This document shows positions 1-64,000 of a stretch of DNA of 64,000 nt, piece by piece (the first letter of the stretch is position 1; each line of letters opens with the position of its first letter). The stretch covers positions 837,062-901,061 of the forward strand of contig CP066698.1 in assembly GCA_016432645.1 (NCBI GenBank), given 5' to 3'. The translations under genes were made by a program, and so were the position numbers. The DNA is from Candidatus Falkowbacteria bacterium (lineage in GTDB: Bacteria; Patescibacteriota; Patescibacteriia; Patescibacteriales; UBA12465). Below the pieces are notes generated by a model. That model was not told the origin of the DNA and did no database searches. It saw only the letters and a list, made by a program, of their open reading frames with translations.

Positions 1-2
1 CG

Positions 3-419
3 AGCAGTCAGAATAATATCAAGCTCACCGAAGCCATAGAAATTACTTTCAATAATTTAATGATGTCCAGTACCTTGAGATCAGGTGGCGAAATCGTTGA
101 TAGCGGCACTAGCCCGGTTTTGCATAAATTTATAAATTTAAAAAGTTCAGAACCAACACCGCTGGGATTTTGGTTAGATAATTCCGACATTGATTCCTTA
201 CCTTTAGATGGAATAGCGGATATTACGGTGGCGAAAATTAAACACTCTCCCTTTTTAGAATCAGTAACTTATGATTCTCAAATTGGTTCGGGGGTTAAAG
301 ATATTTTTCAAAATTGCTTTAAACCGAGTTCCGGCCCCAACTGTGAAGCGACTCCAGAAAGCCCTTCCTGCTGTTTTGGGGTGGCTACTAGTTCATTAGT
401 TAACGGCAATTGTCAATAA
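3..419 (+). CDS. C-terminal fragment of a surface/secreted protein whose 5' end lies upstream of the window
   Basis: The frame is open from base 3, with no stop before the track's Met at 60, so the window edge truncates the ORF. The tail CEATPESPSCCFGVATSSLVNGNCQ resembles the Cys-rich modules of the next two genes, and the strand and spacing match them. Confidence 0.5.
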   Translation, partial: SSQNNIKLTEAIEITFNNLMMSSTLRSGGEIVDSGTSPVLHKFINLKSSEPTPLGFWLDNSDIDSLPLDGIADITVAKIKHSPFLESVTYDSQIGSGVKDIFQNCFKPSSGPNCEATPESPSCCFGVATSSLVNGNCQ

Positions 420-452
420 TTGCCATTTTTTGTTATCTAAAAACATAAATTT

Positions 453-3400
453 GTGAAAACAAAATTCAATAAAAAGCTGTTTTTATTAATAGTGCTAGTC
501 GTTGGCCTTTTTGCTTGGCGTTTAGTATTCGCCCAAGACTTCGGCACTGAAGCAGTAAATAATGGTTTAAACGGCGCTTTGGCTGGGGGTGATCCGCGTG
601 AAATGGTCGGGCGTATTATTAATATTGCGCTCGGTTTTTTAGGGGTAATCGCTTTGGGATTAATAATCTATGCCGGCTTTTTATGGATGACTTCTAATGG
701 TGAAGAAGATAAAATAAGTCAGGCTAAAAAAATCTTAGTCAGCGCCAGCATCGGCTTGGCGGTTATTTTAGCCTCTTGGGCCATTGCCACCTTCGTTATT
801 AATAAGTTAAGCGGGGCAATTAGCGGTAATGGCGGTAATACCATATGTACTAATGGACAAAGTTCTTCTTGCGGTTGCGGCGGCTCCATGGTTTGCGTTA
901 ACGGTTCTTGGGGCGGTTGCGTCGGTTCCGACTGCAGCATTAATCCTTCTCAAACTAGTTGTGATGCTAGTCCTAATCCTGGCTGTCAAATAGAAAATAA
1001 CATGTGCGCTCCTTCTGATTATTGCGACAGCAATTGTGCTTGTCAGCCCAAAGCCGGAGCCGGTGAATCGTGTGATGCTGATGTCAGCAACGCCACTTGC
1101 GACGCCGACAATAACATGTGTGCCCAGTATTTATCTTGCGATGCCAATACTTGCACCTGTTTTGGGCCGCCGGTAATTACTGATGTCAGTCCTTTAGGCG
1201 GATTTTGTAATGAAAATAATAATAAAGCCTGCGCCACTGATTCGGATTGTGCCACCGGCTGTAATTTAGATACTCCTAATGGCACGGCCAATAATTTTCT
1301 CACTATTTCTGGAAAAAATTTCGGTGAGTATGCTGCCGGACAGAGTCAAGTTGTTTTTATGGGCAATTCCTTAAATGGACGGAATCCCTCAGAAATAAAT
1401 CCGGTTTGTGTTAATTTTTGGCAAGATGATCAAATAATTATTGCCGTTCCGGCCGGAGTTGCCAGCGGTTCTATAAAAGTAGTAGCTAAGGACGGCGCGG
1501 AAGATATTACTAATGATGATTATGGTCCTAAAATTCCTGACTTTGTTGCTAATAGCATTTCTCGTCCCGGTTTATGTCTAATTAGCCCTAATAAAGGCGC
1601 TTTAAGTTCATCCGTCTCTTATCAAGGAATTAATCTTTATTCTGGACAAGCTTATTTTGGCAATTATCAGAATAATGTTCAGGGTTTAGATTCTAATTTT
1701 AGCCATCCGAGCGGCTTGTCGGGAACAGCGGCAACCCCGAATATCCGCTCTGGAGAATCCGGTAGTTTTGTGGTTAATAATATCAGTGGTAATCAAGAAC
1801 GCAGTAATTATTTGAAATTTGTTAAAGAAGCTGACCCTAATGATGGCCCTTTCATTATTTCTTTTTCGCCCACACAGGGAACAGCCGGACAATATGTGAC
1901 GATTACCGGTAGCGGTTTTGGCGGCGCCAGAGGAAACTCCCATGTTTATTTTGCCAGCGCGGAGGCTAATTATAGTTTTCCGCCAGTTTGTGCGAGCTCG
2001 GTTTGGGGAGATAAACAGGTAGTAGTTAAAGTACCAGACGGCTTAGCTAATGGCAGCTATCTGATTAGAATGGTTGTTAATGGTAAAACTATCGATAGCC
2101 AGCAATTAAATCCCAACGTTTTTAGAGTTGATAATTCTTTGTCTTTAAAGACTAGTATTTGTAAATTAGAACCCAAGCAGGGCGGAGTCTCTACTCCAGT
2201 CAAGGTTTATGGCGAATATTTAGGCCAAGTAAATCGCGATGCTTTGGTACAATTTAATCCGGCCAAGCAAGTTTATGGTGTTGTTGCTCAGGATAATGGC
2301 GCCGATATCGTACCGGTTAATGTTCCTGCCGAATCTATCACCGGGCCAGTTAAAGTAGTAAAAAATGGCGAATGGGGAAATGAACTGAATTTTGAAGTTA
2401 GTGCTTGTTCTTCTGATGCCGAATGTCCTGGCCAAGTTTGCTGTCCTGGTAATACTTATAAAAAAGGCACGTGTGCGGTTAACTTAGCCGCTTGTTTAAT
2501 TGATATTCCGACTTCTGTTTTTGAATGGAATTTTAATACCGGCTTCGTTGTTAATCCCAACGATCCTACCGAAAGTTGTTCTACTCTGGCTGATTATTAT
2601 GGCGCTTGCCAGGTTAATGCTACTTGTCCGAATGTCCCGGGAGCCTGTTCGCCGTATGCTGGAGGCACTAAAACCACGGTTGCTAATTGTGATTTTTCTT
2701 GTGCTTCAGTAACTGGCTGCGGTGTTTTTGGTGCTCCTTGTACTTATGACGCCACGCTTAATAAATGCGTTAAAGATGGCAGCGCCGGTGTTTGCAGCTT
2801 GCCAAAGAATCAAACTTTCCGAATTAATAATCAAGATATTTCCTTGTCCCTAACATGTAATGCCAGCGGCAAATGGGAGACCAAAACAAATACTTCTTGT
2901 CCTGATGGCTGGGTAAGGGGCTCTAATAATATTTGCGTAGACACATCTTCGTCTTGTGGAATTTGCGCTATTGGTTTAAGTTGCGCGCAATTAGGCTCCG
3001 GTGGCCGTTGCGTCTCCGATACAATTTGCCCGGCCGGCTCTGTTTGTGAAAACAATCCAGATATTTCTCAACCCGATTCCTGCGTTTCTGTTCGGGGAGC
3101 TAGCTGTGATTGTTGTTGTCGTATAGAAAATAGCGCTCAAGATTGTTGTGCGCCTTTAGAATGTAAAGGAACTTGTGGCCAGGACACAACTGATGACGGC
3201 GCCGGATTCGGCAGTTGTTCCGGTTGCGCCAACGTAGGAACAACTGTGGCTGAGCATGACGCTGCCTGTAATTGCGCCGGGCATGGTGGTCAGTATTGTA
3301 GTATTACCGCGCAAAATCCCGAAGGGATTTGTACCGATTGTAGTGGTTTGGTTGGCTTAAGTTCTTGTTCAGAACATAATGCCGCCTGCTGTTTTGACGC

Positions 3401-6164
3401 TAAACGTACTGCTTCTACTAGCGATGATTCTTGCCGTGGCGGTTCCGGAACAAGTATTTCTGCTAATCCCGCTGATCCAAGTTTTGGTTACTGCGGTTAT
3501 TATAATTGTTTTAGTACAACTACTCCGCCAATCGGCGACCCAGCTACCTGTGCTTCTTCCACTCCCGTAAAAATTGGTGCCTATAAAGACGCCCCGACCT
3601 GTGTTGATGGTTGCGCCGCTAACCCCGGACAAGATTTTTGTTCATTATTCAATGGCAAAAAAGATGAATGTACTTTAGCCGCTTCTTGTTGTTTCGATCA
3701 GGCGACCGCTACTTGTAAAAGTGGTTCGCAAATTCCGAGCGGAGTTAATTTAGGATATTGTGCGTATTATGATTGTCAAGATATTAATGGCGTTAGTACT
3801 TGCGATCAAACCCCTAGAACTTCCGGTAAATTTAATAATTTAAATACTTGTTCTACTCGTTGCGGGAATGCCGAAGGCGGTGTTGGCCAGGATTGTGTTT
3901 CTCCATTGGCGACGGCTACTTGTAATCTTGGACTTTGTAATTTTCCTGGACATTCTTGTTTAACTGAAGCGGGGGCTAATGCCACCAGCGCCTCTGATTG
4001 CGGCGCCTGTTGTTGTAACCCGGCTGATCCGACTGCTTGTCAAACAGCAGAAGCGCCTGATTTATATTGTCAGCCTGATAAGGGAAATTGTAGCGGCGCT
4101 AGCCGGGGATTATGTTGCGGATGCAAAAATGATGGTGAGTGCGGCAATGCAGCCACCGTCGGGTGCGGCATTGATACTTGCTGCGATTCTCGTCCGGAAG
4201 TGACCGGTTCAGTCCCGGCAACCGGAGCTACTAATGTTTGCCGTAACTCAGTTATTAAAGTTACCTTTAATAAACAAATGGACGTCGCTTCCTTTAGCGC
4301 CAATACGTTACTAATGGAAGAAATGAACTATGGCGGCGCGGTTTGTCCGAGCGGCACGTTTGCTTATGAGGGTGATGGTAATTTTGTGGCCGTTAATCAA
4401 AACTGGTTTACTAATGTTTTTGCTAAATTCAAATCGTATGTTAGCCAGCTTTTTGGCAACCAGGCCCTGGCTGATTTACCGGATCAAAATAAATTATATT
4501 GTTCTTTCCAGGGCAGCATCTCGGGCGAGTATTCTGGCGAGGAAACTGTTTTAAGTTTTACGCCTAATAAATTGTTAACGCCTGATGCTAAATATTTTTT
4601 GATTGTTAAGGGGGATGAAGATTTAAATAGTCAATCAGGCGTTATTAGTTTAAGCGGTATTGGCTTAAACGGCGAAGGTCTGGATGGAGTTGAGGGCGCC
4701 TCTTTGAGCTTCAATAATAAAAATTATAAAAATTCTTATATTGTTCAATTTAAAACCCTATCTGATAAGGGCGCTAATTCTGGGGTCTGTGCTATCAGTC
4801 AAGTTAAAATCGCCCCTGAATCTTATTTATTCAATACAACTGAAAATAGCTTAGATGAAAATGACGCTAATTTTCAGGATAAAACTTTCGATACTAAGCG
4901 CGATAAGGATAAAGTCTTTAAGGCCTTAGCTTATAGCGCTGACGGACAGATAATCCAGCCGATTACTGGTTATTTTTGGGATTGGAAATTTAATTTGAGC
5001 GATGCGAGCGTCGCCACTATGGCTAGCATTGGACCAGATAAAGTTTTAGTAGCTGCTCGTGATGGTGTTACCGAGGGAGAAACAAAGCTATCCGCGACGA
5101 TTGATATGGTTAGATTTTTGGACAATAATTCTTCTGTTAATCCGGGTTGTGCTTGCGCGGATGAGGTTTGCTCCAGTAATTGCCGCAACGCTTTTTCTGC
5201 TGGCGATAATTTGAGTGGCAATGCCAATTTGTATGTCTTTATTTGTGCCAATCCTTGGCCGCCGGTAAACACTAATGGAACTTGGTATCCTTGGAGCGAT
5301 AACTGTACCAATTCTATTGGTGGAGCTTGCAACAACTTTAATTATAAATTCTATTATTGCCGCGATGCTGGAGCTCCGGGAACAGTTGATGATTTGCCGG
5401 CAATTATGGATAAAGCGGTAATTAGAGGACAGAGCGCGACTTTAATTTGCAGTTCTGATAATTCTTCCTGCGCCGGCTTGAATTCTGCCTGCGGCGCTGA
5501 TCAGAATGGCGACGGACGCCTAGATGGCATCTGTATTTGGAATGTTTTGAAAGAGTCATATTTTTTCCGTGAAGCTGGGATTAATGAAGCGGCGATTGAG
5601 ACGGTAACGGACACCGGAACCGGAGGCGATGTTACTGTTACTTGGTGGTCTGCTAACGCCCAAGCGGTTTCCTATAAAGTTTATTATGGTGAAAGCGGCA
5701 AAGCGCTTACTAAGTTTCAAGAATTTAAGATTAGCGATTACTGCGTACCAGTGACTGAGGCTTATAGCTGTACGGCTCATATTTCTTCGCTGAAGAATGG
5801 ACAGTCGTACGATTTCCGTTTAACAGCAATTTCGGCCAATAGAGTTGAGAGTGCGATGAGCGAGGTCGTTAGTGCCAAACCAACCGATCAAGCACCGCCG
5901 CAAGCGCCAATCGGCCTTAATGTCGCTGATGCTGGATCCGTTATCAAGTTTACCTGGCAAACTAATAATGCCTTATTTTATCGTATTTATCGCGGAGTGA
6001 AGAGCAATCTTTACGGCGAATCATATGATTCCGCTAATAATGCCTCCTCTTTATCTTGGGACAAAGCCAAACTTAGCTCCGGTAATAATTATTTTGCAAT
6101 TTCTGCTTTGGACAGTAATGGTAATGAAAGCGCTAAATCAGCAGAGATAATATTTTTTAAATAA
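453..6164 (+). CDS. Giant (1903 aa) membrane-anchored cysteine-rich cell-surface protein with a VirB2/TrbC-like pilin N-terminus plus IPT/TIG, Big_5-like and FN3 modules
   Basis: Uninterrupted ORF with a GTG start. The N-terminus has a signal-like segment followed by two hydrophobic helices around a short polar loop (GVIALGLIIYAGFLWMTSNGEEDKISQAKKIL...LAVILASWAIATFVINKL). Three IPT/TIG-like modules follow (PPVITDVSPLGG..., PFIISFSPTQGTAGQYVTITGSGFG..., ICKLEPKQGGVSTPVKVYGEYLG...). Next come very long Cys-rich tracts and an SbsA/Big_5-like module (PEVTGSVPATGATNVCRNSVIKVTFNKQMD). Two C-terminal FN3-like modules close the protein (VTVTWWSANAQAVSYKVYYG..., PIGLNVADAGSVIKFTWQT..YRIYRG). Confidence 0.85.
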   Translation: MKTKFNKKLFLLIVLVVGLFAWRLVFAQDFGTEAVNNGLNGALAGGDPREMVGRIINIALGFLGVIALGLIIYAGFLWMTSNGEEDKISQAKKILVSASIGLAVILASWAIATFVINKLSGAISGNGGNTICTNGQSSSCGCGGSMVCVNGSWGGCVGSDCSINPSQTSCDASPNPGCQIENNMCAPSDYCDSNCACQPKAGAGESCDADVSNATCDADNNMCAQYLSCDANTCTCFGPPVITDVSPLGGFCNENNNKACATDSDCATGCNLDTPNGTANNFLTISGKNFGEYAAGQSQVVFMGNSLNGRNPSEINPVCVNFWQDDQIIIAVPAGVASGSIKVVAKDGAEDITNDDYGPKIPDFVANSISRPGLCLISPNKGALSSSVSYQGINLYSGQAYFGNYQNNVQGLDSNFSHPSGLSGTAATPNIRSGESGSFVVNNISGNQERSNYLKFVKEADPNDGPFIISFSPTQGTAGQYVTITGSGFGGARGNSHVYFASAEANYSFPPVCASSVWGDKQVVVKVPDGLANGSYLIRMVVNGKTIDSQQLNPNVFRVDNSLSLKTSICKLEPKQGGVSTPVKVYGEYLGQVNRDALVQFNPAKQVYGVVAQDNGADIVPVNVPAESITGPVKVVKNGEWGNELNFEVSACSSDAECPGQVCCPGNTYKKGTCAVNLAACLIDIPTSVFEWNFNTGFVVNPNDPTESCSTLADYYGACQVNATCPNVPGACSPYAGGTKTTVANCDFSCASVTGCGVFGAPCTYDATLNKCVKDGSAGVCSLPKNQTFRINNQDISLSLTCNASGKWETKTNTSCPDGWVRGSNNICVDTSSSCGICAIGLSCAQLGSGGRCVSDTICPAGSVCENNPDISQPDSCVSVRGASCDCCCRIENSAQDCCAPLECKGTCGQDTTDDGAGFGSCSGCANVGTTVAEHDAACNCAGHGGQYCSITAQNPEGICTDCSGLVGLSSCSEHNAACCFDAKRTASTSDDSCRGGSGTSISANPADPSFGYCGYYNCFSTTTPPIGDPATCASSTPVKIGAYKDAPTCVDGCAANPGQDFCSLFNGKKDECTLAASCCFDQATATCKSGSQIPSGVNLGYCAYYDCQDINGVSTCDQTPRTSGKFNNLNTCSTRCGNAEGGVGQDCVSPLATATCNLGLCNFPGHSCLTEAGANATSASDCGACCCNPADPTACQTAEAPDLYCQPDKGNCSGASRGLCCGCKNDGECGNAATVGCGIDTCCDSRPEVTGSVPATGATNVCRNSVIKVTFNKQMDVASFSANTLLMEEMNYGGAVCPSGTFAYEGDGNFVAVNQNWFTNVFAKFKSYVSQLFGNQALADLPDQNKLYCSFQGSISGEYSGEETVLSFTPNKLLTPDAKYFLIVKGDEDLNSQSGVISLSGIGLNGEGLDGVEGASLSFNNKNYKNSYIVQFKTLSDKGANSGVCAISQVKIAPESYLFNTTENSLDENDANFQDKTFDTKRDKDKVFKALAYSADGQIIQPITGYFWDWKFNLSDASVATMASIGPDKVLVAARDGVTEGETKLSATIDMVRFLDNNSSVNPGCACADEVCSSNCRNAFSAGDNLSGNANLYVFICANPWPPVNTNGTWYPWSDNCTNSIGGACNNFNYKFYYCRDAGAPGTVDDLPAIMDKAVIRGQSATLICSSDNSSCAGLNSACGADQNGDGRLDGICIWNVLKESYFFREAGINEAAIETVTDTGTGGDVTVTWWSANAQAVSYKVYYGESGKALTKFQEFKISDYCVPVTEAYSCTAHISSLKNGQSYDFRLTAISANRVESAMSEVVSAKPTDQAPPQAPIGLNVADAGSVIKFTWQTNNALFYRIYRGVKSNLYGESYDSANNASSLSWDKAKLSSGNNYFAISALDSNGNESAKSAEIIFFK

Positions 6165-6180
6165 TAAAAATTAGGAAGTC

Positions 6181-9100
6181 ATGCTAAATGATAAGACTAT
6201 GAAAAACAAGCAAGTGCTAAGAACGAGCAGCTTATTCTTTATGCTTGGGGTTGTTTTTATTTATCTTTTGGCAGGGGCGGTATTTAAAGTTTCTGCCCAA
6301 GAGCAAAATAATGATGCTATCGGCGTCAGAATTATTCCTAACCCGAATCATTATAGCGTCTATCGCTGGTATGCGGCTCAAGGGTTTTCCGGTTCGCCGC
6401 AATCATTGACTGTTGATGGCTATGAAGCTTTGCGTGATGGGCGCACCGTTTATGTTAATGCCGCTAATGTTGATACTTTTGCTAAGGTTGTTTACACCAA
6501 TATTTATTTAATTTCCTATAATCAAGATTATAATGCTAAAACCGTAGATATTTTGGGGCAGTTAATTTCTCATTGGAAATTTAATGATAATTTGCCTTCC
6601 GAAACTTCTACTTGTTCAATTTCGGCCCTGAAGTGTGAGCAAGATGCTGATTGTGCTTCCAATCAATTCTGCTCTAATAATGATACTTGTGCGCTTAAAG
6701 AGCCCAAAAATTGCGCGGTGGATGAAGATTGTCCGGCGAGTTTTTTCTGCGGCAGCCTAAAAGCTAAAATCATCCGTGATTTAAAAAGAATCGGCAAACT
6801 AGAAGAAATTAAAGAAGCTTTGGCTAACTATAAAAAAGTTAATGGTCGTTATCCGCTTCTGAGCGCCGGAACTTATTTGTCTGGGAAAAGTGTTTCTTTG
6901 TGGCCAAGCTGGAATGATATTTTAATTCCTACGCTCGCCATCAAGCAAGCGTTAATCGACCCGATTAATCGTTTAGGCGCTTGTCCGGGATTTAATTCCA
7001 AAACTTGCTGGGATGATAGTAATAAAAAATTTGTTTATAATCCGGCCGGCGCTTATTTAAAATTACCAAAAGATAGTTACGCCTTGGTTTACGGGACTAA
7101 CGAAACTGGCTCTGATTACAATTTATGCGCTGTGCTTGAGACCCATTCCGATCCCAACTATACTTTTTCTCCCAATGACCCTGCTGCCAGCGCCTGCGTA
7201 TCTGATACCGGCATTCTCGCTTCGGGAAATAGTTCTAATTCTGCTCCGGTGATTACTAGCTTAGCGTTGAAGGGCGTTTCTGGTAATGAGTATAATGGGT
7301 TTGTGCAGGCAGTTGATGCCGATGGTGATTCGCTTACTTGGAGTTTACAGCCATTAGCCAGCTCCTGGCCTAATTGGCAGGGAGCGCCGCCAATTATCAA
7401 GGATACTAGCGATGCCAATCAAAAGAAAATTTTTGCCACTCGCGCCGGCAACGCTGGCGTCTATCCAATCGGCATCACGGTTTCAGACAGTAATGGTACT
7501 TCAGTTTCCACAACCACGCGGATTGAAATTAGTTCCTTGTCTTCAGCTGCTCAAGCTGAAGATTATACTTACCATTTAGATCCGACGGTGCCTTTTAATT
7601 ATAATTTTTATGTTTCCGGCGGCAGCAGCGCTCCTTCATTTGCTCTTATCCGAGTAAGCGGCCCGAATATTTTATCAATGCCGGGAATAACTAGAACGGC
7701 CAGTGCCGATGGGCTTAATCGCCAAAAAATAAATTATCAAGGCATTATTTCCACTACCCAGAAATTTACTGGCGATGTTGAGAGCCACTATCGGATACAA
7801 ATTGATAATGGCGCTGGCAATCCCGTAACTGACGATTTTATTATTAAAATAATTGTTGATAAGCCGGTATTAGATTTTAATTGCGCCAATCAATCACGTA
7901 TTAATTATGCCTATAAATGCAGCTTAGGTTCAACGGTTCAAGGCAATCACACCCTGACTTACGCTGTCACTTCAGCAATGCCTGCCGGGCTTAATCTTTC
8001 TGCTTCCAGCAATAACCAAAATATGGTTTATTTGGAAGGGAATACTGTGGCTGCCAGAGTCGGTCAAGAAGTAAAAGTTCAAGCGATTAATGAATATGGA
8101 ACCGCTACAGAAAAAAGTTTTATTTTAAATGTTAATACTTATTGCGGCGACGGGGTAATTGAAAAGCCTAATACCGAAGGCCGTGGCGGCGTTAGAAATG
8201 ATGGTCAAGAGGCTTGCGATGGCAGCGGTAATATTGCAACTAGTGCAGCTACTAGTAATAAAGATTTCCAATACGCTTGCAATACCACCTCAATCGCCTC
8301 CACCCCCTATCCGATTACCGGCAATAATTATTGTATCTTCAAGTCGCCCTTAGATGGCGGTGGTTTCTGCGGCGACACCTATTGCCAAACTAAATATGAA
8401 AATATAACCAATTGTCCCTTTGATTGTGATCCTAATTATTTTGGTACTGACCCGACTTTAAACGAGGGCAAAGAAGTTCCCCTTGATTGCAACAACGGTT
8501 TGTATTGTGATAAGGGATATGAATGTACTAGCTCCGGCGTTTGCCAGAAAAAATGCTGGGCGATTACCGAGAAAGACGCGCGAGTCGTCTCGGTAGCCGA
8601 GGGTGATGCAGTTTTAGCCAATAAAAACTATCAGACTTGGGTGGATCCTCATAAGCAGCCATTGTTTAATTTTACCAGCGCGCAGTTAAATAATAATTAT
8701 GTTGATGGTACTAAAATTTGCAGTAATTCTAATGAAGGAGTAAAAATTCCTAATCCTTTAAGTGATTGTAGCATAATCAAACTAGATAACACCCGATGTA
8801 TTAGCAAATGGGCTTCTGATGCCTCTAATGCCATTAAAGACTCTGCCGCTAAGTTTACTTATTGTCCGGTTGGATTTCAAAATAAATTAACCCCTTCAAG
8901 TGCCCGTTATTCAGGTCAATGCAAACAAGTCTGGACTGACTTGGGCGGTTGGAGAACGCGGATTCAATGGACTTGTACCGGTGACTTGGCAGCTAATCGG
9001 TGTTATCAAGACGAATGTCGAACTGCTGGCAGTACAGTATTGGATGGTTTGATGAATGAGGTTGGGCTTTGTGTTAAAAAACCGATTGTTACTCCGCCAC

Positions 9101-9852
9101 CGGGAGATCCTTGTGACAGCGTTTATAACGACACCTGTCCCACGGGCCAGCATTGCGAAGGGGCTTATGGACATTGTGAATCTATGGAAAGCGGCCAGAC
9201 AGGAAATTACGGTGCTGAATGTGCGCAATATGACGAATATCGCTGCCCAGGGGCTAATGTTCCCGGAGGCTGTGATTGGGCTTTAGATCAGCAGGGAATT
9301 TGTGTTTCCAATGCTAATACCTGCACCCCATCTTGTCCGGCTAATTATTGCGGTACGGATGGTTGCGGCGGCACTTGTGCTTGTGCTAATACCACCGATT
9401 ATACTTGCACTAATAATCAATGTACTTTGATTCCAACTTGCCCTGCCGGCGTAATCAGCGGCTATTCTTATCCAAAAATTAAATATGGTTCAACCTACGA
9501 AGCTAAGACCAATGTTGCTTTCCGCCCGGAGGGAGGATATTACAGTACCAGTATATTTTGTAACAATAGCGGAGTAGCGATGATTACTGGGACTGCTGGT
9601 CCCTTTGCTAATCCTGGTTATCGTTGTACGGATGGCAATTGGTATTTGTCAACTTTTGGTTATTATACAGTTTGTTTGCCTAACTGCTCGGCCGGAACCG
9701 TTGATGATTATAATCACGGCGCTTTAGAAAGCGGCGGCCCGAATAGTACGCAAGCGGTTACTAAAATCATAGCCGGCGGCGCTAAAACTTGTACCGCCAC
9801 CGCTAACTGTATGGACGGTGCAGTGACAATTACTAATGAGTCTTGTAATTAA
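6181..9852 (+). CDS. Giant (1223 aa) secreted/anchored cysteine-rich surface protein with an embedded type IV pilin-like globular domain and cadherin-like Ig domains
   Basis: N-terminal hydrophobic signal/anchor (SSLFFMLGVVFIYLLAGAVFKVSAQ). An internal segment, IRDLKRIGKLEEIKEALANYKKVNGRYP, matches the motif that normally follows the N-terminal helix of type IV pilins and pseudopilins. A dystroglycan/cadherin-like module is present (APVITSLALKGVSGNEYNGFVQAVDADGDSLTWSL). YCGDGVIEKPNTEGRGG..DGQEACDG resembles the CGDG...ECDDG Cys-rich repeat. The C-terminal third is very Cys-rich. Confidence 0.85.
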   Translation: MLNDKTMKNKQVLRTSSLFFMLGVVFIYLLAGAVFKVSAQEQNNDAIGVRIIPNPNHYSVYRWYAAQGFSGSPQSLTVDGYEALRDGRTVYVNAANVDTFAKVVYTNIYLISYNQDYNAKTVDILGQLISHWKFNDNLPSETSTCSISALKCEQDADCASNQFCSNNDTCALKEPKNCAVDEDCPASFFCGSLKAKIIRDLKRIGKLEEIKEALANYKKVNGRYPLLSAGTYLSGKSVSLWPSWNDILIPTLAIKQALIDPINRLGACPGFNSKTCWDDSNKKFVYNPAGAYLKLPKDSYALVYGTNETGSDYNLCAVLETHSDPNYTFSPNDPAASACVSDTGILASGNSSNSAPVITSLALKGVSGNEYNGFVQAVDADGDSLTWSLQPLASSWPNWQGAPPIIKDTSDANQKKIFATRAGNAGVYPIGITVSDSNGTSVSTTTRIEISSLSSAAQAEDYTYHLDPTVPFNYNFYVSGGSSAPSFALIRVSGPNILSMPGITRTASADGLNRQKINYQGIISTTQKFTGDVESHYRIQIDNGAGNPVTDDFIIKIIVDKPVLDFNCANQSRINYAYKCSLGSTVQGNHTLTYAVTSAMPAGLNLSASSNNQNMVYLEGNTVAARVGQEVKVQAINEYGTATEKSFILNVNTYCGDGVIEKPNTEGRGGVRNDGQEACDGSGNIATSAATSNKDFQYACNTTSIASTPYPITGNNYCIFKSPLDGGGFCGDTYCQTKYENITNCPFDCDPNYFGTDPTLNEGKEVPLDCNNGLYCDKGYECTSSGVCQKKCWAITEKDARVVSVAEGDAVLANKNYQTWVDPHKQPLFNFTSAQLNNNYVDGTKICSNSNEGVKIPNPLSDCSIIKLDNTRCISKWASDASNAIKDSAAKFTYCPVGFQNKLTPSSARYSGQCKQVWTDLGGWRTRIQWTCTGDLAANRCYQDECRTAGSTVLDGLMNEVGLCVKKPIVTPPPGDPCDSVYNDTCPTGQHCEGAYGHCESMESGQTGNYGAECAQYDEYRCPGANVPGGCDWALDQQGICVSNANTCTPSCPANYCGTDGCGGTCACANTTDYTCTNNQCTLIPTCPAGVISGYSYPKIKYGSTYEAKTNVAFRPEGGYYSTSIFCNNSGVAMITGTAGPFANPGYRCTDGNWYLSTFGYYTVCLPNCSAGTVDDYNHGALESGGPNSTQAVTKIIAGGAKTCTATANCMDGAVTITNESCN

Positions 9853-9873
9853 AGATGGTCGTAGTTAAAAAAT

Positions 9874-10227
9874 ATGTTGTTTAATATGTTAAACAAAAAG
9901 AAAAAAAATATTATAATCGGATTAGCTGCCGCCGTTATTGTAGTTGGCGTCTCCGTTTTTATTCTGATTCGTAATAGTAAATTTAATACAGATAATCTTT
10001 CCCAATCAGGAAATATTAACCAGCTGCCGGCTCCTAAGTTTATGAGTGTTGAGGAGAAATCCAGCCTTAATTTACCGGCTGATTCTAAAATTCAAGTTTT
10101 AAAAACCGATGAATCTGGCAAGACTGAAGTTTATCGAGTTATTCGTAAAGACGCTGATATAATTTTAGACCCCAGCCGCATTGCCGATCCTGATATGACG
10201 CGTCCAGCCGTTCAATCCGCGCAGTAA
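9874..10227 (+). CDS. Small N-terminally membrane-anchored protein, function unknown
   Basis: 117-aa ORF with a Lys-rich N-terminus followed by a single TM helix (IIIGLAAAVIVVGVSVFILI). It is tightly spaced within the surface-protein operon. Confidence 0.6.
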   Translation: MLFNMLNKKKKNIIIGLAAAVIVVGVSVFILIRNSKFNTDNLSQSGNINQLPAPKFMSVEEKSSLNLPADSKIQVLKTDESGKTEVYRVIRKDADIILDPSRIADPDMTRPAVQSAQ

Positions 10228-10302
10228 TAAAAAATAAATTATTAGCCAAAAGTTTTCTTATTGGTTATACTTTAAAGATAACCAAGTTACTTACACAAAA
10301 AT

Positions 10303-11058
10303 ATGTTTGACAATCTCAACAACACTAACCAATCAGGGCATCAGCCGGTTGACGATATTTTCGCCGAAACCGACAGCGTGTCCAACAATAATCAAGTTCC
10401 GCAAGCGCCGGCCGAAATTATGACCCAGCGCGTCGGCTTAACCGCCTCAAGCGGACTAGCTGCCGACTCTTTAAGACCGGAGTCAAAAAGAGGGAGCTCG
10501 GGCTTTAAAATTGCCGTGATTGTTATGGTCGCCGTTATTTTAGGTTTGCTGGGATTTTTAGCTTATAATAAATTTTTCAAAGCCGAACCAATTGATACTA
10601 GCCCAATCACTGTTACTAGAAATCCAGTGGCCAGTTCAACCACTAATAATCAAGAAAATAATGTTGCGGAACCTATTAATAACGGAACAACTAGTAGTTC
10701 GACTTTCGTAGCTGAAATTCCTAGCGTCGACACTACCATTACTGAAGCCTCTTCACCAAGTGCTACAACCACAACCGATATTAATGTCGAGGCAACATCT
10801 ACCGCTCCAATCAATGCTGCCCCTGTCGATTCCGATAGCGACGGCTTAACTGATTCGGAAGAACTTACCGCCGCTACCAATATTAATTTAATTGATACCG
10901 ATAATGACGGCTTGAGTGATTACGAGGAAGTAAAAATTTATAAATCCGATCCTCTAAAAGCTGATACTGATGGCGATACTTATCCCGATGGCCAAGAAGT
11001 TAGGGGTGGCTATAATCCTAATGGTGCCGGTAAAATGCCTGGCAATTTAATCAAATAA
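10303..11058 (+). CDS. Membrane-anchored protein with thrombospondin type-3-like Ca-binding repeats
   Basis: One TM helix (FKIAVIVMVAVILGLLGFLAY), an S/T-rich linker, then DSDSDGLTDSEE / DTDNDGLSDYEE / DTDGDTYPDGQE repeats (DxDxDGxxDxxE). Confidence 0.7.
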   Translation: MFDNLNNTNQSGHQPVDDIFAETDSVSNNNQVPQAPAEIMTQRVGLTASSGLAADSLRPESKRGSSGFKIAVIVMVAVILGLLGFLAYNKFFKAEPIDTSPITVTRNPVASSTTNNQENNVAEPINNGTTSSSTFVAEIPSVDTTITEASSPSATTTTDINVEATSTAPINAAPVDSDSDGLTDSEELTAATNINLIDTDNDGLSDYEEVKIYKSDPLKADTDGDTYPDGQEVRGGYNPNGAGKMPGNLIK

Positions 11059-11067
11059 TTTTTTGTT

Positions 11068-11274
11068 ATGACTGATGGCATTAGCCCAACCCCCGAAAAA
11101 ACTTCGGCATCCGCCATTCCCAATAAAACGGTTTCTCGTGTTCGCCCTTCGCGTTTGGCAATCGGAGTTCATTCAATGCCTAAAACGAGCGCCGGTAGCC
11201 TTAAACTTTGGTTTATTTTAGGTGGAGTAATTTTAGCGCTGTTTGCGGTAATTATTTTTTTGGCGATTAATTAG
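11068..11274 (+). CDS. Small C-terminally anchored membrane protein, function unknown
   Basis: 68-aa ORF with a C-terminal TM helix (LWFILGGVILALFAVIIFLAI). It sits between two related genes with 2-10 nt gaps. Confidence 0.45.
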   Translation: MTDGISPTPEKTSASAIPNKTVSRVRPSRLAIGVHSMPKTSAGSLKLWFILGGVILALFAVIIFLAIN

Positions 11275-11276
11275 AT

Positions 11277-12311
11277 ATGTTAGGAAAAAATAATAAAAAA
11301 ACAAATATCGATGACGCTACCGCCGCTCGGGTTAACCAAGAATTGATTGTTCATAATATGCCCAGTGTTTCCACTAGGTCTTTTGTGAGCGGCAACGTTA
11401 ACACTGCGGTTTCCGGTTCGCAATTTTTAGGGGCAACCGATAATAAAAATAAGCATCAAACGGTGGGTATTGTTATTATCGGTTTGGGCTTGGTTTTTGT
11501 CGGCGTTTTAGTCTATTTAAGCTATCGTTTTATAATCAAGCCAGCTGCCCAAGAGCCAACAGTTACTGCTCCCCTTGTTTCTCCGGTTTCTGAAGTACCA
11601 GAGAAAACACCGCCTCTCATTTCAACTTCTACGGCTTCCAGCACGGCGGTTGTTGAAGTGGCTCCCAGCGTTATTGAAATGGTTAATCCTGATATTATAG
11701 AATCAACTTCTACGGCATCGACGACGATTGAAGAAATGCCGATAATTATTGAAACACCGCCGATTTTGGATGCCGACGTTGATGGTTTGAGCGACGATGA
11801 AGAATTAGCCCTCGGGACCGACACCACTCTTCCTGATAGTGATGGCGATACCTACGGTGATTTATCAGAACTAGGAAACGGCTATAATCCTACGGGCAGC
11901 GATAAATTAAGCGCCAGTACTTATTTAACTAAATATCAAAGCCAAACCGGTAAATACGAAATTTATTATCCAAAATCTTGGGTGCTAAAATCTCTAAATA
12001 ATGATTACGCGACGATTATTTCCGCTCCCGATAATTCACTAATGCAAATTTCTGTCCAAGGAAACCCTAAAATTCAAAATATCAGCAGCTGGTATGATTC
12101 TACTTTTAGTTTAGAAACAGCGAGCACTAATCGCGTACAGAAAGGAAATGGCTGGGAGGGAATTATGGGCGAGGATTCTTTAAATTTTTATTTAACTGAT
12201 AATAATCGCGAAAATATATATATTATTTCCTATATTCCGGCGCTCAGCGATCGTTTGGCTTATCCTAATATTTTTGAAATGATTATTAATTCTTTTAAGA
12301 TTACTAACTAA
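11277..12311 (+). CDS. Membrane-anchored protein with TSP3-like Ca-binding repeats and a C-terminal PsbP/DcrB-like domain (tentative)
   Basis: TM helix (VGIVIIGLGLVFVGVLVYLSY), an S/T/P linker, DADVDGLSDDEE and DSDGDTYGDLSE repeats, and a C-terminal beta-rich domain (YEIYYPKSWVLKSL...). It is a paralog in architecture to 10303-11058. Confidence 0.7.
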   Translation: MLGKNNKKTNIDDATAARVNQELIVHNMPSVSTRSFVSGNVNTAVSGSQFLGATDNKNKHQTVGIVIIGLGLVFVGVLVYLSYRFIIKPAAQEPTVTAPLVSPVSEVPEKTPPLISTSTASSTAVVEVAPSVIEMVNPDIIESTSTASTTIEEMPIIIETPPILDADVDGLSDDEELALGTDTTLPDSDGDTYGDLSELGNGYNPTGSDKLSASTYLTKYQSQTGKYEIYYPKSWVLKSLNNDYATIISAPDNSLMQISVQGNPKIQNISSWYDSTFSLETASTNRVQKGNGWEGIMGEDSLNFYLTDNNRENIYIISYIPALSDRLAYPNIFEMIINSFKITN

Positions 12312-12337
12312 TATTGATTTTTTTTAAATTAAAAAAA

Positions 12338-12360
12338 ACTCCGCTGGACGCGGAGTTTTT
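12338..12360. terminator. Bidirectional rho-independent terminator between convergent genes
   Basis: Stem ACTCCGC (12338-12344), loop TGGAC, stem GCGGAGT (12350-12356). An A-run lies upstream and a T-run downstream, between the + gene ending at 12311 and clpP (-) ending at 12376. Confidence 0.7.
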
Positions 12361-12375
12361 GTTTAACTAATGTTT

Positions 12376-12966
12376 TTAAAGTTTATTTTTGGGACCGATT
12401 ATTTTATCGATGATTCCGTATTTTTGAGCTTCTTCGGCGCTCATGAAGTTATCGCGATCGCTATCAGCTTCAACTTTAGCTTCTTTTTGTTTGGTATGGA
12501 AAGCTAGAATCTTATTCATTTTAGATTTTATTTTTAAAATGTGTTCCGCTCTAATTTTGATATCTGAGGCCTGGCCTTCCGCACCGCCCATTACTTGGTG
12601 AATCATGATTTCGCTATTTGGAAGAGCAAATCTTTTTCCGGGAGTTCCAGCCGCCAGTAATACTGAAGCCATGGACGCGGCTAAGCCAACGCAGATTGTG
12701 GATACGTCGGATTTGATAAGTTGCATAGTATCGTAAATAGCTAGACCGGCGCTGACAGAACCTCCAGGAGAATTAATGTAGAATTTAATATCTTGGTCCT
12801 TGTTTTGTGCGTCTAAAAATAGTAATTGAGCAATGATAATATTGGCCGTATGATCATCTATTTGTTCTCCTAAGAAGATAATCCGATCTTTTAACAGGCG
12901 GGAGTAAATATCATAAGCTCGTTCAATTTGTCCTTCTTTTTCAATGACGGTAGGTATTAATGGCAT
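12376..12966 (-). CDS. clpP: ATP-dependent Clp protease proteolytic subunit
   Basis: 196 aa with full-length family motifs: [18 protein letters not shown], the catalytic Ser context [14 protein letters not shown], and the His context MIHQVMGG. Confidence 0.95.
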
Positions 12967-13134
12967 ATTTTTAAGCTTTTTATTGAATTATAATAGACTT
13001 ATTATAAATAAAATCGGCTTTTTTGTAAAGACCAAGGCTTGATTTTTATTTCTACTTATCTTAAGATAAAGGAAAGTTTGAGTTAATTTACTAATATTTG
13101 CCGGTTTCACGCCCGGCTCTAGACTAAATCCCAT

Positions 13135-14691
13135 ATGTCATTAATGCAAAAAATTTCCAAACTGTCTTTTAAGGCTAAGACTCGCTGGATTTTAGGTTTG
13201 ATTATCCTGTTTGCACTTTCGGTCGGTTTAATTGCCGGGGGTAATTATTACAATCAGTTTGCCCGTTTCACAGCTGACAAAACCAACAACATAATTGTGT
13301 TGCCTCAAGTTAAGGAATTGCCTTTTAGTTTAGGACTTGATCTTCAGGGTGGTACTCAGCTGGTTTATGAGGCTGATGTTACTAATATTCCTGAAGCTGA
13401 TCGGGCAGATGCCATGGAGTCGGCGCGTGATGTTATTGAGCGTCGCGTCAATACTTTTGGCGTTAGCGAGCCGGTTGTCCAAGTTAATAAGGGCAGCAAT
13501 GGCGAATATCGCATTATCGCCGAGTTAGCCGGTATTAAAGATGTAAAAGAGGCTATTAAAATGATTGGCGAGACCCCAATTTTAGAGTTTAAAGAACAAG
13601 ATGCAGCTGGTTCAACTACTTTAACTCCGACTGGAGAAGCCAGCAGCACTGAAATTAATATTAACACTGATAGTCTTTGGAAAAATACCGAGTTGACTGG
13701 TAAATATTTGAAACGGGCAGTTTTACAATTTGCTCAAGACGGTACGCCGGAAGTTTCTTTAGAATTTAATGCTGATGGCGCCCAAATGTTTGAGGATATT
13801 ACCGCGCGTAATGTTGGCAAACCAGTGGCTATTTTTCTAGATGGTTATGTAATTAGCGCTCCTACTGTTAATGAAAAAATTACTGGCGGTAAAGCGGTTA
13901 TTTCCGGACAATTTAATGTCGATGAAGCTAAATTATTAGTTAAGCGTTTAAATTCCGGTGCTTTACCGGTTCCAGTATCCTTGGTTTCACAAAAAACCGT
14001 GGAAGCCAGTTTAGGCGCCAAGTCTATTAATAATAGTTTGCAGGCCGGTCTTTTGGGATTGCTCCTCGTTTCGGTATTTATGATTGTTGCTTATCGCTTA
14101 CCAGGCTTGTTGTCAGTGTTATCTCTATTTATTTATGGCGTAACAATGCTGGCAATCTTTAAGGCAATCCCGGTGGCCATCGCCTTGCCTTTAATTTTTG
14201 TTATGATTGCTCTTATTTTTTACACCTTTAATGAAATTAAAATTTTTGATAGCACTTTAGCCCTTTTCTTTGCTGTTATTGGCATCTTGTTATTCTTCTA
14301 TGCGCTTAAACCGGTCACTTTATCTTTATCTGGAATTGCCGGCTTAATCCTGTCGGTTGGTATGGCAGTTGACGCTAATATTTTAATTTTTGCCCGTACC
14401 AAAGAGGAACTTAAAGCCGGAAAATCTGTCCAGCAATCAGTGACTGATGGCTTTAAGCGCGCTTGGCCTTCAATTCGTGACGGCAACATCTCCTCTCTGA
14501 TTACCTGTTTAATTTTAATGTTCTTCGGTACTTCTTCTGTACAAGGGTTTGGAACAACTTTGTTTATTGGTATCTCAGTTTCATTATTCAGTGCCATTGT
14601 TATTACCAGGATCTTGTCAGTACTAGTTTTGGGCGAATGGCTCGAAAAGAGAAAATGCCTTTTAGGAGTTAAGAAAATTAAAGCTGAATAA
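13135..14691 (+). CDS. secD: Protein translocase subunit SecD
   Basis: An N-terminal TM helix, the LGLDLQGG motif, a periplasmic domain, and a C-terminal 5-TM bundle (SGIAGLILSVGMAVDANILIFAR). secF lies immediately downstream. Confidence 0.9.
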   Translation: MSLMQKISKLSFKAKTRWILGLIILFALSVGLIAGGNYYNQFARFTADKTNNIIVLPQVKELPFSLGLDLQGGTQLVYEADVTNIPEADRADAMESARDVIERRVNTFGVSEPVVQVNKGSNGEYRIIAELAGIKDVKEAIKMIGETPILEFKEQDAAGSTTLTPTGEASSTEININTDSLWKNTELTGKYLKRAVLQFAQDGTPEVSLEFNADGAQMFEDITARNVGKPVAIFLDGYVISAPTVNEKITGGKAVISGQFNVDEAKLLVKRLNSGALPVPVSLVSQKTVEASLGAKSINNSLQAGLLGLLLVSVFMIVAYRLPGLLSVLSLFIYGVTMLAIFKAIPVAIALPLIFVMIALIFYTFNEIKIFDSTLALFFAVIGILLFFYALKPVTLSLSGIAGLILSVGMAVDANILIFARTKEELKAGKSVQQSVTDGFKRAWPSIRDGNISSLITCLILMFFGTSSVQGFGTTLFIGISVSLFSAIVITRILSVLVLGEWLEKRKCLLGVKKIKAE

Positions 14692-14728
14692 GCGGGACTT
14701 AAATATCATTAAAGATAAAAATAACAAT

Positions 14729-15649
14729 ATGATTTATCGGATAATTCAAAAAAGAAATATTTTTTTAAGCATTTCCGGGCTATTAATCGCCGCTTCCATC
14801 GCCGCGCTTATCGCTTGGGGGCTTAACTTCGGAGTTGATTTTACCGGCGGCAGCTTTTTGGAAGCCGAATATGCTAATTACCAGCCATCAATTACTGAAA
14901 TCCAAAATGTCTTAAAAGATACCGACATCAAAGGTTTAACTGTCCAGCCGACTAACGACAATACTTTTATTTTGCGCTTTAAAGAAGTAAGCGAAGATAC
15001 TCATCAAGGAATTTTGGCAAAATTAGGAACCTTAACTGATGGTCATGATGGCGCCACTTTTAAAGAATTGCGCTTTGATTTTGTCGGTCCTTCTATCGGC
15101 CAAGAATTAAAGAGTAAATCATTCAATGCTTCCATTATTGTGTTGATAATGATTATTTTATATATTTCCTTGGCGTTTAAACGCGTATCGCGTCCAATCT
15201 CATCCTGGAAATATGGAGTGGCCGCAATTGTCGCTCTGGCCCATGATGTTATTATCACCCTGGGAGCCTTCGCAGTTATGGGGCACTTCTATCATATTGA
15301 GATTAACACTCCCTTTATTGCGGCTATTTTAACGGTTTTAGGTTATAGCGTTAGCGATACGATTGTTGTTTTTGACCGCATCCGCGAGACTTTGCCTAAG
15401 AGCAATGATAATTTTGAAAATACGATTAACTCTAGTATTAACCAGACAATTTCTCGCTCTGTTAACACTTCTTTTTCGGCCATTCTGGCATTACTTGCCA
15501 TTCTATTATTTGGCGGCAGCACTATTAAAGACTTTGCGCTCGCTTTGTTAATCGGTATTTTTGTCGGTACCTATAGCTCGATCTTTATCGCCAGCCCGAT
15601 TTTAGTAATCTGGAACAATAAGATGCATAAAGCGGCTAAAAAAGCTTAA
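14729..15649 (+). CDS. secF: Protein translocase subunit SecF
   Basis: GVDFTGG motif, VLGYSVSDTIVVFDRIRE motif, and six predicted TM segments. Confidence 0.9.
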   Translation: MIYRIIQKRNIFLSISGLLIAASIAALIAWGLNFGVDFTGGSFLEAEYANYQPSITEIQNVLKDTDIKGLTVQPTNDNTFILRFKEVSEDTHQGILAKLGTLTDGHDGATFKELRFDFVGPSIGQELKSKSFNASIIVLIMIILYISLAFKRVSRPISSWKYGVAAIVALAHDVIITLGAFAVMGHFYHIEINTPFIAAILTVLGYSVSDTIVVFDRIRETLPKSNDNFENTINSSINQTISRSVNTSFSAILALLAILLFGGSTIKDFALALLIGIFVGTYSSIFIASPILVIWNNKMHKAAKKA

Positions 15650-15669
15650 ATATTACCAGTGATTTTTAA

Positions 15670-15698
15670 AAGAGGCTTGATTTTCAAGCCTCTTTTTT
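15670..15698 (+). terminator. Rho-independent terminator after secF
   Basis: Perfect 10-bp stem AAGAGGCTTG (15670-15679) / CAAGCCTCTT (15685-15694) with loop ATTTT and a T-run to 15698. An extended -10 box, TGcTATAAT (15701-15709), follows. Confidence 0.8.
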
Positions 15699-15715
15699 AT
15701 TGCTATAATAAAACT

Positions 15716-18073
15716 ATGAAAACTAATTTTTTATTTTCTCGTCTTAAGGCTTGGGCACAGGGGATTTCCAGTTCTGAATTTTTAGGATTTTTTATAGAAG
15801 TCAATTATTTGGCGATTATTTTTCTGGTGCCGTTGTGGTTTGCTGCTTTTTATTCCGGTTTTAATATTTTTGAGCTGGATAAAATTATTTTGTTTCGGAT
15901 TTTACTTTGGAGTCTGCTTACATTAACTGCGGCTCGGGTATTATTTTTCCCGCCTTCGAGCCTGGTTTCTCAAATTGGTCAAAAAACAATTTGGCCGATT
16001 TTTAAAAAATATTTTTTGATTCCCGCCCTGCTTATTATCGGTTTGGTGTTAATTTTACCTTTCTCGCTTGATTGGCGCATTAGTTTTTTTGGTTCTTATG
16101 AGCGCCAAGAGGGAATTTCCAGTTTGTTTTTTTATTTTTTGTGGTCATTGATCTTGTTTGTTAATTTGCTTGCTTGGAGAAATATTGGTTCCCGAACCTG
16201 GGATTTAAAAGCAAAAATTCGCCGTATTCTGTTAAGCGCCAATCTCTCGGCTACTTTAGTTGGTTTATATGGCGTTTTACAAATTTTAAATATTGATTTT
16301 TTGACTTGGCCGGATGAGCCTTATTTAACCGGGCGCGCTTTATCAACTTTCGGCCAGCCTAATTTTTTTGCCTCCTTTTTATTACTCACGATTCCCTTGG
16401 CTTTTTATTTAGCCTATTCATCTAAGAATTTTTGGGCTAAGGCTTTTTTTAGTTTTGCTGCTGTTTTTCAGATTCTAGGATTATTTTCCACCGCCAGCCG
16501 AGGCGGGCTTCTAGCCTTAGTAGTAATCGGGGTTTTGTTTATCGCCTATCTTTTATTGGCTGCTAAATTTACGGCGCGAATCAAGGTCCTGATAGCGGCT
16601 GGAGCATTTTTAATTTTTATTTTAGGCATTGGTGCTTTAGAGGTTTTTACCCCGGGACGCCTGCAAGAATCTTTTAATCTTAGTGCTGGCAGCTTTGCTG
16701 CTCGCATTAATTTTTTTCATGCTTCAGCTGACGCGATTTTAAAAAAACCAGTTTTTGGCTATGGTTTGGAAAATGCCGGGGAAGTATTTATTAAATATTA
16801 TGAAAATGATTGGGGAATTTATGCTGATGTGAGTGCTAATACTGATCGGGCGCATAATTTAATCCTGGACACTTTACTAAACGCCGGATTTTTCGGGCTC
16901 CTACTTTTTTCTTTATGGTATTATTCTTTCTTTAAGCTGGCTTGGCAGAATTATCGGACAGGGAAATATAAATATTTAAGTCTGGCGATTGGCGCCGCCG
17001 CCGGCGCTTATCTCATCTCCTTGATGTTCAGCTTTGCGATTGTGGCTGCCGAAGTTTATTTCTGGCTGCTATTTGCTATCTTGGCGGCTATTCATTTCGA
17101 ACGCCCGGCTTCTATAAATAGTTTTTCTTGGCTGTTAAAAAAATACAGCTTTAAATACTGGTGGCGCCTTAGTTTGCTCTTTGGCATATTAATTCTCGCC
17201 GCTTGGCAGATAATTCTCAATGGCCGCTCATTGATTGCTGATGCTTATTTCAATAATATTTATATCGCTTTAAGCCGCGGCGAGGCGCTTACGGCGCTGG
17301 TTATTCATGACGATATTCTTAATTTAAAAGTTAACGCGGTCCAGCAGAATTTTGTCGCTCATTTTTTAGGAGATAATCTGGGTGTTCATTTAGAGCAGGC
17401 GCCGGATTTGGCTACTAAAACGATGATTAAAAATCGTTTAGAAAAAATTGCTCAGTCTTTGCCGGATCGCGGTTATCAGAACTTTTTATTGAAAGCGCAA
17501 ATCTACAGCCAACTAGGGGATTATGAAATGGCGGAGAGATATTTTGCAATTATTTTAAACCTAACACCCGGTTGGCCACTGGCTTATTTAGAAAGGGGGC
17601 GGGATTATATGCGGCAGGGTCGACTGGCAGAGGCCGAAAATTTTTATCGCCTAGTGGATACTAAGCTTCCTGACGTTAATAGTGCCATTATCAATCCTCG
17701 CCATAAAAAAGTTGCCCAGTCTTATCGCTATATGATGTATACCGACTTAGGGCGGGCCTATGTTTCTCAAGGCGATTATGCCAATGCGGAAAAATTTTTT
17801 AAAGCCGCTTATCGCAACATGATTGAAGATTATTCCTTGTTGAAAAAAATCGCCGACACTTTTTATTTGCGCGGTGATTTGGATACGGCGATACGTTATG
17901 TCGCCCATGGCTCAGTTTTAAGCCCCAACGATTATAATTGGCCCTTGGCTCTGGCTACTTTATATTTTGAAAAAGGGGATGCCGCCGCCGCGGTCAGCAG
18001 CCTGGAAGCGGCCATTAAATTGGCTCCGGAAAAATCAGAGTTGAAAGATTTAAGAGAAAAATATAAAAAATAA
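15716..18073 (+). CDS. O-antigen ligase/polymerase-like (Wzy_C) polytopic membrane protein with C-terminal TPR repeats
   Basis: More than 10 TM segments. It has the Wzy_C-type loop (TASRGGLLALVV...) and the RAHNLILDTLLNAGFFGL motif, and the C-terminal ~270 aa form TPR-like repeats. The start is moved to ATG 15716 because the track's GTG at 15659 lies inside the secF terminator hairpin. Confidence 0.75.
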   Translation: MKTNFLFSRLKAWAQGISSSEFLGFFIEVNYLAIIFLVPLWFAAFYSGFNIFELDKIILFRILLWSLLTLTAARVLFFPPSSLVSQIGQKTIWPIFKKYFLIPALLIIGLVLILPFSLDWRISFFGSYERQEGISSLFFYFLWSLILFVNLLAWRNIGSRTWDLKAKIRRILLSANLSATLVGLYGVLQILNIDFLTWPDEPYLTGRALSTFGQPNFFASFLLLTIPLAFYLAYSSKNFWAKAFFSFAAVFQILGLFSTASRGGLLALVVIGVLFIAYLLLAAKFTARIKVLIAAGAFLIFILGIGALEVFTPGRLQESFNLSAGSFAARINFFHASADAILKKPVFGYGLENAGEVFIKYYENDWGIYADVSANTDRAHNLILDTLLNAGFFGLLLFSLWYYSFFKLAWQNYRTGKYKYLSLAIGAAAGAYLISLMFSFAIVAAEVYFWLLFAILAAIHFERPASINSFSWLLKKYSFKYWWRLSLLFGILILAAWQIILNGRSLIADAYFNNIYIALSRGEALTALVIHDDILNLKVNAVQQNFVAHFLGDNLGVHLEQAPDLATKTMIKNRLEKIAQSLPDRGYQNFLLKAQIYSQLGDYEMAERYFAIILNLTPGWPLAYLERGRDYMRQGRLAEAENFYRLVDTKLPDVNSAIINPRHKKVAQSYRYMMYTDLGRAYVSQGDYANAEKFFKAAYRNMIEDYSLLKKIADTFYLRGDLDTAIRYVAHGSVLSPNDYNWPLALATLYFEKGDAAAAVSSLEAAIKLAPEKSELKDLREKYKK

Positions 18074-18076
18074 TAT

Positions 18077-18841
18077 ATGGAATTTATTTTTGGCGTTTTC
18101 GCCGCTTTGATTGGTTTAGTAATCGGCAGCTTCTTAAATTGTTTGGTTTGGCGCTTGTATAAAGAAGATACGATTTTGGGACGTTCTTATTGCCCGTCGT
18201 GCTCTCAGACAATTTCTTGGTTTGATAATATTCCGCTGCTTAGCTTTTTATTATTGCGCGGCCGCTGCCGTCATTGCCGGCGGTCGATTTCTTGGCAGTA
18301 TCCGCTAGTAGAATTTTTTACTGCCCTATTGTTTGTGCTGACTTTTTTGCAGGCTGCCGATTCAGTTAATTTTTCTCTGCTGCTGGCCCGCGATTGGTTT
18401 TTAATTTCCAGCCTCATGATTATTTTTATTTATGATTTCCGCTGGCAGATGGTACCGATGATGGTAGTTTGGCCGACAACGGCTATTGTGGCGGTACTAA
18501 ATTTATTTTTAGGATTTTCTTGGCTGGCAATTTTAAGTTCCGGATTGGTTGGCGCCGGTTTTTTTATGGCTCAATATATTTTGACCAAGAAGCGGGGAAT
18601 TGGTGAAGGAGATATCTGGCTGGGCTTGCTTTTAGGAATAACTTTCCCGACTCTTAGCTATCTTGGTTTATCACTGATCAGCGCCTATTTCATCGGTTCG
18701 ATTATCAGTGTTATTTTGCTGATTTCTAAGAATAAAGGCTGGAAGTCAAAGATAGCGCTCGGCCCCTTTTTAGTGATTGGGGCTATTATTACCTTAATTT
18801 ATGGACAGGAAATAATTAACTGGTATTTGGGCTTGTTTTAG
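18077..18841 (+). CDS. pilD: Prepilin peptidase (A24 family, PilD-like)
   Basis: N-terminal Cys pairs CPSC...CRHC (SYCPSCSQTISWFDNIPLLSFLLLRGRCRHCRRSISWQYPLVE), a polytopic membrane body, and the GEGDIWLG aspartyl motif. Confidence 0.85.
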   Translation: MEFIFGVFAALIGLVIGSFLNCLVWRLYKEDTILGRSYCPSCSQTISWFDNIPLLSFLLLRGRCRHCRRSISWQYPLVEFFTALLFVLTFLQAADSVNFSLLLARDWFLISSLMIIFIYDFRWQMVPMMVVWPTTAIVAVLNLFLGFSWLAILSSGLVGAGFFMAQYILTKKRGIGEGDIWLGLLLGITFPTLSYLGLSLISAYFIGSIISVILLISKNKGWKSKIALGPFLVIGAIITLIYGQEIINWYLGLF

Positions 18842-18843
18842 AA

Positions 18844-18872
18844 TTGTTAAAATCTGATAAATTTTGTATAAT
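18844..18872 (+). promoter_or_regulatory. Sigma-70-type promoter upstream of ftsA-ftsZ
   Basis: -35 TTGTTA (18844-18849), 17-nt spacer, consensus -10 TATAAT (18867-18872), about 80 nt upstream of the ftsA ATG. Confidence 0.55.
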
Positions 18873-18950
18873 ATTAACAGCAAATAGCAAGCACGAAAAT
18901 ATTGTTAAAATATTGCCGTATTTTTATTTAAACGATTTAATATTAACTCT

Positions 18951-20213
18951 ATGAAGGATAATATTGTCGCCGGACTAGATATCGGATCTACCTCTATCCG
19001 CCTGGTAATCGGTCAAAAGATTCCCGGAGTGGCTGGCGATGAATTACAAATTATCGGCGCGGTTTCCGGGCCAACCGCCGGAGTAAGTCGCGGTATAGTA
19101 AATAGCATTGAAGAAACCACTTCTTCTATTTCGGCTGTCCTGGAAAAAGCTGAACGTTTAGTCGGGGTACCGATTAGCCGCGTTTGGGTTAGTATTAATG
19201 ATCCCCATATTAAGTGCGAACGTTCTAAGGGCGTCGTGGCTGTGGGCCGCAGCGATGGTGAAATTAATGAAAATGATGTCAACCGCGCGATAGAAGCGGC
19301 GCGGGCTTTAGCCGTACCGGTTAATTATGAAATTTTGCATGTTATTCCGATAAAATTCAGCGTTGACAATCAATCTGATGTAAAAGATCCGATTGGCATG
19401 AATGGTATCAGATTGGAAGTGGAAACTTTAATCGTTCAAGGGCTCAGCACTCAGATAAAAAATTTAACCAAAGCAATTTATCGCACTGGTTTGGAAATTG
19501 AAGATTTAGTTTTGGCCCCGCTAGCAGCCGCCGAAGCGGTTTTAAGCTCCAAGCAAAAAGAATTGGGCGTGGCTTTAATCAACCTTGGTTCATCCACAAC
19601 TTCACTCGCGGTTTATGAAGAAAGAAATCTAATTCACACTTCAATTTTACCAATTGGTTCCGAACATATTACCGCTGATGTGGCGATTGGGCTCCGATGT
19701 CCGATTAATCTAGCGGAAAGAATTAAACGCGAGTATGGAAGCGCCATTACTTTAGAAGAAGGCGAGCGCGATGAGATTGATATTTCCGAATTAGTCAAAG
19801 AAGAGGAGGTAAATGACGATATTAACACGATTTCTCGTAAATACGTCTCGGAAATTATTAATGCCCGGGCTGAAGAAATTTTTGAAAAAGTTGACCAGGA
19901 GTTCAGGCGTATTGATCGTTCCGGCATGTTGCCGGCGGGTGTAATTTTCGTCGGGGGCGGAGCGGAACTTGACGGCTTGGTAGAATCTGCTAAAAAGAAG
20001 TTAAGGCTTCCGGCGGCTTTAGGGCAAGCTAAGAATATTAACGTGGTTATTGATAAAGTTAAGAATCCGGAATTTTTAACCGCTCTGGGCTTAGTTATCT
20101 GGGGTAGCCACACTGAAGGCGAAGGAATAAGCGCGAGTAATAAATTCAAGAATAACCTTGGCGGTTTATTGGAGAAGACTAAGGGTCTGTTCAATAAAAT
20201 AATGCCAAAATAA
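18951..20213 (+). CDS. ftsA: Cell division protein FtsA
   Basis: Actin-fold motifs AGLDIGSTSIRLVIG and VGGGAELDGL. ftsZ lies immediately downstream. Confidence 0.95.
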   Translation: MKDNIVAGLDIGSTSIRLVIGQKIPGVAGDELQIIGAVSGPTAGVSRGIVNSIEETTSSISAVLEKAERLVGVPISRVWVSINDPHIKCERSKGVVAVGRSDGEINENDVNRAIEAARALAVPVNYEILHVIPIKFSVDNQSDVKDPIGMNGIRLEVETLIVQGLSTQIKNLTKAIYRTGLEIEDLVLAPLAAAEAVLSSKQKELGVALINLGSSTTSLAVYEERNLIHTSILPIGSEHITADVAIGLRCPINLAERIKREYGSAITLEEGERDEIDISELVKEEEVNDDINTISRKYVSEIINARAEEIFEKVDQEFRRIDRSGMLPAGVIFVGGGAELDGLVESAKKKLRLPAALGQAKNINVVIDKVKNPEFLTALGLVIWGSHTEGEGISASNKFKNNLGGLLEKTKGLFNKIMPK

Positions 20214-20241
20214 AGCATAATAAATATAATAGTCAAATCGT

Positions 20242-21435
20242 ATGGCTGAAGTAAAACCAGAAATAGAAACATTTGCAAAAATAAAAGTAGTCGGTGTCGG
20301 CGGCGGCGGTAATTCGGCTATTAACCGCATGGTTGATAGTGGAATTAAGGGCGTTGGTTTTGTCGCCATTAATACCGATATTCAGGCTTTGCATTATAAT
20401 AAAGCCAGCGAGAAAATTCATATCGGTAAAACAGTGACCAGAGGTTTAGGCGCCGGCATGAATCCAGAATTGGGAAAATCAGCCGCGGAAGAATCGGCTA
20501 ATGAAGTTAAGGAATCGCTCAAGGGCTGTGACATGGTGTTTGTAACTTGCGGACTTGGTGGTGGAACTGGTACTGGTGCTTCGCCGGTAGTAGCCCAAAT
20601 TGCCAAGGAGCAAGGGGCTCTAACTGTTGCAGTCGTTACTAAACCTTTTATGTTTGAAGGCGGTCAGCGCAAGAATATCGCTGACAGGGGCTATGCTGAA
20701 CTCGCAGACAAGGTTGATACCATTATTACGATTTCCAATGATAAATTATTGCAAGTGATTGATAAAAAGACTTCGTTATTAGAAGCTTTTAAAACTGCGG
20801 ATGATGTCCTGCGCCAAGGTGTTCAGGGAATTGCCGAAATTATAACCGTGCCGGGTATTATTAATGCCGACTTTGCTGACGTAAAAGCCATTATGTCTAA
20901 TGCTGGTTCGGCTTTGATGGGGATTGGTACTGCTTCGGGTGAGAATAAAGCGGTGGAAGCGGCTAAACAAGCCATAAACTCAACCTTATTGGATATGTCG
21001 ATTGATGGTGCTCGGGGAATTGTCTTTACGATTACTGGTGGTGCTGATTTGAGTATGACGGAAGTAAGCGAAGCGGCTAAAGTTATTACCTCGGCCGCTG
21101 ATGAAGAAGCTAAAATTATTTTTGGCGCCGTGATTGATGAAAAATTAAAAGATCAAATTAAGATAACGGTCGTGGCCACCGGATTTGACGGCCACAGCAA
21201 GAGTCAAAAAGGAGAAACTTCCAAGTCCTCCTATACCCCCAATACTTTCATTGCCGAAAAAGAAACTGAAAAAGAAGATCTGGCGGCGCGAGAAGATCGC
21301 AATAAAGCAAAATTTTCCTCTGTCTTTAAAAATTTACCGCTAAAGCCGACGATTCCCGAGAAGAAAGTAGAAAAACCCGTTAATGAAGATGATGATTTGA
21401 GTGTCCCGGCTTTTATTCGGAAGAAGATGGGGTAA
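20242..21435 (+). CDS. ftsZ: Cell division GTPase FtsZ
   Basis: Tubulin signature [20 protein letters not shown], and the conserved C-terminal peptide [13 protein letters not shown]. Confidence 0.97.
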
Positions 21436-21455
21436 AAGATAAGAAAAATTTAAAA

Positions 21456-21486
21456 AGAGACGCCACGGAATCGGCGCCTCTTTTTT
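21456..21486 (+). terminator. Rho-independent terminator after ftsZ
   Basis: Stem AGAGACGCC (21456-21464) / GGCGCCTCT (21473-21481) with one mismatch, followed by a T6 run. Confidence 0.65.
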
Positions 21487-21496
21487 ATTTTATAGA

Positions 21497-21525
21497 TTGA
21501 CTCCCTTTCTGTAGTGATGTATGAT
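21497..21525 (+). promoter_or_regulatory. Candidate copA promoter
   Basis: -35 TTGACT (21497-21502), 17-nt spacer, -10 TATGAT (21520-21525). Confidence 0.5.
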
Positions 21526-21533
21526 TAATTTAG

Positions 21534-21552
21534 ACACCTGGGGGGTAGGTGT
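21534..21552 (+). promoter_or_regulatory. Candidate metal-repressor operator (CsoR-like G-tract palindrome) between the copA promoter and the ATG
   Basis: Perfect 6-bp inverted repeat ACACCT (21534-21539) / AGGTGT (21547-21552) around GGGGGGT. It begins 8 nt after the -10 box, 38 nt upstream of the copA start. Confidence 0.35.
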
Positions 21553-21589
21553 TAAAATAAGTAGTAAAAAAGTTTTATATAAATAATTT

Positions 21590-24349
21590 ATGGAAAATAA
21601 TAAAATAGCGGCCGATGTTTCTGCTCAGCGGGTTAATTTAGCGTTATCAGGAATGCATTGCGCTTCTTGCGCTAATTTAATCGAGAAGTCATTAAAGAAG
21701 CTTCCGGGCGTAAAACAAGCCAGTGTTAATTTTGCCGCCGAGAAAGCCAGTATTTTTTACAATAGCACTGAAGTAAAAATTGCATCTTTGCTCCAAGCTG
21801 TTAAAAAAGCCGGATACTATGCGGAAGAAATAGATGTTCAAGATGCTGATTTTGAGAAACGTAGGCAAGAAAAAGAAATTAAAAAATACGCGCAAAAATT
21901 TTGGTTCAGTTTCTTTTTTAGCTTGCCGATGTTGTATTTCATGCTTTTGGACTTTTTTGCTATTCCTGGAAAGACAGCATTACTGCCCTATGTGGGGATT
22001 ATTTCTTTGTTGTTAACTATCCCTATCCAATTTGTGGTGGGAGCCGGTTTTTATAAAGGCTTTTGGTCAAGCTTAAAAATGAAAACTTTTAACATGGATA
22101 GTTTGGTCGCGATTGGCACCTCCACTGCTTTTATTTATAGCTTGGCAAACTTCATTAGTTACTTTATAAAAACGGATTCCCTTATCGGCTTAGGCGGGAA
22201 AATTCCAGAACTATATTTTGAAACTGCTGCTTATCTTATAACTTTTGTGGTCTTGGGTAAATGGTTGGAAATTAGAACTAAAAGCAGGACCGGGGATGCT
22301 ATTAAAAGATTAATGGGGTTGAAGGCTAAAACGGCGCGGGTTATTCGCCATAGACAAACGTTGGATATCGCTTTAGAAGAGGTCGTTTGCGGGGATATTA
22401 TTCTAGTTCGTCCTGGCGAGAAGATTCCGGTCGATGGCAAAATAGTTAAAGGTTCTTCAGCAGTTGATGAGTCAATGATTAGCGGCGAGAGTTTGCCGAT
22501 AGAAAAAATGGTTGGCGATTCAGTTATTGGTAGTACAATCAATAAAACCGGCAGCTTTGAATTTGAAGCAGTGAGAGTCGGTAGCGAGACTATCCTGGCG
22601 CGGATAATTAGGCTGATTGAGGATGCCCAAGGATCTAAAGCTCCTATCCAAGGATTTGCTGATCGAATAGCCGCCGTTTTCGTGCCCATTGTTATTGGGC
22701 TCGCCGTGCTTACTTTTTTGGTCTGGTTTTTCTTATTGGGTTCGACACTTTCTTTTGCCTTAATGGCTTTTACTTCGGTAATTGTAATTGCCTGTCCTTG
22801 CGCCTTAGGTTTAGCTACACCAACTTCGCTTATGGTCGGTACCGGCAAGGGAGCGGAATATGGAATATTAATAAAAGGTGGAGAGCCGCTACAGGCGGCT
22901 GGTCATATTAAAGTCATTATTTTTGATAAGACCGGAACTTTAACTAAGGGCCAGCCGGAAGTGACTGATATTATTGCCTTAGAGAAAATGGCTGAAGCGG
23001 ATGTTTTAGCGATAGCAGCCAGCTTGGAAAAACTATCTGAGCATCCGCTCGCTGAAGCAATTTTCACTCGGGCTGACAGACAATCGGTTTCTCTTAAGGA
23101 AATAAACAATTTCTCGGCCATCCCTGGTCTTGGGGTTCACGGGGAGATTGCCGGGGTAGATTATTATTTTGGTAATCGCCGCCTAATAACGGAAAAATTG
23201 GGACATGTAATTGATGCTATTTATAATCAATTAGTGGAACTAGAATCTCAGGGGAAAACAGTCATACTCTTGGCTACTAAAGATAAAGTGATTGGGGGGA
23301 TTGCAGTTGCCGACACCGTTAAAAGTACTTCAGCAGAAGCAGTTGCCAAATTAAAAAAGTTAGGTCTCCTGGTTTATATGATAACCGGCGACAATGAACG
23401 CACCGCCAAGACCATCGCCGCCCAAGTGGGTATCGATAATATTTTGGCCGAAGTTTTGCCTGAAGATAAGGCTAATGAGGTCAAAAAGCTCCAGGAACGC
23501 GGGTATAAGGTAGCAATGGTGGGAGATGGCATTAATGACGCGCCGGCGCTTGCCCAGGCCGATTTGGGCATTGCCATGGGGTCTGGTACAGACGTCGCGA
23601 TGGAGGCTGGAGGGATTGTTATTATAAAAAATGATTTAAATGATGTTGTCACCGCTTTTCAACTGGCACGTGAAACTATGGGTAAGATTAAACAGAATAT
23701 GTTTTTTGCTCTGTTTTATAATGTTATTGGCATTCCGATTGCCGCTCGAATTTTTATGTCTTTCGGTTTGGTTCTAAAGCCGGAATTGGCCGGCTTAGCC
23801 ATGGCCTTCAGTTCTATTTCGGTGGTCGGGAATTCTTTGCTCTTGCGATATTTTAAACCCAGTAAAAGGAACTATTTATCGCTTATTGCTCCCGTGCTTA
23901 TGATTATTGTTTTTAGCTTTGGTTTTTGGGAGTTTGCTAAGCTCAGCTCTAATATGGAAGCAGGCAGCATGCAAGTTTTGTTAGTTTCTAAACAGAAGGC
24001 CGCTGATTTTGATGTCTTTATTGCCGAGCATGAAGCCAAAATTAACTTTCTCGATGGTCAGCCAAAATTATTTTTAGGAATTGACGTTTTTCCGAGCGAT
24101 ATAAGGCTTGATGAAGGGTCGCTGGTTTTAGGGGATAACGAAATGGTCATTGGCTATAATGAGGCGATGATGATGAAGAAAGAAAAACTCATTCAGGGGT
24201 CGGGTGACAGCCTGAAAGACTTCTTCGGTTTATCAAGTGTTAAGGTTGTCGGTATTTTGGAGCAAACTGGAACACCAATGGATGATTATCATTTTGTTAA
24301 TCAGGCGACGCTGGCTAAAATAAGCGGTGCTTCTGCGTCAAAGCCTTAA
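21590..24349 (+). CDS. copA: Copper-translocating P1B-type ATPase with an atypical C-terminal extension
   Basis: N-terminal HMA domain ([12 protein letters not shown]), TGES-type actuator region (SGESLPIEK), CPC in a TM segment ([11 protein letters not shown]), the DKTGTLT phosphorylation site, and GDGINDAP. An extra 162 aa follow the usual end. Confidence 0.9.
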
Positions 24350-24415
24350 TAAGATTAAAAATGATTGTGGATAACTTTAAATAATTTTTATAATTATTTG
24401 AAAATTAGCAAAATC

Positions 24416-24438
24416 GGGGTCACTTTGACCCCTTTTTT
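24416..24438 (+). terminator. Rho-independent terminator after copA
   Basis: Stem GGGGTCA (24416-24422), loop CTT, stem TGACCCC (24426-24432), T6 run. Confidence 0.7.
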
Positions 24439-24461
24439 AAAATTTGCTAAAATAGCATCAG

Positions 24462-24509
24462 ACACAAGATTTAGTGGGTCACATAGAAAAGCCCCACAAA
24501 ATATAGGTT
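24462..24509 (+). promoter_or_regulatory. Tandem NrdR boxes upstream of nrdR-nrdD-nrdG
   Basis: ACACAAGATTTAGTGG (24462-24477) matches the 16-bp NrdR-box palindrome acaCwAtATaTwGtgt at 13/16 positions. CCACAAAATATAGGTT (24494-24509) matches at 12/16. The box starts are 32 bp apart. Confidence 0.55.
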
Positions 24510-24557
24510 TTTACTAGGTTTTTCAAAGATTTTTTTAAAATTTAAGCTTAAAGCTTT

Positions 24558-25016
24558 ATGAAATGCCCAATTTGCTACTACCCTGATACCAAGGTAGTTG
24601 ATTCTCGGGTGGCTTCCGATGGATTATCGATTCGTCGGCGGCGTGAATGTCTAAAATGCTCTTTCCGTTTCTCTACCTATGAAGAAATAGAATTGTTGGA
24701 TTTAGTGATTGTTAAGCGTGATGGGCGTCGCGAATCCTATAGCCGCGAAAAATTGGTCGGGGGTTTAAAAAAATCTTGCGAGAAGCGCCCGATTACCGAA
24801 GACTTATTTAAAAAATTAGTACACTCCACCGAACGTGATTTACAGAGACTGAAGAAGACCGAAATAACTTCCAAACAAATCGGTCAAGCAGTCATGAAAA
24901 ATTTAAAAAAATTAGACCCGGTTGCTTATATTCGTTATGCCTCGGTTTATGAATCCTTTAAGGATGCTCAGGAATTCCGCAAGGAGCTTAATAAGCTCAT
25001 TAAAGAAAAAAAATAA
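24558..25016 (+). CDS. nrdR: Transcriptional repressor NrdR
   Basis: Zn-ribbon MKCPICYYPDTKVVDSR...CLKC followed by an ATP-cone domain. It sits directly upstream of nrdD. Confidence 0.93.
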   Translation: MKCPICYYPDTKVVDSRVASDGLSIRRRRECLKCSFRFSTYEEIELLDLVIVKRDGRRESYSREKLVGGLKKSCEKRPITEDLFKKLVHSTERDLQRLKKTEITSKQIGQAVMKNLKKLDPVAYIRYASVYESFKDAQEFRKELNKLIKEKK

Positions 25017-25044
25017 TTAATCACATATTTTCATTTCAATTCCT

Positions 25045-27105
25045 ATGCCAGAGACTATCAGTAAAATCATTAAACGATCGGGAGAAATCGCAGATTTCAA
25101 TCAAGAAAAAATTAATAAAGCGATTTACAAAGCCGCTTTTGCTACCGGCCTGGATGATAAGCATCTGGCTAAAAAATTAACCGACCAAGTGGTCATGAAG
25201 GTTAATTCTAAATTTCATAAAAATAGTATCCCGGCAGTTGAGGAAATTCAGGATATCGTTGAAGAGGTGCTCCTGGAAAATAAACAGATTAAGGTCGCCA
25301 AAAATTATATTTTATACCGTGACCAGCACCGTCAATTACGCGATATTAATAACGCTACCGCCGATGAGAAGCTAATGGAAGATTATTTAGGGCGTGCCGA
25401 TTGGCGCCTTAAGGAGAATAGCAACATGAGTTTTTCTGTTCAGGGTTTGAATAATTATATTGCTTCCGCTATTTCGGCTAAATATTGGTTGAACAAGATG
25501 TATCCAGAAAACATTCGCCAAGCTCATGTTAACGGCGATTTGCATATCCATGATTTAGGATTATTAGCGCCTTATTGCTGCGGTTGGGATTTGAAAGACT
25601 TGTTGATTAAGGGTTTTAAGGGGGTCAGTGAAAAAGTTCAGAGCAATGCCCCTAAGCATTTTCGAAGCGCTCTTGGCCAGATTGTTAACTTTTTTTATAC
25701 TCTTCAGGGGGAAGCGGCTGGTGCTCAGGCTTTTGCTAATTTTGATACTTACCTCTCGCCCTTTATTCGTTATGATAATTTGAGTTATGAAGAAGTTAAG
25801 CAGGGATTACAAGAATTCATGTTTAACATCAATGTCCCGACTAGAGTCGGCTTTCAGACTCCTTTTACCAATGTTACTTTGGATGTTACCCCTTCGCCGA
25901 TGATTGGCGAAGAAAACGTAATCATCGGCGGCAAAATCATGCCGGAGAAATATAAGGACTTTCAAAAAGAAATGGACATGTTTAATCAGGCTTTTGCAGA
26001 AGTCATGTTAGCCGGCGATTCTACTGGGCGTGTCTTTGGTTTTCCAATCCCGACTTATAATGTTGATAAGGATTTTGATTGGGACCGAGAATGTTTGAAG
26101 CCGGCTTGGGAAATGACCGCCAAATATGGCATCCCATATTTTTCTAATTTTGTTAATTCTGATATGAATCGCGACGATGCTCGCTCTATGTGCTGCCGTT
26201 TGCGTTTGGATAATCGAGAATTAAGAAAGCGTGGCGGCGGTCTATTTGGCGCCAACCCGCTTACCGGTTCTTTAGGAGTAGTAACCATCAATTTGCCGCG
26301 TTTAGGTTATTTGTCTAAAACAAAAGAAGAATTTAAAAAGAAACTGGTTAATCTCATGGAGATTGCCAAAGAGAGCTTGGAAATTAAGCGTAAAATTATT
26401 GAAAAATTTACCGATGACCGTTTGTACCCTTACTCCATGTATTATCTAGAAAATATTAAGGCCCGTTTCGGAGACTACTGGCGCAATCATTTCTCCACTA
26501 TTGGAATTAACGGGATGAACGAAGCCGCCCTTAATTTAATGGGCAAAGATATTTCTACCCCGGAAGGACATGCCTTTGCGGCCGAAATTCTGGATTTCAT
26601 GAGAGAAAAATTAATGGATTTCCAGAACGAGACCAATAACCTTTATAATTTAGAAGCCACTCCGGGAGAAGGCTGTACCTATCGCTTTGCCAAAAAAGAC
26701 CAGCAAATTTATCCGGGGATAATTTGTTCTAATACGGAGGCGGTCCAAAAATTTAAGGCTGATCCTTATTATACCAACTCCACCCATCTTCACGTTAGTT
26801 ATACTGATGATATTTTTTCCGCACTTGATTTACAGGATGATTTACAAACTAAATATACCGGAGGTACAGTTCTTCATGGCTATTTAGGAGAGCGAATGTC
26901 AAATGGCGATGCGGCTAAGAAATTAGTCCAAAAGATTGTTAATAACTATAAACTTCCTTATTTCACAATTACTCCAACCTTTTCAATTTGTCCTAAACAT
27001 GGTTATTTATCCGGTGAACATAAATATTGTCCGAAGTGCGATGAAGAATTGGGTTTTAAAGAAAGTGTGGAAGATATCCGTTTGGCCGAACAAAATCAGC
27101 TATAA
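25045..27105 (+). CDS. nrdD: Anaerobic (class III) ribonucleoside-triphosphate reductase, large fragment lacking the glycyl-radical domain
   Basis: An N-terminal ATP-cone, CCRLRLDNRELRKRGGGLFGANPLTGSLGV, NLEATPGEG, and the C-terminal Zn site CPKHG...CPKCDEE. The ORF stops at TAA 27103 before any RVxGY glycyl-radical motif. Confidence 0.9.
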   Translation: MPETISKIIKRSGEIADFNQEKINKAIYKAAFATGLDDKHLAKKLTDQVVMKVNSKFHKNSIPAVEEIQDIVEEVLLENKQIKVAKNYILYRDQHRQLRDINNATADEKLMEDYLGRADWRLKENSNMSFSVQGLNNYIASAISAKYWLNKMYPENIRQAHVNGDLHIHDLGLLAPYCCGWDLKDLLIKGFKGVSEKVQSNAPKHFRSALGQIVNFFYTLQGEAAGAQAFANFDTYLSPFIRYDNLSYEEVKQGLQEFMFNINVPTRVGFQTPFTNVTLDVTPSPMIGEENVIIGGKIMPEKYKDFQKEMDMFNQAFAEVMLAGDSTGRVFGFPIPTYNVDKDFDWDRECLKPAWEMTAKYGIPYFSNFVNSDMNRDDARSMCCRLRLDNRELRKRGGGLFGANPLTGSLGVVTINLPRLGYLSKTKEEFKKKLVNLMEIAKESLEIKRKIIEKFTDDRLYPYSMYYLENIKARFGDYWRNHFSTIGINGMNEAALNLMGKDISTPEGHAFAAEILDFMREKLMDFQNETNNLYNLEATPGEGCTYRFAKKDQQIYPGIICSNTEAVQKFKADPYYTNSTHLHVSYTDDIFSALDLQDDLQTKYTGGTVLHGYLGERMSNGDAAKKLVQKIVNNYKLPYFTITPTFSICPKHGYLSGEHKYCPKCDEELGFKESVEDIRLAEQNQL

Positions 27106-27210
27106 AAACCAAGTTTAACAGCCATTGTAATTTGTAAAATTATAATTTATAATATAAATACCAACCGCTTCTGATTTTAGAAATAGAAGTAGCTGGTAGA
27201 CATAAAAAAT

Positions 27211-27351
27211 ATGAGCCCTATACAAACTCAAAGACAAGAATGTATCGTCTACAGCCGTGTTGTCGGCTGGCTAACTCCCGTAAAAAACTATAATCCTGGG
27301 AAAGCCAGTGAGTATAAGGATCGTAAGACTTTTAAAGTTTGCGCTGAATAA
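27211..27351 (+). CDS. Separately encoded NrdD glycyl-radical domain (46 aa)
   Basis: Not in the supplied track because it is under 60 aa. ATG 27211 to TAA 27349-27351 translates to MSPIQTQRQECIVYSRVVGWLTPVKNYNPGKASEYKDRKTFKVCAE. This is the canonical NrdD C-terminal segment (SRVVG[YW], NxGK, ExxDRK). It is in frame with nrdD but separated from it by five stops. Confidence 0.75.
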   Translation: MSPIQTQRQECIVYSRVVGWLTPVKNYNPGKASEYKDRKTFKVCAE

Positions 27352-27360
27352 GTAAGCCCT

Positions 27361-28086
27361 ATGATTATCGGCGGTTTGGAGAAATTATCAATTCTCGACT
27401 ATCCCGATCATCTAGCGGCCATTATCTTTACCCAAGGATGTAATTTCCGATGTCACTTCTGTTATAACCCTATGCTTGTCCTGCCCCGTAAGGGAGAGGA
27501 TGAAAAAAATAAAAAAGAAAAAGGTCTTTCTCCGCTTTCCCCTGAAGACCTTTTTCTTTTTTTAAAGGAAAGATATGGCCGTTTAGACGGCGTAGTCATT
27601 ACCGGCGGGGAGCCGACTTTGCATCCCGACCTGCCTTCTTTTATTAGCCAGATAAAAGCTCTCGGCTATGATATTAAGTTGGACTCTAATGGCACTAATC
27701 CCGAGATGCTTCAGGAATTGATAGCTAAAAAATTGATTGATTATATCGCGATGGATATCAAGGCGCCGCTTGCTAAGTATGAAAATACCGTGAGTGCTAT
27801 TGTCGCCTGTGATAATCTGGAAAAAAGTGTTAAAATTATAATTGAGAGCGGCTTGCCGCATGAGTTCAGAACTACAGTCGTGCCCGGTCTTCTGGATAAA
27901 GAAGATTTTCAGGCAATGGGCGAGTTGATTAAGGGTGCTGATAATTGGTATTTGCAAAAGTTTAAATCTGATACCGATTTAGTTGACGGGGCTTTTCAGG
28001 GAAAAGCTGCTTATACTGACCGGGAAATGGCCGAGTTTGCGGCTATTGGTCGGAAGGCGGCCGGCGTTTGCGAAGTTCGCAGTTGA
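27361..28086 (+). CDS. nrdG: Anaerobic ribonucleotide reductase activating protein (radical SAM)
   Basis: CNFRCHFCYNP (CxxxCxxC) cluster motif and VVITGGEPTL. It is adjacent to nrdD. Confidence 0.9.
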   Translation: MIIGGLEKLSILDYPDHLAAIIFTQGCNFRCHFCYNPMLVLPRKGEDEKNKKEKGLSPLSPEDLFLFLKERYGRLDGVVITGGEPTLHPDLPSFISQIKALGYDIKLDSNGTNPEMLQELIAKKLIDYIAMDIKAPLAKYENTVSAIVACDNLEKSVKIIIESGLPHEFRTTVVPGLLDKEDFQAMGELIKGADNWYLQKFKSDTDLVDGAFQGKAAYTDREMAEFAAIGRKAAGVCEVRS

Positions 28087-28100
28087 TAAATTATAAAAAT

Positions 28101-28430
28101 ATGATAAAAACCTCATCAGCCGCTACCAGCGGTGAGCCGTTATCAGCCTCCGAAAAATCAGAGGCCGTTATTTCTGGTTTAGAAGCGGAAAAAATTTTAG
28201 AACAATTGCAGCAGGCTGAAAAATTAAATCGGGAAATATTGAGATCAGTAAAATTTATTAAGCACTATTTTGCTTGGCAATCAGTAATGTCAGCCATTAA
28301 ATATTCCCTATTAGCCGCTGTTATTATTTTGGGCGTAGTTTCTTGGCGCAGTATTGTTGATTATACCAGCCAAGCAATTGGGAATTCTCTGGTCGGCGTT
28401 AGTGTCCCCGGGGGCACGATTTTTAAGTAA
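28101..28430 (+). CDS. Small membrane protein, function unknown
   Basis: ORF with one TM helix (YSLLAAVIILGVVSW). The start is placed at ATG 28101 instead of the track's non-ATG codon at 28068, which overlaps nrdG. Confidence 0.5.
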   Translation: MIKTSSAATSGEPLSASEKSEAVISGLEAEKILEQLQQAEKLNREILRSVKFIKHYFAWQSVMSAIKYSLLAAVIILGVVSWRSIVDYTSQAIGNSLVGVSVPGGTIFK

Positions 28431-28452
28431 TATTATTTTGAGCAAATAAATT

Positions 28453-30414
28453 ATGGCGGGTAATATAGCAGTTTTTGCGCAAACAAATTATCGCAATGAA
28501 TTGAAAAAATTCGGCATCAAAACTGACGACCGCCGCCGCCACATGTATTTGATTGGGAAAACTGGTATGGGCAAGTCCACGGTTTTGGAAAATATGATTG
28601 TAGATGATATCCGTAACGGTTATGGCGTAGCGGTTGTTGATCCGCACGGTGATTTGGCGGAAAAAATAATGGATTATATTCCCAATGACCGTCTTAAAGA
28701 TGTTGTCTATTTTAATCCTTCTGATATCAATTTTCCGATTGCCTTTAACGTTGTGGAGCAAGTTGAGCCGCATTTGCGGCACTTAGTCGCTTCTGGGTTG
28801 ATTGGCGTTTTTCAAAAATTATGGGCCGATTCTTGGGGGCCGCGCTTGGAATATATTTTAAGAAATGCAATTTTAGCGATTTTGGATTTTCCCGGTTCAA
28901 CGCTCTTAGGTGTTGTCCGCATGCTTTCCGATAAGGGTTATCGCAAACGCGTAGTTGCCAATATTACTGATCCGGTCGTGAAGGCATTTTGGGAAAAAGA
29001 ATTTTCCGGTTATGCCGACAAGTTTGCCTCAGAAGCAGTTTCACCTATTCAAAATAAAGTTGGACAGTTTTTGTCCAGCTCCTTGATGCGCAACATTATT
29101 GGTCAGGTTAAATCGGCGATTGATATTCGCGATATTATGGATAACGGCAAGATTTTAATTATGAATCTGTCTAAAGGCCGCATCGGTGAAGATAATTCCG
29201 CACTTTTAGGGGCAATGATGATTACTAAAATCCAGTTAGCGGCTATGAGCCGGGTTGATATTCCGGAAAAAGAGCGCCGTGATTTTTATTTATATATTGA
29301 TGAATTCCAAAATTTTTCCACCGATAGTTTTGCTAATATTTTATCGGAAGCGAGAAAATACCGTTTAAATTTAATTTTAGCGCACCAATATATTGAACAG
29401 TTGAGTGAAAAAGTTAAGCCGGCGGTTTTTGGCAACGTCGGAACTTTAGTTGTTTTTCGAGTTGGCGCGGCTGATGCGGAAGAGCTAGTCAAAGAGTTTA
29501 CCCCGACTTTTACCGAAGAGGATATTGTTAATCTGCCGAAATATGAAATGTATCTGAAGCTAATGATTGACGGGATTGCTTCGTCGCCGTTTTCTGCGAT
29601 TGGTTTACCGCCTTTAAGAATTGATGAACGCACCAATAACACGGAAAAAGTAATTAATTATTCGCGCGAGAAATATGCCAGTGATCGTGAGTCTGTAGAA
29701 GAAAAAATTATGCGCTGGCATGAGAGCTATGGGGAAGATGAAAAGTCAGCGCCTCGAGCCGACATTAGGATTCCAGCCCAGAATTTAGGAGCTAGTCCTA
29801 CTAATGTTTATAGCCCGGCAGTTCCTGTTTCAACTCAGTCTAGCGCTCCTTATCAAAATCAGACGCCCAGTAAGCCGATTTTGAAAGCGCCAAACGCTAA
29901 TTTTCCGGTTTCCCCGTTCAAAGAAAAATCCGGCTATGATGCCGTTTGTGCTAGCTGCGGCGTCGCTACTAAAATTGCCTTTATCCCTGATGGTATCCGC
30001 CCGGTTTATTGTAAGGACTGCTTAAGCAAGAAAAAAGAAGAAAAACGTTTGGAATTAGAAGCGCGCAAACAAGCCAAAGAAATAGAAAGAAAAGGTTTGG
30101 TAGAAGTAAAAGACGAACCAATATTTCAGCCTGAGGCCACCTTATCTTTAGGAGATTTAAATAAAATGGCCCCGGTTGATTTTAAGGGTCGAGTTATTAA
30201 AACCCCGGCTCCTAAAGAGACGTTAAGTTCTAAAGAGGCGCCAATTTTAAAACCGAGCCCCGCTAATTCTAGTCAGCTATCACCCGTAAATAAAAATTCA
30301 ACTGGCAGTAAAAACGACGGGTCGATTCCGGTAGCGGATATTGTCAGCGAGGTGAAGGCGGCTATCGGCCAAGAACAAGATTTGCCGGAAGGAGCCGATA
30401 TTATTATCAAATAA
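28453..30414 (+). CDS. TraD/VirD4 (type IV coupling protein)-like P-loop ATPase, soluble, with a C-terminal CxxC...CxxC zinc ribbon
   Basis: Walker A GKTGMGKST, Walker B FYLYIDEFQNF, and LILAHQY. There is no N-terminal TM segment. The tail is low-complexity and contains CASCGVATKIAFIPDGIRPVYCKDC followed by a K/E-rich segment. Confidence 0.75.
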   Translation: MAGNIAVFAQTNYRNELKKFGIKTDDRRRHMYLIGKTGMGKSTVLENMIVDDIRNGYGVAVVDPHGDLAEKIMDYIPNDRLKDVVYFNPSDINFPIAFNVVEQVEPHLRHLVASGLIGVFQKLWADSWGPRLEYILRNAILAILDFPGSTLLGVVRMLSDKGYRKRVVANITDPVVKAFWEKEFSGYADKFASEAVSPIQNKVGQFLSSSLMRNIIGQVKSAIDIRDIMDNGKILIMNLSKGRIGEDNSALLGAMMITKIQLAAMSRVDIPEKERRDFYLYIDEFQNFSTDSFANILSEARKYRLNLILAHQYIEQLSEKVKPAVFGNVGTLVVFRVGAADAEELVKEFTPTFTEEDIVNLPKYEMYLKLMIDGIASSPFSAIGLPPLRIDERTNNTEKVINYSREKYASDRESVEEKIMRWHESYGEDEKSAPRADIRIPAQNLGASPTNVYSPAVPVSTQSSAPYQNQTPSKPILKAPNANFPVSPFKEKSGYDAVCASCGVATKIAFIPDGIRPVYCKDCLSKKKEEKRLELEARKQAKEIERKGLVEVKDEPIFQPEATLSLGDLNKMAPVDFKGRVIKTPAPKETLSSKEAPILKPSPANSSQLSPVNKNSTGSKNDGSIPVADIVSEVKAAIGQEQDLPEGADIIIK

Positions 30415-30418
30415 GCTT

Positions 30419-30991
30419 ATGTATTTATTTTTTGATACCGAAACTACCGGGTTGCCTAAAAATTATCAAGCCCCGCTTGATGATTTTTCTAATTGGCCGC
30501 GCATTGTCCAAATTGCTTGGAGCTTATACGACTTTCATGGTAATCATTGGGGTAGTCAGAGTTTAATTATTAAACCAGACGGGTTTGTGATTTCCGAAGA
30601 GGTAGCTAAAATTCATCGAGTTACCCAAGAGCGCGCTGAAAAAGAAGGCGTCCCTTTAAAAGAAGCCCTAGAGAAGTTTTCTGAAGACGTAAAACGTTCT
30701 ACCTATTTGGTCGCTCACAATATTGATTTTGATGAAAAAATCGTGGGGGCGGAATTTTTGCGTTTGAAGATGGAAAACCATGTCGCGCCGGCTAATAAGA
30801 TTTGTACGATGAAGAGAACCGCAGATGTTTGTCGTTTTCCTAACGGCCGCGGCGGCTACAAGTGGCCCAATCTAACTCAGCTTTATACTTTTTTATTTAA
30901 CACCGGCTTTCCGGAGGCGCACGATGCTTTAGTTGATGTTAAAGCTTGCGCAGATTGCTTTTTTGAGCTAAAAAGAAGAAGTCTGATTTAG
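30419..30991 (+). CDS. DEDDh 3'-5' exonuclease (DnaQ-like)
   Basis: Exo I FFDTETTGLP, Exo II AHNIDFDEKIV, Exo III HDALVDVKAC. Confidence 0.8.
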   Translation: MYLFFDTETTGLPKNYQAPLDDFSNWPRIVQIAWSLYDFHGNHWGSQSLIIKPDGFVISEEVAKIHRVTQERAEKEGVPLKEALEKFSEDVKRSTYLVAHNIDFDEKIVGAEFLRLKMENHVAPANKICTMKRTADVCRFPNGRGGYKWPNLTQLYTFLFNTGFPEAHDALVDVKACADCFFELKRRSLI

Positions 30992-31007
30992 AAATAATCT
31001 AGGCTAT

Positions 31008-32606
31008 ATGGATAAAGATGACTACTATTTACGAGTGGGCAAGGCCACTGATTTACAGGGGCGCGACTATAAAATTTATCGAATATTAGAGATTTTACCT
31101 GGGTTTTTATCAATTGCCACCTTGGTGATTTTGGTAATTTTTTCTTATTTTAAGCCAGTTTTTGTGGCTTATTTTATTATTGCTTTTGACGTTTATTGGC
31201 TGCTTTTGGTCATTTATATGGCCATTTTTTTAATCACTTCCTATCGTAATTTAAAAAAAGGCCTAAAAACAGATTGGCAGAAAAAGTGCGCTAATTTAGC
31301 CGCCGGACTTTACGAGCCGGGCGAAGCGCCCGAAGGCTCCTTAGCGCGCTCCGGCCTTAAATGGGATGATGTTTGGCACTTAATAGTTTTACCTACTTAT
31401 AATGAAGATTTAGAAATAATTCGTTCCTGTCTGTTGGCTATAAAAAATGACGGCTTTCCAACCGATAAGATAATTATTGCACTCGCTTTTGAAGAACGAG
31501 CCGGCGTGAGCGCCCATGAAAAGGCCGCCGCAATTGAACAAGAATTTAAAAATCAATTCGGGCGCTTGGAAATCGTTTTTCATCCGGATGGAATTGGAGG
31601 CGAGCTCAAAGGCAAGGGGTCCAATCAAGCCTGGTGCGTTAAGCAGATAAAAACCACCTTAATTGATAAAGAAGGTTTTGATTATAATAAAATATTAGTC
31701 AGCGTGTTTGATATTGATACTATTGTGCGCCCAGGATATTTTTTTGCTTTGACTTATAAGTTTTTAAGCGTGGCCGATCCTTATCATGCTAGTTACCAGC
31801 CGATTCCGGTATATCATAACAATGTTTGGAGCGCGCCGTTTTTTTCACGCGTGGCCGCTTCTTCCAATACCTTCTGGCAGATGATTATGCAAGTTCGCCA
31901 AGAGAGCCTGGTAACTTATTCTTCCCATTCCATGACTTTCAAGGCGCTCAATGAAATCGGTTTTTGGGGTCCGAAAAATGTGAGCGAAGATTCTCGGATT
32001 TTTTGGCATTGTTTAATGTTTTACAATGGCCATTATCGAGTCGAGCCGATTTATTTTGATGTCTCAATGGATGTGACTTGCGATCAAAATTTCAAGCTTA
32101 CGGCCCGCAGTCTTTATAAACAACAGCGACGCTGGGCTTGGGGAGGGGAAAATATTCCTTATTTGATTTTTAATGCCAGCAAGCGCTGGAAAAATAAAGA
32201 TTTAGATAAAGGCATGATTATCGGTCATATTTTAATTCAGATTTATGGTTTTCATGCTTGGGCGACCAATGCCTTGATTATTGCGGTTGTTGGTTGGATG
32301 CCGATGCTGCTGGGTGGCGATCGTTTTAATTCCACCGTTCTCTCAAGCAATTTGCCGGCCATTACTCAGAATCTGATGAATATTGCGATGGTTGGCTTGA
32401 TTTTGTCAGCCGTAGTTTCATCTTTATTATTACCAAAACGTCCGGAAAAATATTCAGTTTGGAAGAATATTAGAATGATTTTAGAATGGTTGCTGGTTCC
32501 GATTGTGATTGTTATTTTCGGTTCAATTCCATGTTTGGAGGCGCAGATTAGATTGATGTTTGGCCGTTATATGGGATTTTGGGTAACGCCGAAATCAAGA
32601 AATTAA
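31008..32606 (+). CDS. Family 2 glycosyltransferase, membrane-integrated processive synthase type
   Basis: Flanking TM helices, a GT-A core (VLPTYNED, FDIDT), and the QxxRW motif in YKQQRRWAWGG. Confidence 0.8.
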   Translation: MDKDDYYLRVGKATDLQGRDYKIYRILEILPGFLSIATLVILVIFSYFKPVFVAYFIIAFDVYWLLLVIYMAIFLITSYRNLKKGLKTDWQKKCANLAAGLYEPGEAPEGSLARSGLKWDDVWHLIVLPTYNEDLEIIRSCLLAIKNDGFPTDKIIIALAFEERAGVSAHEKAAAIEQEFKNQFGRLEIVFHPDGIGGELKGKGSNQAWCVKQIKTTLIDKEGFDYNKILVSVFDIDTIVRPGYFFALTYKFLSVADPYHASYQPIPVYHNNVWSAPFFSRVAASSNTFWQMIMQVRQESLVTYSSHSMTFKALNEIGFWGPKNVSEDSRIFWHCLMFYNGHYRVEPIYFDVSMDVTCDQNFKLTARSLYKQQRRWAWGGENIPYLIFNASKRWKNKDLDKGMIIGHILIQIYGFHAWATNALIIAVVGWMPMLLGGDRFNSTVLSSNLPAITQNLMNIAMVGLILSAVVSSLLLPKRPEKYSVWKNIRMILEWLLVPIVIVIFGSIPCLEAQIRLMFGRYMGFWVTPKSRN

Positions 32607-32646
32607 TTCTTTGGCAACACTTCGCGGCTATGTTATAATAAAATAC

Positions 32647-33081
32647 ATGGCTCTCGATAAAATAAAGCCGCGCGGCTTCCATGCCGACCAAGCGGATCAT
32701 CATAACAATATTTTTTATCGCTTATTTTCTAATCAGCGTTTTTTGGCGATTGTCGGCCTGGTTTTATTGTTATTAATTATTTTGCCGCTAGCGCGGACTT
32801 ATAGCCAAAAACGGGTGATTGAGAATGAAATTAGCGGTGTGCAGCAGGAAATTGCTCAATTTGAAAAAGATAATCAAGAGCTGAAAGAAATGTTAAGCTA
32901 TTTGCAATCAGACCAATCGCTGGAGGCGCAAGCCAGAATGAACCTCAATTTAAAAAAACCGGGTGAAACGGTCGTGGTGATTGAGAATCAAGAAGAAGTA
33001 AAAAATTCGGACGATGTCCAAAATAATCAAGAAGAAATCAGCAATCTTAAAAAATGGTTTAATTATTTTTTCAGCAGCTGA
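32647..33081 (+). CDS. Septum formation initiator (FtsB/DivIC-like) protein
   Basis: A single TM helix (FLAIVGLVLLLLIILPL) followed by a coiled coil (ENEISGVQQEIAQFEKDNQELKEMLSYLQ) and the PGE motif. The start is moved to ATG 32647, downstream of TATAAT (32634-32639). Confidence 0.6.
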   Translation: MALDKIKPRGFHADQADHHNNIFYRLFSNQRFLAIVGLVLLLLIILPLARTYSQKRVIENEISGVQQEIAQFEKDNQELKEMLSYLQSDQSLEAQARMNLNLKKPGETVVVIENQEEVKNSDDVQNNQEEISNLKKWFNYFFSS

Positions 33082-33102
33082 TTGTTGTTTGTAGTTTTAA
33101 AT

Positions 33103-33178
33103 TGGAGCCGAGAATGGGGATCGAACCCACGACCTACGGTTTACGATACCGCCGCTCTACCAGCTGAGCTATCTCGGC
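33103..33178 (-). tRNA. tRNA-Thr (anticodon CGU), CCA encoded
   Basis: The reverse complement folds as a cloverleaf: acceptor GCCGAGA/TCTCGGC, D arm GCTC-AGCTGGTA-GAGC, anticodon stem GCGGT/ACCGT with loop ATCGTAA, T arm GTGGG-TTCGATC-CCCAT, and a T-CCA 3' end. Confidence 0.9.
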
Positions 33179-33188
33179 GAACTAAGGG

Positions 33189-33260
33189 AGCGGGTGAGCG
33201 GAATCGAACCGCCTTCTTCAGCTTGGGAAGCTGACATAATAACCGTTATACGACACCCGC
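33189..33260 (-). tRNA. tRNA-Gly (anticodon CCC), CCA not encoded
   Basis: The reverse complement has acceptor GCGGGTG/CACCCGC, anticodon stem TCAGC/GCTGA with loop TTCCCAA, and T arm GGCGG-TTCGATT-CCGCT. Confidence 0.85.
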
Positions 33261-33342
33261 GTTCGTCTTAACGCCGAAAAACGGCGCAAATACATTATAA
33301 ACTTAAACAACATTTTTAGTCAATTAAACTTTTGTCAGTCTT

Positions 33343-34836
33343 ATGCTTAAAAAAAGTAAATTTATTGTCGTTATCGCTCTCCTCGCTGTTAGTTTTCCTT
33401 TGTCGCCGCTGGCGGCCGCTAGCGGTATTAATTTTGAGCGTCACCCGCTCGCTTTTACCGTTGAACCAACTTTAAATATTTCTGAAAATTCAGAAAAATT
33501 CCGCATTCCTTGGGAGTGGGAAGCGCTCACGCCCTCCTATCAATATTCATTTGTCGGCTCCGGCCTCTATGATCCTAGCCGGCCGATGACTGTTAAAATA
33601 AATTATCCTCAAAAAAATAATCAGTTAAAACAGATTTTTTCTTATGATTTCTTATCAGGCGTTTGGCGTCCGGTTCCGACTAAAGATTATCCGGCTGAAC
33701 AATACGCGACCATGACGACCGACGCGACTTCCGGCTGGCTGATTGTTTTAGCCAAGCCTGAAGTGATGACGGTCGGGAAAGCCAGCTGGTACAAATATAA
33801 AGAAGGTTTGTTTGCCGCTTCGCCTGACTTTATTAAAGGCACTAAATTGCGCGTGTACAATACGGATAATAATAAATTTGTTGATGTTACTATTAATGAC
33901 TATGGTCCGGATAGAGCTAAACATCCCGATCGAGTTATCGATTTAGACCGGGTGGCCTTTGAAAAAATAGCCTCTTTAAATGCCGGGATAATAAATGTTC
34001 GAATTGAAGTTTTGAAAAATGAAGCTGCCGCTAAGCCGGTTGCTCAGCAATTAACTGATGTTCCTAATATTACCGCCTCCTCTTCAATAATTATGATGGA
34101 AGACAGCGGCGAAGTGATTTGGGGAAAGAATCAAAATGATAAGGCGCCGCTTGCCAGCCTGACAAAGCTAGTCGCCATCACTACTTTTTTAAATACTAAG
34201 CCAACCTTGTCATCGGTGGTAACTTATAAGAAGCAGGATGAAAATTATAATTATGAATATTGCAAGCCTTGGGAGTCGGCACGCCTGCGAGTTGATGAAG
34301 GGGAAACGATGACAGTTGAAGATTTGATTTATAGCGCGCTTGTCGGTTCAGCTAATAATGCCGTAGAGTCTTTGGTGCGTGTGAGCGGATTGAAGCGTGA
34401 AGACTTTATTGCCAATATGAATAAGCTGGCTCAAGATTGGGGCGCAACGAACACCAAATTTGTAGAACCCACCGGTTTGTCGCCTGACAATGTGAGTTCT
34501 CCGTCCGATTATGCTATAATGGTAAAAGAGATATTTAAAAATCCGTTGATTCAAAAAATAAGCACTGCCAAGACTTATTCTTTTACGACCATCAATACCA
34601 AAGAGCTGCATAAGCTCACCAATACCGACCAGCTATTAAAAAATTCCGCTTATAATATTTTAGGTTCTAAAACTGGTTATCTTGATGAAGCCGGATATTG
34701 TTTAATGACCCGAGTCAAAACCGCTGCCGGAAATATGATTGTCGTCAATTTTGGCTCTAAGAGTAAAGCGGATAATTTTTCCGATAATGAACAGCTTATT
34801 CGCTATGGCTTAAAAGCCGTCAACGCTCAAAAATAA
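33343..34836 (+). CDS. Secreted fusion of an RlpA-like DPBB domain and a D-alanyl-D-alanine carboxypeptidase (S11)
   Basis: Signal peptide, then a DPBB segment GKASWYKYKEGLFAASPDFIKGTKLRVYNTDNNKFVDVTINDYGP. The penicillin-binding motifs are SLTK (SxxK), SANN (SxN) and KTGY (KTG). Confidence 0.85.
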   Translation: MLKKSKFIVVIALLAVSFPLSPLAAASGINFERHPLAFTVEPTLNISENSEKFRIPWEWEALTPSYQYSFVGSGLYDPSRPMTVKINYPQKNNQLKQIFSYDFLSGVWRPVPTKDYPAEQYATMTTDATSGWLIVLAKPEVMTVGKASWYKYKEGLFAASPDFIKGTKLRVYNTDNNKFVDVTINDYGPDRAKHPDRVIDLDRVAFEKIASLNAGIINVRIEVLKNEAAAKPVAQQLTDVPNITASSSIIMMEDSGEVIWGKNQNDKAPLASLTKLVAITTFLNTKPTLSSVVTYKKQDENYNYEYCKPWESARLRVDEGETMTVEDLIYSALVGSANNAVESLVRVSGLKREDFIANMNKLAQDWGATNTKFVEPTGLSPDNVSSPSDYAIMVKEIFKNPLIQKISTAKTYSFTTINTKELHKLTNTDQLLKNSAYNILGSKTGYLDEAGYCLMTRVKTAAGNMIVVNFGSKSKADNFSDNEQLIRYGLKAVNAQK

Positions 34837-34841
34837 TCTTT

Positions 34842-35522
34842 ATGATTACTATTAAAAATGCCTCTAAGGCCTATGGTAAGCAAGCCAAGGTTTTAGATGA
34901 TATTAATTTAAGCATTAATCCCGGCGAGTTTGTGTCGATTGTCGGGCAATCAGGCGCTGGTAAAACGACTCTAGTTAAGATTTTAATTGGCGAAGAGCGG
35001 GTTGATAGTGGCCAAGTGGTTGCCGGCGATTGGGATATTACTAAAATTTCGCGCCGCGAGATTCCTTTTTTGCGCCGCCAGATTGGTGTTATTTTTCAAG
35101 ATTTTAAATTATTGCCAAAAAAAACCTTGGCAGAAAATGTCGCCTTTGCTTTAGAAGTTTCCGGCGGTACTCCGGCCAAGATAAATAAAATTGTACCGAG
35201 CGTCATGAAGATTGTCGGCTTGGAAGATAAAAAAGGGCGTTATCCCAATGAAGTCTCGGGCGGCGAAAAACAACGGGCGGCTATTGCGCGCGCCTTGGTT
35301 CATCAGCCCAAAATTTTATTAGCCGATGAGCCGACCGGTAATTTGGACGCGATTAACGCTAATGAAATTATTGATTTGCTTTTAAGAATAAATAAATTCG
35401 GAACCACCGTTATTTTAGTAACGCATAATAAAGAAATTGTTAACTACCTTAACCGCCGGGTGGTTACGATGGAACACGGACGGATAATTAGCGACCAAGA
35501 AAAGGGTAAATATTTATTATAA
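34842..35522 (+). CDS. ftsE: Cell division ABC ATPase FtsE
   Basis: Walker A GQSGAGKTT, signature SGGEKQR, Walker B LLADEPTGNLD. It is paired with ftsX. Confidence 0.9.
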   Translation: MITIKNASKAYGKQAKVLDDINLSINPGEFVSIVGQSGAGKTTLVKILIGEERVDSGQVVAGDWDITKISRREIPFLRRQIGVIFQDFKLLPKKTLAENVAFALEVSGGTPAKINKIVPSVMKIVGLEDKKGRYPNEVSGGEKQRAAIARALVHQPKILLADEPTGNLDAINANEIIDLLLRINKFGTTVILVTHNKEIVNYLNRRVVTMEHGRIISDQEKGKYLL

Positions 35523-35537
35523 TAAGCTTCAACTAAG

Positions 35538-36446
35538 ATGTTATCTTTATTTCGCATTATAAAATTTAGTTTTCAGGATATCGCCCGCAACGTTTGGCTC
35601 TCTATCGCTACCATTACCATTTTATTGCTCGCGCTTTTTTCTATTAATACTTTAATGACCGTGCGGGTCATTAGCGATAGCGCTTCGCAAGCAGTTCAAG
35701 AAAAGATTGATATTAGTCTATACATCAAGCCAGAAACCCCGGAAGCGGATATTATGTCTCTGAAAAGTAAAATAGAGTCATCCCCCCGTGTTAAAAATAT
35801 TGTTTATATTTCTAAAGAAAGCGCGCTTGCCAATTTTCGCGATAAATATAAAAATAACCAAGAAGTTTTAGCGGCTTTGAAGGAATTGGGGCGCAACCCG
35901 TTATCGCCCAGCCTAACAATTGTTCCTAGTAATTTTGCCGAGTCAAACCTGTTAATTAATGAGTTAAAAATGCTGGATAGCCAGATTATTGAATCTCGAG
36001 ATTTTGCTGATAATGCTATTATCTTAAATAAGATTAACAGCATCACCGACCGAGTGAATGAAGTAGGCTTATTTATTATTGCTATTTTTATTCTGACAAG
36101 TTTGCTAGTGGTTTATAATACGGTTAGGGTAGCGATTTATACTCATCGCCAAGAAATTGAAATTATGCGCCTGGTGGGAGCTTCCTACTCTTTTATTTAT
36201 CTCCCCTACGTTGTTTCCGCTTTTGTTTATACGCTCCTGAGCATCATGATAATAATCGCTATTTTTTATCCGTTTTTAACATTATTACAGCCGTATCTGG
36301 AAGTATTTTTCATGGGCTACAATGTCAATATCTTGTCATATTTCATCAATAATTTTTGGCAGGTTTTTGGCCTACAATTTTTAGTAATTTTAGCCATTAA
36401 TATTTTTGCCAGCCTGTTTGCCGTTCGGCGTTATGCTAAAGTTTAA
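35538..36446 (+). CDS. ftsX: Cell division permease-like protein FtsX
   Basis: An N-terminal TM helix, an extracytoplasmic domain, and a C-terminal 3-TM FtsX domain (EIEIMRLVGASYSFI). Confidence 0.85.
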   Translation: MLSLFRIIKFSFQDIARNVWLSIATITILLLALFSINTLMTVRVISDSASQAVQEKIDISLYIKPETPEADIMSLKSKIESSPRVKNIVYISKESALANFRDKYKNNQEVLAALKELGRNPLSPSLTIVPSNFAESNLLINELKMLDSQIIESRDFADNAIILNKINSITDRVNEVGLFIIAIFILTSLLVVYNTVRVAIYTHRQEIEIMRLVGASYSFIYLPYVVSAFVYTLLSIMIIIAIFYPFLTLLQPYLEVFFMGYNVNILSYFINNFWQVFGLQFLVILAINIFASLFAVRRYAKV

Positions 36447-36495
36447 GGGTTAATTAGTTTAAAGTTAGAGATATTTGACTTTTTGTTTAATTATT

Positions 36496-36520
36496 AATAT
36501 CCTTATCAAGAGGATATTTT
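36496..36520 (+). terminator. Candidate terminator after ftsX
   Basis: Stem AATATCCT (36496-36503), loop TATCAAG, stem AGGATATT (36511-36518), short T-run. Confidence 0.45.
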
Positions 36521-36543
36521 GATTTACAATTTATATTCCAAAT

Positions 36544-36614
36544 TCGGGGATCGTCTAATGGTAGGACTCCAGGTTTTGGTCCTGGCTATCGAGGTTCGAA
36601 TCCTTGTCCCCGAG
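36544..36614 (+). tRNA. tRNA-Gln (anticodon UUG), CCA not encoded
   Basis: Acceptor TCGGGGA/TCCCCGA, with the U1-A72 pair and G73 discriminator typical of bacterial tRNA-Gln. D arm GTCT-AATGGTA-GGAC, anticodon stem CCAGG/CCTGG with loop TTTTGGT, T arm CGAGG-TTCGAAT-CCTTG. Confidence 0.9.
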
Positions 36615-36656
36615 CAATACAAAAAAGAACAGATTAATCTGTTCTTTTTTGTATTG
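36615..36656. terminator. Perfect 42-nt palindrome / terminator directly after tRNA-Gln
   Basis: CAATACAAAAAAGAACAGATT (36615-36635) is the exact reverse complement of AATCTGTTCTTTTTTGTATTG (36636-36656). The arms contain A- and T-runs. Confidence 0.75.
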
Positions 36657-36670
36657 TTTGCGAAGCAAAG

Positions 36671-36824
36671 AGGGATTTGAACAGGTTGGAAGCGAGACGC
36701 GAGTTGAGGCGGAAGCCGAGACGAGCGGACGAGCGTCGAACGAAGCTCCGGGGGAGCTTCGGGTGCCAACCCAGGACAAGTGAGCCTCGCCCATTCCGGG
36801 GCGAGGCGAGGGCGATAAATCCCT
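36671..36824 (+). ncRNA. Candidate structured GC-rich RNA element (unclassified)
   Basis: Closing helix AGGGATTT (36671-36678) / AAATCCCT (36817-36824). Internal helices are GACGC (36696-36700) / GCGTC (36733-36737), which encloses GGC-GGAA-GCC (36708-36717); CGAAGCTCC (36741-36749) / GGAGCTTCG (36753-36761); and GCCTCGCC (36784-36791) / GGCGAGGC (36800-36807). One line spot-counts at about 67% GC. Strand and function are not established. Confidence 0.3.
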
Positions 36825-36880
36825 GTCCCCGAGCAAATAGACAAGAATACCACTTTCGTGGTATTTTTGTTATATAAATA
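36807..36880 (+). repeat. Repeat copy B: tRNA-Gln 3'-end-like core + hairpin + TATAAAT box
   Basis: CGAGGGCGATAAATCCCTGTCCCCGAGCAAATAGACAAGAATACCACTTTCGTGGTATTTTTGTTATATAAATA. The core aligns to the tRNA-Gln T arm and acceptor 3' strand (CGAGGTTCGAATCCTTGTCCCCGAGCAA). The hairpin is AATACCAC (36846-36853) / GTGGTATT (36858-36865). Confidence 0.8.
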
Positions 36881-36894
36881 TAAAGTTTAATTTT

Positions 36895-37176
36895 ATGAAG
36901 AAAAATGTTAAACATATTATAATTTTGGTTTTTTCTGGAATATTTTTATTAATTTCTCTATTTTCTTTAGCTATATCCATCTATCTTTTTACTGATTGTG
37001 GTGGGCATGGCTGTGGTTTGGCAACAATTTTTTCATATTTTACCACCCCCATTTTTATTTTATCTTTAATTCTGAGCTTTCTTACTTTTAATTCAAATAA
37101 ACGTTGGGCGTTAATGTCTTTAATGTTTGGTTTAGTTTTAATAGCCATAGTTATAATTAAACAGTTTTTTTTATAA
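36895..37176 (+). CDS. Small 3-TM membrane protein, function unknown (cassette 1)
   Basis: 93-aa ORF starting 14 nt after repeat B. It has three hydrophobic helices and is AT-rich. Confidence 0.55.
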   Translation: MKKNVKHIIILVFSGIFLLISLFSLAISIYLFTDCGGHGCGLATIFSYFTTPIFILSLILSFLTFNSNKRWALMSLMFGLVLIAIVIIKQFFL

Positions 37177-37183
37177 TAAAACC

Positions 37184-37245
37184 GTTCCAACTATATCCCA
37201 GTCTCCGAGCAAATACTTAAAATAGGCTTCTAAAGCCTATTTTTG
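37184..37245 (+). repeat. Repeat copy C: degenerate tRNA-Gln 3'-end-like core + hairpin terminator
   Basis: GTTCCAACTATATCCCAGTCTCCGAGCAAATAC followed by the hairpin ATAGGCTT (37222-37229) / AAGCCTAT (37233-37240) and a T-run. Confidence 0.7.
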
Positions 37246-37311
37246 TTTTAAAATTAGTTAAAATTTACGACGGGTGTCGTGTCGCTAACTTAAATGTGAT
37301 CCCATTTACTA

Positions 37312-37340
37312 TTGACTTATTTTGATAATTATGTTAATAT
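37312..37340 (+). promoter_or_regulatory. Candidate promoter for the 37483 ORF
   Basis: -35 TTGACT (37312-37317), 17-nt spacer, -10 TAATAT (37335-37340). This would leave a leader of about 140 nt. Confidence 0.45.
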
Positions 37341-37482
37341 ATGGGCATAAGGTTTTTCTACTTCCTTAATTAGTAGATATGGGGTGAATGGATAAACTCC
37401 CTGAATGCCATACGGAAACCGAAAGGTAGCTGAAAAGCAAAATAATCTCGGCATCGCACGTTGCGGTAAAATTCTTTAAAAA

Positions 37483-37956
37483 ATGAACAAGTTCTCAAAT
37501 CCTACAAGAGTAGCTGAAGCTGCTTTGGCAATTATTTTTGCGCCAAAAACTAATCCAGACAAAAAATCAGACTGGAAATGGAGGCATGAATTAATAATCC
37601 ACAAAGCGGAAGCAAATTTAATGGAGTATTATGACTCCCAAACAGTTGTTAGCTATGAATTATATGGAATATCAGTAGGGGTAAAAAAACTCGAACCAAA
37701 AAGGTTCAAAGCTTATTCTGGAGTAATTGAATTAATTCAGGAGAATATTTTTGGTGAAAGGAGCGAGTTTCCTATTAATGAAGAGAAAATTAATCAAGAA
37801 AATAAAAACAAAATTGAAAAATTTTCTCACTTAATTAAAGTAGTGGAATTCGCCTCCAACGAATCAAGCCCCTTTTTCCGTGACTCAAGAAGAGTTGAAA
37901 CATTTCGCCTGAGTCCTGCTCAAAGGGAAAAGATTGTGTTTTGGGAAAAATGGTAA
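37483..37956 (+). CDS. Hypothetical soluble protein (cassette 2)
   Basis: 157-aa ORF with no recognisable motif. It has its own promoter-like site and terminator. Confidence 0.6.
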   Translation: MNKFSNPTRVAEAALAIIFAPKTNPDKKSDWKWRHELIIHKAEANLMEYYDSQTVVSYELYGISVGVKKLEPKRFKAYSGVIELIQENIFGERSEFPINEEKINQENKNKIEKFSHLIKVVEFASNESSPFFRDSRRVETFRLSPAQREKIVFWEKW

Positions 37957-37969
37957 TCAAAAGCTCGTT

Positions 37970-38010
37970 AAAGAAAGCTACACAGCATACTTTAGCGAGC
38001 TTTCTTTTTT
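37970..38010 (+). terminator. Rho-independent terminator
   Basis: Stem AAAGAAAGCT (37970-37979) / AGCTTTCTTT (37998-38007) followed by a T-run. Confidence 0.6.
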
Positions 38011-38033
38011 ATAGCTTAAATCTTAACCGCACT

Positions 38034-38107
38034 GGTTCAAACGTCATCTATGTTTCCAAGCAAATAGACAAAATACCGCTTTCCGTGGTAATTTTGTTAT
38101 ATAAATA
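38034..38107 (+). repeat. Repeat copy D: degenerate tRNA-Gln 3'-end-like core + hairpin + TATAAAT box
   Basis: GGTTCAAACGTCATCTATGTTTCCAAGCAAATAGACAAAATACCGCTTTCCGTGGTAATTTTGTTATATAAATA. It retains a T-loop-like GGTTCAAA and is nearly identical to copy B from CAAATAGACAA onward. Confidence 0.75.
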
Positions 38108-38118
38108 ATTTTAAAAAT

Positions 38119-38565
38119 ATGTCTATTGAAGAAAGGTTCAGGCCTTATGCCGCCGCTTATTTAGTTCTAATTAAAAACGATGAAGTTTTACTATTAAAAC
38201 GTTATAACACCGGGTATCAGGATGGTAACTATAGTTTAGTATCAGGGCATTTTGATGGCGGGGAAACGGCCGGACAGTGTATAGCGAGAGAGGCGCGGGA
38301 AGAAGCAAATATAATAATAACCCCTGAAGATTCAGAGGTGGTTCATGTGCTTCACAGATTTAGACCAGACCGCGAATATTTTGACGTTTATTTAAAAGTA
38401 AAGAAGTGGGCCGGAGAAATTACAAACCTGGAACCAAATAAATGCAGTGAATTAAAATGGTTTAAATTAAATGCCCTTCCTGAAAATATGGCTCCTGAAG
38501 TGAAACAGGCTCTGAATAAAATTAATGGTAATATATTTTTTAGTGAACTTGGTTGGGATGATTGA
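38119..38565 (+). CDS. Nudix hydrolase (cassette 3)
   Basis: Nudix box GHFDGGETAGQCIAREAREEANI (GX5EX7REUXEEXGU pattern). It starts 11 nt after repeat D. Confidence 0.85.
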   Translation: MSIEERFRPYAAAYLVLIKNDEVLLLKRYNTGYQDGNYSLVSGHFDGGETAGQCIAREAREEANIIITPEDSEVVHVLHRFRPDREYFDVYLKVKKWAGEITNLEPNKCSELKWFKLNALPENMAPEVKQALNKINGNIFFSELGWDD

Positions 38566-38585
38566 TTGTCCGTCATATTTAAACC

Positions 38586-38656
38586 TTTTCAGCCATATCC
38601 CTGTCTTCAATTAACGCAAAAAATAGGCTAATTTAGGCCTATTTTTTGTTATATTA
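38586..38656 (+). repeat. Repeat copy E: degenerate tRNA-Gln 3'-end-like core + hairpin
   Basis: TTTTCAGCCATATCCCTGTCTTCAATTAACGCAAAAAATAGGCTAATTTAGGCCTATTTTTTGTTATATTA. The hairpin is of the same AATAGGC...GCCTATT type as in copy C. Confidence 0.65.
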
Positions 38657-38685
38657 TTGACAAAATTATAATATTATGATATAAT
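38657..38685 (+). promoter_or_regulatory. Near-consensus sigma-70 promoter abutting repeat E
   Basis: -35 TTGACA (38657-38662), 17-nt spacer, and an extended -10 TGaTATAAT (38677-38685). Confidence 0.6.
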
Positions 38686-38716
38686 TTATTTATTAAAATG
38701 AACCTTCAAAAAATAT

Positions 38717-38926
38717 ATGGTTATGAAAAAGAAAATGTTATTCTGGCGAATTATGCTATGGGTTGATATTGTTGTAATGTTTTTCGGTCTAGTTTTTTCA
38801 GCGGTTTTGATGTTTGTAAAACATTTAAAAACTTTTTCTTTCCCGCTTTGGTTAGTCGCAGTAATATCAGTGCTTGGTATTATAACCGCTATTATAGCCA
38901 TTGATCGGACTGATCGGGAAATATAA
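38717..38926 (+). CDS. Small 2-TM membrane protein, function unknown (cassette 4)
   Basis: 69-aa ORF with two hydrophobic helices. It is flanked by a consensus promoter and a strong terminator. Confidence 0.5.
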   Translation: MVMKKKMLFWRIMLWVDIVVMFFGLVFSAVLMFVKHLKTFSFPLWLVAVISVLGIITAIIAIDRTDREI

Positions 38927-38946
38927 ATTTCCCAAACCTCTTTTAG

Positions 38947-38977
38947 CCAGTAGTTCTTTTTGAATTACTGGTTTTTT
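38947..38977 (+). terminator. Rho-independent terminator
   Basis: 10-bp stem CCAGTAGTTC (38947-38956) / GAATTACTGG (38962-38971) containing one G-U pair, loop TTTTT, T6 run. Confidence 0.8.
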
Positions 38978-39010
38978 ATTTATAAAATTATTTTAATATA
39001 TTATAAATCT

Positions 39011-39061
39011 CAGGTACATAGACAAAAATGTCATTTTCGTGGTATTTTTATTATATAAATA
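39011..39061 (+). repeat. Repeat copy F: hairpin + TATAAAT part of the repeat, with the tRNA-like core nearly erased
   Basis: CAGGTACATAGACAAAAATGTCATTTTCGTGGTATTTTTATTATATAAATA aligns with copies B and D from ATAGACAA onward. Confidence 0.6.
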
Positions 39062-39069
39062 GTAAAAAT

Positions 39070-39858
39070 ATGAATAATAAAAACATTATAATTAAAGCGA
39101 TGGTTGCTGTTTCTTATGTGGCTATGGTGGCGGTTAACTGGCTCGCCAACGCTTTGCCGATTAATAACCGTTCTACCGGGGCTATTTCCGATGCTTACCC
39201 TAATTTATTTGCCCCCGCAGGCTTAACTTTTTCCATTTGGGGTTTAATTTATCTACTCCTGGCCAGCTATTGTTTGTATCAATTTGGCCTTTTCCAAAAC
39301 GATAGAGGCCGGGGGAAAGCGGCTCTTTTTCAGAAAATCGGCCTCTATTTTATCTTAAGTTCGCTGGCTAACATTGCTTGGATTTTTTCCTGGCACTATG
39401 ATTTTATCGGGATATCAGTTGTACTGATGGCAGTGATTCTGTTTTCTTTAATCAAAATTGCCGATATTTTAAATAAAGAAAAGCTATTGTTAAAAGAAAA
39501 GTTTTTTATACGCGTTCCGTTTAGTGTTTATTTCGGTTGGATTACTGTGGCCGCCATCGCGAACATCACCGTATTTTTAGTAAGCATTAATTGGAATGGA
39601 TTTGGAATTTCTGACCAAGTTTGGACCATAATAGTTTTATTGGCCGGGCTATTAATCGTTATTCTAAGAATGATTAAGGATAAAAATGTTGCCTATGGCT
39701 TAGTTTTGGTTTGGGCTTACGCCGGCATTTTATTAAAACACTTATCAGCCGATGGCTTTTCCGGCCGCTACCAAGGAGTAATTATTACTACGGTTCTGTG
39801 TATTTTGGGATTTTTAATTAGCTTGGCAACTCTTATTAGCAAGAAAGCAAAATCATAA
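39070..39858 (+). CDS. Polytopic membrane protein, TspO/MBR-related (tentative)
   Basis: Multiple Trp-rich TM helices (ISDAYPNLFAPAGLTFSIWGLIYLLLA, NIAWIFSWHY, SVYFGWITVAAIANI). The start is moved to ATG 39070 because the track's ATG at 39028 lies inside repeat F. Confidence 0.45.
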   Translation: MNNKNIIIKAMVAVSYVAMVAVNWLANALPINNRSTGAISDAYPNLFAPAGLTFSIWGLIYLLLASYCLYQFGLFQNDRGRGKAALFQKIGLYFILSSLANIAWIFSWHYDFIGISVVLMAVILFSLIKIADILNKEKLLLKEKFFIRVPFSVYFGWITVAAIANITVFLVSINWNGFGISDQVWTIIVLLAGLLIVILRMIKDKNVAYGLVLVWAYAGILLKHLSADGFSGRYQGVIITTVLCILGFLISLATLISKKAKS

Positions 39859-39862
39859 AGAT

Positions 39863-40348
39863 ATGGATAGTTTTTATAATTTTACTGCCGAAAATGCGAA
39901 TGGCCAGGTGATTAAAATGTCCGATTACCGCGGTAAAGTGGTTTTAGTTGTTAATACGGCGAGCAAATGCGGTTTTACGAAGCAGTATGCCGGTCTGGAA
40001 AAGCTTTATCAAGATTATAAAAATAAAGATTTTGTTATTTTAGCCTTTCCTTGTAATCAGTTTGCCGGTCAAGAACCGGGGAGCGAGGCGGAGATTGTAT
40101 CTTTTTGCCAATTGAATTATGGTATTAGCTTCCCAATCTTTAAAAAAGTCAAAGTTAACGGCCAGGAGACACACCCTCTTTTTGTTTATTTAAAAAAGGA
40201 GCTCCCGGAAATTTTAGGCGGACGCATCAAGTGGAATTTTACCAAGTTTTTAATTGATAGCGCCGGTAGTCCCCTAAAGCGTTTTTCGCCAGCCACCACG
40301 CCGGAGGAAATCGAGAAGTATTTGCTTGCTAACAAAATTTTACAATAA
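39863..40348 (+). CDS. gpx: Glutathione peroxidase family protein (Cys type)
   Basis: Full-length match to family motifs: VVNTASKCGFTKQY, LAFPCNQFAGQEPG, KWNFTKFLI. Confidence 0.9.
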   Translation: MDSFYNFTAENANGQVIKMSDYRGKVVLVVNTASKCGFTKQYAGLEKLYQDYKNKDFVILAFPCNQFAGQEPGSEAEIVSFCQLNYGISFPIFKKVKVNGQETHPLFVYLKKELPEILGGRIKWNFTKFLIDSAGSPLKRFSPATTPEEIEKYLLANKILQ

Positions 40349-40370
40349 GCTTAATAATCAAAATAAATTT

Positions 40371-40778
40371 ATGACAGTGCTTAATTCTTTGAAGTTATAT
40401 CTAATAGCCGTCCCCATTTTTTTCATTATTGATTTAACCTGGCTTGGGGTAGTCGCTAAAGAGATATATCAAAAGCATATGGGGCACTTAATGAGACCAG
40501 CGCCAAATTGGCCAGTAGCAGTGCTATTTTATCTGCTCTTTATTATTGGTCTGCTTATCTTTGTTGTTTCGCCAGCCATGAAAAATAATTCCTGGTCATA
40601 TGCCCTTTTGTATGGTGCCTTGTTTGGTTTTTTTACCTATATGACTTTCGACTTAACAAGTTTAGCCGTTTTAAAAGATTGGCCCTGGAAAATAGTAGCC
40701 ATTGATATTATTTGGGGAATTGTTTTATCTTCATCGGTCTCTGTTGCCACTTATTTTATTGCTAAAAATATAATTTAA
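40371..40778 (+). CDS. DUF2177 family membrane protein
   Basis: Four TM helices with the characteristic FIIDLTWLGVVAK...Y and TYMTFDLTSLAVLKDWPW segments. The start is placed at ATG 40371. Confidence 0.75.
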   Translation: MTVLNSLKLYLIAVPIFFIIDLTWLGVVAKEIYQKHMGHLMRPAPNWPVAVLFYLLFIIGLLIFVVSPAMKNNSWSYALLYGALFGFFTYMTFDLTSLAVLKDWPWKIVAIDIIWGIVLSSSVSVATYFIAKNII

Positions 40779-40783
40779 TAAAT

Positions 40784-41548
40784 ATGAATCTCTTTTGGCT
40801 ACAAGTTATTACCATATTCATTTTTATTAATTTTTGTTTTGTTTTTGCAGTAATTAAAAAAAGAAATGATATTGCTGATGTCGCTTGGGGCTTAGGGTTT
40901 ATTTTAGTGGCTTTGGTTGGTTTATTTTTTAACCCAACAGTCAGAGTTTCCCTGATAACCTTAATGGTTATTTTTTGGGGAAGTCGTTTAGCATATCATA
41001 TTGGACGCCGATTTTTAAAAAGTAGCGAAGAAGATAAGCGCTATCAGAAAATGCGTTCTGGTTGGAAAGGTTCAGTGATATTTAATTCTTGGTTAAGAGT
41101 TTTTCTAATTCAGGGAGCCACCTTATTATTAGTAGCCGCGAGCATTATTATAGTGACCAATTTTGATAAGGGTGGGTTTATTTGGATTAATGTTATCGGG
41201 GTTGCCATCTGGTTGCTTGGTTTAAGTTTTGAAATTATTGGTGATCAGCAACTTAAAAAATTTCTTAATCAACCAGAAAATAAGGGCAGAATCATGACTA
41301 GCGGTTTATGGAAGTATACCCGTCATCCTAATTATTTTGGCGAAGCTGTGTTATGGTGGGGACTGTGGTTGGTGATTTGGGATGTGGATTATTTTTATCT
41401 TGGTTTAATTGGCCCAATTACTATAACTTTATTACTGCGTTTTGTTTCGGGGGTTCCTCTGGCTGAAGAGAGGTATAAAGAAAATATTGAATTTCAGGAA
41501 TATGCCGCCAAAACACCACCGATGTTACCGAACTTTTTTATTAAATAA
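40784..41548 (+). CDS. DUF1295 / steroid 5-alpha-reductase-like membrane protein
   Basis: Polytopic protein with the GLWKYTRHPNYFGEAVLWWG signature. Confidence 0.8.
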   Translation: MNLFWLQVITIFIFINFCFVFAVIKKRNDIADVAWGLGFILVALVGLFFNPTVRVSLITLMVIFWGSRLAYHIGRRFLKSSEEDKRYQKMRSGWKGSVIFNSWLRVFLIQGATLLLVAASIIIVTNFDKGGFIWINVIGVAIWLLGLSFEIIGDQQLKKFLNQPENKGRIMTSGLWKYTRHPNYFGEAVLWWGLWLVIWDVDYFYLGLIGPITITLLLRFVSGVPLAEERYKENIEFQEYAAKTPPMLPNFFIK

Positions 41549-41556
41549 TTTTTTAT

Positions 41557-42804
41557 ATGAAAAAGAAACTCGCCATTATTGGTTCCGGTATTTCCGCCAT
41601 GACTTGTGCACATTATTTGCGGGATGATTATGAAATTTCCATTTTTGATAGAAACGATTATTTAGGCGGACATACTCATACGCATGAGTTTGAAGATAAT
41701 GGCCATAAATTTACTATTGATACCGGTTTTATTGTTTTTAATCTTCATACTTATAACAATTTACTAAAGTTATTTGCCGAATTATGCGTGGAAAGACAAA
41801 AAAGCAGCATGTCATTCGCTGTTTATAATCAAAAAACAGGGCTGCAATATTCTGGCAGTAGTTTATTTCATCTTTTTTCTCAGCCCAAAAACTTGCTATC
41901 TCTTCAATATTGGAAATTTTTGTTTGAGATAAATAAGTTTTTTAAGATGGCGCTAGACGAGCGCGAATCTATTCAGGGGAGTGATGAAACTATTAGCCAG
42001 TATTGTAAGCGAAAAAATTTATCCAATTATTTTTTAGATAATTATTTAGCGCCGATGTCTTCGGCTGTTTGGTCAACTCCTCATCAGAGTGCTTATGATT
42101 TGCCAATATCTTTAATAATTCCATTTTTTTATAATCATGGTTTGTTGGGCGTTAATCGCCAGTTTCAATGGTATACCGTTAAGGGAGGCTCTAATGATTA
42201 TACTAAAAAGATTGTAGAAAATAGCAATTTTGCCATTCATTTACAAGAAGCCGCCTTGGAAGTTAAAGAGTCAGAAGCGGGAGTACAACTAATCACTGAG
42301 AAAGGCAGTTATAATTTTGATTATGCAATTTTAGCTAGTCATTCCGATGAGAGTTTAAAAATAGCCACTGAGCTTTCTGCTGTGAAAAAACAGTTATTAG
42401 AGAAGTTTAGTTATAGCCGAAATCGGGCTGTTTTACATACGGACATTTCAGTTATGCCTACGATTCGAAATGCCTGGGCCTCTTGGAATCATGTTATTAA
42501 CAAAGAGAGCGGGCAGTCTTCAACGGTTTATTGGATGAATGAGTTGCAGAAGCCAGATACAAAAACAAATTATTTTGTTTCCATCAACCCTTTTCAAGAA
42601 ATAGACAAAAATAAAATTGTAAAAGAGTTGATTTATGACCATCCCTTATTTACAGTTGAAAATTTTGCTTTACAGAAAAGACTTCAGGAATTAAATCAAA
42701 ACACTAAAATATTTTTTGCCGGAGCTTATTTTGGCTACGGTTTTCATGAGGATGGCATTAAGTCTGGTTTGCAAGTGGTTGAGATTTTAAAAAATAATAA
42801 ATAA
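41557..42804 (+). CDS. FAD/NAD-binding amine-oxidase/desaturase-like oxidoreductase
   Basis: N-terminal Rossmann motif KLAIIGSGISAMTCAHYL...IFDRNDYLGGHTHT. It occupies the conserved position ahead of the DUF1365 and CFA-synthase-like genes. Confidence 0.8.
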   Translation: MKKKLAIIGSGISAMTCAHYLRDDYEISIFDRNDYLGGHTHTHEFEDNGHKFTIDTGFIVFNLHTYNNLLKLFAELCVERQKSSMSFAVYNQKTGLQYSGSSLFHLFSQPKNLLSLQYWKFLFEINKFFKMALDERESIQGSDETISQYCKRKNLSNYFLDNYLAPMSSAVWSTPHQSAYDLPISLIIPFFYNHGLLGVNRQFQWYTVKGGSNDYTKKIVENSNFAIHLQEAALEVKESEAGVQLITEKGSYNFDYAILASHSDESLKIATELSAVKKQLLEKFSYSRNRAVLHTDISVMPTIRNAWASWNHVINKESGQSSTVYWMNELQKPDTKTNYFVSINPFQEIDKNKIVKELIYDHPLFTVENFALQKRLQELNQNTKIFFAGAYFGYGFHEDGIKSGLQVVEILKNNK

Positions 42805-42809
42805 AGCAG

Positions 42810-43652
42810 ATGAATTCTTGTATTTATACTTTAAAATTGATCCATGAACGTAAAGCGCCACGACGTAATTTTTTCAAATACGCAATTTACATGGCGTATA
42901 TAGATTTGGACGAGTTGGAGAGTATTTCTAAAAAAATATTTTTATTTGGTTATAATAAATGGAATGCACTTAGTTTTTTTGATAAAGATCATTTTAAGTT
43001 TGTTTTCCAGAAAAGCAAGAATGCGGAAATTATTGCCAGAGAAACTGTCAATTTTGAGGCGGACAAGTATATAAATAAGAATACCAAAGAACGTTTAAAG
43101 GTTTTAATTGAAGAGCTTCAGCTTGGTTTCAAATTAGATAAAGCTTATTTACTGACAAATTTGAGAAATTTCGGTTACATATTTACACCCGTAAGTTTTT
43201 ATTATTGTTTTGATGCGGCTGGTAAGTTTAGGGCGATGTTTAGTGAAGTTAATAATACTTTTGGCGACCAAAAAATGTATTATTGCAAAATCGACAATCC
43301 TGAAGCTGAACTATTTTCTGATACCCAGAAAAAAAATTATTACATTTCACCCTTTATTAACTATGATAACAATCTTCATTGGCAATTTAAAATTCCTGGG
43401 CCAAAGATTATGATGGCAATTGATTCTATTAAAGATGATAACGTAGAATTGCACACCGTGCTTACTGGGAATAGGAGAGAACTGAGTAATTTTAGTTTAG
43501 TATGGGCAATGCTAAGATATCCAATGGTGACTTTAACGGCAATCGCTCTTATCCATTATCAGGCCTTGAAGTTATTTATAAAAAAAATAAAATTTTATCG
43601 TAAAGATGAAGCTGACAATGAAATAATAAAAGCGATTAGCAATAAGAAGTAG
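42810..43652 (+). CDS. DUF1365 family protein
   Basis: The N-terminal signature IYTLKLIHERKAPRRNFFKYAIYMAYIDLDEL matches the Y.G.V.H.R..P..H.F.Y......DLDEL pattern. Confidence 0.8.
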   Translation: MNSCIYTLKLIHERKAPRRNFFKYAIYMAYIDLDELESISKKIFLFGYNKWNALSFFDKDHFKFVFQKSKNAEIIARETVNFEADKYINKNTKERLKVLIEELQLGFKLDKAYLLTNLRNFGYIFTPVSFYYCFDAAGKFRAMFSEVNNTFGDQKMYYCKIDNPEAELFSDTQKKNYYISPFINYDNNLHWQFKIPGPKIMMAIDSIKDDNVELHTVLTGNRRELSNFSLVWAMLRYPMVTLTAIALIHYQALKLFIKKIKFYRKDEADNEIIKAISNKK

Positions 43653-43659
43653 TAAAGAT

Positions 43660-44877
43660 ATGTATAAGGCAATATTTTTAACATTTTTTAAAAATAAAAA
43701 ATTTAGAGGCGCTTTAGAACTGGAGTTTGATAATTGCAAATATGTTTTTGGCGCAAAGCAGGCTGATGATAGTAATCAGGGCGACATTTATTCGGCAAGG
43801 ATTAAGGTAGTTAATATAAATTTTTTTAAGAGAGTGATTTTGTTTGGCGACACCGGCTTCGGAGAGGCTTTTTTATTTGGAGAGTTTACTACTCCTGATT
43901 TAAAGCGAGTTCTTTTATGGTTTGTGCAGAATAAAGAGTCGCTGCCTGGCTTCAGAGATAAAAATATTTTATCTATTTTATCGGTATTTACTAATCTGGG
44001 ATTAAAATTTGAACACTTGCGTAATAAAAATACTAAAACGGGAAGTAAAAATAATATTCGTGCTCATTACGATGTTTCAAATGATTTTTATCGATTGTGG
44101 CTGGATGAAACCATGACTTATTCTTCGGCGATTTTCAATAATTGTACAAGCCTGAAAGAGGGGCAAGAAAATAAATATCGTCGAATTTGTGAACAAATTA
44201 AGCTTAATGAAAGTGACCGAGTTTTAGAAATAGGTTGCGGCTGGGGCGGCTTTGCTGTTTTTGCTGCTAAAAATTACGGTTGCCACTTAACAATCACCAC
44301 TATTTCCGAGGAGCAATTTATTTATGTTGAGACGCTTATTAAGAAAGAAAATTTAGTTGATAAAATAAAACTAATTAAAAGCGATTATCGTGATTTAGAT
44401 GGCAATTTTGATAAGATTGTTTCCATAGAGATGATGGAGGCTCTTGGTTATGAATATGTTCCTCTATTTTTAAGTAAGTGCCAGAAATTAATTAAGCAAG
44501 ATGGCTTGATGTGTTTGCAGTGCATCATTTACCCTGATGAATATTTTCAAAGATATTTGCGCAATCCCAATTTTATTAAGAAATATATTTTTCCCGGGGG
44601 AGAGTTGCTGTCTTTAAAGCAAATTAAAGAAAAAACTTCTAGTTTGAATTTGGAGATTCTCGATATTCATTATATTGGTCAAGATTATGCCAGAACTTTG
44701 CATAAGTGGCGAGAAAATTTTATTGCCAGGGAGAAGGAAATCAAACAATTGGGGCTTGATGAATATTTTTACAGAAAATGGTTGTACTATTTTGTTTATT
44801 GCGAGGTTGGATTTGAGACCGATTATATTAACGACGTTCAAATTTTAATTAAGAAAAATATATGGTTATCGACATAG
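43660..44877 (+). CDS. Cyclopropane-fatty-acyl-phospholipid synthase-like SAM-dependent methyltransferase
   Basis: HYDVSNDFYRLWLDETMTYSSAIF, SAM motif VLEIGCGWGGFA, and IEMMEALG. Confidence 0.88.
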   Translation: MYKAIFLTFFKNKKFRGALELEFDNCKYVFGAKQADDSNQGDIYSARIKVVNINFFKRVILFGDTGFGEAFLFGEFTTPDLKRVLLWFVQNKESLPGFRDKNILSILSVFTNLGLKFEHLRNKNTKTGSKNNIRAHYDVSNDFYRLWLDETMTYSSAIFNNCTSLKEGQENKYRRICEQIKLNESDRVLEIGCGWGGFAVFAAKNYGCHLTITTISEEQFIYVETLIKKENLVDKIKLIKSDYRDLDGNFDKIVSIEMMEALGYEYVPLFLSKCQKLIKQDGLMCLQCIIYPDEYFQRYLRNPNFIKKYIFPGGELLSLKQIKEKTSSLNLEILDIHYIGQDYARTLHKWRENFIAREKEIKQLGLDEYFYRKWLYYFVYCEVGFETDYINDVQILIKKNIWLST

Positions 44878-45023
44878 AATTAACTCTAAATCGCTTTGGT
44901 TTTGGCAAGATTAGCGAGAACAAGTTTCAGTTTTTCTGTTTCCGGCTGTCTAAATGGAAAATCCCGAATAAATATTCTATTTCTTTTGAAATAAATTGGC
45001 GAGGTAAAGAGGAAATTAAATAA
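44862..45023 (+). CDS. Possible small ORF (53 aa) overlapping the end of the CFA-synthase-like gene
   Basis: Not in the track. ATG 44862 to TAA 45021-45023 translates to MVIDIELTLNRFGFGKISENKFQFFCFRLSKWKIPNKYSISFEINWRGKEEIK. It overlaps the upstream gene by 16 nt. No known motif. Confidence 0.3.
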   Translation: MVIDIELTLNRFGFGKISENKFQFFCFRLSKWKIPNKYSISFEINWRGKEEIK

Positions 45024-45043
45024 TAAACTTATTTTTTAACTAT

Positions 45044-45442
45044 ATGCCAAAAATAATTATCGCCTCCGGTCCAGTTATTGTTGAAAATAATAAAGTTTTA
45101 TTAAATAAGCATGGAGATGATAATTTCTGGAAATTTTGCGGCGGCCGGGTTGAGGAAGGCGAAACTAATTTATTGGAAGCTGCTCAGCGGGAAGCCAAAG
45201 AAGAAATGGGAATTGAGATTGAAATATTGGATGATAAGCCATATATTTTGCATTTTGAAAAAGAAGTTGAAGAAAAACAGACTAGCGTTGTTTTGGCCCA
45301 TTTTTTAGCCAAAAGAATTGGCGAGTTGGTTCCTGGAGACGATATCAGAGAATGGCAGTGGCTGGATATAAATGATTTGGATAAAGAAAATCTCGCCCCT
45401 AATATCAAGCCGGTTTTAAAGTATTTTAGATTTTTGAAATAA
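45044..45442 (+). CDS. Nudix hydrolase
   Basis: Nudix box GGRVEEGETNLLEAAQREAKEEMGIE. Confidence 0.85.
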   Translation: MPKIIIASGPVIVENNKVLLNKHGDDNFWKFCGGRVEEGETNLLEAAQREAKEEMGIEIEILDDKPYILHFEKEVEEKQTSVVLAHFLAKRIGELVPGDDIREWQWLDINDLDKENLAPNIKPVLKYFRFLK

Positions 45443-45453
45443 AGTCACTTAAT

Positions 45454-46524
45454 ATGAATAAAATATCAGATATTTCTCAAATAAAATCCGAAAAATGGAT
45501 TAAAAATTGGTCGGGAAATTGGCGCACAGCCTTTACGACTTTATATTATGCCTATACTGATGGACTTAAACTTTATATCGGAAAAAATTTAGCTACTAAT
45601 TTATTGGTTTGTGAAAAAAAAGTTAGCTCAAACTATATAGCTAAAAAAGCATTAAATAATTATTGTAAATATATTGCTGGCCTGGTTATTAAAGATAATA
45701 AGTTAGCGACAAAATGGGCAAAAGACACTATCTCTACAGCTGAGGATTTGTTTAAGATAATGACGAAACTAAAAAATAAAAAAGATTTTACTTTGGCTAA
45801 TCTCTTAGAGCTTAAGACTAATTTTTATTTACATATCCCCCCGCATTTCTCAATGAAAAAAGTAGTTGATTACTTGCCGGAAAAATTACAGAGAAAACTA
45901 ACCCCGGGGCTTATCGCTGCTAGATTAAAAACTGAAAATTTATTTAATGCGGTAGATTTGGCTCTAAGAAAATATACAAAACTCATTGCTCAAAAAACTG
46001 GATATTCATTAGACTTGGTAGATTTTTTAACAATAGACGAGGTTGAGCTGTATTTAAAGAATAACAAATTACCATCCAAGAAAGAGCTTGTTAGTCGCTC
46101 AAAAGGTTTAGCGTTTTTTTGTGAAGGGAAAAGCGTGGGGATATTGACCGGTTCTTCTTATAAAGATTTACAGAAACATCTTGTAAGCTTCACGGGAAAT
46201 GAATTAAAGGGGGCCATCGCTTATAAGGGCATAGTTAAAGGAGTAGCCAGGATTGTACTTGATCCCTTTAAGGTAAAAAGATTTGATAAGGGGGATGTTT
46301 TAATTACGGGAATGACTAGACCAGAATTTTTATCTTTAATGAAAAAAGCATCTGCTTTCGTAACCGATGCCGGTGGTTTATTATCACACGCCGCGATTGT
46401 CGCCAGAGAGTTGAAGAAGCCATGTATTTTAGCGACTGAAAATGCTAGTAAAGTTTTGCATGACGGCGACTTGGTAGAAGTGGACGCGAATAAAGGAGTA
46501 GTTAGGATTTTAAAAAGAGCTTAA
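45454..46524 (+). CDS. PEP-utilizing-enzyme mobile (swivelling phosphohistidine) domain protein with no ATP-grasp domain
   Basis: C-terminal segment GDVLITGMTRPEFLSLMKKASAFVTDAGGLLSHAAIVARELKKPCI...DGDLVEVDANKGVVRIL. The N-terminal ~230 aa are helical and unassigned. Confidence 0.75.
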   Translation: MNKISDISQIKSEKWIKNWSGNWRTAFTTLYYAYTDGLKLYIGKNLATNLLVCEKKVSSNYIAKKALNNYCKYIAGLVIKDNKLATKWAKDTISTAEDLFKIMTKLKNKKDFTLANLLELKTNFYLHIPPHFSMKKVVDYLPEKLQRKLTPGLIAARLKTENLFNAVDLALRKYTKLIAQKTGYSLDLVDFLTIDEVELYLKNNKLPSKKELVSRSKGLAFFCEGKSVGILTGSSYKDLQKHLVSFTGNELKGAIAYKGIVKGVARIVLDPFKVKRFDKGDVLITGMTRPEFLSLMKKASAFVTDAGGLLSHAAIVARELKKPCILATENASKVLHDGDLVEVDANKGVVRILKRA

Positions 46525-46531
46525 CATAATT

Positions 46532-46918
46532 ATGTATATGCCAACTTCACATAAAAATTATAAACACGTCTTATTTTTTATAATCGGTGTGATTGCGACT
46601 ATCGCCTATCGTGGAATTGTGGTCTTAAATCATTATGACCCGATTTTAGTTGAGACCGCCTGGTATATCGGAACTTTGGGCTTTGCTTGGTATTTCTGGC
46701 ATCGTTTTCAGATAGAAAATCGCCGCAATAAATTAATCACCAAGCTTAATCTGTTAGAAAAAACTCAACAGGGCCAAGTTCTAAATCAAGAAGACAAAGA
46801 AGCTTTAAGCGGAGTGCTAAAAAGTTTAAATGCCAGTTTGGCAAAATGGAATTATATTATAATCTTTGTCAGTTCTTTTTTGGCGGTTGCTTACGCCATT
46901 TACTTTGATTTGAAATAA
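46532..46918 (+). CDS. Small membrane protein, function unknown
   Basis: 128 aa with two N-terminal TM helices, a polar coiled segment, and a C-terminal TM helix. Confidence 0.5.
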   Translation: MYMPTSHKNYKHVLFFIIGVIATIAYRGIVVLNHYDPILVETAWYIGTLGFAWYFWHRFQIENRRNKLITKLNLLEKTQQGQVLNQEDKEALSGVLKSLNASLAKWNYIIIFVSSFLAVAYAIYFDLK

Positions 46919-46925
46919 AAAATAT

Positions 46926-48800
46926 ATGCGCTTTGGCGAAAGCTTCCCTCAAGGAGCTGATCCTAAAAACCGAATGGATGTGCTGAAACTTAATAAAGAG
47001 CAGGAGGATATTCCTAGCTATATTAGGTTTGGTTTGGAAATTAGAAATAATTTAAAGTCAAAAATTGAAAAAGATGGTTGGCCTGATTTGCCAAATCAGG
47101 AAGATATTAATTTAACGGAAGATATTTTTGAGGCGGCCAAGAGCGAAGTTAATAAAACTTGGGAAAACTCTGTCCAAACTTTGATAAACGAGAAAACTGA
47201 ATCTTGGAAGCAAGATTTATCACCCGATAATCCTGAAAATAAAGCAGTCTTAGATTTATTAAATAACCCTGGAGAACTTAGCAAGAGTTTCTCTTTACGC
47301 CAATTTGGTGTTTTGGAAATATTAAGAACGGCCAACCCCGATGCTTGGCGTACGTTAGTTGTCGCTTCCTCAGAAAGACAACTGGCATCTATTGCGGTAA
47401 TGGAACATTGGTTAAAAAATGGGAACCCGGAAAATTTACAAGCAATGTGCAATAAAATTAACCTTAACCCCGCCGAACTTAAATTGTTTGTTGATACGGC
47501 CGCTATTTTAGGTAAATATGTAGACCACGCTTATGTTAAACAAATTGAGCTAGCTGATTCGCCTGGCGGATCGGAAGCCACAAAATTAAAAGACGAGGAT
47601 GGCGCTGCTTATCTTTATGATTTATATAAAGACCCTAGAAGTGAAGATATTTATGTTAAAACTTATAGCGATATTTTTCCATATGAATGGGAAAAAATTC
47701 AATCGCGTTTGGAAATGCTATCCGTTAGGACAAAATTAGCGATTGATAAGGGAGAATTACCAGACAGTTATAATTTATTTGCTAATTATTTAGAAAAGAC
47801 TGGCCAAGTTTATGGCTCAAAAAGCATCCAGCCGGAAGCTTTAGAAAAAGAATGGGACTCTTTATATAAAATGGGCAAAGAAGTTGATAATACCAGTTGT
47901 CCTCTAATGATTATTCCTCAAGGATGTGCTTCGGTGTCCGGAGAGGCGGGTAAGGTAGACGCGGAAATTCGTTTAGGATTAAAAACCAAAGAAACAAAGG
48001 AGCAGGAAAGAGGTTTTAGTAAATTCACCGGTATTGCTCAAGAAATGATTAATGAAAATCGTGATTGCTTGGCCAAAGATTATAAAGTTCCGGATGTTAA
48101 ATTAAACTATCAGCCATGGTCTTTTGGTCCTAATTTGTATTGGATAACTCGCGGCGAATCGGGAGAAGACCAAATTTTATCTCATACTAACGCCGTTAGA
48201 GAAGTAGCAATAACCAATGAGCTTCCTTTACTTAAGAAAATATTTAAAAAAGATATTAGTAATCAAGAGTATTCTCGGGCCGCAGTCACAGAAACAGTTT
48301 TACATGAGGTGAGCCATAATGTTTTGGACTCAGAAGATAAAAAAGTTTCCAAGAGAATCGGCAAAAGTTTTGAAGTCGGGATTTTAGATGAATTAAAGGC
48401 GGAAACGCTTAGCATGAAGATTCTATATGAAGCTCATAATAGAAACGAGTTGCCAAATGGAGTCGATATTAAAACTCAACTTTTGGCAAAACTAGGTGCT
48501 AATTTAGATTATTTGAAGAATAAATCTAATCAGAAGGCGAGTGCCGGTGAGCCTTATTATATTTGTAGCGCGACAATATTCAGCAGCCTAATGGAAAAGG
48601 GGTTGTTGGTTAATAAAGGCTCTGGTTACGAAATAAATAACCCCGAAGCTTGTATTAAGGAGATTGCCAGTCTTAGTGAAAATATTTTGTCATTTTATAC
48701 AAATACGGAAACTAGGCCAGCAGATGTTAAAAATTATATTAATGAATTAAGAAGGAGGAGTCAGTCGCCGATAGTGCAAGAGTTGATAAAAAAGTTATAA
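46926..48800 (+). CDS. Hypothetical protein with a putative HExxH zinc-metallopeptidase motif
   Basis: 624-aa ORF. It has TETVLHEVSHNVL (HExxH) followed 27 residues later by ILDELKAET, a possible third ligand or gluzincin Glu. Confidence 0.55.
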   Translation: MRFGESFPQGADPKNRMDVLKLNKEQEDIPSYIRFGLEIRNNLKSKIEKDGWPDLPNQEDINLTEDIFEAAKSEVNKTWENSVQTLINEKTESWKQDLSPDNPENKAVLDLLNNPGELSKSFSLRQFGVLEILRTANPDAWRTLVVASSERQLASIAVMEHWLKNGNPENLQAMCNKINLNPAELKLFVDTAAILGKYVDHAYVKQIELADSPGGSEATKLKDEDGAAYLYDLYKDPRSEDIYVKTYSDIFPYEWEKIQSRLEMLSVRTKLAIDKGELPDSYNLFANYLEKTGQVYGSKSIQPEALEKEWDSLYKMGKEVDNTSCPLMIIPQGCASVSGEAGKVDAEIRLGLKTKETKEQERGFSKFTGIAQEMINENRDCLAKDYKVPDVKLNYQPWSFGPNLYWITRGESGEDQILSHTNAVREVAITNELPLLKKIFKKDISNQEYSRAAVTETVLHEVSHNVLDSEDKKVSKRIGKSFEVGILDELKAETLSMKILYEAHNRNELPNGVDIKTQLLAKLGANLDYLKNKSNQKASAGEPYYICSATIFSSLMEKGLLVNKGSGYEINNPEACIKEIASLSENILSFYTNTETRPADVKNYINELRRRSQSPIVQELIKKL

Positions 48801-48802
48801 GT

Positions 48803-48973
48803 ATGAGAAAAAAATATTGGAAAATTTTAGGCTCTATTCTTGCTTTGCCGTTAGGCATATTTATTTTTATTTATGGCGGCTACGATGATAGCCCCGGCGC
48901 TCAGTTGTTGGGATTTATAATATTTGGCAGCGGGGTTGTCGGTTTAATAAGAAGTCGAAAGAAGTCAGTATAA
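48803..48973 (+). CDS. Possible small 2-TM membrane protein (56 aa)
   Basis: Not in the track. It translates to MRKKYWKILGSILALPLGIFIFIYGGYDDSPGAQLLGFIIFGSGVVGLIRSRKKSV and starts 3 nt after the upstream stop. Confidence 0.4.
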   Translation: MRKKYWKILGSILALPLGIFIFIYGGYDDSPGAQLLGFIIFGSGVVGLIRSRKKSV

Positions 48974-48982
48974 AAGCCATTT

Positions 48983-50452
48983 ATGCCCAACAATCTTAAT
49001 GTAAACAAACTGGCAGGTTTAAAGTGGCATTATGTTCACCAGCGTTTTCGCACCCCCTTTTATACCTATCTGCTTTGGGAGGGTGTTTCGCGCCACTATA
49101 ATAATAATCTTCGCTTTCCTTATGAAATGGGCGCAATTTTGTATTTAGACCAGGAATTAATGTTTGCTGATAAAGTTTGGCGTAAAACCAAAACGCTAAC
49201 TTTATCAAAATTGGAAAAAGAACCAAAATTCATCCAAAACAGTTTTTGCAAGGCCTATAAGTTAAATGATAAGATAGAAGAAATTGCCAGAGAATTGAGC
49301 CAGGTAAAATTTAGCGCCTATTCAAATTACCAGTTAGCTGATAATTTAGAAAAATATTGTCAGCTTTGCTTTTCGATGGGAGCTTTTATTATTTTTCCGT
49401 TATTTATTGAGGAATATTTAGAAGATTACGTAAAAAAAGAAGTAACTAAAAAATGCGGAGCCAAGACACCGGAAATTATCCATGATTTTAATGTATCATT
49501 AAAACCAAGTTCGACGGAAAATGATGAATTGAGTTTATTAAAAATTGCTCTTAAACGCCATCGCCGATTGCCGATCGAACAAGATGTTAAGCGGCATTTG
49601 CAAAATTATGGCTGGCTAAAAAATTCCGCCATGAATAATAGCTACTATTCTGAAAAAGAAATATATCGGCGGTTAGATGGTCTCCGCGGCGCGGATATTT
49701 CGCAAAAAATTAAAAATATTCTTAACGAGCGCCACCGCCAAGTTTCTCGGGTTAAAAAATATCAAACCGAGTTTGCTTTTAGCCGAAAACTAATTAATCA
49801 TATTGAAACGCTTCAAGAAGCGATTTATTTCCGCAGTTGGCGGACTGAACGTTTTTATCGGAACATTCAGTATTTAACCGCCTTGCTTGAAGAAATTTCT
49901 AGACGCCTCGGCCTTAAGTCTTGGGATGATATTTTTTATGTTTTACCGAAAGAAATAATTAATCTGTTGCGGCAAGAATTAACAATGGATTTAAAAGTTG
50001 TTAAAGAAAGAAAGCGGGGCTATATTATGTGGGCTGATGGCCGTAACACTCAGATATATTCAGATAATATTGTTGCCGGCGCGAAAAAGAAAATTAAATT
50101 TCTGACTATTCAAAACCGAGAGTGCCATGAAATTAAGGGACAAGCCGCTTGCCGCGGGTTAGCCGTTGGCAAAGTTCATATTATAAAATCAAAAAAAGAA
50201 TTTAAAAAGTTTAAAGTTAAAGAAATATTAGTCGTTCCATCTACGACACCGGATTATGTTCCCGTTATGAAAAAGGCAGCCGCCATTATAACTGATGAAG
50301 GCGGTTTGACTTGTCATGCCGCCATTATGTCTAGGGAATTAAACATCCCTTGCATAATTGGTACAAAAATCGGCACCCAGGTTCTTCGCGACGGAGATTT
50401 AGTGGAAGCCGATGCTGAAAAAGGCATTATTAAAATATTAAAGAAAGCCTAA
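48983..50452 (+). CDS. PEP-utilizing-enzyme mobile domain protein (paralog of 45454-46524) with no ATP-grasp domain
   Basis: C-terminal segment EILVVPSTTPDYVPVMKKAAAIITDEGGLTCHAAIMSRELNIPCI...DGDLVEADAEKGIIKIL. The central helical region (RHLQNYGWLKN) resembles the middle domain of PEP-synthase/rifampin-phosphotransferase-like enzymes. Confidence 0.75.
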   Translation: MPNNLNVNKLAGLKWHYVHQRFRTPFYTYLLWEGVSRHYNNNLRFPYEMGAILYLDQELMFADKVWRKTKTLTLSKLEKEPKFIQNSFCKAYKLNDKIEEIARELSQVKFSAYSNYQLADNLEKYCQLCFSMGAFIIFPLFIEEYLEDYVKKEVTKKCGAKTPEIIHDFNVSLKPSSTENDELSLLKIALKRHRRLPIEQDVKRHLQNYGWLKNSAMNNSYYSEKEIYRRLDGLRGADISQKIKNILNERHRQVSRVKKYQTEFAFSRKLINHIETLQEAIYFRSWRTERFYRNIQYLTALLEEISRRLGLKSWDDIFYVLPKEIINLLRQELTMDLKVVKERKRGYIMWADGRNTQIYSDNIVAGAKKKIKFLTIQNRECHEIKGQAACRGLAVGKVHIIKSKKEFKKFKVKEILVVPSTTPDYVPVMKKAAAIITDEGGLTCHAAIMSRELNIPCIIGTKIGTQVLRDGDLVEADAEKGIIKILKKA

Positions 50453-51289
50453 ATGGACAAAGAAACAATCATAAAATATTATAATTACACCCTGCCGTTT
50501 TATAAATTTTTTTACCATAAAAATAGCAACGCTGTTCATTATGGATTTTTTGATAAAAATACCAAAAATCATCAAGCCGCCCTGTTAAATGTAAATCAAT
50601 GTTTAGCTGATATTTCTCGGATAAAATCGGGGGATGTTATTTTAGATGCTGGTTGCGGAATAGGTGGCAGCTCAATTTGGCTGGCCAAAAATTATCCAGT
50701 AAAAGTTATTGGCATATCTATAAGTGGAAAACAAATTAATGAGGCCAATAGATTGTCCGTTAAAGAAAAAATTTCAGACCGAGCTTTTTTTTATGAAAGA
50801 GATTTTTTGAATTCTGGTTTTAGCGATGAATCTTTTGATATTGTTTGGGCAATTGAAAGTGTTTGCCATGCTGATGATAAAAAAGATTTTTTGAAAGAAG
50901 CATATCGTCTTCTTAAGCCCGGTGGCCGCCTAGTTATTGATGACGGGTTTTTATTAAGAAAAGTGGGCGACAAAAAAGAACAAAAAGATTATGACGCCTT
51001 TTTAAAGGGCATGGCTTTGCCTAATTTGGCTTCGGAGCAACAATTTAAAAAAGATTTAGAAAATCTGAGATTTCAAAATATAAAAATTTACGATAAAACT
51101 AAAGAAACTTGGCCGTCAGCTAAAAAAATTTATCGGATGTCCATTTTTAGTTATCCATTTTCAGTTTTAACCGAAAGACTTCAGCTGACGCCGCATTTAC
51201 TAACTTTAAATAATTTAGCTGGAATCACTCAGTATCGGATAATCAAAAATGGTTTAGCGGGGCATCGGGTGTTTTATGCGGAAAAGTAA
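50453..51289 (+). CDS. Class I SAM-dependent methyltransferase
   Basis: Motif I VILDAGCGIGGSSIWLA, post-I VIGISIS, motif II FDIVWAIES, and LKPGGRLVI. Confidence 0.8.
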   Translation: MDKETIIKYYNYTLPFYKFFYHKNSNAVHYGFFDKNTKNHQAALLNVNQCLADISRIKSGDVILDAGCGIGGSSIWLAKNYPVKVIGISISGKQINEANRLSVKEKISDRAFFYERDFLNSGFSDESFDIVWAIESVCHADDKKDFLKEAYRLLKPGGRLVIDDGFLLRKVGDKKEQKDYDAFLKGMALPNLASEQQFKKDLENLRFQNIKIYDKTKETWPSAKKIYRMSIFSYPFSVLTERLQLTPHLLTLNNLAGITQYRIIKNGLAGHRVFYAEK

Positions 51290-51304
51290 TTTTTACTAAA
51301 ATTG

Positions 51305-51345
51305 ACTAAATATGCCACCAGTGGTATATTTTTTTATTAATTTAG
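51305..51345 (+). repeat. Possible seventh, divergent hairpin-only copy of the repeat family / terminator
   Basis: ATGCCA (51312-51317) CCAG TGGTAT (51322-51327) followed by ATTTTTTTATTAATTTA. This resembles ATACCAC..GTGGTATTTTTGTTATATAAATA in copies B, D and F. No tRNA-like core is present. Confidence 0.3.
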
Positions 51346-51384
51346 TCCTTTAAAATTTATTGTTTAACCAAAAAAATATTAACC

Positions 51385-52893
51385 ATGACAAAAAATTCTT
51401 GTTTACAGAAAAGCTCTTTGCAATTGAAATTTTGTGAAGAAGTTGGTTTTAATTTTCGGGATTTATTTTCCGAGAATTGCGGTTTGGCTGCGGCGATTAA
51501 TCTGCCAAACGCCTCTTGGATATCTGGCCAATTAATCACGCCGATTGAAACGCGAGGTGAAAAAGGTGGTGGCGTTGTTTCGGAGCGCCAGGGTAAAATT
51601 TATGAAAGGCGCCGCATCGGCCCTTTCAGTGTCCAGTTTCGAGATTTTGACGAAAAACGTTTTCGCCTAGAGCTTCCAGGTAATATGGCTATCGCCCATT
51701 GCCGCTATGCGACTAAGGGTGACCCAGGTCTGGTTGCTAATGTTCAGCCGTTAATTGTGACGGAGTCCAAGTATGGCCCCTTCGCCATCGCTCATAACGG
51801 AACCTTGGTGAATGTGGAAGGCTTGAAGTCCGAGTTAAAACAGCAGGGCTGCAAGTTTGATGCGACCTCGGACACCGAAATTTTGATTCATCTGATTTTA
51901 TCGTCCGGCGCCAAAAAAGTTGAAGACGCTATTCTTTATGCTTTGGATAAGGTTGCTTGTTCATATGCTTTACTGATTATTACGCGCGACAAAATTTTTG
52001 CTATTCGCGATTGCTTCGGAGTTCGACCCTTAAGCATCGCTAAACTTGATTCGGGATTTATGGTCTGCTCAGAGACCGTTTCTTTTGATCAATTTGCCGG
52101 CGCTGAATTTTTACGTGATGTGGAAGCCGGAGAGATGATTATTTTTGAAAAAAAGAAGGAAAATTTTCGGAGCGTTAAATATGCTGAACCGGAAGAATTC
52201 TTCTGTATTTTTGAAAGTATTTATTTTTCCAATCCCCGTTCTAAATATAAAGGCGTTTATCACGAAGATTTTAGGCGAAAAATTGGTGAACAAATCGTTT
52301 TGGAAAATCCTGATTTGCAAGGGGATTTAGTGGTGCCAGTTTTGGATTCCGGCAAGCACTTCGCTCAAGGATTGGCGCATGTTTTAAGTACGCGGCTCAA
52401 AGTTCATAACGGCGATTTGTATGAAGAAGCTTTTCAAAGAGCTCATTCACCTTTGGGCGGCCAATCGCGCTCCTTTACAGCTACAACTACCGCCGAACGA
52501 ATCGCGGTGGTGAGAAAAAAACTGCACTTGAAAAAAGAAGCAGTTGCCGGTAAAGAAGTGATTGTGGTTGATGATTCAATTGTTCGCAGCCACACGGCCA
52601 AAATAATTGTGGAAATGCTTAAGCAGGCCGGGGCAACAAAAGTTACGTTCTGCGTTTGTTTCCCGCCGATTATTAATGTCTGCCCTAACGGTATGGATTT
52701 CCAAACCAGAGGACAACTAATTGCCTATAAGCGCAGTTTGGATTTCATTAAACAAGAAATCGGTGCTGACGAATTGATCTATTTACAAGTCGCCGGGCTT
52801 TATAAGGTCGTTGCCGAAGTTTATGGCGGCGGCATTTGCGGCGGCTGTTTCGGTGGTGCTTATCCGGAAATTCCAAAAAATATTACCGAGTGA
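51385..52893 (+). CDS. purF: Amidophosphoribosyltransferase (PurF, Fe-S cluster type) with a long N-terminal propeptide or a misplaced start
   Basis: Ntn-type Cys in SEN-CGLAAA, AHCRYATKG..NVQP, AHNGTLVN, TSDTEIL, PRTase loop VVDDSIVRSHT, and Cys ligands CPNG...CGGCFGGAYP. Confidence 0.85.
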   Translation: MTKNSCLQKSSLQLKFCEEVGFNFRDLFSENCGLAAAINLPNASWISGQLITPIETRGEKGGGVVSERQGKIYERRRIGPFSVQFRDFDEKRFRLELPGNMAIAHCRYATKGDPGLVANVQPLIVTESKYGPFAIAHNGTLVNVEGLKSELKQQGCKFDATSDTEILIHLILSSGAKKVEDAILYALDKVACSYALLIITRDKIFAIRDCFGVRPLSIAKLDSGFMVCSETVSFDQFAGAEFLRDVEAGEMIIFEKKKENFRSVKYAEPEEFFCIFESIYFSNPRSKYKGVYHEDFRRKIGEQIVLENPDLQGDLVVPVLDSGKHFAQGLAHVLSTRLKVHNGDLYEEAFQRAHSPLGGQSRSFTATTTAERIAVVRKKLHLKKEAVAGKEVIVVDDSIVRSHTAKIIVEMLKQAGATKVTFCVCFPPIINVCPNGMDFQTRGQLIAYKRSLDFIKQEIGADELIYLQVAGLYKVVAEVYGGGICGGCFGGAYPEIPKNITE

Positions 52894-52974
52894 TGAAGAA
52901 AATTACCATCATCGCGTAATAACCAGGAGGCATTTTTATGTCTCCTGGTTCTTTGTTAAATTAAATCTTTTAAA

Positions 52975-53388
52975 ATGGTTAGAAAAGTTATTTTTACGGC
53001 CGCAATTTTTTTGGTCTCCGCCGAGTTTTTGGTTAAAAGTCCGGCAAATGAAGCGTTTGAACGCGAGCTTAGATTAAGCCCCGCTAAAGCGATTATTAAA
53101 GACGAACAATCGTCAGTTAATCAGGAAAAGCCCAGTACCGGTGTTGCCAGCTGGTATGAGTTTAAGGAAGGGGCGTTTGCCGCCTCGCCTTATTTTAAAA
53201 AGGGCTCGACTTTACGGGTTACTAATCTGGATAATGGCAAATTTGTTGACGTGGTGGTTAATGATTACGGTCCGAACAGAAGGAAACATCCTAATCGGGT
53301 GATTGATTTAGAACGGCTAGCTTTCCAAAAGATAGCCCCTTTGAAGCTTGGTTTAATCAGAGTGAAAGTTAATCGTCTGACGGATTAA
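52975..53388 (+). CDS. Secreted RlpA-like DPBB domain protein
   Basis: Signal peptide, then GVASWYEFKEGAFAASPYFKKGSTLRVTNLDNGKFVDVVVNDYGPNRRKHPNRVIDLERLAFQKIA. This is clearly paralogous to the middle of the 33343-34836 product. Confidence 0.8.
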   Translation: MVRKVIFTAAIFLVSAEFLVKSPANEAFERELRLSPAKAIIKDEQSSVNQEKPSTGVASWYEFKEGAFAASPYFKKGSTLRVTNLDNGKFVDVVVNDYGPNRRKHPNRVIDLERLAFQKIAPLKLGLIRVKVNRLTD

Positions 53389-53414
53389 AGCTTTTCAGCT
53401 TTTAAATGGTTGGA

Positions 53415-53439
53415 AACGGGAAGAAATTCCCGTTTTTTT
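53415..53439 (+). terminator. Rho-independent terminator
   Basis: Stem AACGGGAA (53415-53422), GAAA loop, stem TTCCCGTT (53427-53434), T-run. Confidence 0.8.
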
Positions 53440-53440
53440 C

Positions 53441-53473
53441 TTGACAAATTTTAGTTTAGTTGCTAAACTAAAA
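53441..53473 (+). promoter_or_regulatory. Promoter with an overlapping 25-bp palindromic operator upstream of the efflux operon
   Basis: -35 TTGACA (53441-53446). Perfect inverted repeat TTTTAGTTTAG (53449-53459) / CTAAACTAAAA (53463-53473). A candidate -10, TAAACT (53464-53469), lies at 17-nt spacing inside the right arm. Confidence 0.55.
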
Positions 53474-53499
53474 TTAACTAAACTATTAATATACTATTT

Positions 53500-55254
53500 A
53501 TGAGTATTCGTTCCATGTTTACCAGAAAGAAAATCATCTGGACTATTATTATCTTACTTATTGTTGGCGGCGGCGCTTATTATAAGCTAAAGCCGAAAAA
53601 TAATGCCGCCAATATCTCCACAGCAACGGTTACTAGGCAGAATTTAGAACAAACGGTTCTTACTACTGGTCAAGTTGTCAGTGAAACTAATTTAAGCCTT
53701 AGCTTTCAAGCTAGCGGCGTCGTTCAGGAAATAAAGGTTAAGACTGGTGATCAGGTTAAGGCTGGCGATGTGATTGCCACTTTAAGCCAATCCAATGTCA
53801 AGGCGTCGTTAACTAGCGCCAACGGGCAATTAGCTCAAGCGCAGGCTAATTATCAACGCGTTTTGGCCGGGGCATCCCCAGAACAAATTAATGTTTCCGA
53901 GAAAGCGGTTATTTCCTCAAAAGTTGCTTATGATAATGCTGTAAATCAGCTGGCGACAGTTAAAGCCTCGACGGATATTGCCATTAGCCAGGCGCAATTT
54001 ACTCTTGATGATTTGCAGTCCCCGACCTCCGCTTCCGATAATAAACGTTCGGCGATTTTGGTTAATATTGCCAGCCAGTTGGTAGCGGTAAAATCTGATT
54101 TGGATAAACAAAAACAGATTTTAGATGATGATAATTTAGAAAATGTTTTTGGCGTTACTGATTCTTCAAGCTTAAGTAATTTTAAGAGCGCTAACAGTCA
54201 AGTTCAGCCGCTTTTGGATAAAGCTAATGCTAGTTTGGCTACCGCCCAAGGCTATAAGAGTGATGCTAATATTTATCAAGCGGTTGAAGATGCCGTGGCC
54301 GTTTTAAATCAAAATATTCGTGCGCTTAACTATTGTTATACGGCCTTACAAAATTCTATTACTAGCTCACAATTCAGTCAGGCTCAATTGGACTCATATA
54401 AATTAACTATTAATACCGCTTTAGCTAATGAAAATTCTGGTATTAATTTAGTTAAATCTTCACGTCAAGCTTTGACTGATGCCTTGACCGCGGCCGCTAA
54501 TGCGCTTACTAACGCTAAACAATCGGCAACTTCGCAAATCAATGCGGCTCAAAACCAAATTAATAGTGCTCAGGCCGCTTGGCAGCAAGCGCAGGCAACT
54601 TTAGCTCAACAAAAAGCTAAAGCTCAACCGGCGGATATCAATGCGGCTAAGGCGCAGCTATTGTCTGCTCAAGGAAGCGTTGAGGCTGCTCAAACTGCTT
54701 TGGAAAATACCATTTTAAAAGCGCCGGCTGACGGCACAATCACAAGAATAGATACTAAAGTTGGTCAGCAAGCAACTGCTATGCAACCGGTGTTTATTTT
54801 GCAAAATATTAACGCTTTGCACACGGAAGCTTATGTTAGCGAATCTAATGTCGCCAGTTTAAAAATCGGCCAGACAGTCGATTATACCTTTGATGCTTTC
54901 GGCCCTGACCAGCATTTCAGCGGCCAGATTTTAACAATCGATCCGGCTTCAACCGTAATTTCCGGTGTGGTTAATTATTTAGTAAAAGCGGATTTGCCAA
55001 ATGTTCCTGATATTAAGCCCGGGATGACTGCTAATATGACGGTTATGGTGGCGGAAAGAGAAAATGCTCTGGCGGTTACTAGTAGCGCGGTTATCAACCA
55101 AAATGGCGGACAGTATGTCCGCGTAATTAATAATCCGCAAACTAAAACTTTTGATCAAGTACCGGTCGTTACCGGTTTGCAAGCGGATGGCGGCTTAGTA
55201 GAGATTTTAAGCGGCTTGAATGATAATCAAGAAATAGTCACTTTAATTAAATAA
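53500..55254 (+). CDS. HlyD/MacA-family periplasmic adaptor with a long coiled coil
   Basis: An N-terminal TM helix, a lipoyl-like motif (GVVQEIKVKTGDQVKAGDVIATL ... APADGTITRI), an A/Q-rich coiled coil of about 300 aa, and a beta-barrel C-terminus. Confidence 0.85.
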   Translation: MSIRSMFTRKKIIWTIIILLIVGGGAYYKLKPKNNAANISTATVTRQNLEQTVLTTGQVVSETNLSLSFQASGVVQEIKVKTGDQVKAGDVIATLSQSNVKASLTSANGQLAQAQANYQRVLAGASPEQINVSEKAVISSKVAYDNAVNQLATVKASTDIAISQAQFTLDDLQSPTSASDNKRSAILVNIASQLVAVKSDLDKQKQILDDDNLENVFGVTDSSSLSNFKSANSQVQPLLDKANASLATAQGYKSDANIYQAVEDAVAVLNQNIRALNYCYTALQNSITSSQFSQAQLDSYKLTINTALANENSGINLVKSSRQALTDALTAAANALTNAKQSATSQINAAQNQINSAQAAWQQAQATLAQQKAKAQPADINAAKAQLLSAQGSVEAAQTALENTILKAPADGTITRIDTKVGQQATAMQPVFILQNINALHTEAYVSESNVASLKIGQTVDYTFDAFGPDQHFSGQILTIDPASTVISGVVNYLVKADLPNVPDIKPGMTANMTVMVAERENALAVTSSAVINQNGGQYVRVINNPQTKTFDQVPVVTGLQADGGLVEILSGLNDNQEIVTLIK

Positions 55255-55258
55255 AAAA

Positions 55259-55993
55259 ATGGAAAAGAAATCCGTTGTTAATTTAATAACTGTTCAAAAT
55301 CTTAAGAAAGAGTATGTTACCGGCGAAGTTGTCACCCCAGTTTTAAAAGATATTAATTTTAAAATTGACCAGGGGGAATTTGTTGCCATTATGGGTCCAT
55401 CGGGGAGCGGCAAATCGACTTTAATGCATATTCTTAGCTTTTTGGAACGCGGCACTTCCGGCCTTTATCAATTTAAAGGTCAGGATATTAATGAATTTAG
55501 TGATAACTATTTGGCGGAACTACGCAATAAAGAGATTGGTTTTGTTTTCCAATCGTTTAATTTGTTGCCGCGGACAACGGTTTTGGACAATGTTAAGTTG
55601 CCGCTTACCTATAGTAAATTAAAAAATCATGAGCAGCTGGCTAAGAAATCTTTGGATGCTGTTGGTTTATCTCATCGCTTGAATTATTATACTAATCAAA
55701 TTTCCGGCGGGGAAAAGCAGCGCGTCGCGATTGCCAGGGCTTTAGTTTGTGACCCGGCTGTAATTTTTGCCGATGAACCGACCGGCAACCTAGATTCCAA
55801 ATCTGGTAATACGGTAATGTTTTTGTTGCAGCAACTAAATAACCAGGGAAGAACTATTATTTTAGTAACACACGAAACCGATACTGCCAATCACGCCAAA
55901 AGAATTATTCGTATTAAAGACGGAAATATTTTGTCTGACGAGAAGGTTGAAAAGAGGACTATTGCCGAAGCCGACAAAGATTTAATTAAGTAA
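55259..55993 (+). CDS. MacB/LolD-type ABC transporter ATP-binding protein
   Basis: Walker A GPSGSGKST, Q-loop, signature SGGEKQR, Walker B IFADEPTGNLD. Confidence 0.9.
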   Translation: MEKKSVVNLITVQNLKKEYVTGEVVTPVLKDINFKIDQGEFVAIMGPSGSGKSTLMHILSFLERGTSGLYQFKGQDINEFSDNYLAELRNKEIGFVFQSFNLLPRTTVLDNVKLPLTYSKLKNHEQLAKKSLDAVGLSHRLNYYTNQISGGEKQRVAIARALVCDPAVIFADEPTGNLDSKSGNTVMFLLQQLNNQGRTIILVTHETDTANHAKRIIRIKDGNILSDEKVEKRTIAEADKDLIK

Positions 55994-56012
55994 TTCGGGC
56001 TATTATAATTTT

Positions 56013-57278
56013 GTGAAACCGCTTTCCATTATAAAATTAGTTGTTAAAAATTTACGGGCGCGTAAAGGGCGCACAATTTTAACGATTTTAGGTATTACCA
56101 TCGGCGTTGCCGGCGTTATTATTATTATGTCGCTTGGCGGCGGTGCTCAAAGCTTAATCTTGGGCCAGGTTACCAAGCTTGGTAGCAATTTACTCTATAT
56201 TATTCCAGGACGCGTAGCGGATAATGGAGCCCCGATACCCGGTCTAGTGATTACCAGTTTAGTAGAGAATGATGCCCAGGCTTTGCGTAATAAAGGCCGC
56301 TTGCCTTATGTCAGCGCTGTCGCCGCCTCTGTTTCCGGAACGGCGAATATTACTTGGAATAATAAGACAGTTGATACAACTTTTTCGGCTATTGATGAAG
56401 ACTATACCCGGGTTGTTGATTTTACCATGCAATCCGGACAATTTTTTAGCGCCGCGGAAGAAGATGGCGGCGCCAATGTCGTGGTTTTAGGCTCAGAAAT
56501 CAGCGATGAATTATTCAAAGACTCCGGCACAAATCCCATCGGCCAGGTTATAAAAATAAAGAGTGTGACTCAAAATGATGCCGGCGGCGTTCCTTTGCGG
56601 GTTATTGGCGTTATTGCCTCGCGCGGTTCTTCCTTTTTCCAGAATCAAGATAGATTGGTTTTTTTACCGCTGACTATCGGTCAAAATCAAATTTTAGGAA
56701 TTAACCATCTTAATTCCATCCAAATCAAGGTCAGTGATTCGGCGTACGTCGATGATACAATCGCCACCATTAAGACTGTTTTAAAGCAGCAGCATCATAT
56801 TTTAGACGAAGCTGATGTTGATTTTGAAATTCGCAATCAAGCCGAAGCAGTTAAGATTTTATCAACCATCACCGATGCCCTTAGTCTATTTTTAGTAGCC
56901 ATGGCCGGCATTTCTCTGGTTGTCGGCGGTATCGGCATTTTAAATATTATGGTCGCAACTGTGGGCGAAAGAACTAGGGAAATTGGATTACGAAAAGCGG
57001 TGGGAGCAACTAAAAAAGCCATCCGCAATCAATTTTTATTAGAAGCCGTTTTGCTTACCAGCTTGGGCGGTTTTATTGGAATTATTATTGGAGTACTAGT
57101 TTCTTATATAATTGCTCTGGTTATGCAAAAATTAGATTATGATTGGGCTTTTATAATTTCCGTTGGTTCTATTTTATTATCGGTCGGCGTTTCCGTTTTA
57201 ACTGGCATTGTTTTTGGCTTATTTCCGGCGATTAAAGCCGCTAAATTAGACCCAATTGACGCTTTAAGATACGAATAA
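56013..57278 (+). CDS. MacB-type ABC transporter permease (FtsX domain)
   Basis: GTG start. TM1, a large extracytoplasmic domain, and three C-terminal TM helices with ERTREIGLRKAVGA and DPIDALRYE. Confidence 0.85.
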   Translation: MKPLSIIKLVVKNLRARKGRTILTILGITIGVAGVIIIMSLGGGAQSLILGQVTKLGSNLLYIIPGRVADNGAPIPGLVITSLVENDAQALRNKGRLPYVSAVAASVSGTANITWNNKTVDTTFSAIDEDYTRVVDFTMQSGQFFSAAEEDGGANVVVLGSEISDELFKDSGTNPIGQVIKIKSVTQNDAGGVPLRVIGVIASRGSSFFQNQDRLVFLPLTIGQNQILGINHLNSIQIKVSDSAYVDDTIATIKTVLKQQHHILDEADVDFEIRNQAEAVKILSTITDALSLFLVAMAGISLVVGGIGILNIMVATVGERTREIGLRKAVGATKKAIRNQFLLEAVLLTSLGGFIGIIIGVLVSYIIALVMQKLDYDWAFIISVGSILLSVGVSVLTGIVFGLFPAIKAAKLDPIDALRYE

Positions 57279-57280
57279 TT

Positions 57281-58516
57281 ATGTTAAATGCTATTCAACA
57301 AGCCCTTAAAGCATTGCTGTCCAACAAGGGCCGGACTTTTTTGACCACCCTGGGAATTATGATTGGCATCGCGACCGTAATTTTAGTGTTATCGGCCGGC
57401 GCCGGTTTTCGTGAATTGATTAATAAAGAAATTGATACTTTCGGCACCAATACTCTTTATATCCAAACCAGAGTTCCTTCTAAAAATAAAAATAATAGTC
57501 CTCGAGACGAAGTGAGTTCCGGCATTACTATCACCAGCTTTAAGCAGCGCGATCTGGACGATATTGAGAAGCTCGCTAATGTGGCTAATAGTTATGGCAT
57601 GGTTTTGGGCCAGGCGGCCGCCAGTTATCGTAATAATAATAAAACGGCTATTTACGTTGGCACTTCGGCGAGCATGTTCGAAATTGATAAAAATGAATTG
57701 CGGGCGGGACGACCGTTTACCGCCGCTGAAGATAGCAGTGGCGCGCAAGTGGTTGTTATCGGTGATAAAATTGCCACGGCCTTATTCAAACAAGACGATC
57801 CTCTGGGGAAATTAATACGCGTCGGTTCCTTAAATTTTCAAGTAATTGGCGTTTATGCGCCGTCTAGCGGTATCAGCGGCGGGAACGACGATTATATATT
57901 TATGCCGCTGGTCACAGCTCAGAAAAAAATGCTGGGAATAAATTATTTATTGCAGGGCGTAGTGCAGCTAAAAGATAACAATTTCAGCGACGTGACTTCT
58001 GAAGAAATTAAAAATATTATGCGGCGCAACCATAATATTACCGACCCGGAAAAGGAAGACTTTGAGGTCATGACTCAAGAACAAATAATGGATATCATTA
58101 ACACTATTTTTGATAGTATAACCATCTTGCTAATTGCAATTGCCGCGATTTCTTTAATTGTCGGCGGCGTGGGAATTATGAATATTATGTATGTCGTGGT
58201 TACCGAAAGAACGGCAGAAATCGGTTTGCGTAAAGCGCTGGGCGCCAAAAATTCTAATATCTTACAAGAATTTTTAGTGGAGGCGGTGATCGTTACGATT
58301 ATCGGCGGGATTATTGGTATTTTGTTCGGCGCCTTTTTAACTTGGGTGCTCACGGCCGTCGCTACGGCTAACGGCTTGGCCTGGAGTTTTGTGTTGCCGC
58401 TATATGCTATTGGAATAGGTTTTGGCGTTTCGGCGATTATTGGCATTAGCTTCGGCGTCTTTCCAGCAGTCAATGCATCTAAAATGGATCCGATTGAGGC
58501 TTTAAGGCACGAATAA
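57281..58516 (+). CDS. MacB-type ABC transporter permease, second paralog
   Basis: Same architecture as the first permease, with ERTAEIGLRKALGA and DPIEALRHE. Confidence 0.85.
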   Translation: MLNAIQQALKALLSNKGRTFLTTLGIMIGIATVILVLSAGAGFRELINKEIDTFGTNTLYIQTRVPSKNKNNSPRDEVSSGITITSFKQRDLDDIEKLANVANSYGMVLGQAAASYRNNNKTAIYVGTSASMFEIDKNELRAGRPFTAAEDSSGAQVVVIGDKIATALFKQDDPLGKLIRVGSLNFQVIGVYAPSSGISGGNDDYIFMPLVTAQKKMLGINYLLQGVVQLKDNNFSDVTSEEIKNIMRRNHNITDPEKEDFEVMTQEQIMDIINTIFDSITILLIAIAAISLIVGGVGIMNIMYVVVTERTAEIGLRKALGAKNSNILQEFLVEAVIVTIIGGIIGILFGAFLTWVLTAVATANGLAWSFVLPLYAIGIGFGVSAIIGISFGVFPAVNASKMDPIEALRHE

Positions 58517-58527
58517 TCTAAATATTT

Positions 58528-58965
58528 ATGAATGATGGGCGACAAAAATTATTGCAAGAATTGATTCAGAAATTAACTGAAGTTTTTCAGTCTACCCATA
58601 AAGACCATTGTTTTTCTTTTGACGGCCTAGCCCTGCGCCGGCAAGAAATGATGATTTTATTTTTTATCAATGAAAAAAAAGGCCAAGCATCAGTTAAGGA
58701 AATTGCTAATTTTCTCAACGTTACTTCGGGAGCTGTCACGCAGTTTACCGACGGTTTAGTGGAAAAGAAACTGGTAGAAAGAACACCCGGTTTAATTGAT
58801 AGGCGCCAGGTGAACATTAAGCTAATGCCGCATGTTAAAAGTGATTTTAGCCATTTTAAAGAAAGATATTTAGAGTCAATTAGCCAATCGTTTTCTATTC
58901 TTAGCGATGTTGAATTGCGGCAATTGATTAAGCTCTTGGAAAAAGTGGGTAGAGCTATTCGTTGA
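58528..58965 (+). CDS. MarR-family transcriptional regulator
   Basis: 145 aa with a winged-HTH segment (SVKEIANFLNVTSGAVTQFTDGLVEKKLVER..DRRQV). Confidence 0.75.
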   Translation: MNDGRQKLLQELIQKLTEVFQSTHKDHCFSFDGLALRRQEMMILFFINEKKGQASVKEIANFLNVTSGAVTQFTDGLVEKKLVERTPGLIDRRQVNIKLMPHVKSDFSHFKERYLESISQSFSILSDVELRQLIKLLEKVGRAIR

Positions 58966-59065
58966 TTAAACAACGGGAATATCGGCGGAAAAAATTAAAT
59001 TAGATAGTTAAAGGCTCCATTGAGTCTTTTTTGTTGACTTTTTTATTTTTAAGTTATATGATTAA

Positions 59066-59080
59066 TGCAACAATGTTGCA
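59066..59080 (+). promoter_or_regulatory. Candidate Fur/Zur-type operator (7-1-7 palindrome)
   Basis: TGCAACA-A-TGTTGCA is a perfect inverted repeat. It ends 4 nt before the ATG of the Fur-family gene. Confidence 0.5.
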
Positions 59081-59083
59081 ATT

Positions 59084-59503
59084 ATGAATAAAGAAAATAT
59101 TTATCAAAATATTCGCAATCAGGGCGGGCGTTTAACCAGATTACGCAAGGGGATTGTTCAAATTTTGTTGGCAGAAGACTGTTTACTTTCCTCGGCTAAG
59201 TTATTGTCGCGGCTAAATAAATCAAATCTAACTCCAAATCGCTCCACGATTTTTAGGGAATTATTATTTTTGACTAATAATCAAATCATTTTGAAAAATA
59301 ATATTTCCGGCGTTGATTATTACGAAATCCCTTGCGATAAGCATCATCATCATTTGGTCTGTTTGAAATGCCATGCGATAAGCAAGGTGGAGCTCGCCGA
59401 TCAACTGCAAAAGCAGGAGAAAAAAATTGCCAAACAAAATAAATTTAAAGTTATTAATCATTCTTTGGAATTTTATGGCTATTGTCGGAAATGCCAAGTT
59501 TAA
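59084..59503 (+). CDS. zur: Fur-family metalloregulator, probably Zur
   Basis: An N-terminal winged helix, HHHH, and CLKC...CRKC metal sites. It sits immediately upstream of a ZnuABC-type transporter. Confidence 0.75.
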   Translation: MNKENIYQNIRNQGGRLTRLRKGIVQILLAEDCLLSSAKLLSRLNKSNLTPNRSTIFRELLFLTNNQIILKNNISGVDYYEIPCDKHHHHLVCLKCHAISKVELADQLQKQEKKIAKQNKFKVINHSLEFYGYCRKCQV

Positions 59504-59507
59504 ATAT

Positions 59508-60440
59508 ATGAAAAAAATTATTTTAGTGGTCAGCTTGTTAATAATTGTTTTTGCCGGCTTATATCTCGCGGCTAATTACCAGCGCTCGCCTCGGACCGGC
59601 AGGGAAAAGCTGGCCGTGGTCACTACTATTTTCCCTTTGTATGATTTTGCCAAAGCAATCGGCGGTGATCGGGCAGAAGTTTCTTTACTTCTGCCTCCAG
59701 GCGTAGAATCTCATAGCTTTGAGCCGAAGCCAAGCGATGTCGCTGAAATTAATATGGCCGACATTTTTATTTATACCGGTAGTTTTATGGAGCCCTGGGC
59801 AGAGGATATTATTCAAGGTACCGATAAACAAAATTTAGAAGTAGTGGATGCCAGTAATGGCATTACCTTAATTCCTGGGGTTTTTCATGATGAGGATGAG
59901 CCGGCCGGCTCCAATGACCCACATATCTGGCTTGATTTTACTAATGATCAGCAAATTATCCAGACAATTACGGCCGCTTTTAGCGCCCAGGATCCGAAAA
60001 ATGCCACTTATTATGAAGCACGCGCTGTCACTTATCAAGAATCTTTAAAAACGCTAGATTCGCAATATCAAACCACGCTGGCTAATTGCGCCTCTCGAGA
60101 GGTTGTTTATGGCGGGCACTATGCCTTTGGTTATTTAGCGCGACGCTATAATTTAGAATACTTAGCGGCGCAAGGAGTTTCTCCGGATGCTGAACCGACT
60201 GCTCAGGATTTAATAAATTTAGTAGATCAGATAAAAAATAATAATATTAAATACGTTTTTTATGAAGAGCTGAGTTCGCCTAAGGTGGCCGAAACCATTG
60301 CTCAAGAAACGGACACTAAGATGTTGTTGCTAAATGCCGCTCATAATCTTAGCCGTGAAGATTTAGCGGCCAGCAAAACCTTTTTGCAAGTTATGGAAGA
60401 AAATTTAAATAATTTAAAAACTGGCTTGCGGTGTAATTAA
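59508..60440 (+). CDS. znuA: Metal (Zn/Mn) ABC transporter substrate-binding protein
   Basis: Signal/anchor MKKIILVVSLLIIVFAG, the acidic/His loop FHDEDEPAGSNDPHIW, and a TroA-like fold. The start is moved to ATG 59508 because the track's start at 59427 overlaps zur. Confidence 0.8.
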   Translation: MKKIILVVSLLIIVFAGLYLAANYQRSPRTGREKLAVVTTIFPLYDFAKAIGGDRAEVSLLLPPGVESHSFEPKPSDVAEINMADIFIYTGSFMEPWAEDIIQGTDKQNLEVVDASNGITLIPGVFHDEDEPAGSNDPHIWLDFTNDQQIIQTITAAFSAQDPKNATYYEARAVTYQESLKTLDSQYQTTLANCASREVVYGGHYAFGYLARRYNLEYLAAQGVSPDAEPTAQDLINLVDQIKNNNIKYVFYEELSSPKVAETIAQETDTKMLLLNAAHNLSREDLAASKTFLQVMEENLNNLKTGLRCN

Positions 60441-60446
60441 TTTTTT

Positions 60447-61199
60447 ATGTCATTGATCATCGAAGCAAAAAATATTTCCGTAAATTATGGATCAAGCGAG
60501 GTTTTAAAAAACATTTCCTTTGGTATTGAAAAAGGAGATTTTGTGGGCTTGGCTGGTTCTAACGGTGCTGGCAAAACGACTTTGGTTAAGGCACTTTTAG
60601 GTCTTTTACCGCTGACTACTGGAAAAATAGAATTATTTGGAGAAAACGAAGAACGCTTTAATGATTGGCAGAAAATTGGCTATTTGCCGCAAAAGTTTTC
60701 GACAATTAACGTTCTTTTTCCAGCAACCGTTGAAGAAGTTATCGCTTTGGGATTATTATCTACTAAAAAATTTCCCAAAAGAATTACAGCGGCTGACCGT
60801 AAAAAGACTAAGGCGTTGATGACGGAGTTGGGAATTACCGAACAAGCCAAAAAAATGCTGTCGGAGCTTTCCGGCGGCCAACAACAAAAAGTTCTTTTAG
60901 GACGCGCCTTAATCTCCGAGCCGGAAGTTTTAATTTTTGATGAACCATCAACTGCGCTGGACCCAAATTCCCGGGATTCGTTTTTTAAGTTGTTACAGAC
61001 TTTAAATAAAGAAAAGGGGATAACTATTATTTTGATAACCCATGACACTGGTTATATCGGCAAATATGCTAATAAACTTCTATATATTGATAGAGAATTG
61101 ATTTATTTCGGAAAATTTTCGGAATTTTGCGCCGACAAGCAAATGAAATCTTATTTTGGCGAACATGAACAGCATATAATTTGCCACCAACACGACTAA
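60447..61199 (+). CDS. znuC: Metal ABC transporter ATP-binding protein
   Basis: Walker A GSNGAGKTT, signature SGGQQQK, Walker B LIFDEPSTALD. Confidence 0.85.
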   Translation: MSLIIEAKNISVNYGSSEVLKNISFGIEKGDFVGLAGSNGAGKTTLVKALLGLLPLTTGKIELFGENEERFNDWQKIGYLPQKFSTINVLFPATVEEVIALGLLSTKKFPKRITAADRKKTKALMTELGITEQAKKMLSELSGGQQQKVLLGRALISEPEVLIFDEPSTALDPNSRDSFFKLLQTLNKEKGITIILITHDTGYIGKYANKLLYIDRELIYFGKFSEFCADKQMKSYFGEHEQHIICHQHD

Positions 61200-61200
61200 T

Positions 61201-62007
61201 ATGGAAATCCTTAATTTTTTACAATATTCATTTATTCAGAGGGCTTTTGTGGCCGGAGTTTTTGTGGCCGTTATTTGTTCGGCTTTAGGTCTATTCTTGG
61301 TTTTAAGAAAAATGTCTTTGATTGGCGACGGCTTGTCTCATGTTAGTTTCGGGGCAATCGCCCTGGGTTTATTTTTTGGAATTTATCCTTTCTATATCGC
61401 AATTCCTTTGGTGATTTTGGCCTCCGTCTTGATTTTAAAAATAAGTGAAAAAGCTCAAATATACGGAGATGCAGCGATTGGCATTGTTTCCGCCGTCGGC
61501 ATTTCTGGTGGCGTTATTCTAGCTAGCCTATCAAGTGGTTTTAATGTTGATCTTTTTAGTTACCTTTTTGGTAATATTTTGGCCATTAGCCAGGCCGAGG
61601 TTATCTCATCAGCTTTGCTATCCATCATTGTTATGGCGGTTATCTACTTTTTTTATTGGGATTTATTTTCCGCTACTTTTGATGAAGAATATGCTAAGAC
61701 TACTGGAGTTAAAACAGCTTTTATTAATAATTTATTGACCGTTTTAACGGCAGTAACCGTTGTTTTATCTATTAGAATGGTGGGGGTAATGCTGGTTTCG
61801 GCTTTGTTAATATTGCCGGCGGTAACTGCTTTGCAATTATCGCGCGGCTTCAAAACAGCGATGACAATTGGCGCCGCCGCCTCTTTGCTGTCAGTAATTT
61901 TAGGTATCAGCTTTTCATTTTTCTTAGATTTGCCTACCGGAGCTACAATTGTTATGATTAATGTAGCATTCTTTGGTTTGGCATTTGTTTATAAGAAGAT
62001 TGCTTAA
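61201..62007 (+). CDS. znuB: Metal ABC transporter permease
   Basis: 268-aa polytopic ABC-3 family protein (LIGDGLSHVSFGAIALG). Confidence 0.85.
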   Translation: MEILNFLQYSFIQRAFVAGVFVAVICSALGLFLVLRKMSLIGDGLSHVSFGAIALGLFFGIYPFYIAIPLVILASVLILKISEKAQIYGDAAIGIVSAVGISGGVILASLSSGFNVDLFSYLFGNILAISQAEVISSALLSIIVMAVIYFFYWDLFSATFDEEYAKTTGVKTAFINNLLTVLTAVTVVLSIRMVGVMLVSALLILPAVTALQLSRGFKTAMTIGAAASLLSVILGISFSFFLDLPTGATIVMINVAFFGLAFVYKKIA

Positions 62008-62017
62008 TTCTATTAAT

Positions 62018-62776
62018 ATGAAAAGAAGAAGCTTGGAGAAAATTATCTTAATTATTCTCGGGCCGCTTAGCTTGTTGGCTGTTTATTTTTTTATTGCTAA
62101 TTGGTTTTTTTATCATCAGATAGAAATTTCTAGATTACAGGTTGTTGATTTAAAGCATAAATATATTTTTAACGAAACGGCCGCGACTTCTTCAGAGATT
62201 ATTTATGCCGCCCTAGGAGATAGTTTGACTGCCGGTGTCGGCGCAGTTGATTATGAGCAGTCTTATCCGTATCTGGTCGCCAAAAAAATTGCCGGCCAAG
62301 AAACTAAAGTTACGCATCTAAATTTTTCTTACCCAGGTTATAAGACCTACGATTTAATTAGGGACATGTTGCCGGAAGCTATTGCTAGCCAACCCGATGT
62401 CATTACTATTCTGATTGGCGTTAATGATGTTCATAATAATGATAATCGTCAGCAATTCAAACGTAATTATGAAGATATCTTACAGCAGTTAAGTACTAAA
62501 ACTGACGCCAAAATCAATGTTGTCAGTATTCCGCTTATTGGCTCTAAATATTCTTTATGGCCCGGTTATCGAGTTTATTATTATTCCAAGAGCCTAATTT
62601 TTAATCAGATTATTCGGGAGCTAGCTGATAAATATCAAATTAATTATATTGATTTAACAAATTCCACCAGACAATATTCGCTTACCCCTGGTTATTATGC
62701 CGTTGACGGTTTTCATCCGGCTGGCTTGGGTTATCAGTATTGGTCTCAAATAATTTATGATCATCTCGATAAATAA
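62018..62776 (+). CDS. SGNH/GDSL hydrolase-family protein
   Basis: An N-terminal anchor, block I GDSLTAG, block III GVNDV, and block V DGFHP. The start is placed at ATG 62018. Confidence 0.8.
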   Translation: MKRRSLEKIILIILGPLSLLAVYFFIANWFFYHQIEISRLQVVDLKHKYIFNETAATSSEIIYAALGDSLTAGVGAVDYEQSYPYLVAKKIAGQETKVTHLNFSYPGYKTYDLIRDMLPEAIASQPDVITILIGVNDVHNNDNRQQFKRNYEDILQQLSTKTDAKINVVSIPLIGSKYSLWPGYRVYYYSKSLIFNQIIRELADKYQINYIDLTNSTRQYSLTPGYYAVDGFHPAGLGYQYWSQIIYDHLDK

Positions 62777-63860
62777 TGCCGTTTTGGCCACTCAAATTTT
62801 TTCGGCTATTTTTGTAGCCCTATTACTGCTATCAATCCGTCGTCAGAAGGGTTTTGCCGGCCTATCGGTGGCCGTGACTCAAGAGTTGAAGGGCTTTGCG
62901 ATTCTCGCCATCGTTCTTTCCCATATCGGCTACTTTTTAGTTTCTGACCATCGTTTTTTGTTCCCACTAACCATTGCTGCCGGGCTGGGGGTTAATTTGT
63001 TTTTATTTTTATCAGGTTATGGAATTGCTACGAGTGCTATTTCTAAGCCGTTGTCGGTTTGGCAATTTTATCGTCATCGCTTATTGAAAATTTATACGCC
63101 TTTTTGGATAGTAGTGGTTATTTTTTTCGCTTTAGATTTTTTAATCGGCCATAAAACCTATGGGCTGGGGTATATGTTCCAGTCAATTATCGGCTTTTTT
63201 CCGCACGCCGATCTCTGGACAGACCTAAACTCCCCGCTTTGGTATTTTACCCTGATTATTTTTTACTATTTATTATTTCCCTTGGTATTTTTTAGAAAAT
63301 ACCCCTGTCCTTCAGCGGTAATTCTTTATTTAGCTGGTTATTTAATCGTCCGCGCCGAGCCGTCTATTTTAGATAATGTAATGCATCTATATCGAATCCA
63401 TTTATTTGCGTTCCCTCTGGGAGTGTTAGCCGCCGGTTTAGTGTCTAAATATCCAGGTAGCCGCCCTCAGTTAGTTATCCAAAAACTAACGGAAAAATTT
63501 AAGGACTATAAATTAGCAAATAAAATTGGCTACTGGTTGTTAATGATATTTTTTTCATGGTTATTCGTTTATGCCATGCGTCATTCTAGTATTGGCGGCG
63601 AGCGTTGGCTGGAAGAGGCGACTAGTTTATTGACGGGGGCAATTTTGATTATTTTATTTTTAATCAAGAAGTTTGAAATCAAATTTTTTTATTGGTTCGG
63701 CTTTTTTTCCTACGAAATTTATTTATTTCATTGGCCGCTTATGGCGCGCTTTGATATCTTTTACTGCTTTACGCCCGCTTGGCTGGCTACTCTCTTGTAT
63801 TTGGGGCTATTCTTGTTATTAGGTTGGGGAATGCGGAAGCTATTATCAAAATCTAAATAA
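62757..63860 (+). CDS. Acyltransferase-3 family membrane O-acyltransferase
   Basis: About 10 TM helices, with ELKGFAILAIVLSHIG near the N-terminus and SYEIYLFHWPL near the C-terminus. It overlaps the SGNH gene by 20 nt. Confidence 0.75.
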   Translation: MIISINNAVLATQIFSAIFVALLLLSIRRQKGFAGLSVAVTQELKGFAILAIVLSHIGYFLVSDHRFLFPLTIAAGLGVNLFLFLSGYGIATSAISKPLSVWQFYRHRLLKIYTPFWIVVVIFFALDFLIGHKTYGLGYMFQSIIGFFPHADLWTDLNSPLWYFTLIIFYYLLFPLVFFRKYPCPSAVILYLAGYLIVRAEPSILDNVMHLYRIHLFAFPLGVLAAGLVSKYPGSRPQLVIQKLTEKFKDYKLANKIGYWLLMIFFSWLFVYAMRHSSIGGERWLEEATSLLTGAILIILFLIKKFEIKFFYWFGFFSYEIYLFHWPLMARFDIFYCFTPAWLATLLYLGLFLLLGWGMRKLLSKSK

Positions 63861-63863
63861 AAA

Positions 63864-63894
63864 AGGACCTTTTTAGGGGTCCTGGGTATTTTTT
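63864..63894 (+). terminator. Candidate terminator
   Basis: Stem AGGACC (63864-63869) / GGTCCT (63878-63883), with a T-run at 63889-63894 after a 5-nt gap. Confidence 0.4.
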
Positions 63895-64000
63895 CTATGA
63901 TTGGCTTTATATTTTGCCCTTCAGAAAATAATAGATAATAACCAGAAATTCTCTGATTATAAATCGTAAGCGACTGCGCGTCCATGGTTGAACCGATTCT

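Follow-up and report, generated by a model that had tools for sequence, protein, structure and literature searches.

A two-gene nrdD in Patescibacteria, with the glycyl-radical loop encoded by a separate 46-codon open reading frame

Introduction

Oxygen destroys glycyl-radical enzymes via cleavage at the radical glycine. For pyruvate formate-lyase (PFL), small free-standing glycyl-radical loop proteins serve as cofactors, namely GrcA/YfiD in Escherichia coli and Y06I in phage T4. PFL-AE can activate GrcA/YfiD, and GrcA/YfiD can complement cleaved PFL (PMC8683613). According to a GRE review of June 2026, such spare-part proteins are known for formate lyases only.

Class III ribonucleotide reductases (RNRs) are canonically described as a single-chain NrdD with its activase NrdG, e.g. 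those of Thermotoga maritima, Neisseria bacilliformis, Prevotella copri and phage T4. Two classes of finger-loop motif, MGCR and MCCR, have been described for them (PMC9669993). RNR catalytic subunits encoded by two genes are known from other classes: class II NrdJa/NrdJb of Pseudomonas aeruginosa and class Ia NrdA-a/NrdA-b of Aeromonas phage Aeh1, the latter split by mobE. In both cases assembly is thought to be non-covalent. A two-gene class III NrdD is not mentioned in the 2026 review, and neither a split NrdD nor an NrdD spare part is described in the searchable literature. The nearest cases there are phage genes with introns or homing endonucleases, and the class II NrdJa/b split.

In this study, we describe an nrdD locus of a Candidatus Falkowbacteria bacterium in which the catalytic body and the glycyl-radical loop are encoded by two adjacent genes. 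We follow the split through related loci, define the neighbouring genes and the spacer, and weigh a two-subunit enzyme against other explanations.

Results

The nrdD gene is divided between two open reading frames

Positions refer to the window, i.e. the whole stretch of 64,000 nucleotides (64 kb) that was analysed together with related loci of 10 kb. All features lie on its forward (+) strand. The large nrdD open reading frame (ORF; 25045-27105, 686 aa) terminates at TAA 27103-27105, 21 residues past its zinc site, and is followed by an intergenic spacer of 105 nt (27106-27210, 25% G+C). A small ORF of 46 aa then runs from ATG 27211 to TAA 27349-27351 in the frame of the large one, and 9 nt separate its stop from the start codon of nrdG (ATG 27361). 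After TAA 27103 the spacer holds four further in-frame stops, TGA 27172 and TAG 27178, 27184 and 27190. Rechecked on the sequence, the coordinates and the five stops are those that the initial annotation had given.

The Pfam NRDD profile (PF13597, 562 positions) is shared out between the two products, the large ORF taking positions 1-529 (E 5e-185) and the small one the remaining 530-562 (E 6.7e-7). Both are colinear with the fused homolog P0253: residues 5-665 of the large product correspond to P0253 7-663, and residues 9-43 of the small one to its C-terminus (667-701), with 66% identity over 35 residues (E 2e-13). The RVxG(Y/F/W) motif is absent from the barrel chain and sits, as SRVVGW, on the separate 46-aa ORF. 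Judged from these matches, all parts of a class III RNR are present, spread over two chains.

As had been claimed, the large subunit lacks a radical loop, and so does the NrdD body in all 79 related loci that extend far enough. The accompanying claim of a free-standing glycyl-radical domain holds for the Gly loop and the C-terminal tail, which form a separate gene product, but not for the zinc ribbon, which stays on the large subunit. The cut falls between zinc ribbon and Gly loop and hence, by the domain limits given for P. copri NrdD, within the glycyl-radical domain.

The large subunit retains the catalytic body

The nrdD body scores 1034 bits with NF006126, for which the cut-off is 548 bits. 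It comprises an ATP-cone (aa 7-96) and a catalytic barrel (aa 124-667), and both the profiles and its AF2 fold identify the 10-stranded alpha/beta barrel of the NRDD family. The finger loop, M382-C383-C384-R385, is an MCCR loop with a double cysteine. The predicted zinc site CPKH...CPKC (C649/H652/C662/C665) is invariant or nearly so in an alignment of 60 sequences (A2), in which C383, C384, R385, N535, E537, C649 and C662 are strictly invariant. The pN/pS of the catalytic body is 0.05-0.20. In an AF2 model of the concatenated large and small subunit, made with the 60-row alignment, the body reached pLDDT values mostly >90, and the folds closest to it are those of solved class III RNRs (NrdD; E 1e-24 to 1e-33).

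A variable C-terminal tail of the large subunit (27046-27102; aa 668-686, ELGFKESVEDIRLAEQNQL) lies outside the Pfam and NCBIfam matches. It has no counterpart in fused NrdD and evolves near neutrality (pN/pS 0.47-0.76); in relatives the residues after CPxC vary in number from 9 to 55. In the same AF2 model the tail and the entire small peptide had a pLDDT of 22-36. Modelled without an alignment, the concatenated chain had a mean pLDDT of 38.

The small gene encodes a conserved glycyl-radical loop peptide

The small subunit gene (27211-27351) encodes the radical motif SRVVG19W together with NxGK and ExxDRK; the codon of the radical glycine (Gly19) is GGC at 27265-27267. A cysteine eight residues before Gly19 (Cys11) is invariant. 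Its pN/pS of 0.09-0.24 indicates purifying selection as strong as that on the catalytic body. A sequence search with the small ORF gave 136 matches; each of the 120 listed is a free-standing protein of 41-65 aa. The small-peptide profile found at least 8000 matches; among the matches listed (120), all had 44-69 aa. A phmmer search of PDB sequences with the 46-aa peptide gave no matches, the query being too short.

The initial annotation had likened this ORF to GrcA/YfiD. The likeness stands in so far as both are small free-standing radical-glycine proteins. It does not extend to the family, since Pfam (E <= 0.1) returned NRDD (PF13597) only and no PFL-type family; an NCBIfam scan gave NrdD models only.

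The split is conserved in relatives and recurs in other lineages

Alignment of related NrdD loci revealed that the split and the small ORF are conserved, the latter under purifying selection. The layout nrdR, nrdD body, small ORF, nrdG is present in 79 of 80 related Patescibacteria loci, which come from different assemblies and have NrdD identities of 73-98%; the remaining locus stops at a contig edge. A simple sequence error, which the initial annotation had already discounted, does not account for this. The small ORF has its own ATG start in all 80 loci, and the translation starts of the two ORFs are independent. Upstream of nrdD, nrdR is found in all related loci, and nrdG follows the small ORF in every locus reaching that far, after a gap of 2-157 nt. 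By tblastn the small ORF is present in relatives L017, L051, L064, L066, L067 and L075; L067 and L075 carry the variant radical motif SRVNGW.

Loop-less NrdD proteins ending just past the zinc site make up about 70 of the 150 nearest 50%-identity cluster representatives, a count made by motif matching in which some may be contig-end fragments. An intein at the split site, considered for P0267 and P0314, was rejected, since the two proteins just terminate past the zinc site. In all four genomic contexts sampled, loop-less NrdD is accompanied by a separate small ORF of the NRDD family: directly downstream in two, after nrdG in another, and 2.5 kb upstream of nrdD in the fourth. On many viral contigs the small gene stands alone, neither an NrdD body nor NrdG being encoded within 6 kb of it, which shows that the module can persist by itself. 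The split is not peculiar to one locus: a large clade has it in common, and it is met again in phages and in further lineages. Split NrdD may have arisen repeatedly by gene fission.

Operon and spacer

The gene upstream, nrdR (24558-25016, 152 aa), encodes the transcriptional repressor of RNR genes (TIGR00244, E 2.9e-54) with its Zn_ribbon_NrdR and ATP-cone domains. Downstream, nrdG (27361-28086, 241 aa) encodes the radical-SAM activase (TIGR02495 NrdG2, E 5.7e-60; Radical_SAM domain). Both are intact, in agreement with the initial annotation. A promoter-like site upstream of nrdR (24425-24453; TTGACC, 17 nt, TAAAAT, with TG) was recognised by consensus match alone (10/12). The NrdR boxes that had been reported correspond to two NrdR-box-like 16-mers within 24462-24509, found by pattern search with 2-3 mismatches: ACACAAGATTTAGTGG at 24462-24477 and CCACAAAATATAGGTT at 24494-24509. 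Each site is weak when taken singly, the pattern matching five times in the 64-kb window versus 3.3 times expected. The pair are candidate NrdR boxes by virtue of their spacing, with starts 32 bp apart, and their position between the promoter-like site and nrdR.

In the spacer, the TTGTAA hexamer noted earlier at 27132-27137 is present, with a further copy at 27125-27130. The further copy opens a promoter-like island (27125-27153; TTGTAA, 17 nt, TATAAT; 10/12 matches in a consensus scan). This island is the sole conserved block in the closest relatives' spacers, which are otherwise 32-62% identical, and the identical TTGTAA-17-TATAAT occurs in about 20 loci, 8-69 nt from the small-ORF ATG. It may act as a promoter. 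A spacer promoter as a general feature was rejected: the TTGTAA-17-TATAAT block is conserved in the closer half of the clade only, several relatives' spacers are too short for any promoter, and the best promoter scores over all spacers are barely higher than in shuffles (8.78 vs 8.38). Given this restricted conservation and these short spacers, the small gene must as a rule be co-transcribed with nrdD.

The promoter-like island is followed, ahead of the small ORF, by a stem-loop (27161-27196) with arms at 27161-27172 and 27185-27196. The hairpin GCTTCT (27167-27172)/AGAAGT (27185-27190) of the initial annotation is present and falls within these arms. In 10 close relatives, 84% of cells pair, versus 32-50% with the partners slid; 10/10 pairs are changed on both sides, and none of 500 shuffles reaches the observed score.

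Discussion

We consider it probable that this locus encodes a two-subunit class III RNR, whose radical loop is a product in its own right that NrdG activates and that docks without a covalent bond. The large subunit would supply the ATP-cone, the MCCR catalytic barrel and the zinc ribbon, and the 46-aa small subunit the Gly loop and tail. Both genes would belong to a single operon under NrdR control, nrdR-nrdD-small-nrdG, and in this subclade the small gene is immediately preceded by a further, internal promoter-like element and a 5' stem-loop. Gly19 of the small subunit would lose a hydrogen to NrdG, and the loop would enter the large subunit's barrel, beside Cys383/384 and without covalent attachment, thereby restoring the geometry of fused NrdD. 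From the sequence we infer that the two-piece NrdD assembles non-covalently, is activated by NrdG and is catalytically active. The highly mobile glycyl-radical domain of P. copri NrdD (PMC11226230) counts as a mechanistic precedent, as do the activation of GrcA/YfiD and its complementation of cleaved PFL.

A wider reading is put forward with less than even confidence. The Gly-loop peptide of 5 kDa could be diffusible and exchangeable, activated by NrdG and replaced after O2 cleavage, and phage copies could serve the host's loop-less NrdD in trans. That an O2-damaged module might be exchanged has circumstantial support in the orphan phage small genes. More speculatively, cleavage by oxygen takes place at the radical glycine in glycyl-radical enzymes, so that the 5-kDa peptide alone would need replacing after damage, and not the body of ~79 kDa.

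Alternatively, a complete NrdD might be encoded elsewhere, with the small protein serving it as a spare part, like GrcA, or as a regulator; the loop-less body would then have another role or none. Rescue of a damaged enzyme by free-standing modules is known for PFL, and the viral contigs with a lone small gene would fit such a role. We nevertheless regard this as unlikely: in all 79 cellular loci the small gene is flanked by a loop-less nrdD body and by nrdG, the three genes are all under purifying selection, and a fused nrdD was found in none of these 10-kb loci. Two loci span whole chromosomes of only ~0.9 Mb, so duplicated RNR systems seem unlikely.

Much less probable again is that a fused protein is still made, by readthrough, frameshifting, bypassing, splicing of a mini-intron or trans-splicing of a split intein. 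Such a product is suggested by the frame that both ORFs share in the window, by the abundance of inteins in the NrdD family and by the group I introns known in phage nrdD genes (PMC3653736). Over the 80 related loci, however, the frame of the small ORF relative to the large one is distributed 32/21/27 among the three offsets, and is unbiased on a chi-square of 2.3 with 2 df. The relatives' spacers range from 11 to 201 nt (0-34% G+C) and contain several stops of all three kinds. In an Rfam scan of 24300-28300 (E <= 10) no family came near its gathering score on the spacer and matches were at chance level only, which gives no support for an intron or riboswitch there. In other lineages the small gene is not even next to nrdD, being found 2.5 kb upstream of it or past nrdG. 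As for a split intein, the extra sequence amounts to the post-CPxC tail of 9-55 poorly conserved residues and ~8 N-terminal residues of the small ORF, so few that there is no room for intein halves. Intron structure or intein/homing-endonuclease domains, as in the interrupted nrdD genes of phages T4 and 949, were not found here.

Least credible is that the split is an artefact of sequencing or assembly or marks a pseudogene, a formerly fused nrdD broken by an insertion or by errors and now decaying. The AT-rich, junk-like spacer with its many stops and the nearly neutral tail of the large subunit might suggest this, but it is already contradicted by the identical split in 79 independent assemblies, with NrdD identities as low as 73%, the small-ORF ATG kept in 80/80, the pN/pS of 0.05-0.24 for small ORF and body, the invariant catalytic residues and the intact nrdR and nrdG. 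Conserved layout, purifying selection and the intact neighbours bear out the earlier view that the locus is functional and not in decay.

If the two-subunit enzyme is active, the radical loop of a class III RNR works in trans, and the pair would be a minimal system in which to study how an activase gains access to the loop and how the latter comes to sit in the barrel. It would also offer small-genome bacteria near oxic-anoxic boundaries a cheap renewal of an essential enzyme. Short ORFs called 'anaerobic ribonucleoside-triphosphate reductase' in metagenomes and phages would then be functional subunits or auxiliary genes, not fragments. Genome annotation should not treat an nrdD gene as a pseudogene for lack of the loop. 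If the peptide is indeed diffusible, formate lyases would no longer be the only enzymes with a spare-part or obligate radical-module system, and class III would have a counterpart to the radical subunit that is separate in class I.

With single-chain class III RNR the two-piece NrdD shares the barrel, ATP-cone, MCCR loop, zinc site, RVxG(Y/W) motif and adjacent NrdG, and every position of the fused-NrdD profile is present. It differs in that the radical loop is a separate gene product. Like GrcA/YfiD and Y06I, the small subunit is a small free-standing glycyl-radical loop protein; each is presumably activated by the partner's activase and docks in a large subunit without a functional loop, and phages carry copies of the GrcA-type gene (Y06I) and of the NrdD small gene alike. 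GrcA, however, is homologous to the PFL C-terminus, whereas the small ORF matches the NRDD family only, and GrcA has ~14 kDa with a disordered N-terminus as compared to ~5 kDa for the NrdD peptide. PFL retains its own loop and GrcA is a spare; the adjacent NrdD body is loop-less, and the small subunit would therefore be obligatory, unlike GrcA.

NrdJa/NrdJb and Aeh1 NrdA-a/NrdA-b resemble the present case in dividing an RNR catalytic subunit between two genes. They belong to other RNR classes and have other split sites, and neither cuts the catalytic body apart from the element that bears the radical. In Aeh1 a homing-endonuclease gene is responsible for the split; the spacer here contains none. 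In class I NrdA/NrdB, catalytic and radical-storing subunits are likewise separate. This likeness is one of design only: NrdB is a non-homologous ferritin-like metalloprotein acting by long-range radical transfer, whereas here a peptide loop would insert into the barrel.

Organisation of the nrdD locus

The nrdD large ORF (25045-27105) encodes 686 aa and ends at TAA 27103-27105. It is followed by a 105-nt spacer of 25% G+C (27106-27210), a small ORF of 46 aa in the same frame (27211-27351) and nrdG, which starts at 27361, 9 nt past the small-ORF stop. Counting the large-ORF TAA, five in-frame stops are present (TAA 27103, TGA 27172 and TAG 27178, 27184 and 27190). On re-reading the window, all ORF, spacer, stop and nrdG coordinates of the initial annotation were correct. 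It had also claimed that the large ORF lacks the glycyl-radical segment and that this segment is a free-standing ORF, and a domain scan bears out both. Pfam NRDD positions 1-529 of 562 match large-ORF residues 124-667 (E 5e-185), positions 530-562 match small-ORF residues 8-41 (E 6.7e-7), and the profile is broken cleanly between the two. NCBIfam NF006126 agrees (3-652 on the large, 649-683 on the small ORF). As previously stated, nrdR and nrdG are intact (NCBIfam scan; TIGR00244, E 3e-54 and TIGR02495, E 6e-60). Downstream of a promoter-like site (24425-24453) and ahead of nrdR lie two NrdR-box-like 16-mers (24462-24477 and 24494-24509), with starts 32 bp apart; each is statistically weak singly, and the putative pair is supported by its spacing and position.

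Approximately 370 nt downstream of nrdG the window encodes a TrwB-like homolog of type IV coupling proteins that carries a treble-clef zinc finger (28453-30414), preceded by one 120-aa ORF (28068-28430). At the window start (453-9852), T4SS-pilin, TIG and Ig-like domains occur in two giant proteins of 1903 and 1223 aa. FtsA, FtsZ and SecDF are among the other scanned genes, typical of a Patescibacteria chromosome.

Within our representative library, the closest fused homolog free of inteins is P0253, of 711 aa. Its residues 7-663 align with large-ORF residues 5-665 (57% identity) and its residues 667-701 with small-ORF residues 9-43 (66% identity, E 2e-13), leaving just three residues between. 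By this alignment, the two-piece NrdD is complete relative to the fused form, with nothing missing; its extras are a 21-residue tail, stop, spacer, start and about 8 N-terminal residues. The cut lies past the zinc ribbon and ahead of the Gly loop, within what is defined in P. copri NrdD as the glycyl-radical domain (zinc site, buried Gly loop and C-terminal tail; PMC11226230). Structure prediction modelled the body well, matching solved class III RNRs, and placed the tail and small peptide at pLDDT 22-36 only.

Conservation and selection in relatives

Conservation of the split under purifying selection had been named as one of the checks. From a scan of one genome per GTDB species we took the best 80 of 498 relatives, Patescibacteria and "Falkowbacteria" MAGs from many studies with NrdD identities of 73-98%. 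Searched by tblastn with four window proteins, 79 of the 80 keep the order nrdR, nrdD body, small ORF, nrdG; in the sole exception, L005, the contig ends 61 nt past nrdD. L005 and L012 are contigs of one MAG (ERP113451_co4_283), each with an nrdD body (89% and 86% identity to the window), which could reflect mixed strains in the bin or a genuine duplication.

In these 79 loci and the window, the small ORF always starts with ATG (80/80), spacers measure 11-201 nt (median 77.5; G+C 0-34%) and nrdG follows after 2-157 nt. The small ORF shares the frame of the large one in 32 loci and is offset by +1 in 21 and by +2 in 27, without bias (chi-square 2.3 on 2 df). Nei-Gojobori pN/pS on codon alignments was 0.09-0.24 for the small ORF, 0.05-0.20 for the catalytic body (aa 1-667), 0.21-0.38 for nrdG and 0.47-0.76 for the large-subunit tail (aa 668 to end). 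The small ORF is thus a protein-coding gene under strong constraint, and the tail behaves like a leftover linker. The body residues C383, C384, R385, N535, E537, C649 and C662 are invariant in a 60-sequence alignment. Against an assembly artefact or decay stand the layout in 79 of 80 relatives, the universal ATG and the low small-ORF pN/pS.

A single fused product, made by readthrough, frameshifting, bypassing or removal of an intron, is argued against by the random frame offsets, the 11 to 201 nt range of spacers, their stops of all three kinds, the lack of any match in an Rfam scan of the locus and the universally conserved ATG. Most telling, the small gene is not adjacent to nrdD in some other lineages. 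Split-intein trans-splicing fares no better, since the parts lacking a fused-NrdD counterpart, a poorly conserved tail of 9-55 residues past the zinc-site CPxC and the first 8 or so residues of the small ORF, are far too short for intein halves.

Putative expression signals ahead of the small ORF

No terminator-like site was found between the two ORFs. The spacers of the ten closest relatives are 32-62% identical to that of the window and share one conserved island, TTGTAATTT.TAAAATT.TAATTTATAATATAA (TTGTAA, 17 nt, TATAAT; 27125-27153); about 20 loci have these hexamers at this spacing, with 8-69 nt separating them from the ATG. Downstream, 27161-27172 pairs with 27185-27196. This stem-loop is kept in structure, not sequence: 84% of cells pair, versus 32-50% with slid partners, 10 of 10 pairs have changes on both sides, and none of 500 shuffles reached the score. 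The hairpin noticed earlier forms part of it. We infer an internal promoter with a 5'-terminal stem-loop driving the small gene and nrdG in this subclade, which suggests that both can be transcribed apart from nrdR-nrdD there. The element is absent in the more distant half of the clade, where many spacers are too short for a promoter, so co-transcription with nrdD is the general rule. Shine-Dalgarno sequences are mostly absent; an A-rich stretch precedes the small-ORF ATG.

Spread among bacteria and phages

The 46-aa query matched 136 database clusters; the 120 listed were all proteins of 41-65 aa, none a long-NrdD C-terminus, and NCBI or JGI already names some of them "anaerobic ribonucleoside-triphosphate reductase". 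With a profile built from ten diverse small peptides there were at least 8000 matches, the best 120 all of 44-69 aa. Sorted by motif, the best 150 representatives at the 50%-identity level, 43-76% identical to the large ORF, comprise about 63 that carry the Gly loop, about 70 that stop soon after the zinc site and have a short, variable tail, and a remainder of fragments. The family is intein-rich: many of the representatives P0241-P0390 are 800-1900 aa long, and their matches to the query fall into 2-4 stretches, with breaks near query residues 172, 222, 270 and 384.

All four divergent loop-less representatives whose context was looked up have a separate small NRDD ORF. It encodes 50 aa 2.5 kb upstream of nrdD in L081, among many small unannotated ORFs; 61 aa after nrdG in the phage-like L082 (order nrdD, DUF7487, nrdG, small ORF; DnaB, MazG and Rad50-like genes nearby); 60 aa directly downstream in L084, a bacterial genome with a CPYPH-type zinc site; and 55 aa directly downstream in L085, adjoining a phage tail gene. 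The L081 gene (3001-6957) has Hint, Intein_splicing and LAGLIDADG matches. The 353-aa DUF7487 protein of L082 (5116-6177) possibly serves the split system as an accessory factor. In a rough NJ tree of 132 NrdD bodies, split and fused forms are interleaved; 14 all-split clades have several members, and Fitch parsimony requires no fewer than 25 state changes, some singletons possibly being fragments; crude as the tree is, repeated fission or fusion is likely.

When the small-peptide profile was run against IMG/VR, at least 350 viral stretches matched. Of the best 80 loci, 66 have the Gly-loop motif on a free-standing ORF no longer than 110 aa, 8 in proteins of 111-177 aa, several of these with a CxxC-containing N-terminal extension, and 3 in fused NrdDs. 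HMM searches of all ORFs found neither NrdD body nor NrdG within 6 kb in 72 of 80, so phages often carry the radical module alone. Examples are L087 (6001-6141) and L119 (~6001-6105). The orphans are mostly surrounded by uncharacterised phage genes; neighbours in two viral contigs are uncharacterised proteins and an amidase. Such orphans suggest trans action of the module on a host body, and by analogy with T4 Y06I, the PFL counterpart, they may be phage auxiliary "radical modules" for host NrdDs. In L117, L120, L125, L131, L137, L139 and L149, proteins of ~108-157 aa carry a cysteine-rich stretch ahead of the loop (...LKCxxCFxK...LxNYQxCEVYSRVVGY; match near 6001-6130 in most), which looks like an entire free-standing zinc-ribbon-plus-loop glycyl-radical domain.

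Discussion

The sequence evidence upholds the reading of the initial annotation: the locus is a real two-gene class III RNR, of a kind that is conserved, under selection and common across Patescibacteria and phages, and we are highly confident that the split is genuine and functional. Assembly from two subunits is probable. Glycyl-radical activases require the Gly loop outside the barrel. The glycyl-radical domain of P. copri NrdD is highly mobile by cryo-EM and HDX (PMC11226230); PFL-AE is able to activate free-standing GrcA/YfiD, and activated YfiD restores oxygen-cleaved PFL (PMC8683613). In the best-supported model, NrdG would place the radical on Gly19 while the peptide is free or only loosely bound, and the peptide would then enter the large-subunit barrel beside Cys383/384, with nucleotide reduction as in MCCR-type NrdDs. 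The dynamic domain, the exposed loop needed by activases and the GrcA/YfiD precedent support each step in principle. The reductant of MCCR-type NrdDs differs from that of the formate-dependent MGCR type (PMC9669993).

Many relatives' large-subunit tails (e.g. L037, L039, L041, L045-L047, L066, L068-L070, L076, L077, L080) and small-ORF C-termini (e.g. L041, L047, L058, L064, L078) end in cysteine pairs (CC, CxC, CxxC); the window tail has none. They resemble the redox-shuttle tails seen in RNRs of classes I and II, and could be connected with reduction of the thioredoxin type in MCCR enzymes. Cys11 of the small ORF (27241-27243), eight residues ahead of the radical Gly, has an equivalent in 115 of 120 free-standing peptides, in 80/80 clade members and in 4/4 divergent peptides. 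Only 18 of 61 fused NrdDs have Cys there, Thr being commonest, and in the RVMGY-type lineage the position is T, V or I in fused and C in free forms. This Cys might assist docking of the peptide by way of a metal or a disulfide.

A speculative advantage of the split, plausible because only the peptide would be cleaved, is that oxygen damage could be made good cheaply; we hold this exchange or repair rationale tentatively, as somewhat doubtful.

A two-gene NrdD appears undescribed so far; full-text searches of openly available papers yielded no description of one. Every component matches class III RNR, except for the "one polypeptide" feature. The present split differs from phage nrdD genes that introns or homing endonucleases interrupt (PMC3653736; PMC4520616), and P. 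aeruginosa NrdJa/b and phage Aeh1 NrdA-a/b are cut elsewhere, without separating the radical element. According to a June 2026 GRE review, formate lyases are the sole GRE class with identified spare-part proteins (PMC13450708). The small ORF resembles GrcA/YfiD in being a free radical module, but its homology is to NRDD only and it is thus not a member of that family; GrcA/YfiD is a spare, whereas the small subunit here is obligatory.

Follow-up and report, generated by a model that had tools for sequence, protein, structure and literature searches.

A tRNA-Gln gene of Candidatus Falkowbacteria as a probable integration hotspot for large serine recombinases, bordered by an integron-like cassette array

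In Islander-type islands and the tycheposons of Prochlorococcus (bioRxiv 10.1101/2020.12.28.424599), an intact tRNA gene marks one edge and partial copies of it lie downstream, newer elements displace older ones into the island, remnants and tandem junctions occur in arrays, and streamlined host genomes carry accessory, stress-related cargo. These traits are shared by an array directly 3' of a tRNA-Gln gene in a Candidatus Falkowbacteria (CPR) genome, analyzed here within a 64-kb stretch of DNA (the window). It differs from them in that the implicated enzyme is a large serine recombinase (LSR) where theirs is a tyrosine recombinase, the partial tRNAs appear to be conserved mimics of the attP type with 5 nt inserted, the units shrink to 0.2-1 kb with a single gene, and the site is accompanied by a structured GC-rich element (GCel). 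The LSR attP/attB systems (A118/LI, Bxb1 and phiC31; PMC3783163) are similar in that an enzyme with Resolvase, Recombinase and zinc-ribbon domains is encoded beside the att site, the motif of the left half-site lies 5 bp further from the center in the element than in the host site, and a short identity surrounds the predicted central dinucleotide. The Falkowbacteria sites depart from those systems in targeting the 3' end of tRNA genes, with several kinds of tRNA used, in leaving many scars without any recombinase, in apparent re-use of the site and in their association with GCel.

Integrons and CALINs (attC clusters without an integrase) are likewise arrays of compact cassettes, mostly of one gene each and in a common orientation, with conserved recombination sites between them; they often have no recombinase nearby, and their content varies between strains. 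The Falkowbacteria array, however, has no IntI tyrosine recombinase; its sites are tRNA-derived instead of palindromic attC, its cassettes have their own terminator and promoter in place of a common Pc, and its primary site is a tRNA gene, not attI. The CIMEs of Streptococcus ICESt1/3 are also integrase-less, att-bounded segments that accumulate in tandem beside the target of an integrative element, but they depend on tyrosine integrases, are kilobases long, and have neither a structured element nor a 5-nt half-site rule. The features of the array are as follows, with L numbers denoting related loci.

36544-36614, + strand: intact tRNA-Gln(UUG) (ARAGORN and Rfam)
36599-36617, + strand: putative attB-type left half-site, from the tRNA-Gln T-loop to its 3' end (alignment of tRNA-linked attL with an intact attP)
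36615-36656, no strand assigned: hp1, a perfect 21+21-nt palindrome with A-tract and T-tract (inverted repeat, 100% complementary)
36659-36836, + strand: GCel, a GC-rich structured element with helices P1-P5 (covariance model, covariation, folding)
36838-36880, + strand: module B, combined terminator and promoter, with -35 TAGACA (36838-36843), hairpin (36846-36865), -10 TATTTT with TG (36862-36867) and TATAAAT (36873-36879) (promoter and terminator scan)
36895-37176, + strand: cassette gene 1, 93-aa predicted membrane protein (ORF list)
37177-37212, + strand: copy C, family-iii site, candidate attR-type scar (nhmmer E = 3.9e-10; 44 related sites)
37219-37243, + strand: hairpin C, putative former tRNA-Gln terminator (terminator scan; blastn, 84% identity to L055 11046-11108)
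37483-37956, + strand: cassette gene 2, 157 aa, function unassigned, followed by a hairpin at 37960-38003 (ORF list, inverted repeat, Pfam scan)
38034-38064, + strand: copy D, degenerate family-iv site (aligned with L089 attP, L001b and L099)
38065-38107, + strand: module D, with TAGACA (38065-38070), hairpin (38074-38090) and TATAAAT (38100-38106) (sequence, repeat family, terminator scan)
38119-38565, + strand: cassette gene 3, Nudix hydrolase, 148 aa (Pfam NUDIX, E = 3.6e-18)
38586-38612, + strand: copy E, weak family-iii-like remnant (CAGCCATATCCCTGTC...), assigned by eye only
38616-38685, + strand: hairpin E (38616-38649), then a predicted promoter TTGACA-17-TATAAT with TG (38657-38685) (terminator and promoter scan)
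38717-38926, + strand: cassette gene 4, 69-aa membrane protein, with a terminator at 38945-38973 (ORF list, terminator scan)
39015-39061, + strand: module F, with TAGACA (39019-39024), hairpin, -10 TATTTT (39043-39048) and TATAAAT (39054-39060) (repeat family, promoter scan)
39070-39858, + strand: membrane protein gene, first of the distal, more syntenic part of the low-GC island (80% identical to L001)

A first-pass annotation had described an intact tRNA-Gln(UUG), as borne out by ARAGORN and Rfam, followed by five further copies of its own 3' end (B to F). A repeat search of the window recovered a 62-nt family at 36819 (B), 37195 (C), 38046 (D) and 39000 (F), and a 19-nt family in which the tRNA 3' end (36599) is joined to B (95%) and C (79%). 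For the sequence TCCYTGTCCCCGAGCAA, 0.15 occurrences are expected in 64 kb and three are present, and TTTTKTTATATAAATA, with 0-1 mismatch allowed, is found in B, D and F only. Each copy was aligned locally to the tRNA 3' 28-mer and its score was set against 8528 null windows. Similarity was significant for B (p = 6e-4), C (p = 8e-4) and D (p = 0.007), whereas E was marginal (p = 0.09, not significant alone) and F (p = 0.98) had no tRNA-derived part in this alignment, sharing only the terminator/promoter trailer; three of the five proposed copies are therefore upheld. The marginal statistics of E and the lack of an att-like part in F speak against a reading of the tRNA as an integration hotspot.

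The copies had also been called progressively more degenerate, which is misleading: C belongs to a conserved 36-nt family (family iii; consensus aaaccGTTCCAAsTATATCCCAnnCyCsGAGCa) and D aligns to a second (family iv), both present in dozens of related genomes. In each family the distance of the T-loop motif (GTTCGAA/GTTCCAA) from the acceptor end exceeds that in the tRNA by exactly 5 nt. A position-weight-matrix offset test between the tRNA half-site and family iii gave its best score at 5 nt (0.51), with 0.44 at 4 nt and at most 0.26 elsewhere. In characterized LSRs, the motif for the zinc-ribbon domain is 5 bp nearer the center in attB than in attP (PMC3783163), and the shift in families iii and iv, read from their left half-sites, is on sequence grounds that attP-versus-attB geometry. 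The intact attP of L089 shares its right arm with the tRNA-linked attL of L007, L012 and L118, and its left arm is a family-iv site with exactly 5 extra nucleotides after GTTCGAA. Family iv, the sole family so connected, is tied to an LSR by direct attP/attL comparison, and family iii by analogy only. Rather than successive stages in the decay of a tRNA end, C, D and probably E appear to be element-type half-sites with a fixed 5-nt insertion: C is probably an attR-type scar made of an element's P-type left half and a tRNA tail, D would represent the left, P-type half of an LSR family's attP, and E probably carries a half-site or scar of the same type as C. All sites are co-oriented with the tRNA, and their retention across species suggests selection rather than fossil decay.

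In at least seven relatives (L003, L007, L010, L011, L012, L025 and L118), a convergently oriented LSR gene with Resolvase, Recombinase and Zn_ribbon_recom domains (Pfam) adjoins the 3' end of tRNA-Gln. Others adjoin tRNA-Ser (L105) or a GCel core (L085 and L093), and L057 holds a complete 6.2-kb element with Rep, ATPase and LSR genes, bounded by the tRNA and a directly repeated copy of the tRNA 3' end. All LSR matches in the genome loci are downstream of tRNA-Gln, with none in the ~10 kb upstream. Together with the conserved site families and the attP/attL pair, this supports the earlier proposal of site-specific integration at a tRNA gene. The accompanying statement that no integrase is visible holds for the window, which contains no LSR gene, but not for the system, whose relatives encode one beside tRNA-Gln; an integron integrase or tyrosine recombinase, the alternative enzymes, was not found by motif scan. 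As the window lacks an LSR gene, current activity in this genome is unproven.

A mechanism may be proposed in which the T-arm/acceptor segment of tRNA-Gln is the attB of integrative elements using LSRs in this Falkowbacteria clade. The aligned sequences place the predicted crossover ~5 nt from the 3' end of the tRNA, at the CG within CCGAGC. The incoming circle would bring an attP whose left half mimics the T-arm, with GTTC(G/C)AA 5 bp further out. Integration would restore the tRNA, and an attR-type scar, in which the element's left half is fused to the previous tRNA tail and trailer, would persist downstream, as suggested for C, D and probably E; each scar would bracket one gene with its own terminator-plus-promoter module. 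Repeated events would displace older inserts from the tRNA, and loss of recombinase genes would yield a compact array. The unit of hp1, GCel and copy B may be a cargo-less member of the same LSR system, with a tRNA-like half-site at its 3' end and a conserved fold inside. The recombinase would act in trans, or may have been lost from this strain. Integration should destroy attB, so a further assumption is required for re-use of one tRNA. With canonical LSRs, recombination of attL or attR depends on a directionality factor, and none was identified for the Falkowbacteria system.

The region contains 11 terminator-like hairpins against 2.3 expected. The type of module B recurs in ten related loci (L001, L005, L009, L013, L103, L132, L144, L162, L170 and L187), and module F is conserved in L001 at 13120-13165. 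The start codon follows TATATAAATA by 14, 11 and 8 nt in B, D and F, respectively, as reported previously. The TATAAAT box, proposed as a promoter element, is probably not the -10; the conserved arrangement is a TAGACA/TTGACA -35, a spacer of 17-18 nt and a TATTTT -10, which sits inside the 3' arm of the hairpin. The promoter after hairpin E matches the consensus at 12 of 12 positions. By alignment, the trailer with hairpin C also follows a real tRNA-Gln (L055) and the end of GCel (L187 and L001).

One ORF does lie between consecutive copies, as first described (93 aa, 157 aa, the 148-aa Nudix hydrolase and 69 aa). The Nudix cassette is 86% identical in L122, and the 3' end of cassette gene 4 survives in L001 at 12980-13090. 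Cassette gene 1 had no significant Pfam match, and the membrane protein after F matched no Pfam family, leaving its description as TspO-like without Pfam support. Arrays of single co-oriented ORFs bounded by family sites recur in more than 20 loci, and the likeness to integrons that had been suggested is thereby sustained across many genomes; cassette content differs even between strains with 98% identical FtsX. Downstream cargo is very diverse, 148 cluster representatives yielding 133 Pfam families, and this tRNA is the point at which ~29 of 80 related contigs break. Some indels of the island, such as that of a cyclopropane-fatty-acid (CFA) synthase gene cluster at 40326-44877, have no att-like junctions.

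The unit nearest the tRNA, ~220 nt in all, comprises hp1, which is a bidirectional terminator and forms its left end, and the ~175-nt GCel, terminated by the tRNA 3'-end copy B (36818-36836). The first-pass annotation had overlooked the GC-rich element that separates copy B from the tRNA terminator. A hairpin equivalent to hp1 opens every related unit, and hp1 plus GCel shows precise presence/absence polymorphism. The covariance model finds GCel once in the window (140 bits), and GCel has no Rfam match. The element shows strong covariation in five helices, conserved purine-rich junction strands and a GC content of 0.59 in genomes of 0.38. It folds better on the + strand (z = -3.67) than on the - strand (z = -2.03), and G.U pairs outnumber A.C (150 to 62), which favors the tRNA-sense strand. 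The 99 distinct units follow tRNA-Gln, Ser, Asn or Val, and the 3' end of each is that of the local tRNA. The GCel left half beside copy B has unshifted, attB-like spacing (GAGGCGGAAATCC vs GAGGTTCGAATCC) and is therefore a poor fit to a simple attR. We know of no LSR mechanism that requires its ~130-nt structured interior. Folded single-strand sites, namely the CTXphi attP(+) used by XerCD, integron attC bottom strands and plasmid single-strand origins, are also strand-specific, keep their structure by compensatory changes and stand beside or within an integration site, and CTX prophages form tandem arrays as GCel units do. LSRs, by contrast, act on duplex DNA, and GCel differs further in its long conserved single-stranded purine-rich segments, which are more typical of RNA.

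These observations may be explained in other ways. The 62-nt module could be a generic intergenic REP/terminator family with a coincidental resemblance to tRNA, given that modules B, D and F are mostly hairpin and T-run and F lacks a tRNA-like part. This is highly implausible: the motifs are confined to this array within 64 kb and, in 190 related loci, to positions downstream of tRNA genes, and B and C score in the top 0.1% of null windows. The single covariance-model match and the placement of related copies also reject a genome-wide REP family. Duplication of the tRNA 3' region in tandem, or recombination (homologous or illegitimate) accompanying gene transfer, with neutral decay thereafter, would make the tRNA a conserved homology anchor and would accommodate island indels such as that of the CFA synthase cluster. 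It is nevertheless improbable, as C and D belong to conserved families of many species with a fixed 5-nt insertion, every site is co-oriented with the tRNA, and LSR genes and an attP/attL pair occur at the same site; the conserved families and LSR adjacency argue strongly against it.

Two further explanations deserve more weight. GCel may be an independent non-coding RNA gene or single-strand replication origin beside tRNAs, its tRNA copy and mobility secondary and the array unrelated. Its covariation, strand preference, fold, GC content and purine-rich junctions are consistent with this, and the Rep of L057 is of the rolling-circle type, which implies that single-stranded DNA intermediates exist in the system. 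An RNA gene or origin is still unlikely, since a strong bidirectional terminator precedes GCel with no evident promoter, its polymorphism is precise and its units form tandem arrays, a miniature GCel is embedded in the L057 LSR gene, at its 3' end beside the att core, and two inverted recombinase half-sites would account for helix P1 as well as base pairing would. Somewhat less doubtful is an active integron-like system in which an LSR supplied in trans excises and re-inserts cassettes (core, terminator/promoter, ORF and P-type half-site), GCel being a portable, tRNA-mimicking landing pad that regenerates attB at each insertion and so permits open-ended growth. The order of tRNA or site, hp1-GCel-core, promoter-ORF and site recurs in many loci; 14 GCel units directly follow family-iii sites, and five units are in tandem; the hp1-GCel unit that the window has behind its tRNA stands in L147 behind a family-iii site; the GCel 3' half-site is attB-like and always matches the local tRNA; and the sites appear to be under selection. 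Set against this, neither circular junctions nor excision products were observed, most arrays have no LSR nearby, an attB mimic needs ~20-25 bp and not a 175-nt structured element, and the directionality rules of LSRs would have to be relaxed.

The reading preferred here is that the array boundaries are probably attachment-site scars of LSRs, and that the 3' side of tRNA-Gln is an LSR integration hotspot at which integron-like, self-promoted cassette arrays are built (a probability of about 0.6). GCel, which accompanies these sites, is a previously undescribed, widely conserved structured element.

The repeats downstream of tRNA-Gln(UUG) (36544-36614) were recovered independently by a repeat search of the window, which returned a 62-nt family at 36819 (copy B), 37195 (C), 38046 (D) and 39000 (F), and a 19-nt family in which the tRNA-Gln 3' end is matched by B at 95% and by C at 79%. 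Three occurrences of the core motif were counted in the 64 kb, where 0.15 were expected, and the TTTTKTTATATAAATA box, allowing 0-1 mismatch, is found in the window at B, D and F alone. Terminator-like hairpins number 11 in the array region (2.3 expected), and a single ORF lies between each pair of successive copies. Each copy was aligned to the tRNA 3' 28-mer and its score set against 8528 null windows: B and C fell in the top 0.1%, D gave p = 0.007, E p = 0.09 and F p = 0.98. On these scores B, C and D have a real tRNA-derived part, in E it is doubtful and in F it is absent; F has the trailer module in common with the others and nothing else. The tRNA-anchored repeat feature is real, and it has the direct-orientation 3' copies (significant for B, C and D) and the intact tRNA at one boundary that are expected of a tRNA-associated island.

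As we read it, the array is made up as set out below; GCel is a GC-rich structured element, hp1 the palindromic terminator before it, and family iv one of two recurrent site families.

The array in the window, from the tRNA outwards
Unit 1: hp1 and GCel, without cargo, ending in copy B
Unit 2: module B (hairpin/promoter trailer) and the 93-aa gene
Unit 3: copy C, an attR-type (integration-junction) scar, its hairpin being a former tRNA terminator
Unit 4: 157-aa gene
Unit 5: copy D, a family-iv scar with a B-type module
Unit 6: Nudix gene
Unit 7: copy E, a weak scar, then a hairpin and a perfect TTGACA-17-TATAAT promoter
Unit 8: 69-aa gene
Unit 9: module F, then the more syntenic distal island

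Modules B, D and F each consist of a terminator fused to a promoter. The -35 element TAGACA (TTGACA in many related cassettes) lies directly 3' of the core, the 17-18-nt spacer holds the 5' arm of the hairpin, and the -10 element TATTTT, preceded by TG, lies inside the 3' arm; the TATAAAT box 3' of this predicted -10 need not itself be the -10. The sigma-70 promoter at 38657-38685 (TTGACA, 17 nt, TATAAT, with TG), 5' of the 69-aa ORF, is the region's only 12/12 match. Two distinct Nudix hydrolase genes are present in the island (38119-38565 and 45044-45442), and among the cargo families downstream at GCel loci Nudix is the commonest (10 loci). The label TspO-like, given earlier to the membrane protein that follows copy F (39070-39858), is unconfirmed; the protein matched no Pfam family at E up to 0.01.

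Between tRNA-Gln and copy B lie hp1, a perfect 21+21-nt palindrome (36615-36656), and GCel (36659-36836), a GC-rich stretch with copy B at its end that had been overlooked. The hp1-GCel unit follows tRNA-Gln in many Falkowbacteria. One GCel motif matched 104 places in a metagenome scan, and a census gave 99 distinct hp1-GCel units, all in the same orientation as the tRNA.

Upstream neighbours of the hp1-GCel units in the census
tRNA-Gln: 30 units
tRNA-Ser: 16 units
tRNA-Asn: 2 units
tRNA-Val: 1 unit
Family-iii site: 14 units
Another unit, in tandem: 5 units
Other or degenerate core: 30 units
Contig edge: 1 unit

The 3' terminus of the unit is the 3' end of whichever tRNA precedes it (at least 14 of 15 nt in 37 of 50), and GCel is 59% GC, compared with 38% for the host genomes. 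In loci without the unit (L093 and L014) the tRNA is followed by CAACAAATTTTTTGTGCTG..., and in loci with it (L127, L169 and L163) by hp1-GCel-AATCC...GAGC and then CAACACATTTTTTGTGCTG...; the same presence/absence difference is repeated between L017 and L001. The junctions of these polymorphisms are precise, as they are between L001 and the window.

Were these repeats a generic REP/MITE family, copies would be expected at many unrelated intergenic sites and in both orientations, and such a distribution was not found. A covariance search of the window with the GCel model R1, run with filters off, gave one match (140 bits), and the 64 kb hold one GCel and one family-iii site. Related copies are found only downstream of tRNAs and co-oriented with them, which bears out the proposed restriction of the repeat to the tRNA locus; the orientation rule has one exception, an inverted site in L057. 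In viral contigs the GCel and family-iii motifs gave only chance matches inside coding regions. A search of the window with Rfam 15 placed tRNAs alone above the gathering threshold, and there was no match over 36660-36830, or to the modules, even at E up to 10.

Smaller elements were also seen at related loci. A miniature GCel (P1 and a single hairpin, about 60 nt; for example GGGATTCGAAGTTTATGCCC...GGGGTAAATCC) replaces the full element at L049 11060-11160, L098 ~1440-1540 (minus strand) and L057 17235-17290. A GC-rich palindrome, CCTGCCTGCCGGCAGGCAGG, apparently a small repeat family of its own, is inserted within displaced tRNA-type cores or GCel copies at several loci.

Positions of the GC-rich palindrome
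L124 ~3670-3700, minus strand
L162 ~2625-2650
L151 ~4395-4420
L091 4107-4300
Also in L120, L159 and L186

The predicted five-helix structure of GCel is strongly supported by covariation. When 46 diverse copies were aligned with MAFFT, 88.3% of cells were paired, compared with 29-41% with slid partners, and there were 282 double-change cells against 27-63, a result equalled by none of 500 shuffles. A model-based alignment of 122 matches gave 91.7% against 28-39% and 632 double-change cells against 35-94. Pairs of G.U type outnumber A.C (150 vs 62), and the window copy folds at -77.9 kcal/mol (z = -3.67) on the tRNA-sense strand, compared with -65.8 kcal/mol (z = -2.03) on the opposite strand. 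The outermost helix, P1, is formed by a 5' (N)GGGATT and the AATCCC(N) at the start of the terminal tRNA copy, and it covaries with tRNA type. As the 5' GGGATTCGAAC is the inverse of GTTCGAATCCC, P1 is ambiguous and may represent either pairing or two inverted recombinase half-sites; the predicted helices P2-P5 do require a folded strand.

Several identities were considered for GCel. Readings as a tmRNA, a tRNA-like element or a minus-strand tRNA were rejected, ARAGORN being negative and the acceptor-type pairing being without covariation, and coding potential was rejected since the variation in hairpin length does not keep a reading frame. The idea of a group I intron is irrelevant here because the introns reported in Patescibacteria tRNAs sit in the anticodon loop (PMC13011429). 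A strong terminator lies upstream of GCel and no promoter is evident. We know of no LSR (large serine recombinase) reaction in which a structured interior of ~130 nt has a role. Candidate identities for GCel are an RNA, a protein platform, or a feature of folded DNA such as a single-strand origin used by Rep-bearing elements; it may be a categorically new component.

The recurrent sites were found from the sequence preceding internal GCel units and then by motif searches. Family iii has the consensus aaaccGTTCCAAsTATATCCCAnnCyCsGAGCa, with 44 matches at no more than 2 mismatches and 79 with a profile model; the consensus of family iv is TTATTAGCCACnC...TTCGAAcTtCGTCC...CGAGC. A terminator hairpin lies 3' of every site in both families, and the site itself is often immediately preceded by a stop codon. 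The single inverted site (family iii, L057 at about 11085-11125) adjoins the tRNA terminator. In many loci the sites are separated by units of 0.4-1.1 kb that hold single co-oriented ORFs and often alternate with GCel units, as in L139, L162, L103, L108, L144 and L181. The cargo 3' of the sites is extremely diverse: the 148 cluster representatives span 133 Pfam families, with methyltransferases, APH, HD, Nudix, Fic, heavy-metal ATPases and ArsP among them. Clustering of 788 neighbouring ORFs and Pfam annotation of the 148 downstream representatives gave no recurrent partner protein. Of the window's copies, C belongs to family iii (E = 3.9e-10), D aligns to family iv, and E shows a weak likeness to family iii. 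The copies had been read as one progressively decaying series; the boundaries at C and D are instead conserved sites, belonging as they do to families iii and iv.

Tyrosine-recombinase motifs were absent from about 1.9 Mb of loci and from the window. A serine-recombinase scan together with phmmer identified LSRs in relatives (Pfam Resolvase, Recombinase and Zn_ribbon_recom), whose genes adjoin the attachment cores in convergent orientation. No LSR homologue was found in the 64-kb window, though in relatives LSRs lie at this same tRNA, and the idea of a missing integrase is wrong.

LSR genes and the features they adjoin
tRNA-Gln 3' end: L003; L007 (11008-12660, minus strand); L010 (6711-8321, minus strand); L011; L012 (11009-12664, minus strand); L025; L118
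tRNA-Ser: L105
GCel-linked core: L085; L093

A complete integrated element of 6.2 kb is present in L057 (11048-17300). It encodes a STAND/AAA ATPase, a rolling-circle-type Rep (REP_ORF2-G2P/RepSA) and an LSR, and is flanked by the tRNA on one side and by a directly repeated copy of the tRNA 3' end on the other; the LSR reading frame passes through the miniature GCel into that copy. In L007, L010 and L012 the LSR frames are open across the terminator hairpin and tRNA-Gln antisense (protein tail ...LGDKDSNLDSQDQNLESYR), which places the attachment site in, or at, the recombinase gene's 3' end.

In LSR systems the exchange takes place at a central dinucleotide, inside sites about 40-50 bp long, and the reaction between attL and attR, the junctions left by integration, needs a directionality factor. 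In an alignment (A5), L089 was compared with the tRNA-linked junctions of L007, L012 and L118. Right of CGAGCC all four are nearly identical, consisting of the hairpin and the 3' end of the LSR gene (the P' arm); on the left, L089 carries family-iv sequence and the other three carry tRNA. They differ in length at one place only, where L089 has five additional nucleotides immediately 3' of GTTCGAA; L089 reads GTTCGAA[AGCAG]TCCCTCCAAG-CG-AGCC where the others read GTTCGAA[-----]TCCTTGTCCC-CG-AGCC. From these arms and this difference, L089 is read as an intact attP (the element's site) and L007, L012 and L118 as attL. Comparison of the tRNA half-site with family iii also gave a best offset of 5 nt (0.51), against 0.44 at 4 nt and at most 0.26 elsewhere; the half-site rule was examined on left halves only. 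In serine integrases the motif bound by the zinc-ribbon domain occupies positions 16-24 of attP and 11-19 of attB, the host site, and is thus 5 bp nearer the centre in attB (PMC3783163). From those positions we infer that the crossover dinucleotide would be the CG within CCGAGC, at a distance of about 5 nt from the 3' end of the tRNA. In a further alignment (A6) a single trailer follows three different left halves, namely a real tRNA-Gln (L055), a GCel end (L187 and L001) and copy C, as is expected if an ancestral tRNA with its trailer was hit by integrations.

The genome was placed in Candidatus Falkowbacteria (Patescibacteria) from relatives of FtsX, whose gene lies immediately upstream. The order tRNA-Thr/tRNA-Gly, D,D-carboxypeptidase, ftsE, ftsX, tRNA-Gln is kept in about 70 species representatives, and the content 3' of tRNA-Gln is not conserved among relatives. 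About 29 of 80 related MAG contigs (L001-L080) end 0-400 nt from tRNA-Gln, as does L188, the only Logan contig with the window's exact FtsX; this is a systematic assembly break at the locus. The closest relative, L001, differs from the window over the interval from the tRNA to the gene behind copy F, in spite of 98% FtsX identity: it carries a 6-kb block of ABC transporter, MarR, ArsR and thioredoxin-like genes and is missing the 93-aa, 157-aa and Nudix cassettes, a difference in keeping with the suggestion that cassettes vary between strains. Look-ups of exact proteins, in search of strain variants, yielded nothing beyond short contigs of the same sample. GC content falls from ~0.41 to 0.32-0.37 over 36-51 kb of the window (0.40-0.44 elsewhere), and this low-GC stretch (36000-51000) suggests that the flexible island reaches about 15 kb past the cassette array. 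A five-gene cyclopropane-fatty-acid (CFA) synthase cluster at 40326-44877 (DUF2177, DUF1295, amine oxidase, DUF1365 and CFA synthase) is also absent from L001, with a junction directly after the glutathione peroxidase stop codon; no att-like repeats were found at the junctions of this indel.

The two ideas put forward at first reading, serial integration and an integron-like cassette array, were largely right once the decay series and the missing integrase are set aside. In its workings the locus resembles tRNA-linked flexible islands that arise by serial integration (tycheposons), and in its architecture the cassette arrays of integrons and CALINs. Like integrons, it has compact, co-oriented cassettes of strain-variable content, although the cassettes here are self-promoted. 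Integrons have an intI tyrosine recombinase, attI and Pc beside the array, whereas here there is no IntI and the upstream genes are ftsE and ftsX; nor do the sites form attC palindromes (R''/L''/L'/R', AAC...GTT), the family iii/iv consensus being non-palindromic and derived from the tRNA T-arm and acceptor. With LSR systems the agreement extends to domain architecture, adjacency of sites and the 5-bp half-site rule, the LSR genes being in relatives only. Canonical LSR chemistry does not account for the repeated use of one tRNA, and it also fails to account for the insertion of GCel units and their tandem amplification; the left half of these units has attB-like, unshifted spacing.

One tentative reading of these observations, to which we assign a probability of about 0.3, is that the locus represents a serine-recombinase analogue of the integron in CPR bacteria. 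The 3' ends of tRNAs would be its primary sites, single-gene cassettes would carry their own promoters and tRNA-mimicking, attP-type half-sites, and GCel, as RNA or folded DNA, would act as a portable tRNA-surrogate site or cofactor, with arrays growing and being shuffled by a recombinase supplied in trans. No description of the system was found in the literature on CPR integrons, tRNA cassette arrays and LSR-tRNA islands, and none of tRNA-mimicking LSR attP families, CPR cassette arrays of this kind or GCel.

CPR bacteria (Patescibacteria) have tiny genomes, and gene exchange among them is little understood. The locus points to LSRs aimed at tRNA 3' ends and to compact arrays of self-promoted single-gene cassettes that break metagenomic assemblies. 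The attP-type sites, as tRNA mimics with a 5-bp shift, offer a natural series on attP/attB discrimination that is relevant to integrase engineering. GCel, which covaries strongly, is represented by about 100 distinct copies and matches no Rfam family, is a candidate for a new recombination-linked RNA or DNA structure. The covariance model and site motifs can be used to mark island boundaries and to account for contig breaks in Patescibacteria MAGs. Together, the targeting by LSRs and the cassette architecture would account for strain-level variation of gene content in CPR bacteria.

Follow-up and report, generated by a model that had tools for sequence, protein, structure and literature searches.

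Elements that integrate at tRNA genes insert at the 3' part of the gene, are flanked by direct repeats and restore the tRNA, and their integrase-less derivatives (CIMEs) accrete in tandem. Tandem att-like repeats at tRNA genes are also a common mark of decayed islands. Phages of the CTX type rely on a folded single-stranded attP and on host recombinases. Among integron-type arrays, clusters of attC sites without an integrase are described as CALINs (PMC4889954). The window analysed here, 64,000 nucleotides of a Candidatus Falkowbacteria bacterium genome (contig CP066698.1), contains a GC-rich patch that belongs to an apparently undescribed family of ~160-nt, gene-less and tightly folded mobile cassettes, and its members, which occur in tiny groundwater bacteria (Patescibacteria), insert directly 3' of tRNA genes. 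In the searchable full-text literature the core family is not described: the group I introns at tRNA position 35/36 (PMC13011429) are distinct from it, and PMC11109978 holds no CPR or tRNA-linked motif.

The patch is indeed the compositional outlier described in the original prediction, since positions 36685-36834 form the highest 150-nt G+C peak of the 64 kb, with 66.7% (0.667) against a window mean of 0.393 (sd 0.062, 150-nt windows), i.e. ~4.4 sd over the mean. It had also been taken for an isolated element, a view that has to be given up: the patch belongs to a mobile 219-bp unit within a cassette array. The parts of this array, including helices P0-P4 of the core, are as follows.

36544-36615, plus strand: intact tRNA-Gln (UUG), the anchor of the array (ARAGORN; Rfam tRNA model, 57.7 bits).
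36599-36615, plus strand: proximal repeat, tRNA positions 58-74 (AATCCTTGTCCCCGAGC; direct-repeat family D1, pattern search).
36616-36834, plus strand: whole 219-bp insertion unit, made up of terminator, spacer, core and distal repeat (from empty sites in relatives).
36615-36656, strandless: palindrome of 21+21 nt whose arms are 100% complementary (inverted repeat I1) and which contains an A-run and a T-run.
36658-36668, plus strand: spacer mini-hairpin TTGC-GAA-GCAA with a GNA triloop (sequence).
36668-36833, plus strand: structured GC-rich core (cmsearch with covariance model R1, 142.8 bits).
36671-36682, plus strand: motif at the 5' end, AGGGATTTGAAC, which repeats T loop and T stem in inverted form and hardly varies among 86 copies (family consensus xGGATTCGAAC).
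36684-36689 with 36766-36771, plus strand: P1, GGTTGG/CCAACC (6 of 6 pairs changed on both sides; 93-94% paired).
36692-36734, plus strand: P2, which runs from a conserved GC/GC clamp through a lower stem and tandem G.A up to its apex, GGC-GGAA-GCC (36708-36717).
36737-36765, plus strand: P3, an interrupted hairpin of 13 bp whose loop is GGG and whose apical 9 bp lie at 36741-36761.
36784-36807, plus strand: P4, a 9-bp hairpin GCCTCGCCC / GGGCGAGGC (both-side changes in 7 of 8 pairs).
36817-36824, plus strand: 3' strand of P0 (AAATCCCT), overlapping the distal repeat (P0 89-92% paired in the family).
36818-36834, plus strand: distal repeat, a copy of tRNA positions 58-74 (AATCCCTGTCCCCGAGC; D1, pattern search).
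36838-36870, plus strand: native tRNA trailer, pushed downstream by the insertion, with a hairpin and promoter-like TAGACA-18-TATTTT (promoter scan).
36895-37176, plus strand: next cassette, which carries a gene, a predicted membrane ORF of 93 aa (ORF list).
37182-37210, plus strand: second type of tRNA-3'-like junction (CCGTTCCAACTATATCCCAG / TCTCCGAGC), closing the ORF cassette (third D1 member).
37219-37243, plus strand: intrinsic terminator past the ORF cassette (terminator scan).

The repeated 3' end of tRNA-Gln has three matches in the window (about 36600-36616, 36819-36835 and 37195-37211) against 0.11 expected, and the distal repeat differs from the proximal one by a single T/C difference. 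The palindrome at 36615-36656 is a bidirectional terminator that was carried in by the unit. Nearly all units (40 listed) have a comparable palindrome 1-5 nt after C74, with a sequence that varies by locus, and similar C-GNA-G spacer hairpins are found in many units, not in all. A spacer derived by decay from the local acceptor strand, copied in inverted orientation, is not supported (4.76 vs 4.68 ± 0.08 matches). Past the distal repeat, the promoter-like site in the displaced trailer faces the next cassette; the same trailer module lies directly 3' of tRNA-Gln in empty sites, e.g. as TTGACA-17-TATACT in L016, and recurs at cassette junctions of other loci. The ORF of that next cassette has no Pfam family above the cut-off. 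Neither BLAST nor the covariance model finds a second core copy in the 64-kb window.

Presence and absence of the unit can be followed in relatives, as tRNA-Gln lies 3' of FtsE/FtsX in 68 of 80 related genomes. The core is carried by 12-14 of the 80 related tRNA-Gln loci (~15% of related genomes). At the empty sites of L016, L065, L077, L034 and L067, what lies 3' of 36834 here comes immediately after the tRNA; the unit is also absent from the close relative L004 (91% FtsX identity), and relatives at 91-98% FtsX identity have no core or a different core. Altogether, 107 copies were found in 84 loci, nearly all in Patescibacteria-type contexts, with a core of ~155 nt and copies spanning 151-186 nt. 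They lie 49-60 nt 3' of Gln(UUG/CUG), Ser(GCU/GGA/UGA), Val, Asn, Asp and Ala tRNAs, all on the tRNA strand. The 3' end of listed members with an adjacent tRNA matches that tRNA from A58 to C74 in every case, and tRNA-matched repeats are found at at least seven tRNA species.

The copies also form arrays. Tandem units occur in L010, L155 and L014, an 8.5-kb gene island in L189 is flanked by cores, and cores alternate with single-gene cassettes bearing the same terminal repeat; the ORF cassettes of L006, L010, L108, L098, L155, L050 and L088 close with the same tRNA-like junction. Mini variants at the same position retain just the two ends and one hairpin, and a 20-nt palindrome is tolerated within copies. 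Periodic GC peaks in L071 belong to an unrelated GC-rich coding gene. At the tRNA-Gln locus 29 of 80 assemblies break; because this is about one third of them, the content of the locus is systematically under-sampled. A contig from run SRR12113407 stops within this tRNA-Gln.

On balance, and with confidence that we would call evenly poised, we propose that 36616-36834 is a unit of a non-autonomous, tRNA-site-specific mobile cassette, with the folded core as its cis-acting recognition module. The unit would supply a replacement tRNA trailer, composed of the palindromic bidirectional terminator and a short spacer, together with the ~155-nt GC-rich core and a 17-nt copy of tRNA 58-74, and a recombinase encoded elsewhere would insert, excise and exchange it. 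Strands would be swapped inside tRNA 58-74, as with tRNA-targeting integrative elements, and the swap would leave the tRNA intact and the repeat at the far end. The enzyme would recognise the folded core with its T-loop-like ends, probably in single-stranded form, and repeated events at one site would give arrays where cores are interleaved with single-gene cassettes, the latter closed by the same repeat. An excised circle would show the junction ...GGCGATAA joined to ATCC...GAGC-AATAC.... Because no recombinase was identified in cis or in trans, this enzymology is drawn by analogy, and we infer the kind of enzyme, the crossover position, the action of the core in cis rather than via a product, and the choice between a DNA and an RNA fold.

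What the comparisons show outright is insertion polymorphism, repeats matched to the adjacent tRNA, tandem and interleaved arrays, a conserved, strand-asymmetric fold with compensatory changes, and the lack of coding signal, promoter and partner gene in cis. Mobility or exchange of the core is favoured by cores at different tRNAs that are 95-97% identical: the identity begins at xGGATTCGAAC and ends at GGAAATCC, and the flanking terminator and repeat differ. The cis role is favoured by the lack of a conserved promoter, the mini variants, the tolerated 20-nt palindrome and the fold obtained with DNA parameters; non-autonomy is favoured by the lack of any recurrent protein family within 4 kb save the FtsE/FtsX synteny, and by the lack of a coding signal. 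Other considerations weigh against the cassette reading. The five-helix, 150-nt core, which has a GNRA-type loop, tandem G.A motifs and conserved nucleotides at its junctions, is more elaborate than any known recombination site and looks like a functional RNA. In addition, attP-like carriage of the tRNA 3' end should break the new tRNA when the element changes site. Yet the cores found at Gln and at Ser tRNAs are nearly the same, and their repeats are wholly those of the local tRNA; either module exchange between units or a target-made duplication is therefore needed.

Folded as RNA, the plus strand reaches -77.7 kcal/mol; shuffled sequences give -61.5 ± 3.9, and none of 200 folds equally well (z = -4.17). 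The minus strand gives z = -2.1. With DNA parameters z is -2.5, and P0, P1, P3 and P4 still form. The core on the tRNA-sense strand consists of the closing helix P0 around the four helices P1-P4. The helices originally proposed are found in the sequence: the closing helix AGGGATTT (36671-36678) / AAATCCCT (36817-36824), the GGC-GGAA-GCC hairpin at 36708-36717, and the hairpins CGAAGCTCC/GGAGCTTCG at 36741-36761 and GCCTCGCC/GGCGAGGC at 36784-36807. GACGC (36696-36700) and GCGTC (36733-36737) are also present here, but this pairing is not conserved, the family using another register. Four of the five claimed helices are conserved with compensatory changes over ~100 homologues. The prediction was to be dropped if homologues or compensatory changes were lacking; the homologue search and covariation analysis that it called for yielded both, the compensatory changes in abundance.

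Across the family core, compensatory changes occur in 32-38 pairs, up to 38 of 43 (MAFFT and CM alignments); the CM-based alignments are biased toward the model structure, and the MAFFT-only counts agree. Paired cells amount to 81.7-86.6%, compared with 31-43% when partners are slid (31-38% for the upper value), and the covariation score is 0.44-0.49 against at most 0.14 in controls, values reached by 0 of 500 shuffles. Both-side changes are seen in 12 of 13 pairs of P2 and in 10 of 10 pairs of P3 (CM alignment), whose main stem is 98% paired; the P3 stem is hypervariable between tandem units of L010 that are otherwise identical. Pairing of the P3 loop with the acceptor-strand repeat was dropped as an idea because, in the alignments inspected, the loop is still GGG at tRNA-Ser sites despite their different acceptor strand.

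The ends of the core read xGGATTCGAAC ... GCGGAAATCCx. Conservation of the 5' motif is partly by construction, because the homologues were collected with this motif itself. Its first 8 nt (36671-36682 motif) form the 5' strand of P0, and the nucleotide just before GGATT is paired with the one that follows AATCC (GC 53, UA 8, AU 6). The P0 5' arm matches its own 3' arm above permuted partners (4.83 vs 4.30 ± 0.08). At the 3' end of the core, T-loop nucleotides 54-57 are replaced and P0 matches tRNA 58-63.

These counts bear directly on whether the core could be a functionless scar, either the decayed remnant of a larger island or a foreign GC-rich fragment between two att sites. Such a scar would be consistent with the tandem att-like repeats at tRNA genes and with a unit that has neither gene nor promoter. 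It is already contradicted by the covariation, since ~100 distinct copies hold five helices via compensatory changes, with conserved junction nucleotides and a length of 151-186 nt; moreover, phage and plasmid records show no similarity and a coding signal is absent. We regard it as very unlikely. A viral or plasmid origin was likewise rejected: two motif searches in viral contigs returned nothing, nor did BLAST comparison with records of phages and plasmids.

The open reading frames over the patch had been dismissed as artefacts, and this judgement holds, because the lengths of the copies fall about equally into the three classes modulo 3 (32/31/25) and frame conservation is lacking; the plus strand keeps no frame open. 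The same two observations rule out the patch as a coding fragment. The count needs a correction: there are three overlapping ORFs on the minus strand as described, and two to three, not one, on the plus strand.

A different possibility is that the core is the gene for a stable structured RNA (protein-binding, regulatory or guide-like). Transcription from the strong tRNA promoter would read through into it and stop at the hairpin past the distal repeat; its mobility would come merely from riding tRNA-site cassettes. In favour of such a gene are the fold of several helices, whose unpaired joints and GGG loop are conserved and which includes a GGAA tetraloop and tandem G.A motifs, and the high G+C inside an A+T-rich genome, which is typical of structured RNAs. 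Across the family, G.U pairs number 95 versus 44 A.C on the tRNA-sense strand, an excess that points to the plus strand as the folded one; the RNA-parameter z of -4.2 is stronger than the DNA-parameter z of -2.5, and the core is invariably co-oriented with the tRNA and close 3' of it. However, a perfect bidirectional terminator separates tRNA and core in each unit, and the promoter scan of family units finds no conserved -10/-35 at a fixed distance upstream of the core, nor between terminator and core. Mini variants without three of the four internal helices persist at the same position, the core occurs in just ~15% of related genomes, and an Rfam family match is absent. We therefore treat the RNA gene as possible but rather doubtful.

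The statement that no known RNA family matches was borne out by an Rfam scan, which places none in the element. With Rfam 15, whose models cover SRP RNA, RNase P, 6S RNA, riboswitches, ribozymes, group I/II introns, IS605-orfB and HEARO among others, only tRNAs pass the gathering threshold in the window and 14 other loci (~20 copies), and sub-threshold matches (E<=10) fall on tRNA/terminator or repeat/trailer, none in the GC-rich body.

The closing-helix 3' strand had been recognised as part of a tRNA-like repeat, and it does belong to the distal copy of tRNA-Gln 58-74. The element had further been likened to a tRNA T arm with a ~140-nt loop expansion. P0 joins a T-stem-like 5' strand to the T-stem 3' strand of the repeat, and the acceptor 3' strand comes next. 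Nevertheless, the 5' acceptor strand, the D arm and the anticodon arm are all missing, T-loop positions 54-57 are replaced at the 3' end, and the tRNA-like part varies with the neighbouring tRNA while the core is constant. ARAGORN in standard, intron, relaxed and tmRNA modes and the tRNA covariance model find nothing there: ARAGORN sees just tRNA-Gln at 36544-36615, and within 36616-36840 neither tRNA nor tmRNA models score in cmscan at E<=10. An expanded T arm is thus scarcely tenable. The resemblance arises because the end is the duplicated tRNA-Gln 58-74 and the start, GGGATT(C/T)GAAC, is an inverted copy of the T-loop motif.

The extent of the repeat raises the question of whether it is element-borne at all. 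In a transposon-like alternative, machinery that reads the universal T loop would make cuts staggered by 17 bp, and the 58-74 repeat would be a fresh target-site duplication in the style of casposase/Cas1. The repeat spans A58 to C74 at six tRNA identities and always matches locally; cores at different tRNAs are 95-97% identical, which a repeat copied from the target explains easily and an element-borne one only with difficulty; and in arrays the newest unit lies beside the tRNA, like leader-proximal insertion. On the other hand, because terminator and spacer differ strongly between units with nearly identical cores, the shared part is not the whole inter-repeat segment. L050 has two identical units with different left and right repeats, and the distal repeat in the window and in L098 bears a T-stem variant foreign to the host tRNA. 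We know of no transposase that gives 17-bp duplications save the Cas1 family, and no recurrent Cas1-type gene lies nearby. This explanation consequently seems unlikely to us.

The target-related ends allow one further reading, in which the core would be a programmable guide, as RNA or folded ssDNA, that steers a recombinase encoded elsewhere to the tRNA T-arm region. Its 5' end, antisense to T loop and stem, and its 3' end, sense tRNA 58-74, would pair with both gene strands. It would be analogous to IS110 bridge RNAs and unrelated to them in sequence. By this analogy a guide is conceivable, and we think it improbable.

A partner gene was sought around the copies, and none recurs. Among 524 ORFs clustered within 4 kb, only the upstream FtsX/FtsE/peptidase synteny does so. 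Pfam searches of 146 neighbour representatives, of the 10 downstream window ORFs and of the L189 island gave miscellaneous accessory genes and two serine-recombinase clusters, with nothing recurrent among the 25 families listed, a listing that could miss a lone integrase; a second batch of 135 neighbour proteins lay outside the scan. No Phage_integrase-type family is seen in the 10 downstream ORFs of the window, in the 10 ORFs of the L189 island or among the families listed for the 146 representatives, nor, among the families listed, is there an integrase within 4-10 kb at any locus. No reverse-transcriptase family lies beside the copies among the families listed for the 146 representatives, which sets the unit apart from retrons. 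The ORF clusters and Pfam results likewise contain no recurrent IS110, TnpA, TnpB or IscB gene adjoining the copies.

Independently of its mode of action, the structured motif is well supported by ~100 distinct copies with compensatory changes and is absent from Rfam 15. It marks a hypervariable site of Patescibacteria, where single-gene cassettes and small islands gather behind tRNA genes. If the core is the handle for a host or helper enzyme, it shows how very small genomes trade accessory genes. If instead the guide reading were true, it would be a new programmable insertion system and would explain both the use of one core at many tRNA species and cassette arrays without an adjacent integrase. 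Covariance model R1 can be used to annotate such loci and to seek the partner enzyme via co-occurrence.

With the cassette reading as our preferred one, the closest described systems are the tRNA-site integrative elements. Like them, the unit inserts at the 3' part of the tRNA with a ~17-bp repeat from T loop to 3' end, leaves the tRNA restored with a new terminator, accretes in tandem and is present or absent in relatives. It has the 17-nt repeats at both ends with an intact tRNA, and both empty and filled alleles exist, but it lacks an integrase gene inside, next to the att site. Unlike those elements it is merely 219 bp, gene-free and with no integrase among the families listed nearby, and has a 150-nt core with a conserved single-strand fold that serves at least seven tRNA species; to our knowledge, no such core is known from tRNA-site integrative elements.

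With integron cassettes and CALINs the locus shares a fixed anchor behind which small cassettes, most with one gene, are arrayed, as well as related recombination-type ends, gene-less cassettes, arrays without a neighbouring integrase and, as the plausibly active form, a single strand folded so that its ends pair. In contrast to integrons, the anchor is a tRNA gene rather than attI/intI, and in the locus searched the head of the array is preceded by FtsE/FtsX. The repeat is the tRNA 3' end instead of the GTTRRRY core of attC, no R''/R' sites of the form RYYYAAC...GTTRRRY are present, and the core is a five-helix junction of ~60% G+C rather than a simple imperfect palindrome. The gene cassettes here close with a short tRNA-like junction without the GC-rich core.

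Like MITEs and REPINs, the unit measures <300 bp, codes for nothing and is bounded by short inverted ends (xGGATT...AATCCx); mini variants with internal deletions retain these ends, and a trans-acting enzyme is presumed. Unlike MITEs, the copies are not dispersed and lie solely 3' of tRNA genes or tRNA-like junctions in one orientation; the only flanking repeat consists of 17 bp of tRNA and, instead of abutting the left inverted end, lies ~55 nt to its left, which is not a MITE arrangement, and the internal fold is under strong selection.

As with the IS110 bridge RNA and the IS200/IS605 omega/reRNA, a structured 150-200-nt non-coding segment lies at the edge of a mobile unit, and its ends are target-related, with the antisense T-loop motif 5' and sense tRNA 58-74 3'. 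The unit differs from transposon guide RNAs in having no IS110/TnpA/TnpB/IscB gene, no IS605-related or HEARO match in Rfam and no promoter. A nuclease guide would moreover target its own locus, because the intact neighbouring tRNA still carries the 'target'.

Finally, CTX-type elements differ in their target, which is dif and not a tRNA T arm with acceptor, and the unit has no phage genes and no viral, phage or plasmid match. Like them, however, it is a cassette without a recombinase of its own that forms tandem arrays at one chromosomal site, and its paired ends mimic a duplex target with an unpaired centre, P0 corresponding to tRNA 58-63 with 54-57 mismatched.

The 150 nt at 36685-36834 contain 66.7% G+C against a window mean of 39.3% (sd 6.2%) and form the top peak of the 64 kb, bearing out the GC-rich outlier of the original prediction. 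Folded as RNA, the + strand reaches -77.7 kcal/mol compared with -61.5 ± 3.9 for dinucleotide shuffles (z = -4.17), and the - strand gives z = -2.1. No Rfam 15 family attains its gathering score on the patch, in agreement with the earlier statement that it resembles no known RNA family; the few sub-threshold matches at E ≤ 10 avoid the GC-rich body and fall either on tRNA/terminator or on repeat and trailer. ARAGORN likewise finds no tRNA, intron-containing tRNA or tmRNA in the patch. The element is single-copy in the window. Since the lengths of its copies elsewhere (151-186 nt) are evenly spread modulo 3 and no open + strand frame is maintained, the overlapping ORFs are artefacts, as had been proposed.

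The features of the window considered here are as follows.

36544-36615, + strand: tRNA-Gln(UUG), from tRNA searches
36616-36834: whole unit, 219 bp
36671-36678 / 36817-36824: P0, closing helix
36684-36689 / 36766-36771: P1
36692-36734: P2, apex GGC-GGAA-GCC
36737-36749 / 36753-36765: P3, GGG loop
36784-36792 / 36799-36807: P4
36819-36835: repeat of the tRNA-Gln 3' end
36895-37176: ORF of a gene cassette, with its junction at 37182-37210
37195-37211: second repeat of the tRNA-Gln 3' end, two mismatches

The genes upstream of tRNA-Gln encode FtsE and FtsX. Searching with FtsX yielded 80 related loci (55-98% identity; genomes labelled Candidatus Falkowbacteria or Patescibacteria), and tRNA-Gln lies downstream of FtsX in 68 of them. 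The contig ends within 400 nt past tRNA-Gln in 21 of these 68, and inside or before the tRNA in 8 more, giving 29 of the 80 assemblies that end at or within 400 nt of it (loci L002-L081, locus position ~4950-5300). This clustering marks the locus as a frequent assembly breakpoint, and the tRNA-Gln region is systematically missing from assemblies. A Logan contig with an identical FtsX also terminates within tRNA-Gln. In locus L014, a second, incomplete copy of the tRNA 5' part (4950-5020) lies just upstream of the intact tRNA-Gln; its D-loop region is interrupted by ~37 nt of GC-rich palindrome.

With a profile of the core, the GC-rich structured part of the unit, related elements are detected at the corresponding site of a minority of FtsX loci, sometimes two or three consecutively. 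Metagenome contigs scanned with the conserved 5' motif provided at least 120 stretches, so the sample was gathered by the family's own motif. The homologue search suggested with the original prediction was thus productive: nhmmer gives at least 126 matches in at least 102 loci, and a covariance model built here (R1) at least 107, 98 of them distinct, in at least 84 loci, with rough E-values. Viral contigs, phage records and plasmid records yielded no homologue.

The order of elements is constant in every unit compared:

1. tRNA 3' end or tRNA-like junction, ending at C74 (tRNA numbering)
2. perfect palindrome containing an A-run and a T-run, resembling a bidirectional terminator
3. short spacer, often with a C-GNA-G mini-hairpin
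4. motif xGGATTCGAAC, the reverse complement of the universal T-loop sequence
5. GC-rich body
6. GAGGCGGAAATCC or GAGCGCGATAATCC
7. remainder of the local tRNA 3' end

The core starts 49-60 nt after the nearest same-strand upstream tRNA, which may be Gln(UUG), Gln(CUG), Ser(GCU, GGA or UGA), Val, Asn, Asp or Ala, and the final 17 nt of each element equal positions 58-74 of its own upstream tRNA. Ten copies, that of the window not among them, have a perfect 20-nt palindrome, CCTGCCTGCCGGCAGGCAGG, nested within or beside them (L028 5259-5278, L090 4141-4160, L109 563-582, L118 6287-6306, L135 9918-9937, L139 3652-3671, L141 1159-1178, L174 6516-6535, L187 2619-2638 and L188 4114-4133). It occupies the P2 loop or interrupts the tRNA-like repeat, and looks like a tiny secondary insertion.

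In an alignment of 86 copies made with MAFFT only, the five helices are 83.8% paired, compared with 34-43% when the 3' partners are slid, and the covariation score is 0.437 versus at most 0.112; none of 500 shuffles reaches the observed values. Trimming gives 81.7% and 0.455. The covariance-model alignment, which is biased toward the model structure, gives 86.6% and 0.488, with both sides changed in 38 of 43 pairs. Four of the five helices originally named show compensatory changes; all five are present in the window at the coordinates given, but GACGC/GCGTC is not conserved in the family. P0 itself covaries, the base before GGATT pairing with the base after AATCC (GC 53, UA 8, AU 6), and its 5' arms match their own 3' arms better than permuted partners. 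The covariation and the tRNA searches contradict the expanded T arm first proposed, as well as the scar and foreign-gene readings.

The excess of G.U over A.C pairs (95 to 44) implies that the folding strand is the tRNA-sense strand. The strongest rival makes the core an RNA gene whose expression depends on read-through, which we consider possible but rather unlikely. No promoter occurs between terminator and core in the window, nor at a fixed distance across 86 units. DNA energy parameters likewise yield P0, P1, P3 and P4.

Comparison of close relatives shows that the unit is an insertion. In element-free relatives, the sequence immediately after tRNA-Gln is a hairpin that contains a promoter-like site (e.g. 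TTGACA-17-TATACT in L016), and in the window, L006, L010 and L014 this module comes after the distal repeat instead. No element is present in L004 (91% FtsX identity), L002 (98%) differs in core subfamily and in terminator, and L003 (97%) shares the terminator and spacer of the window but has the other core subfamily. The hairpin native to the site (window 36838-36870; L016 ~5064-5110) contains a sigma-70-like promoter pointing at the next gene, TAGACA-18-TATTTT in the window and TTGACA-17-TATACT in empty sites, so that termination of the tRNA transcript and initiation of the next may be combined in a single short module. Different GC-rich sequences follow a similar palindromic terminator and CGCC-GNA-GGCG mini-hairpin at other tRNA-Gln loci, L038 (~5795-5900), L032 (~5069-5170) and L064 (~5028-5130), and may be further core families at the same landing site.

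Cores are 97% identical between L157 (tRNA-Gln) and L090 (tRNA-Ser), and 95% between L185 (Gln-type repeat) and L110 (Ser-type repeat); the nearest relative of the window core among the matches listed (90%) is at a Ser-type repeat. Pairwise identity starts at xGGATTCGAAC and stops at GGAAATCC; outside these limits, the left-hand terminator and spacer differ, and so does the right-hand tRNA-specific repeat. Three tandem or nearby units of L010 (5119-5282, 5338-5501, 6147-6308) are almost identical except in P3, whose stems differ by about ten substitutions, all compensated. These P3 versions recur in different core subfamilies, suggesting that the hairpin may be swapped between cores. Together, the bounded identity and the P3 pattern mark the core as a discrete module, exchanged or moved by itself. 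Mini variants (L050 twice; L074) are reduced to both ends plus a single hairpin.

Units occur in tandem (L010, L155) and alternate with single genes, whose 3' ends bear a second tRNA-like junction, CCGTTCCAACTATATCCCAG then TCCCCGAGC (window 37182-37210; also at L006 6239 and 7908, L010 6084, L108, L098 2086, L155 9187, L050 7300, and L088 11600 and 14095). In this conserved junction, a T arm with CAACTATA in place of its loop is joined to an acceptor 3' strand; it could represent another type of recombination site or else a footprint. In L189, an 8.5-kb group of biosynthetic-type genes, none of them a recombinase, lies between two cores. Downstream of the array, window 38119-44877 encodes NUDIX, glutathione peroxidase, DUF2177, DUF1295, amine oxidase, DUF1365 and cyclopropane-fatty-acid synthase accessory genes.

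The cassette is thus a non-coding, structured insertion specific to tRNA 3' ends, polymorphic in close relatives, arrayed with gene cassettes and modular in its core. With moderate confidence, we favor mobilization by a site-specific recombinase supplied in trans, because the tRNA repeats bear the classical signature, the unit supplies a terminator, a promoter is lacking, mini variants exist and DNA parameters give P0, P1, P3 and P4. Strand exchange would take place inside tRNA positions 58-74, and recognition in cis would fall to the folded core and its T-loop-like ends, probably as a single strand. Two main points weaken this reading: its enzyme is putative, and no known recombination site is as elaborate as the core. 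Target-duplicating transposition would account for local repeats at many tRNAs, but is hard to reconcile with left modules that are mosaic and with repeats that do not match in L050, L098 and the window; it seems improbable.

Clustering of 524 ORFs within 4 kb of copies revealed no recurrent genes other than FtsX, FtsE, peptidase and FtsB-like genes, all upstream. Among the neighbors, Pfam scans identified accessory genes of various kinds (NUDIX, APH, AbiEii-type ATPase, Fic, ResIII, radical SAM) and two clusters of serine recombinases, and no recurrent integrase, transposase or reverse transcriptase among the families listed. One cluster, a large serine recombinase (Resolvase domain, 557 aa), occurs in three loci, among them L088 (6823-8493), at a distance of 2-3 kb from the cassette arrays; the second is also a Resolvase cluster. 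With three loci, the large enzyme is too rare for a general partner.

Full-text literature searches returned no description of the element. It does not fit MITEs, nor transposon guide RNAs. With small probability the core is part of a guide-directed system, and such a system would be new in kind. As a cassette array the locus resembles an integron, but it has no integrase and no attC core sites. The unit resembles a minimal integrase-less form of a tRNA-site integrative element, differing in the absence of the defining integrase. We rate it as a non-autonomous site-specific mobile element, of a form not previously described in the literature searched.
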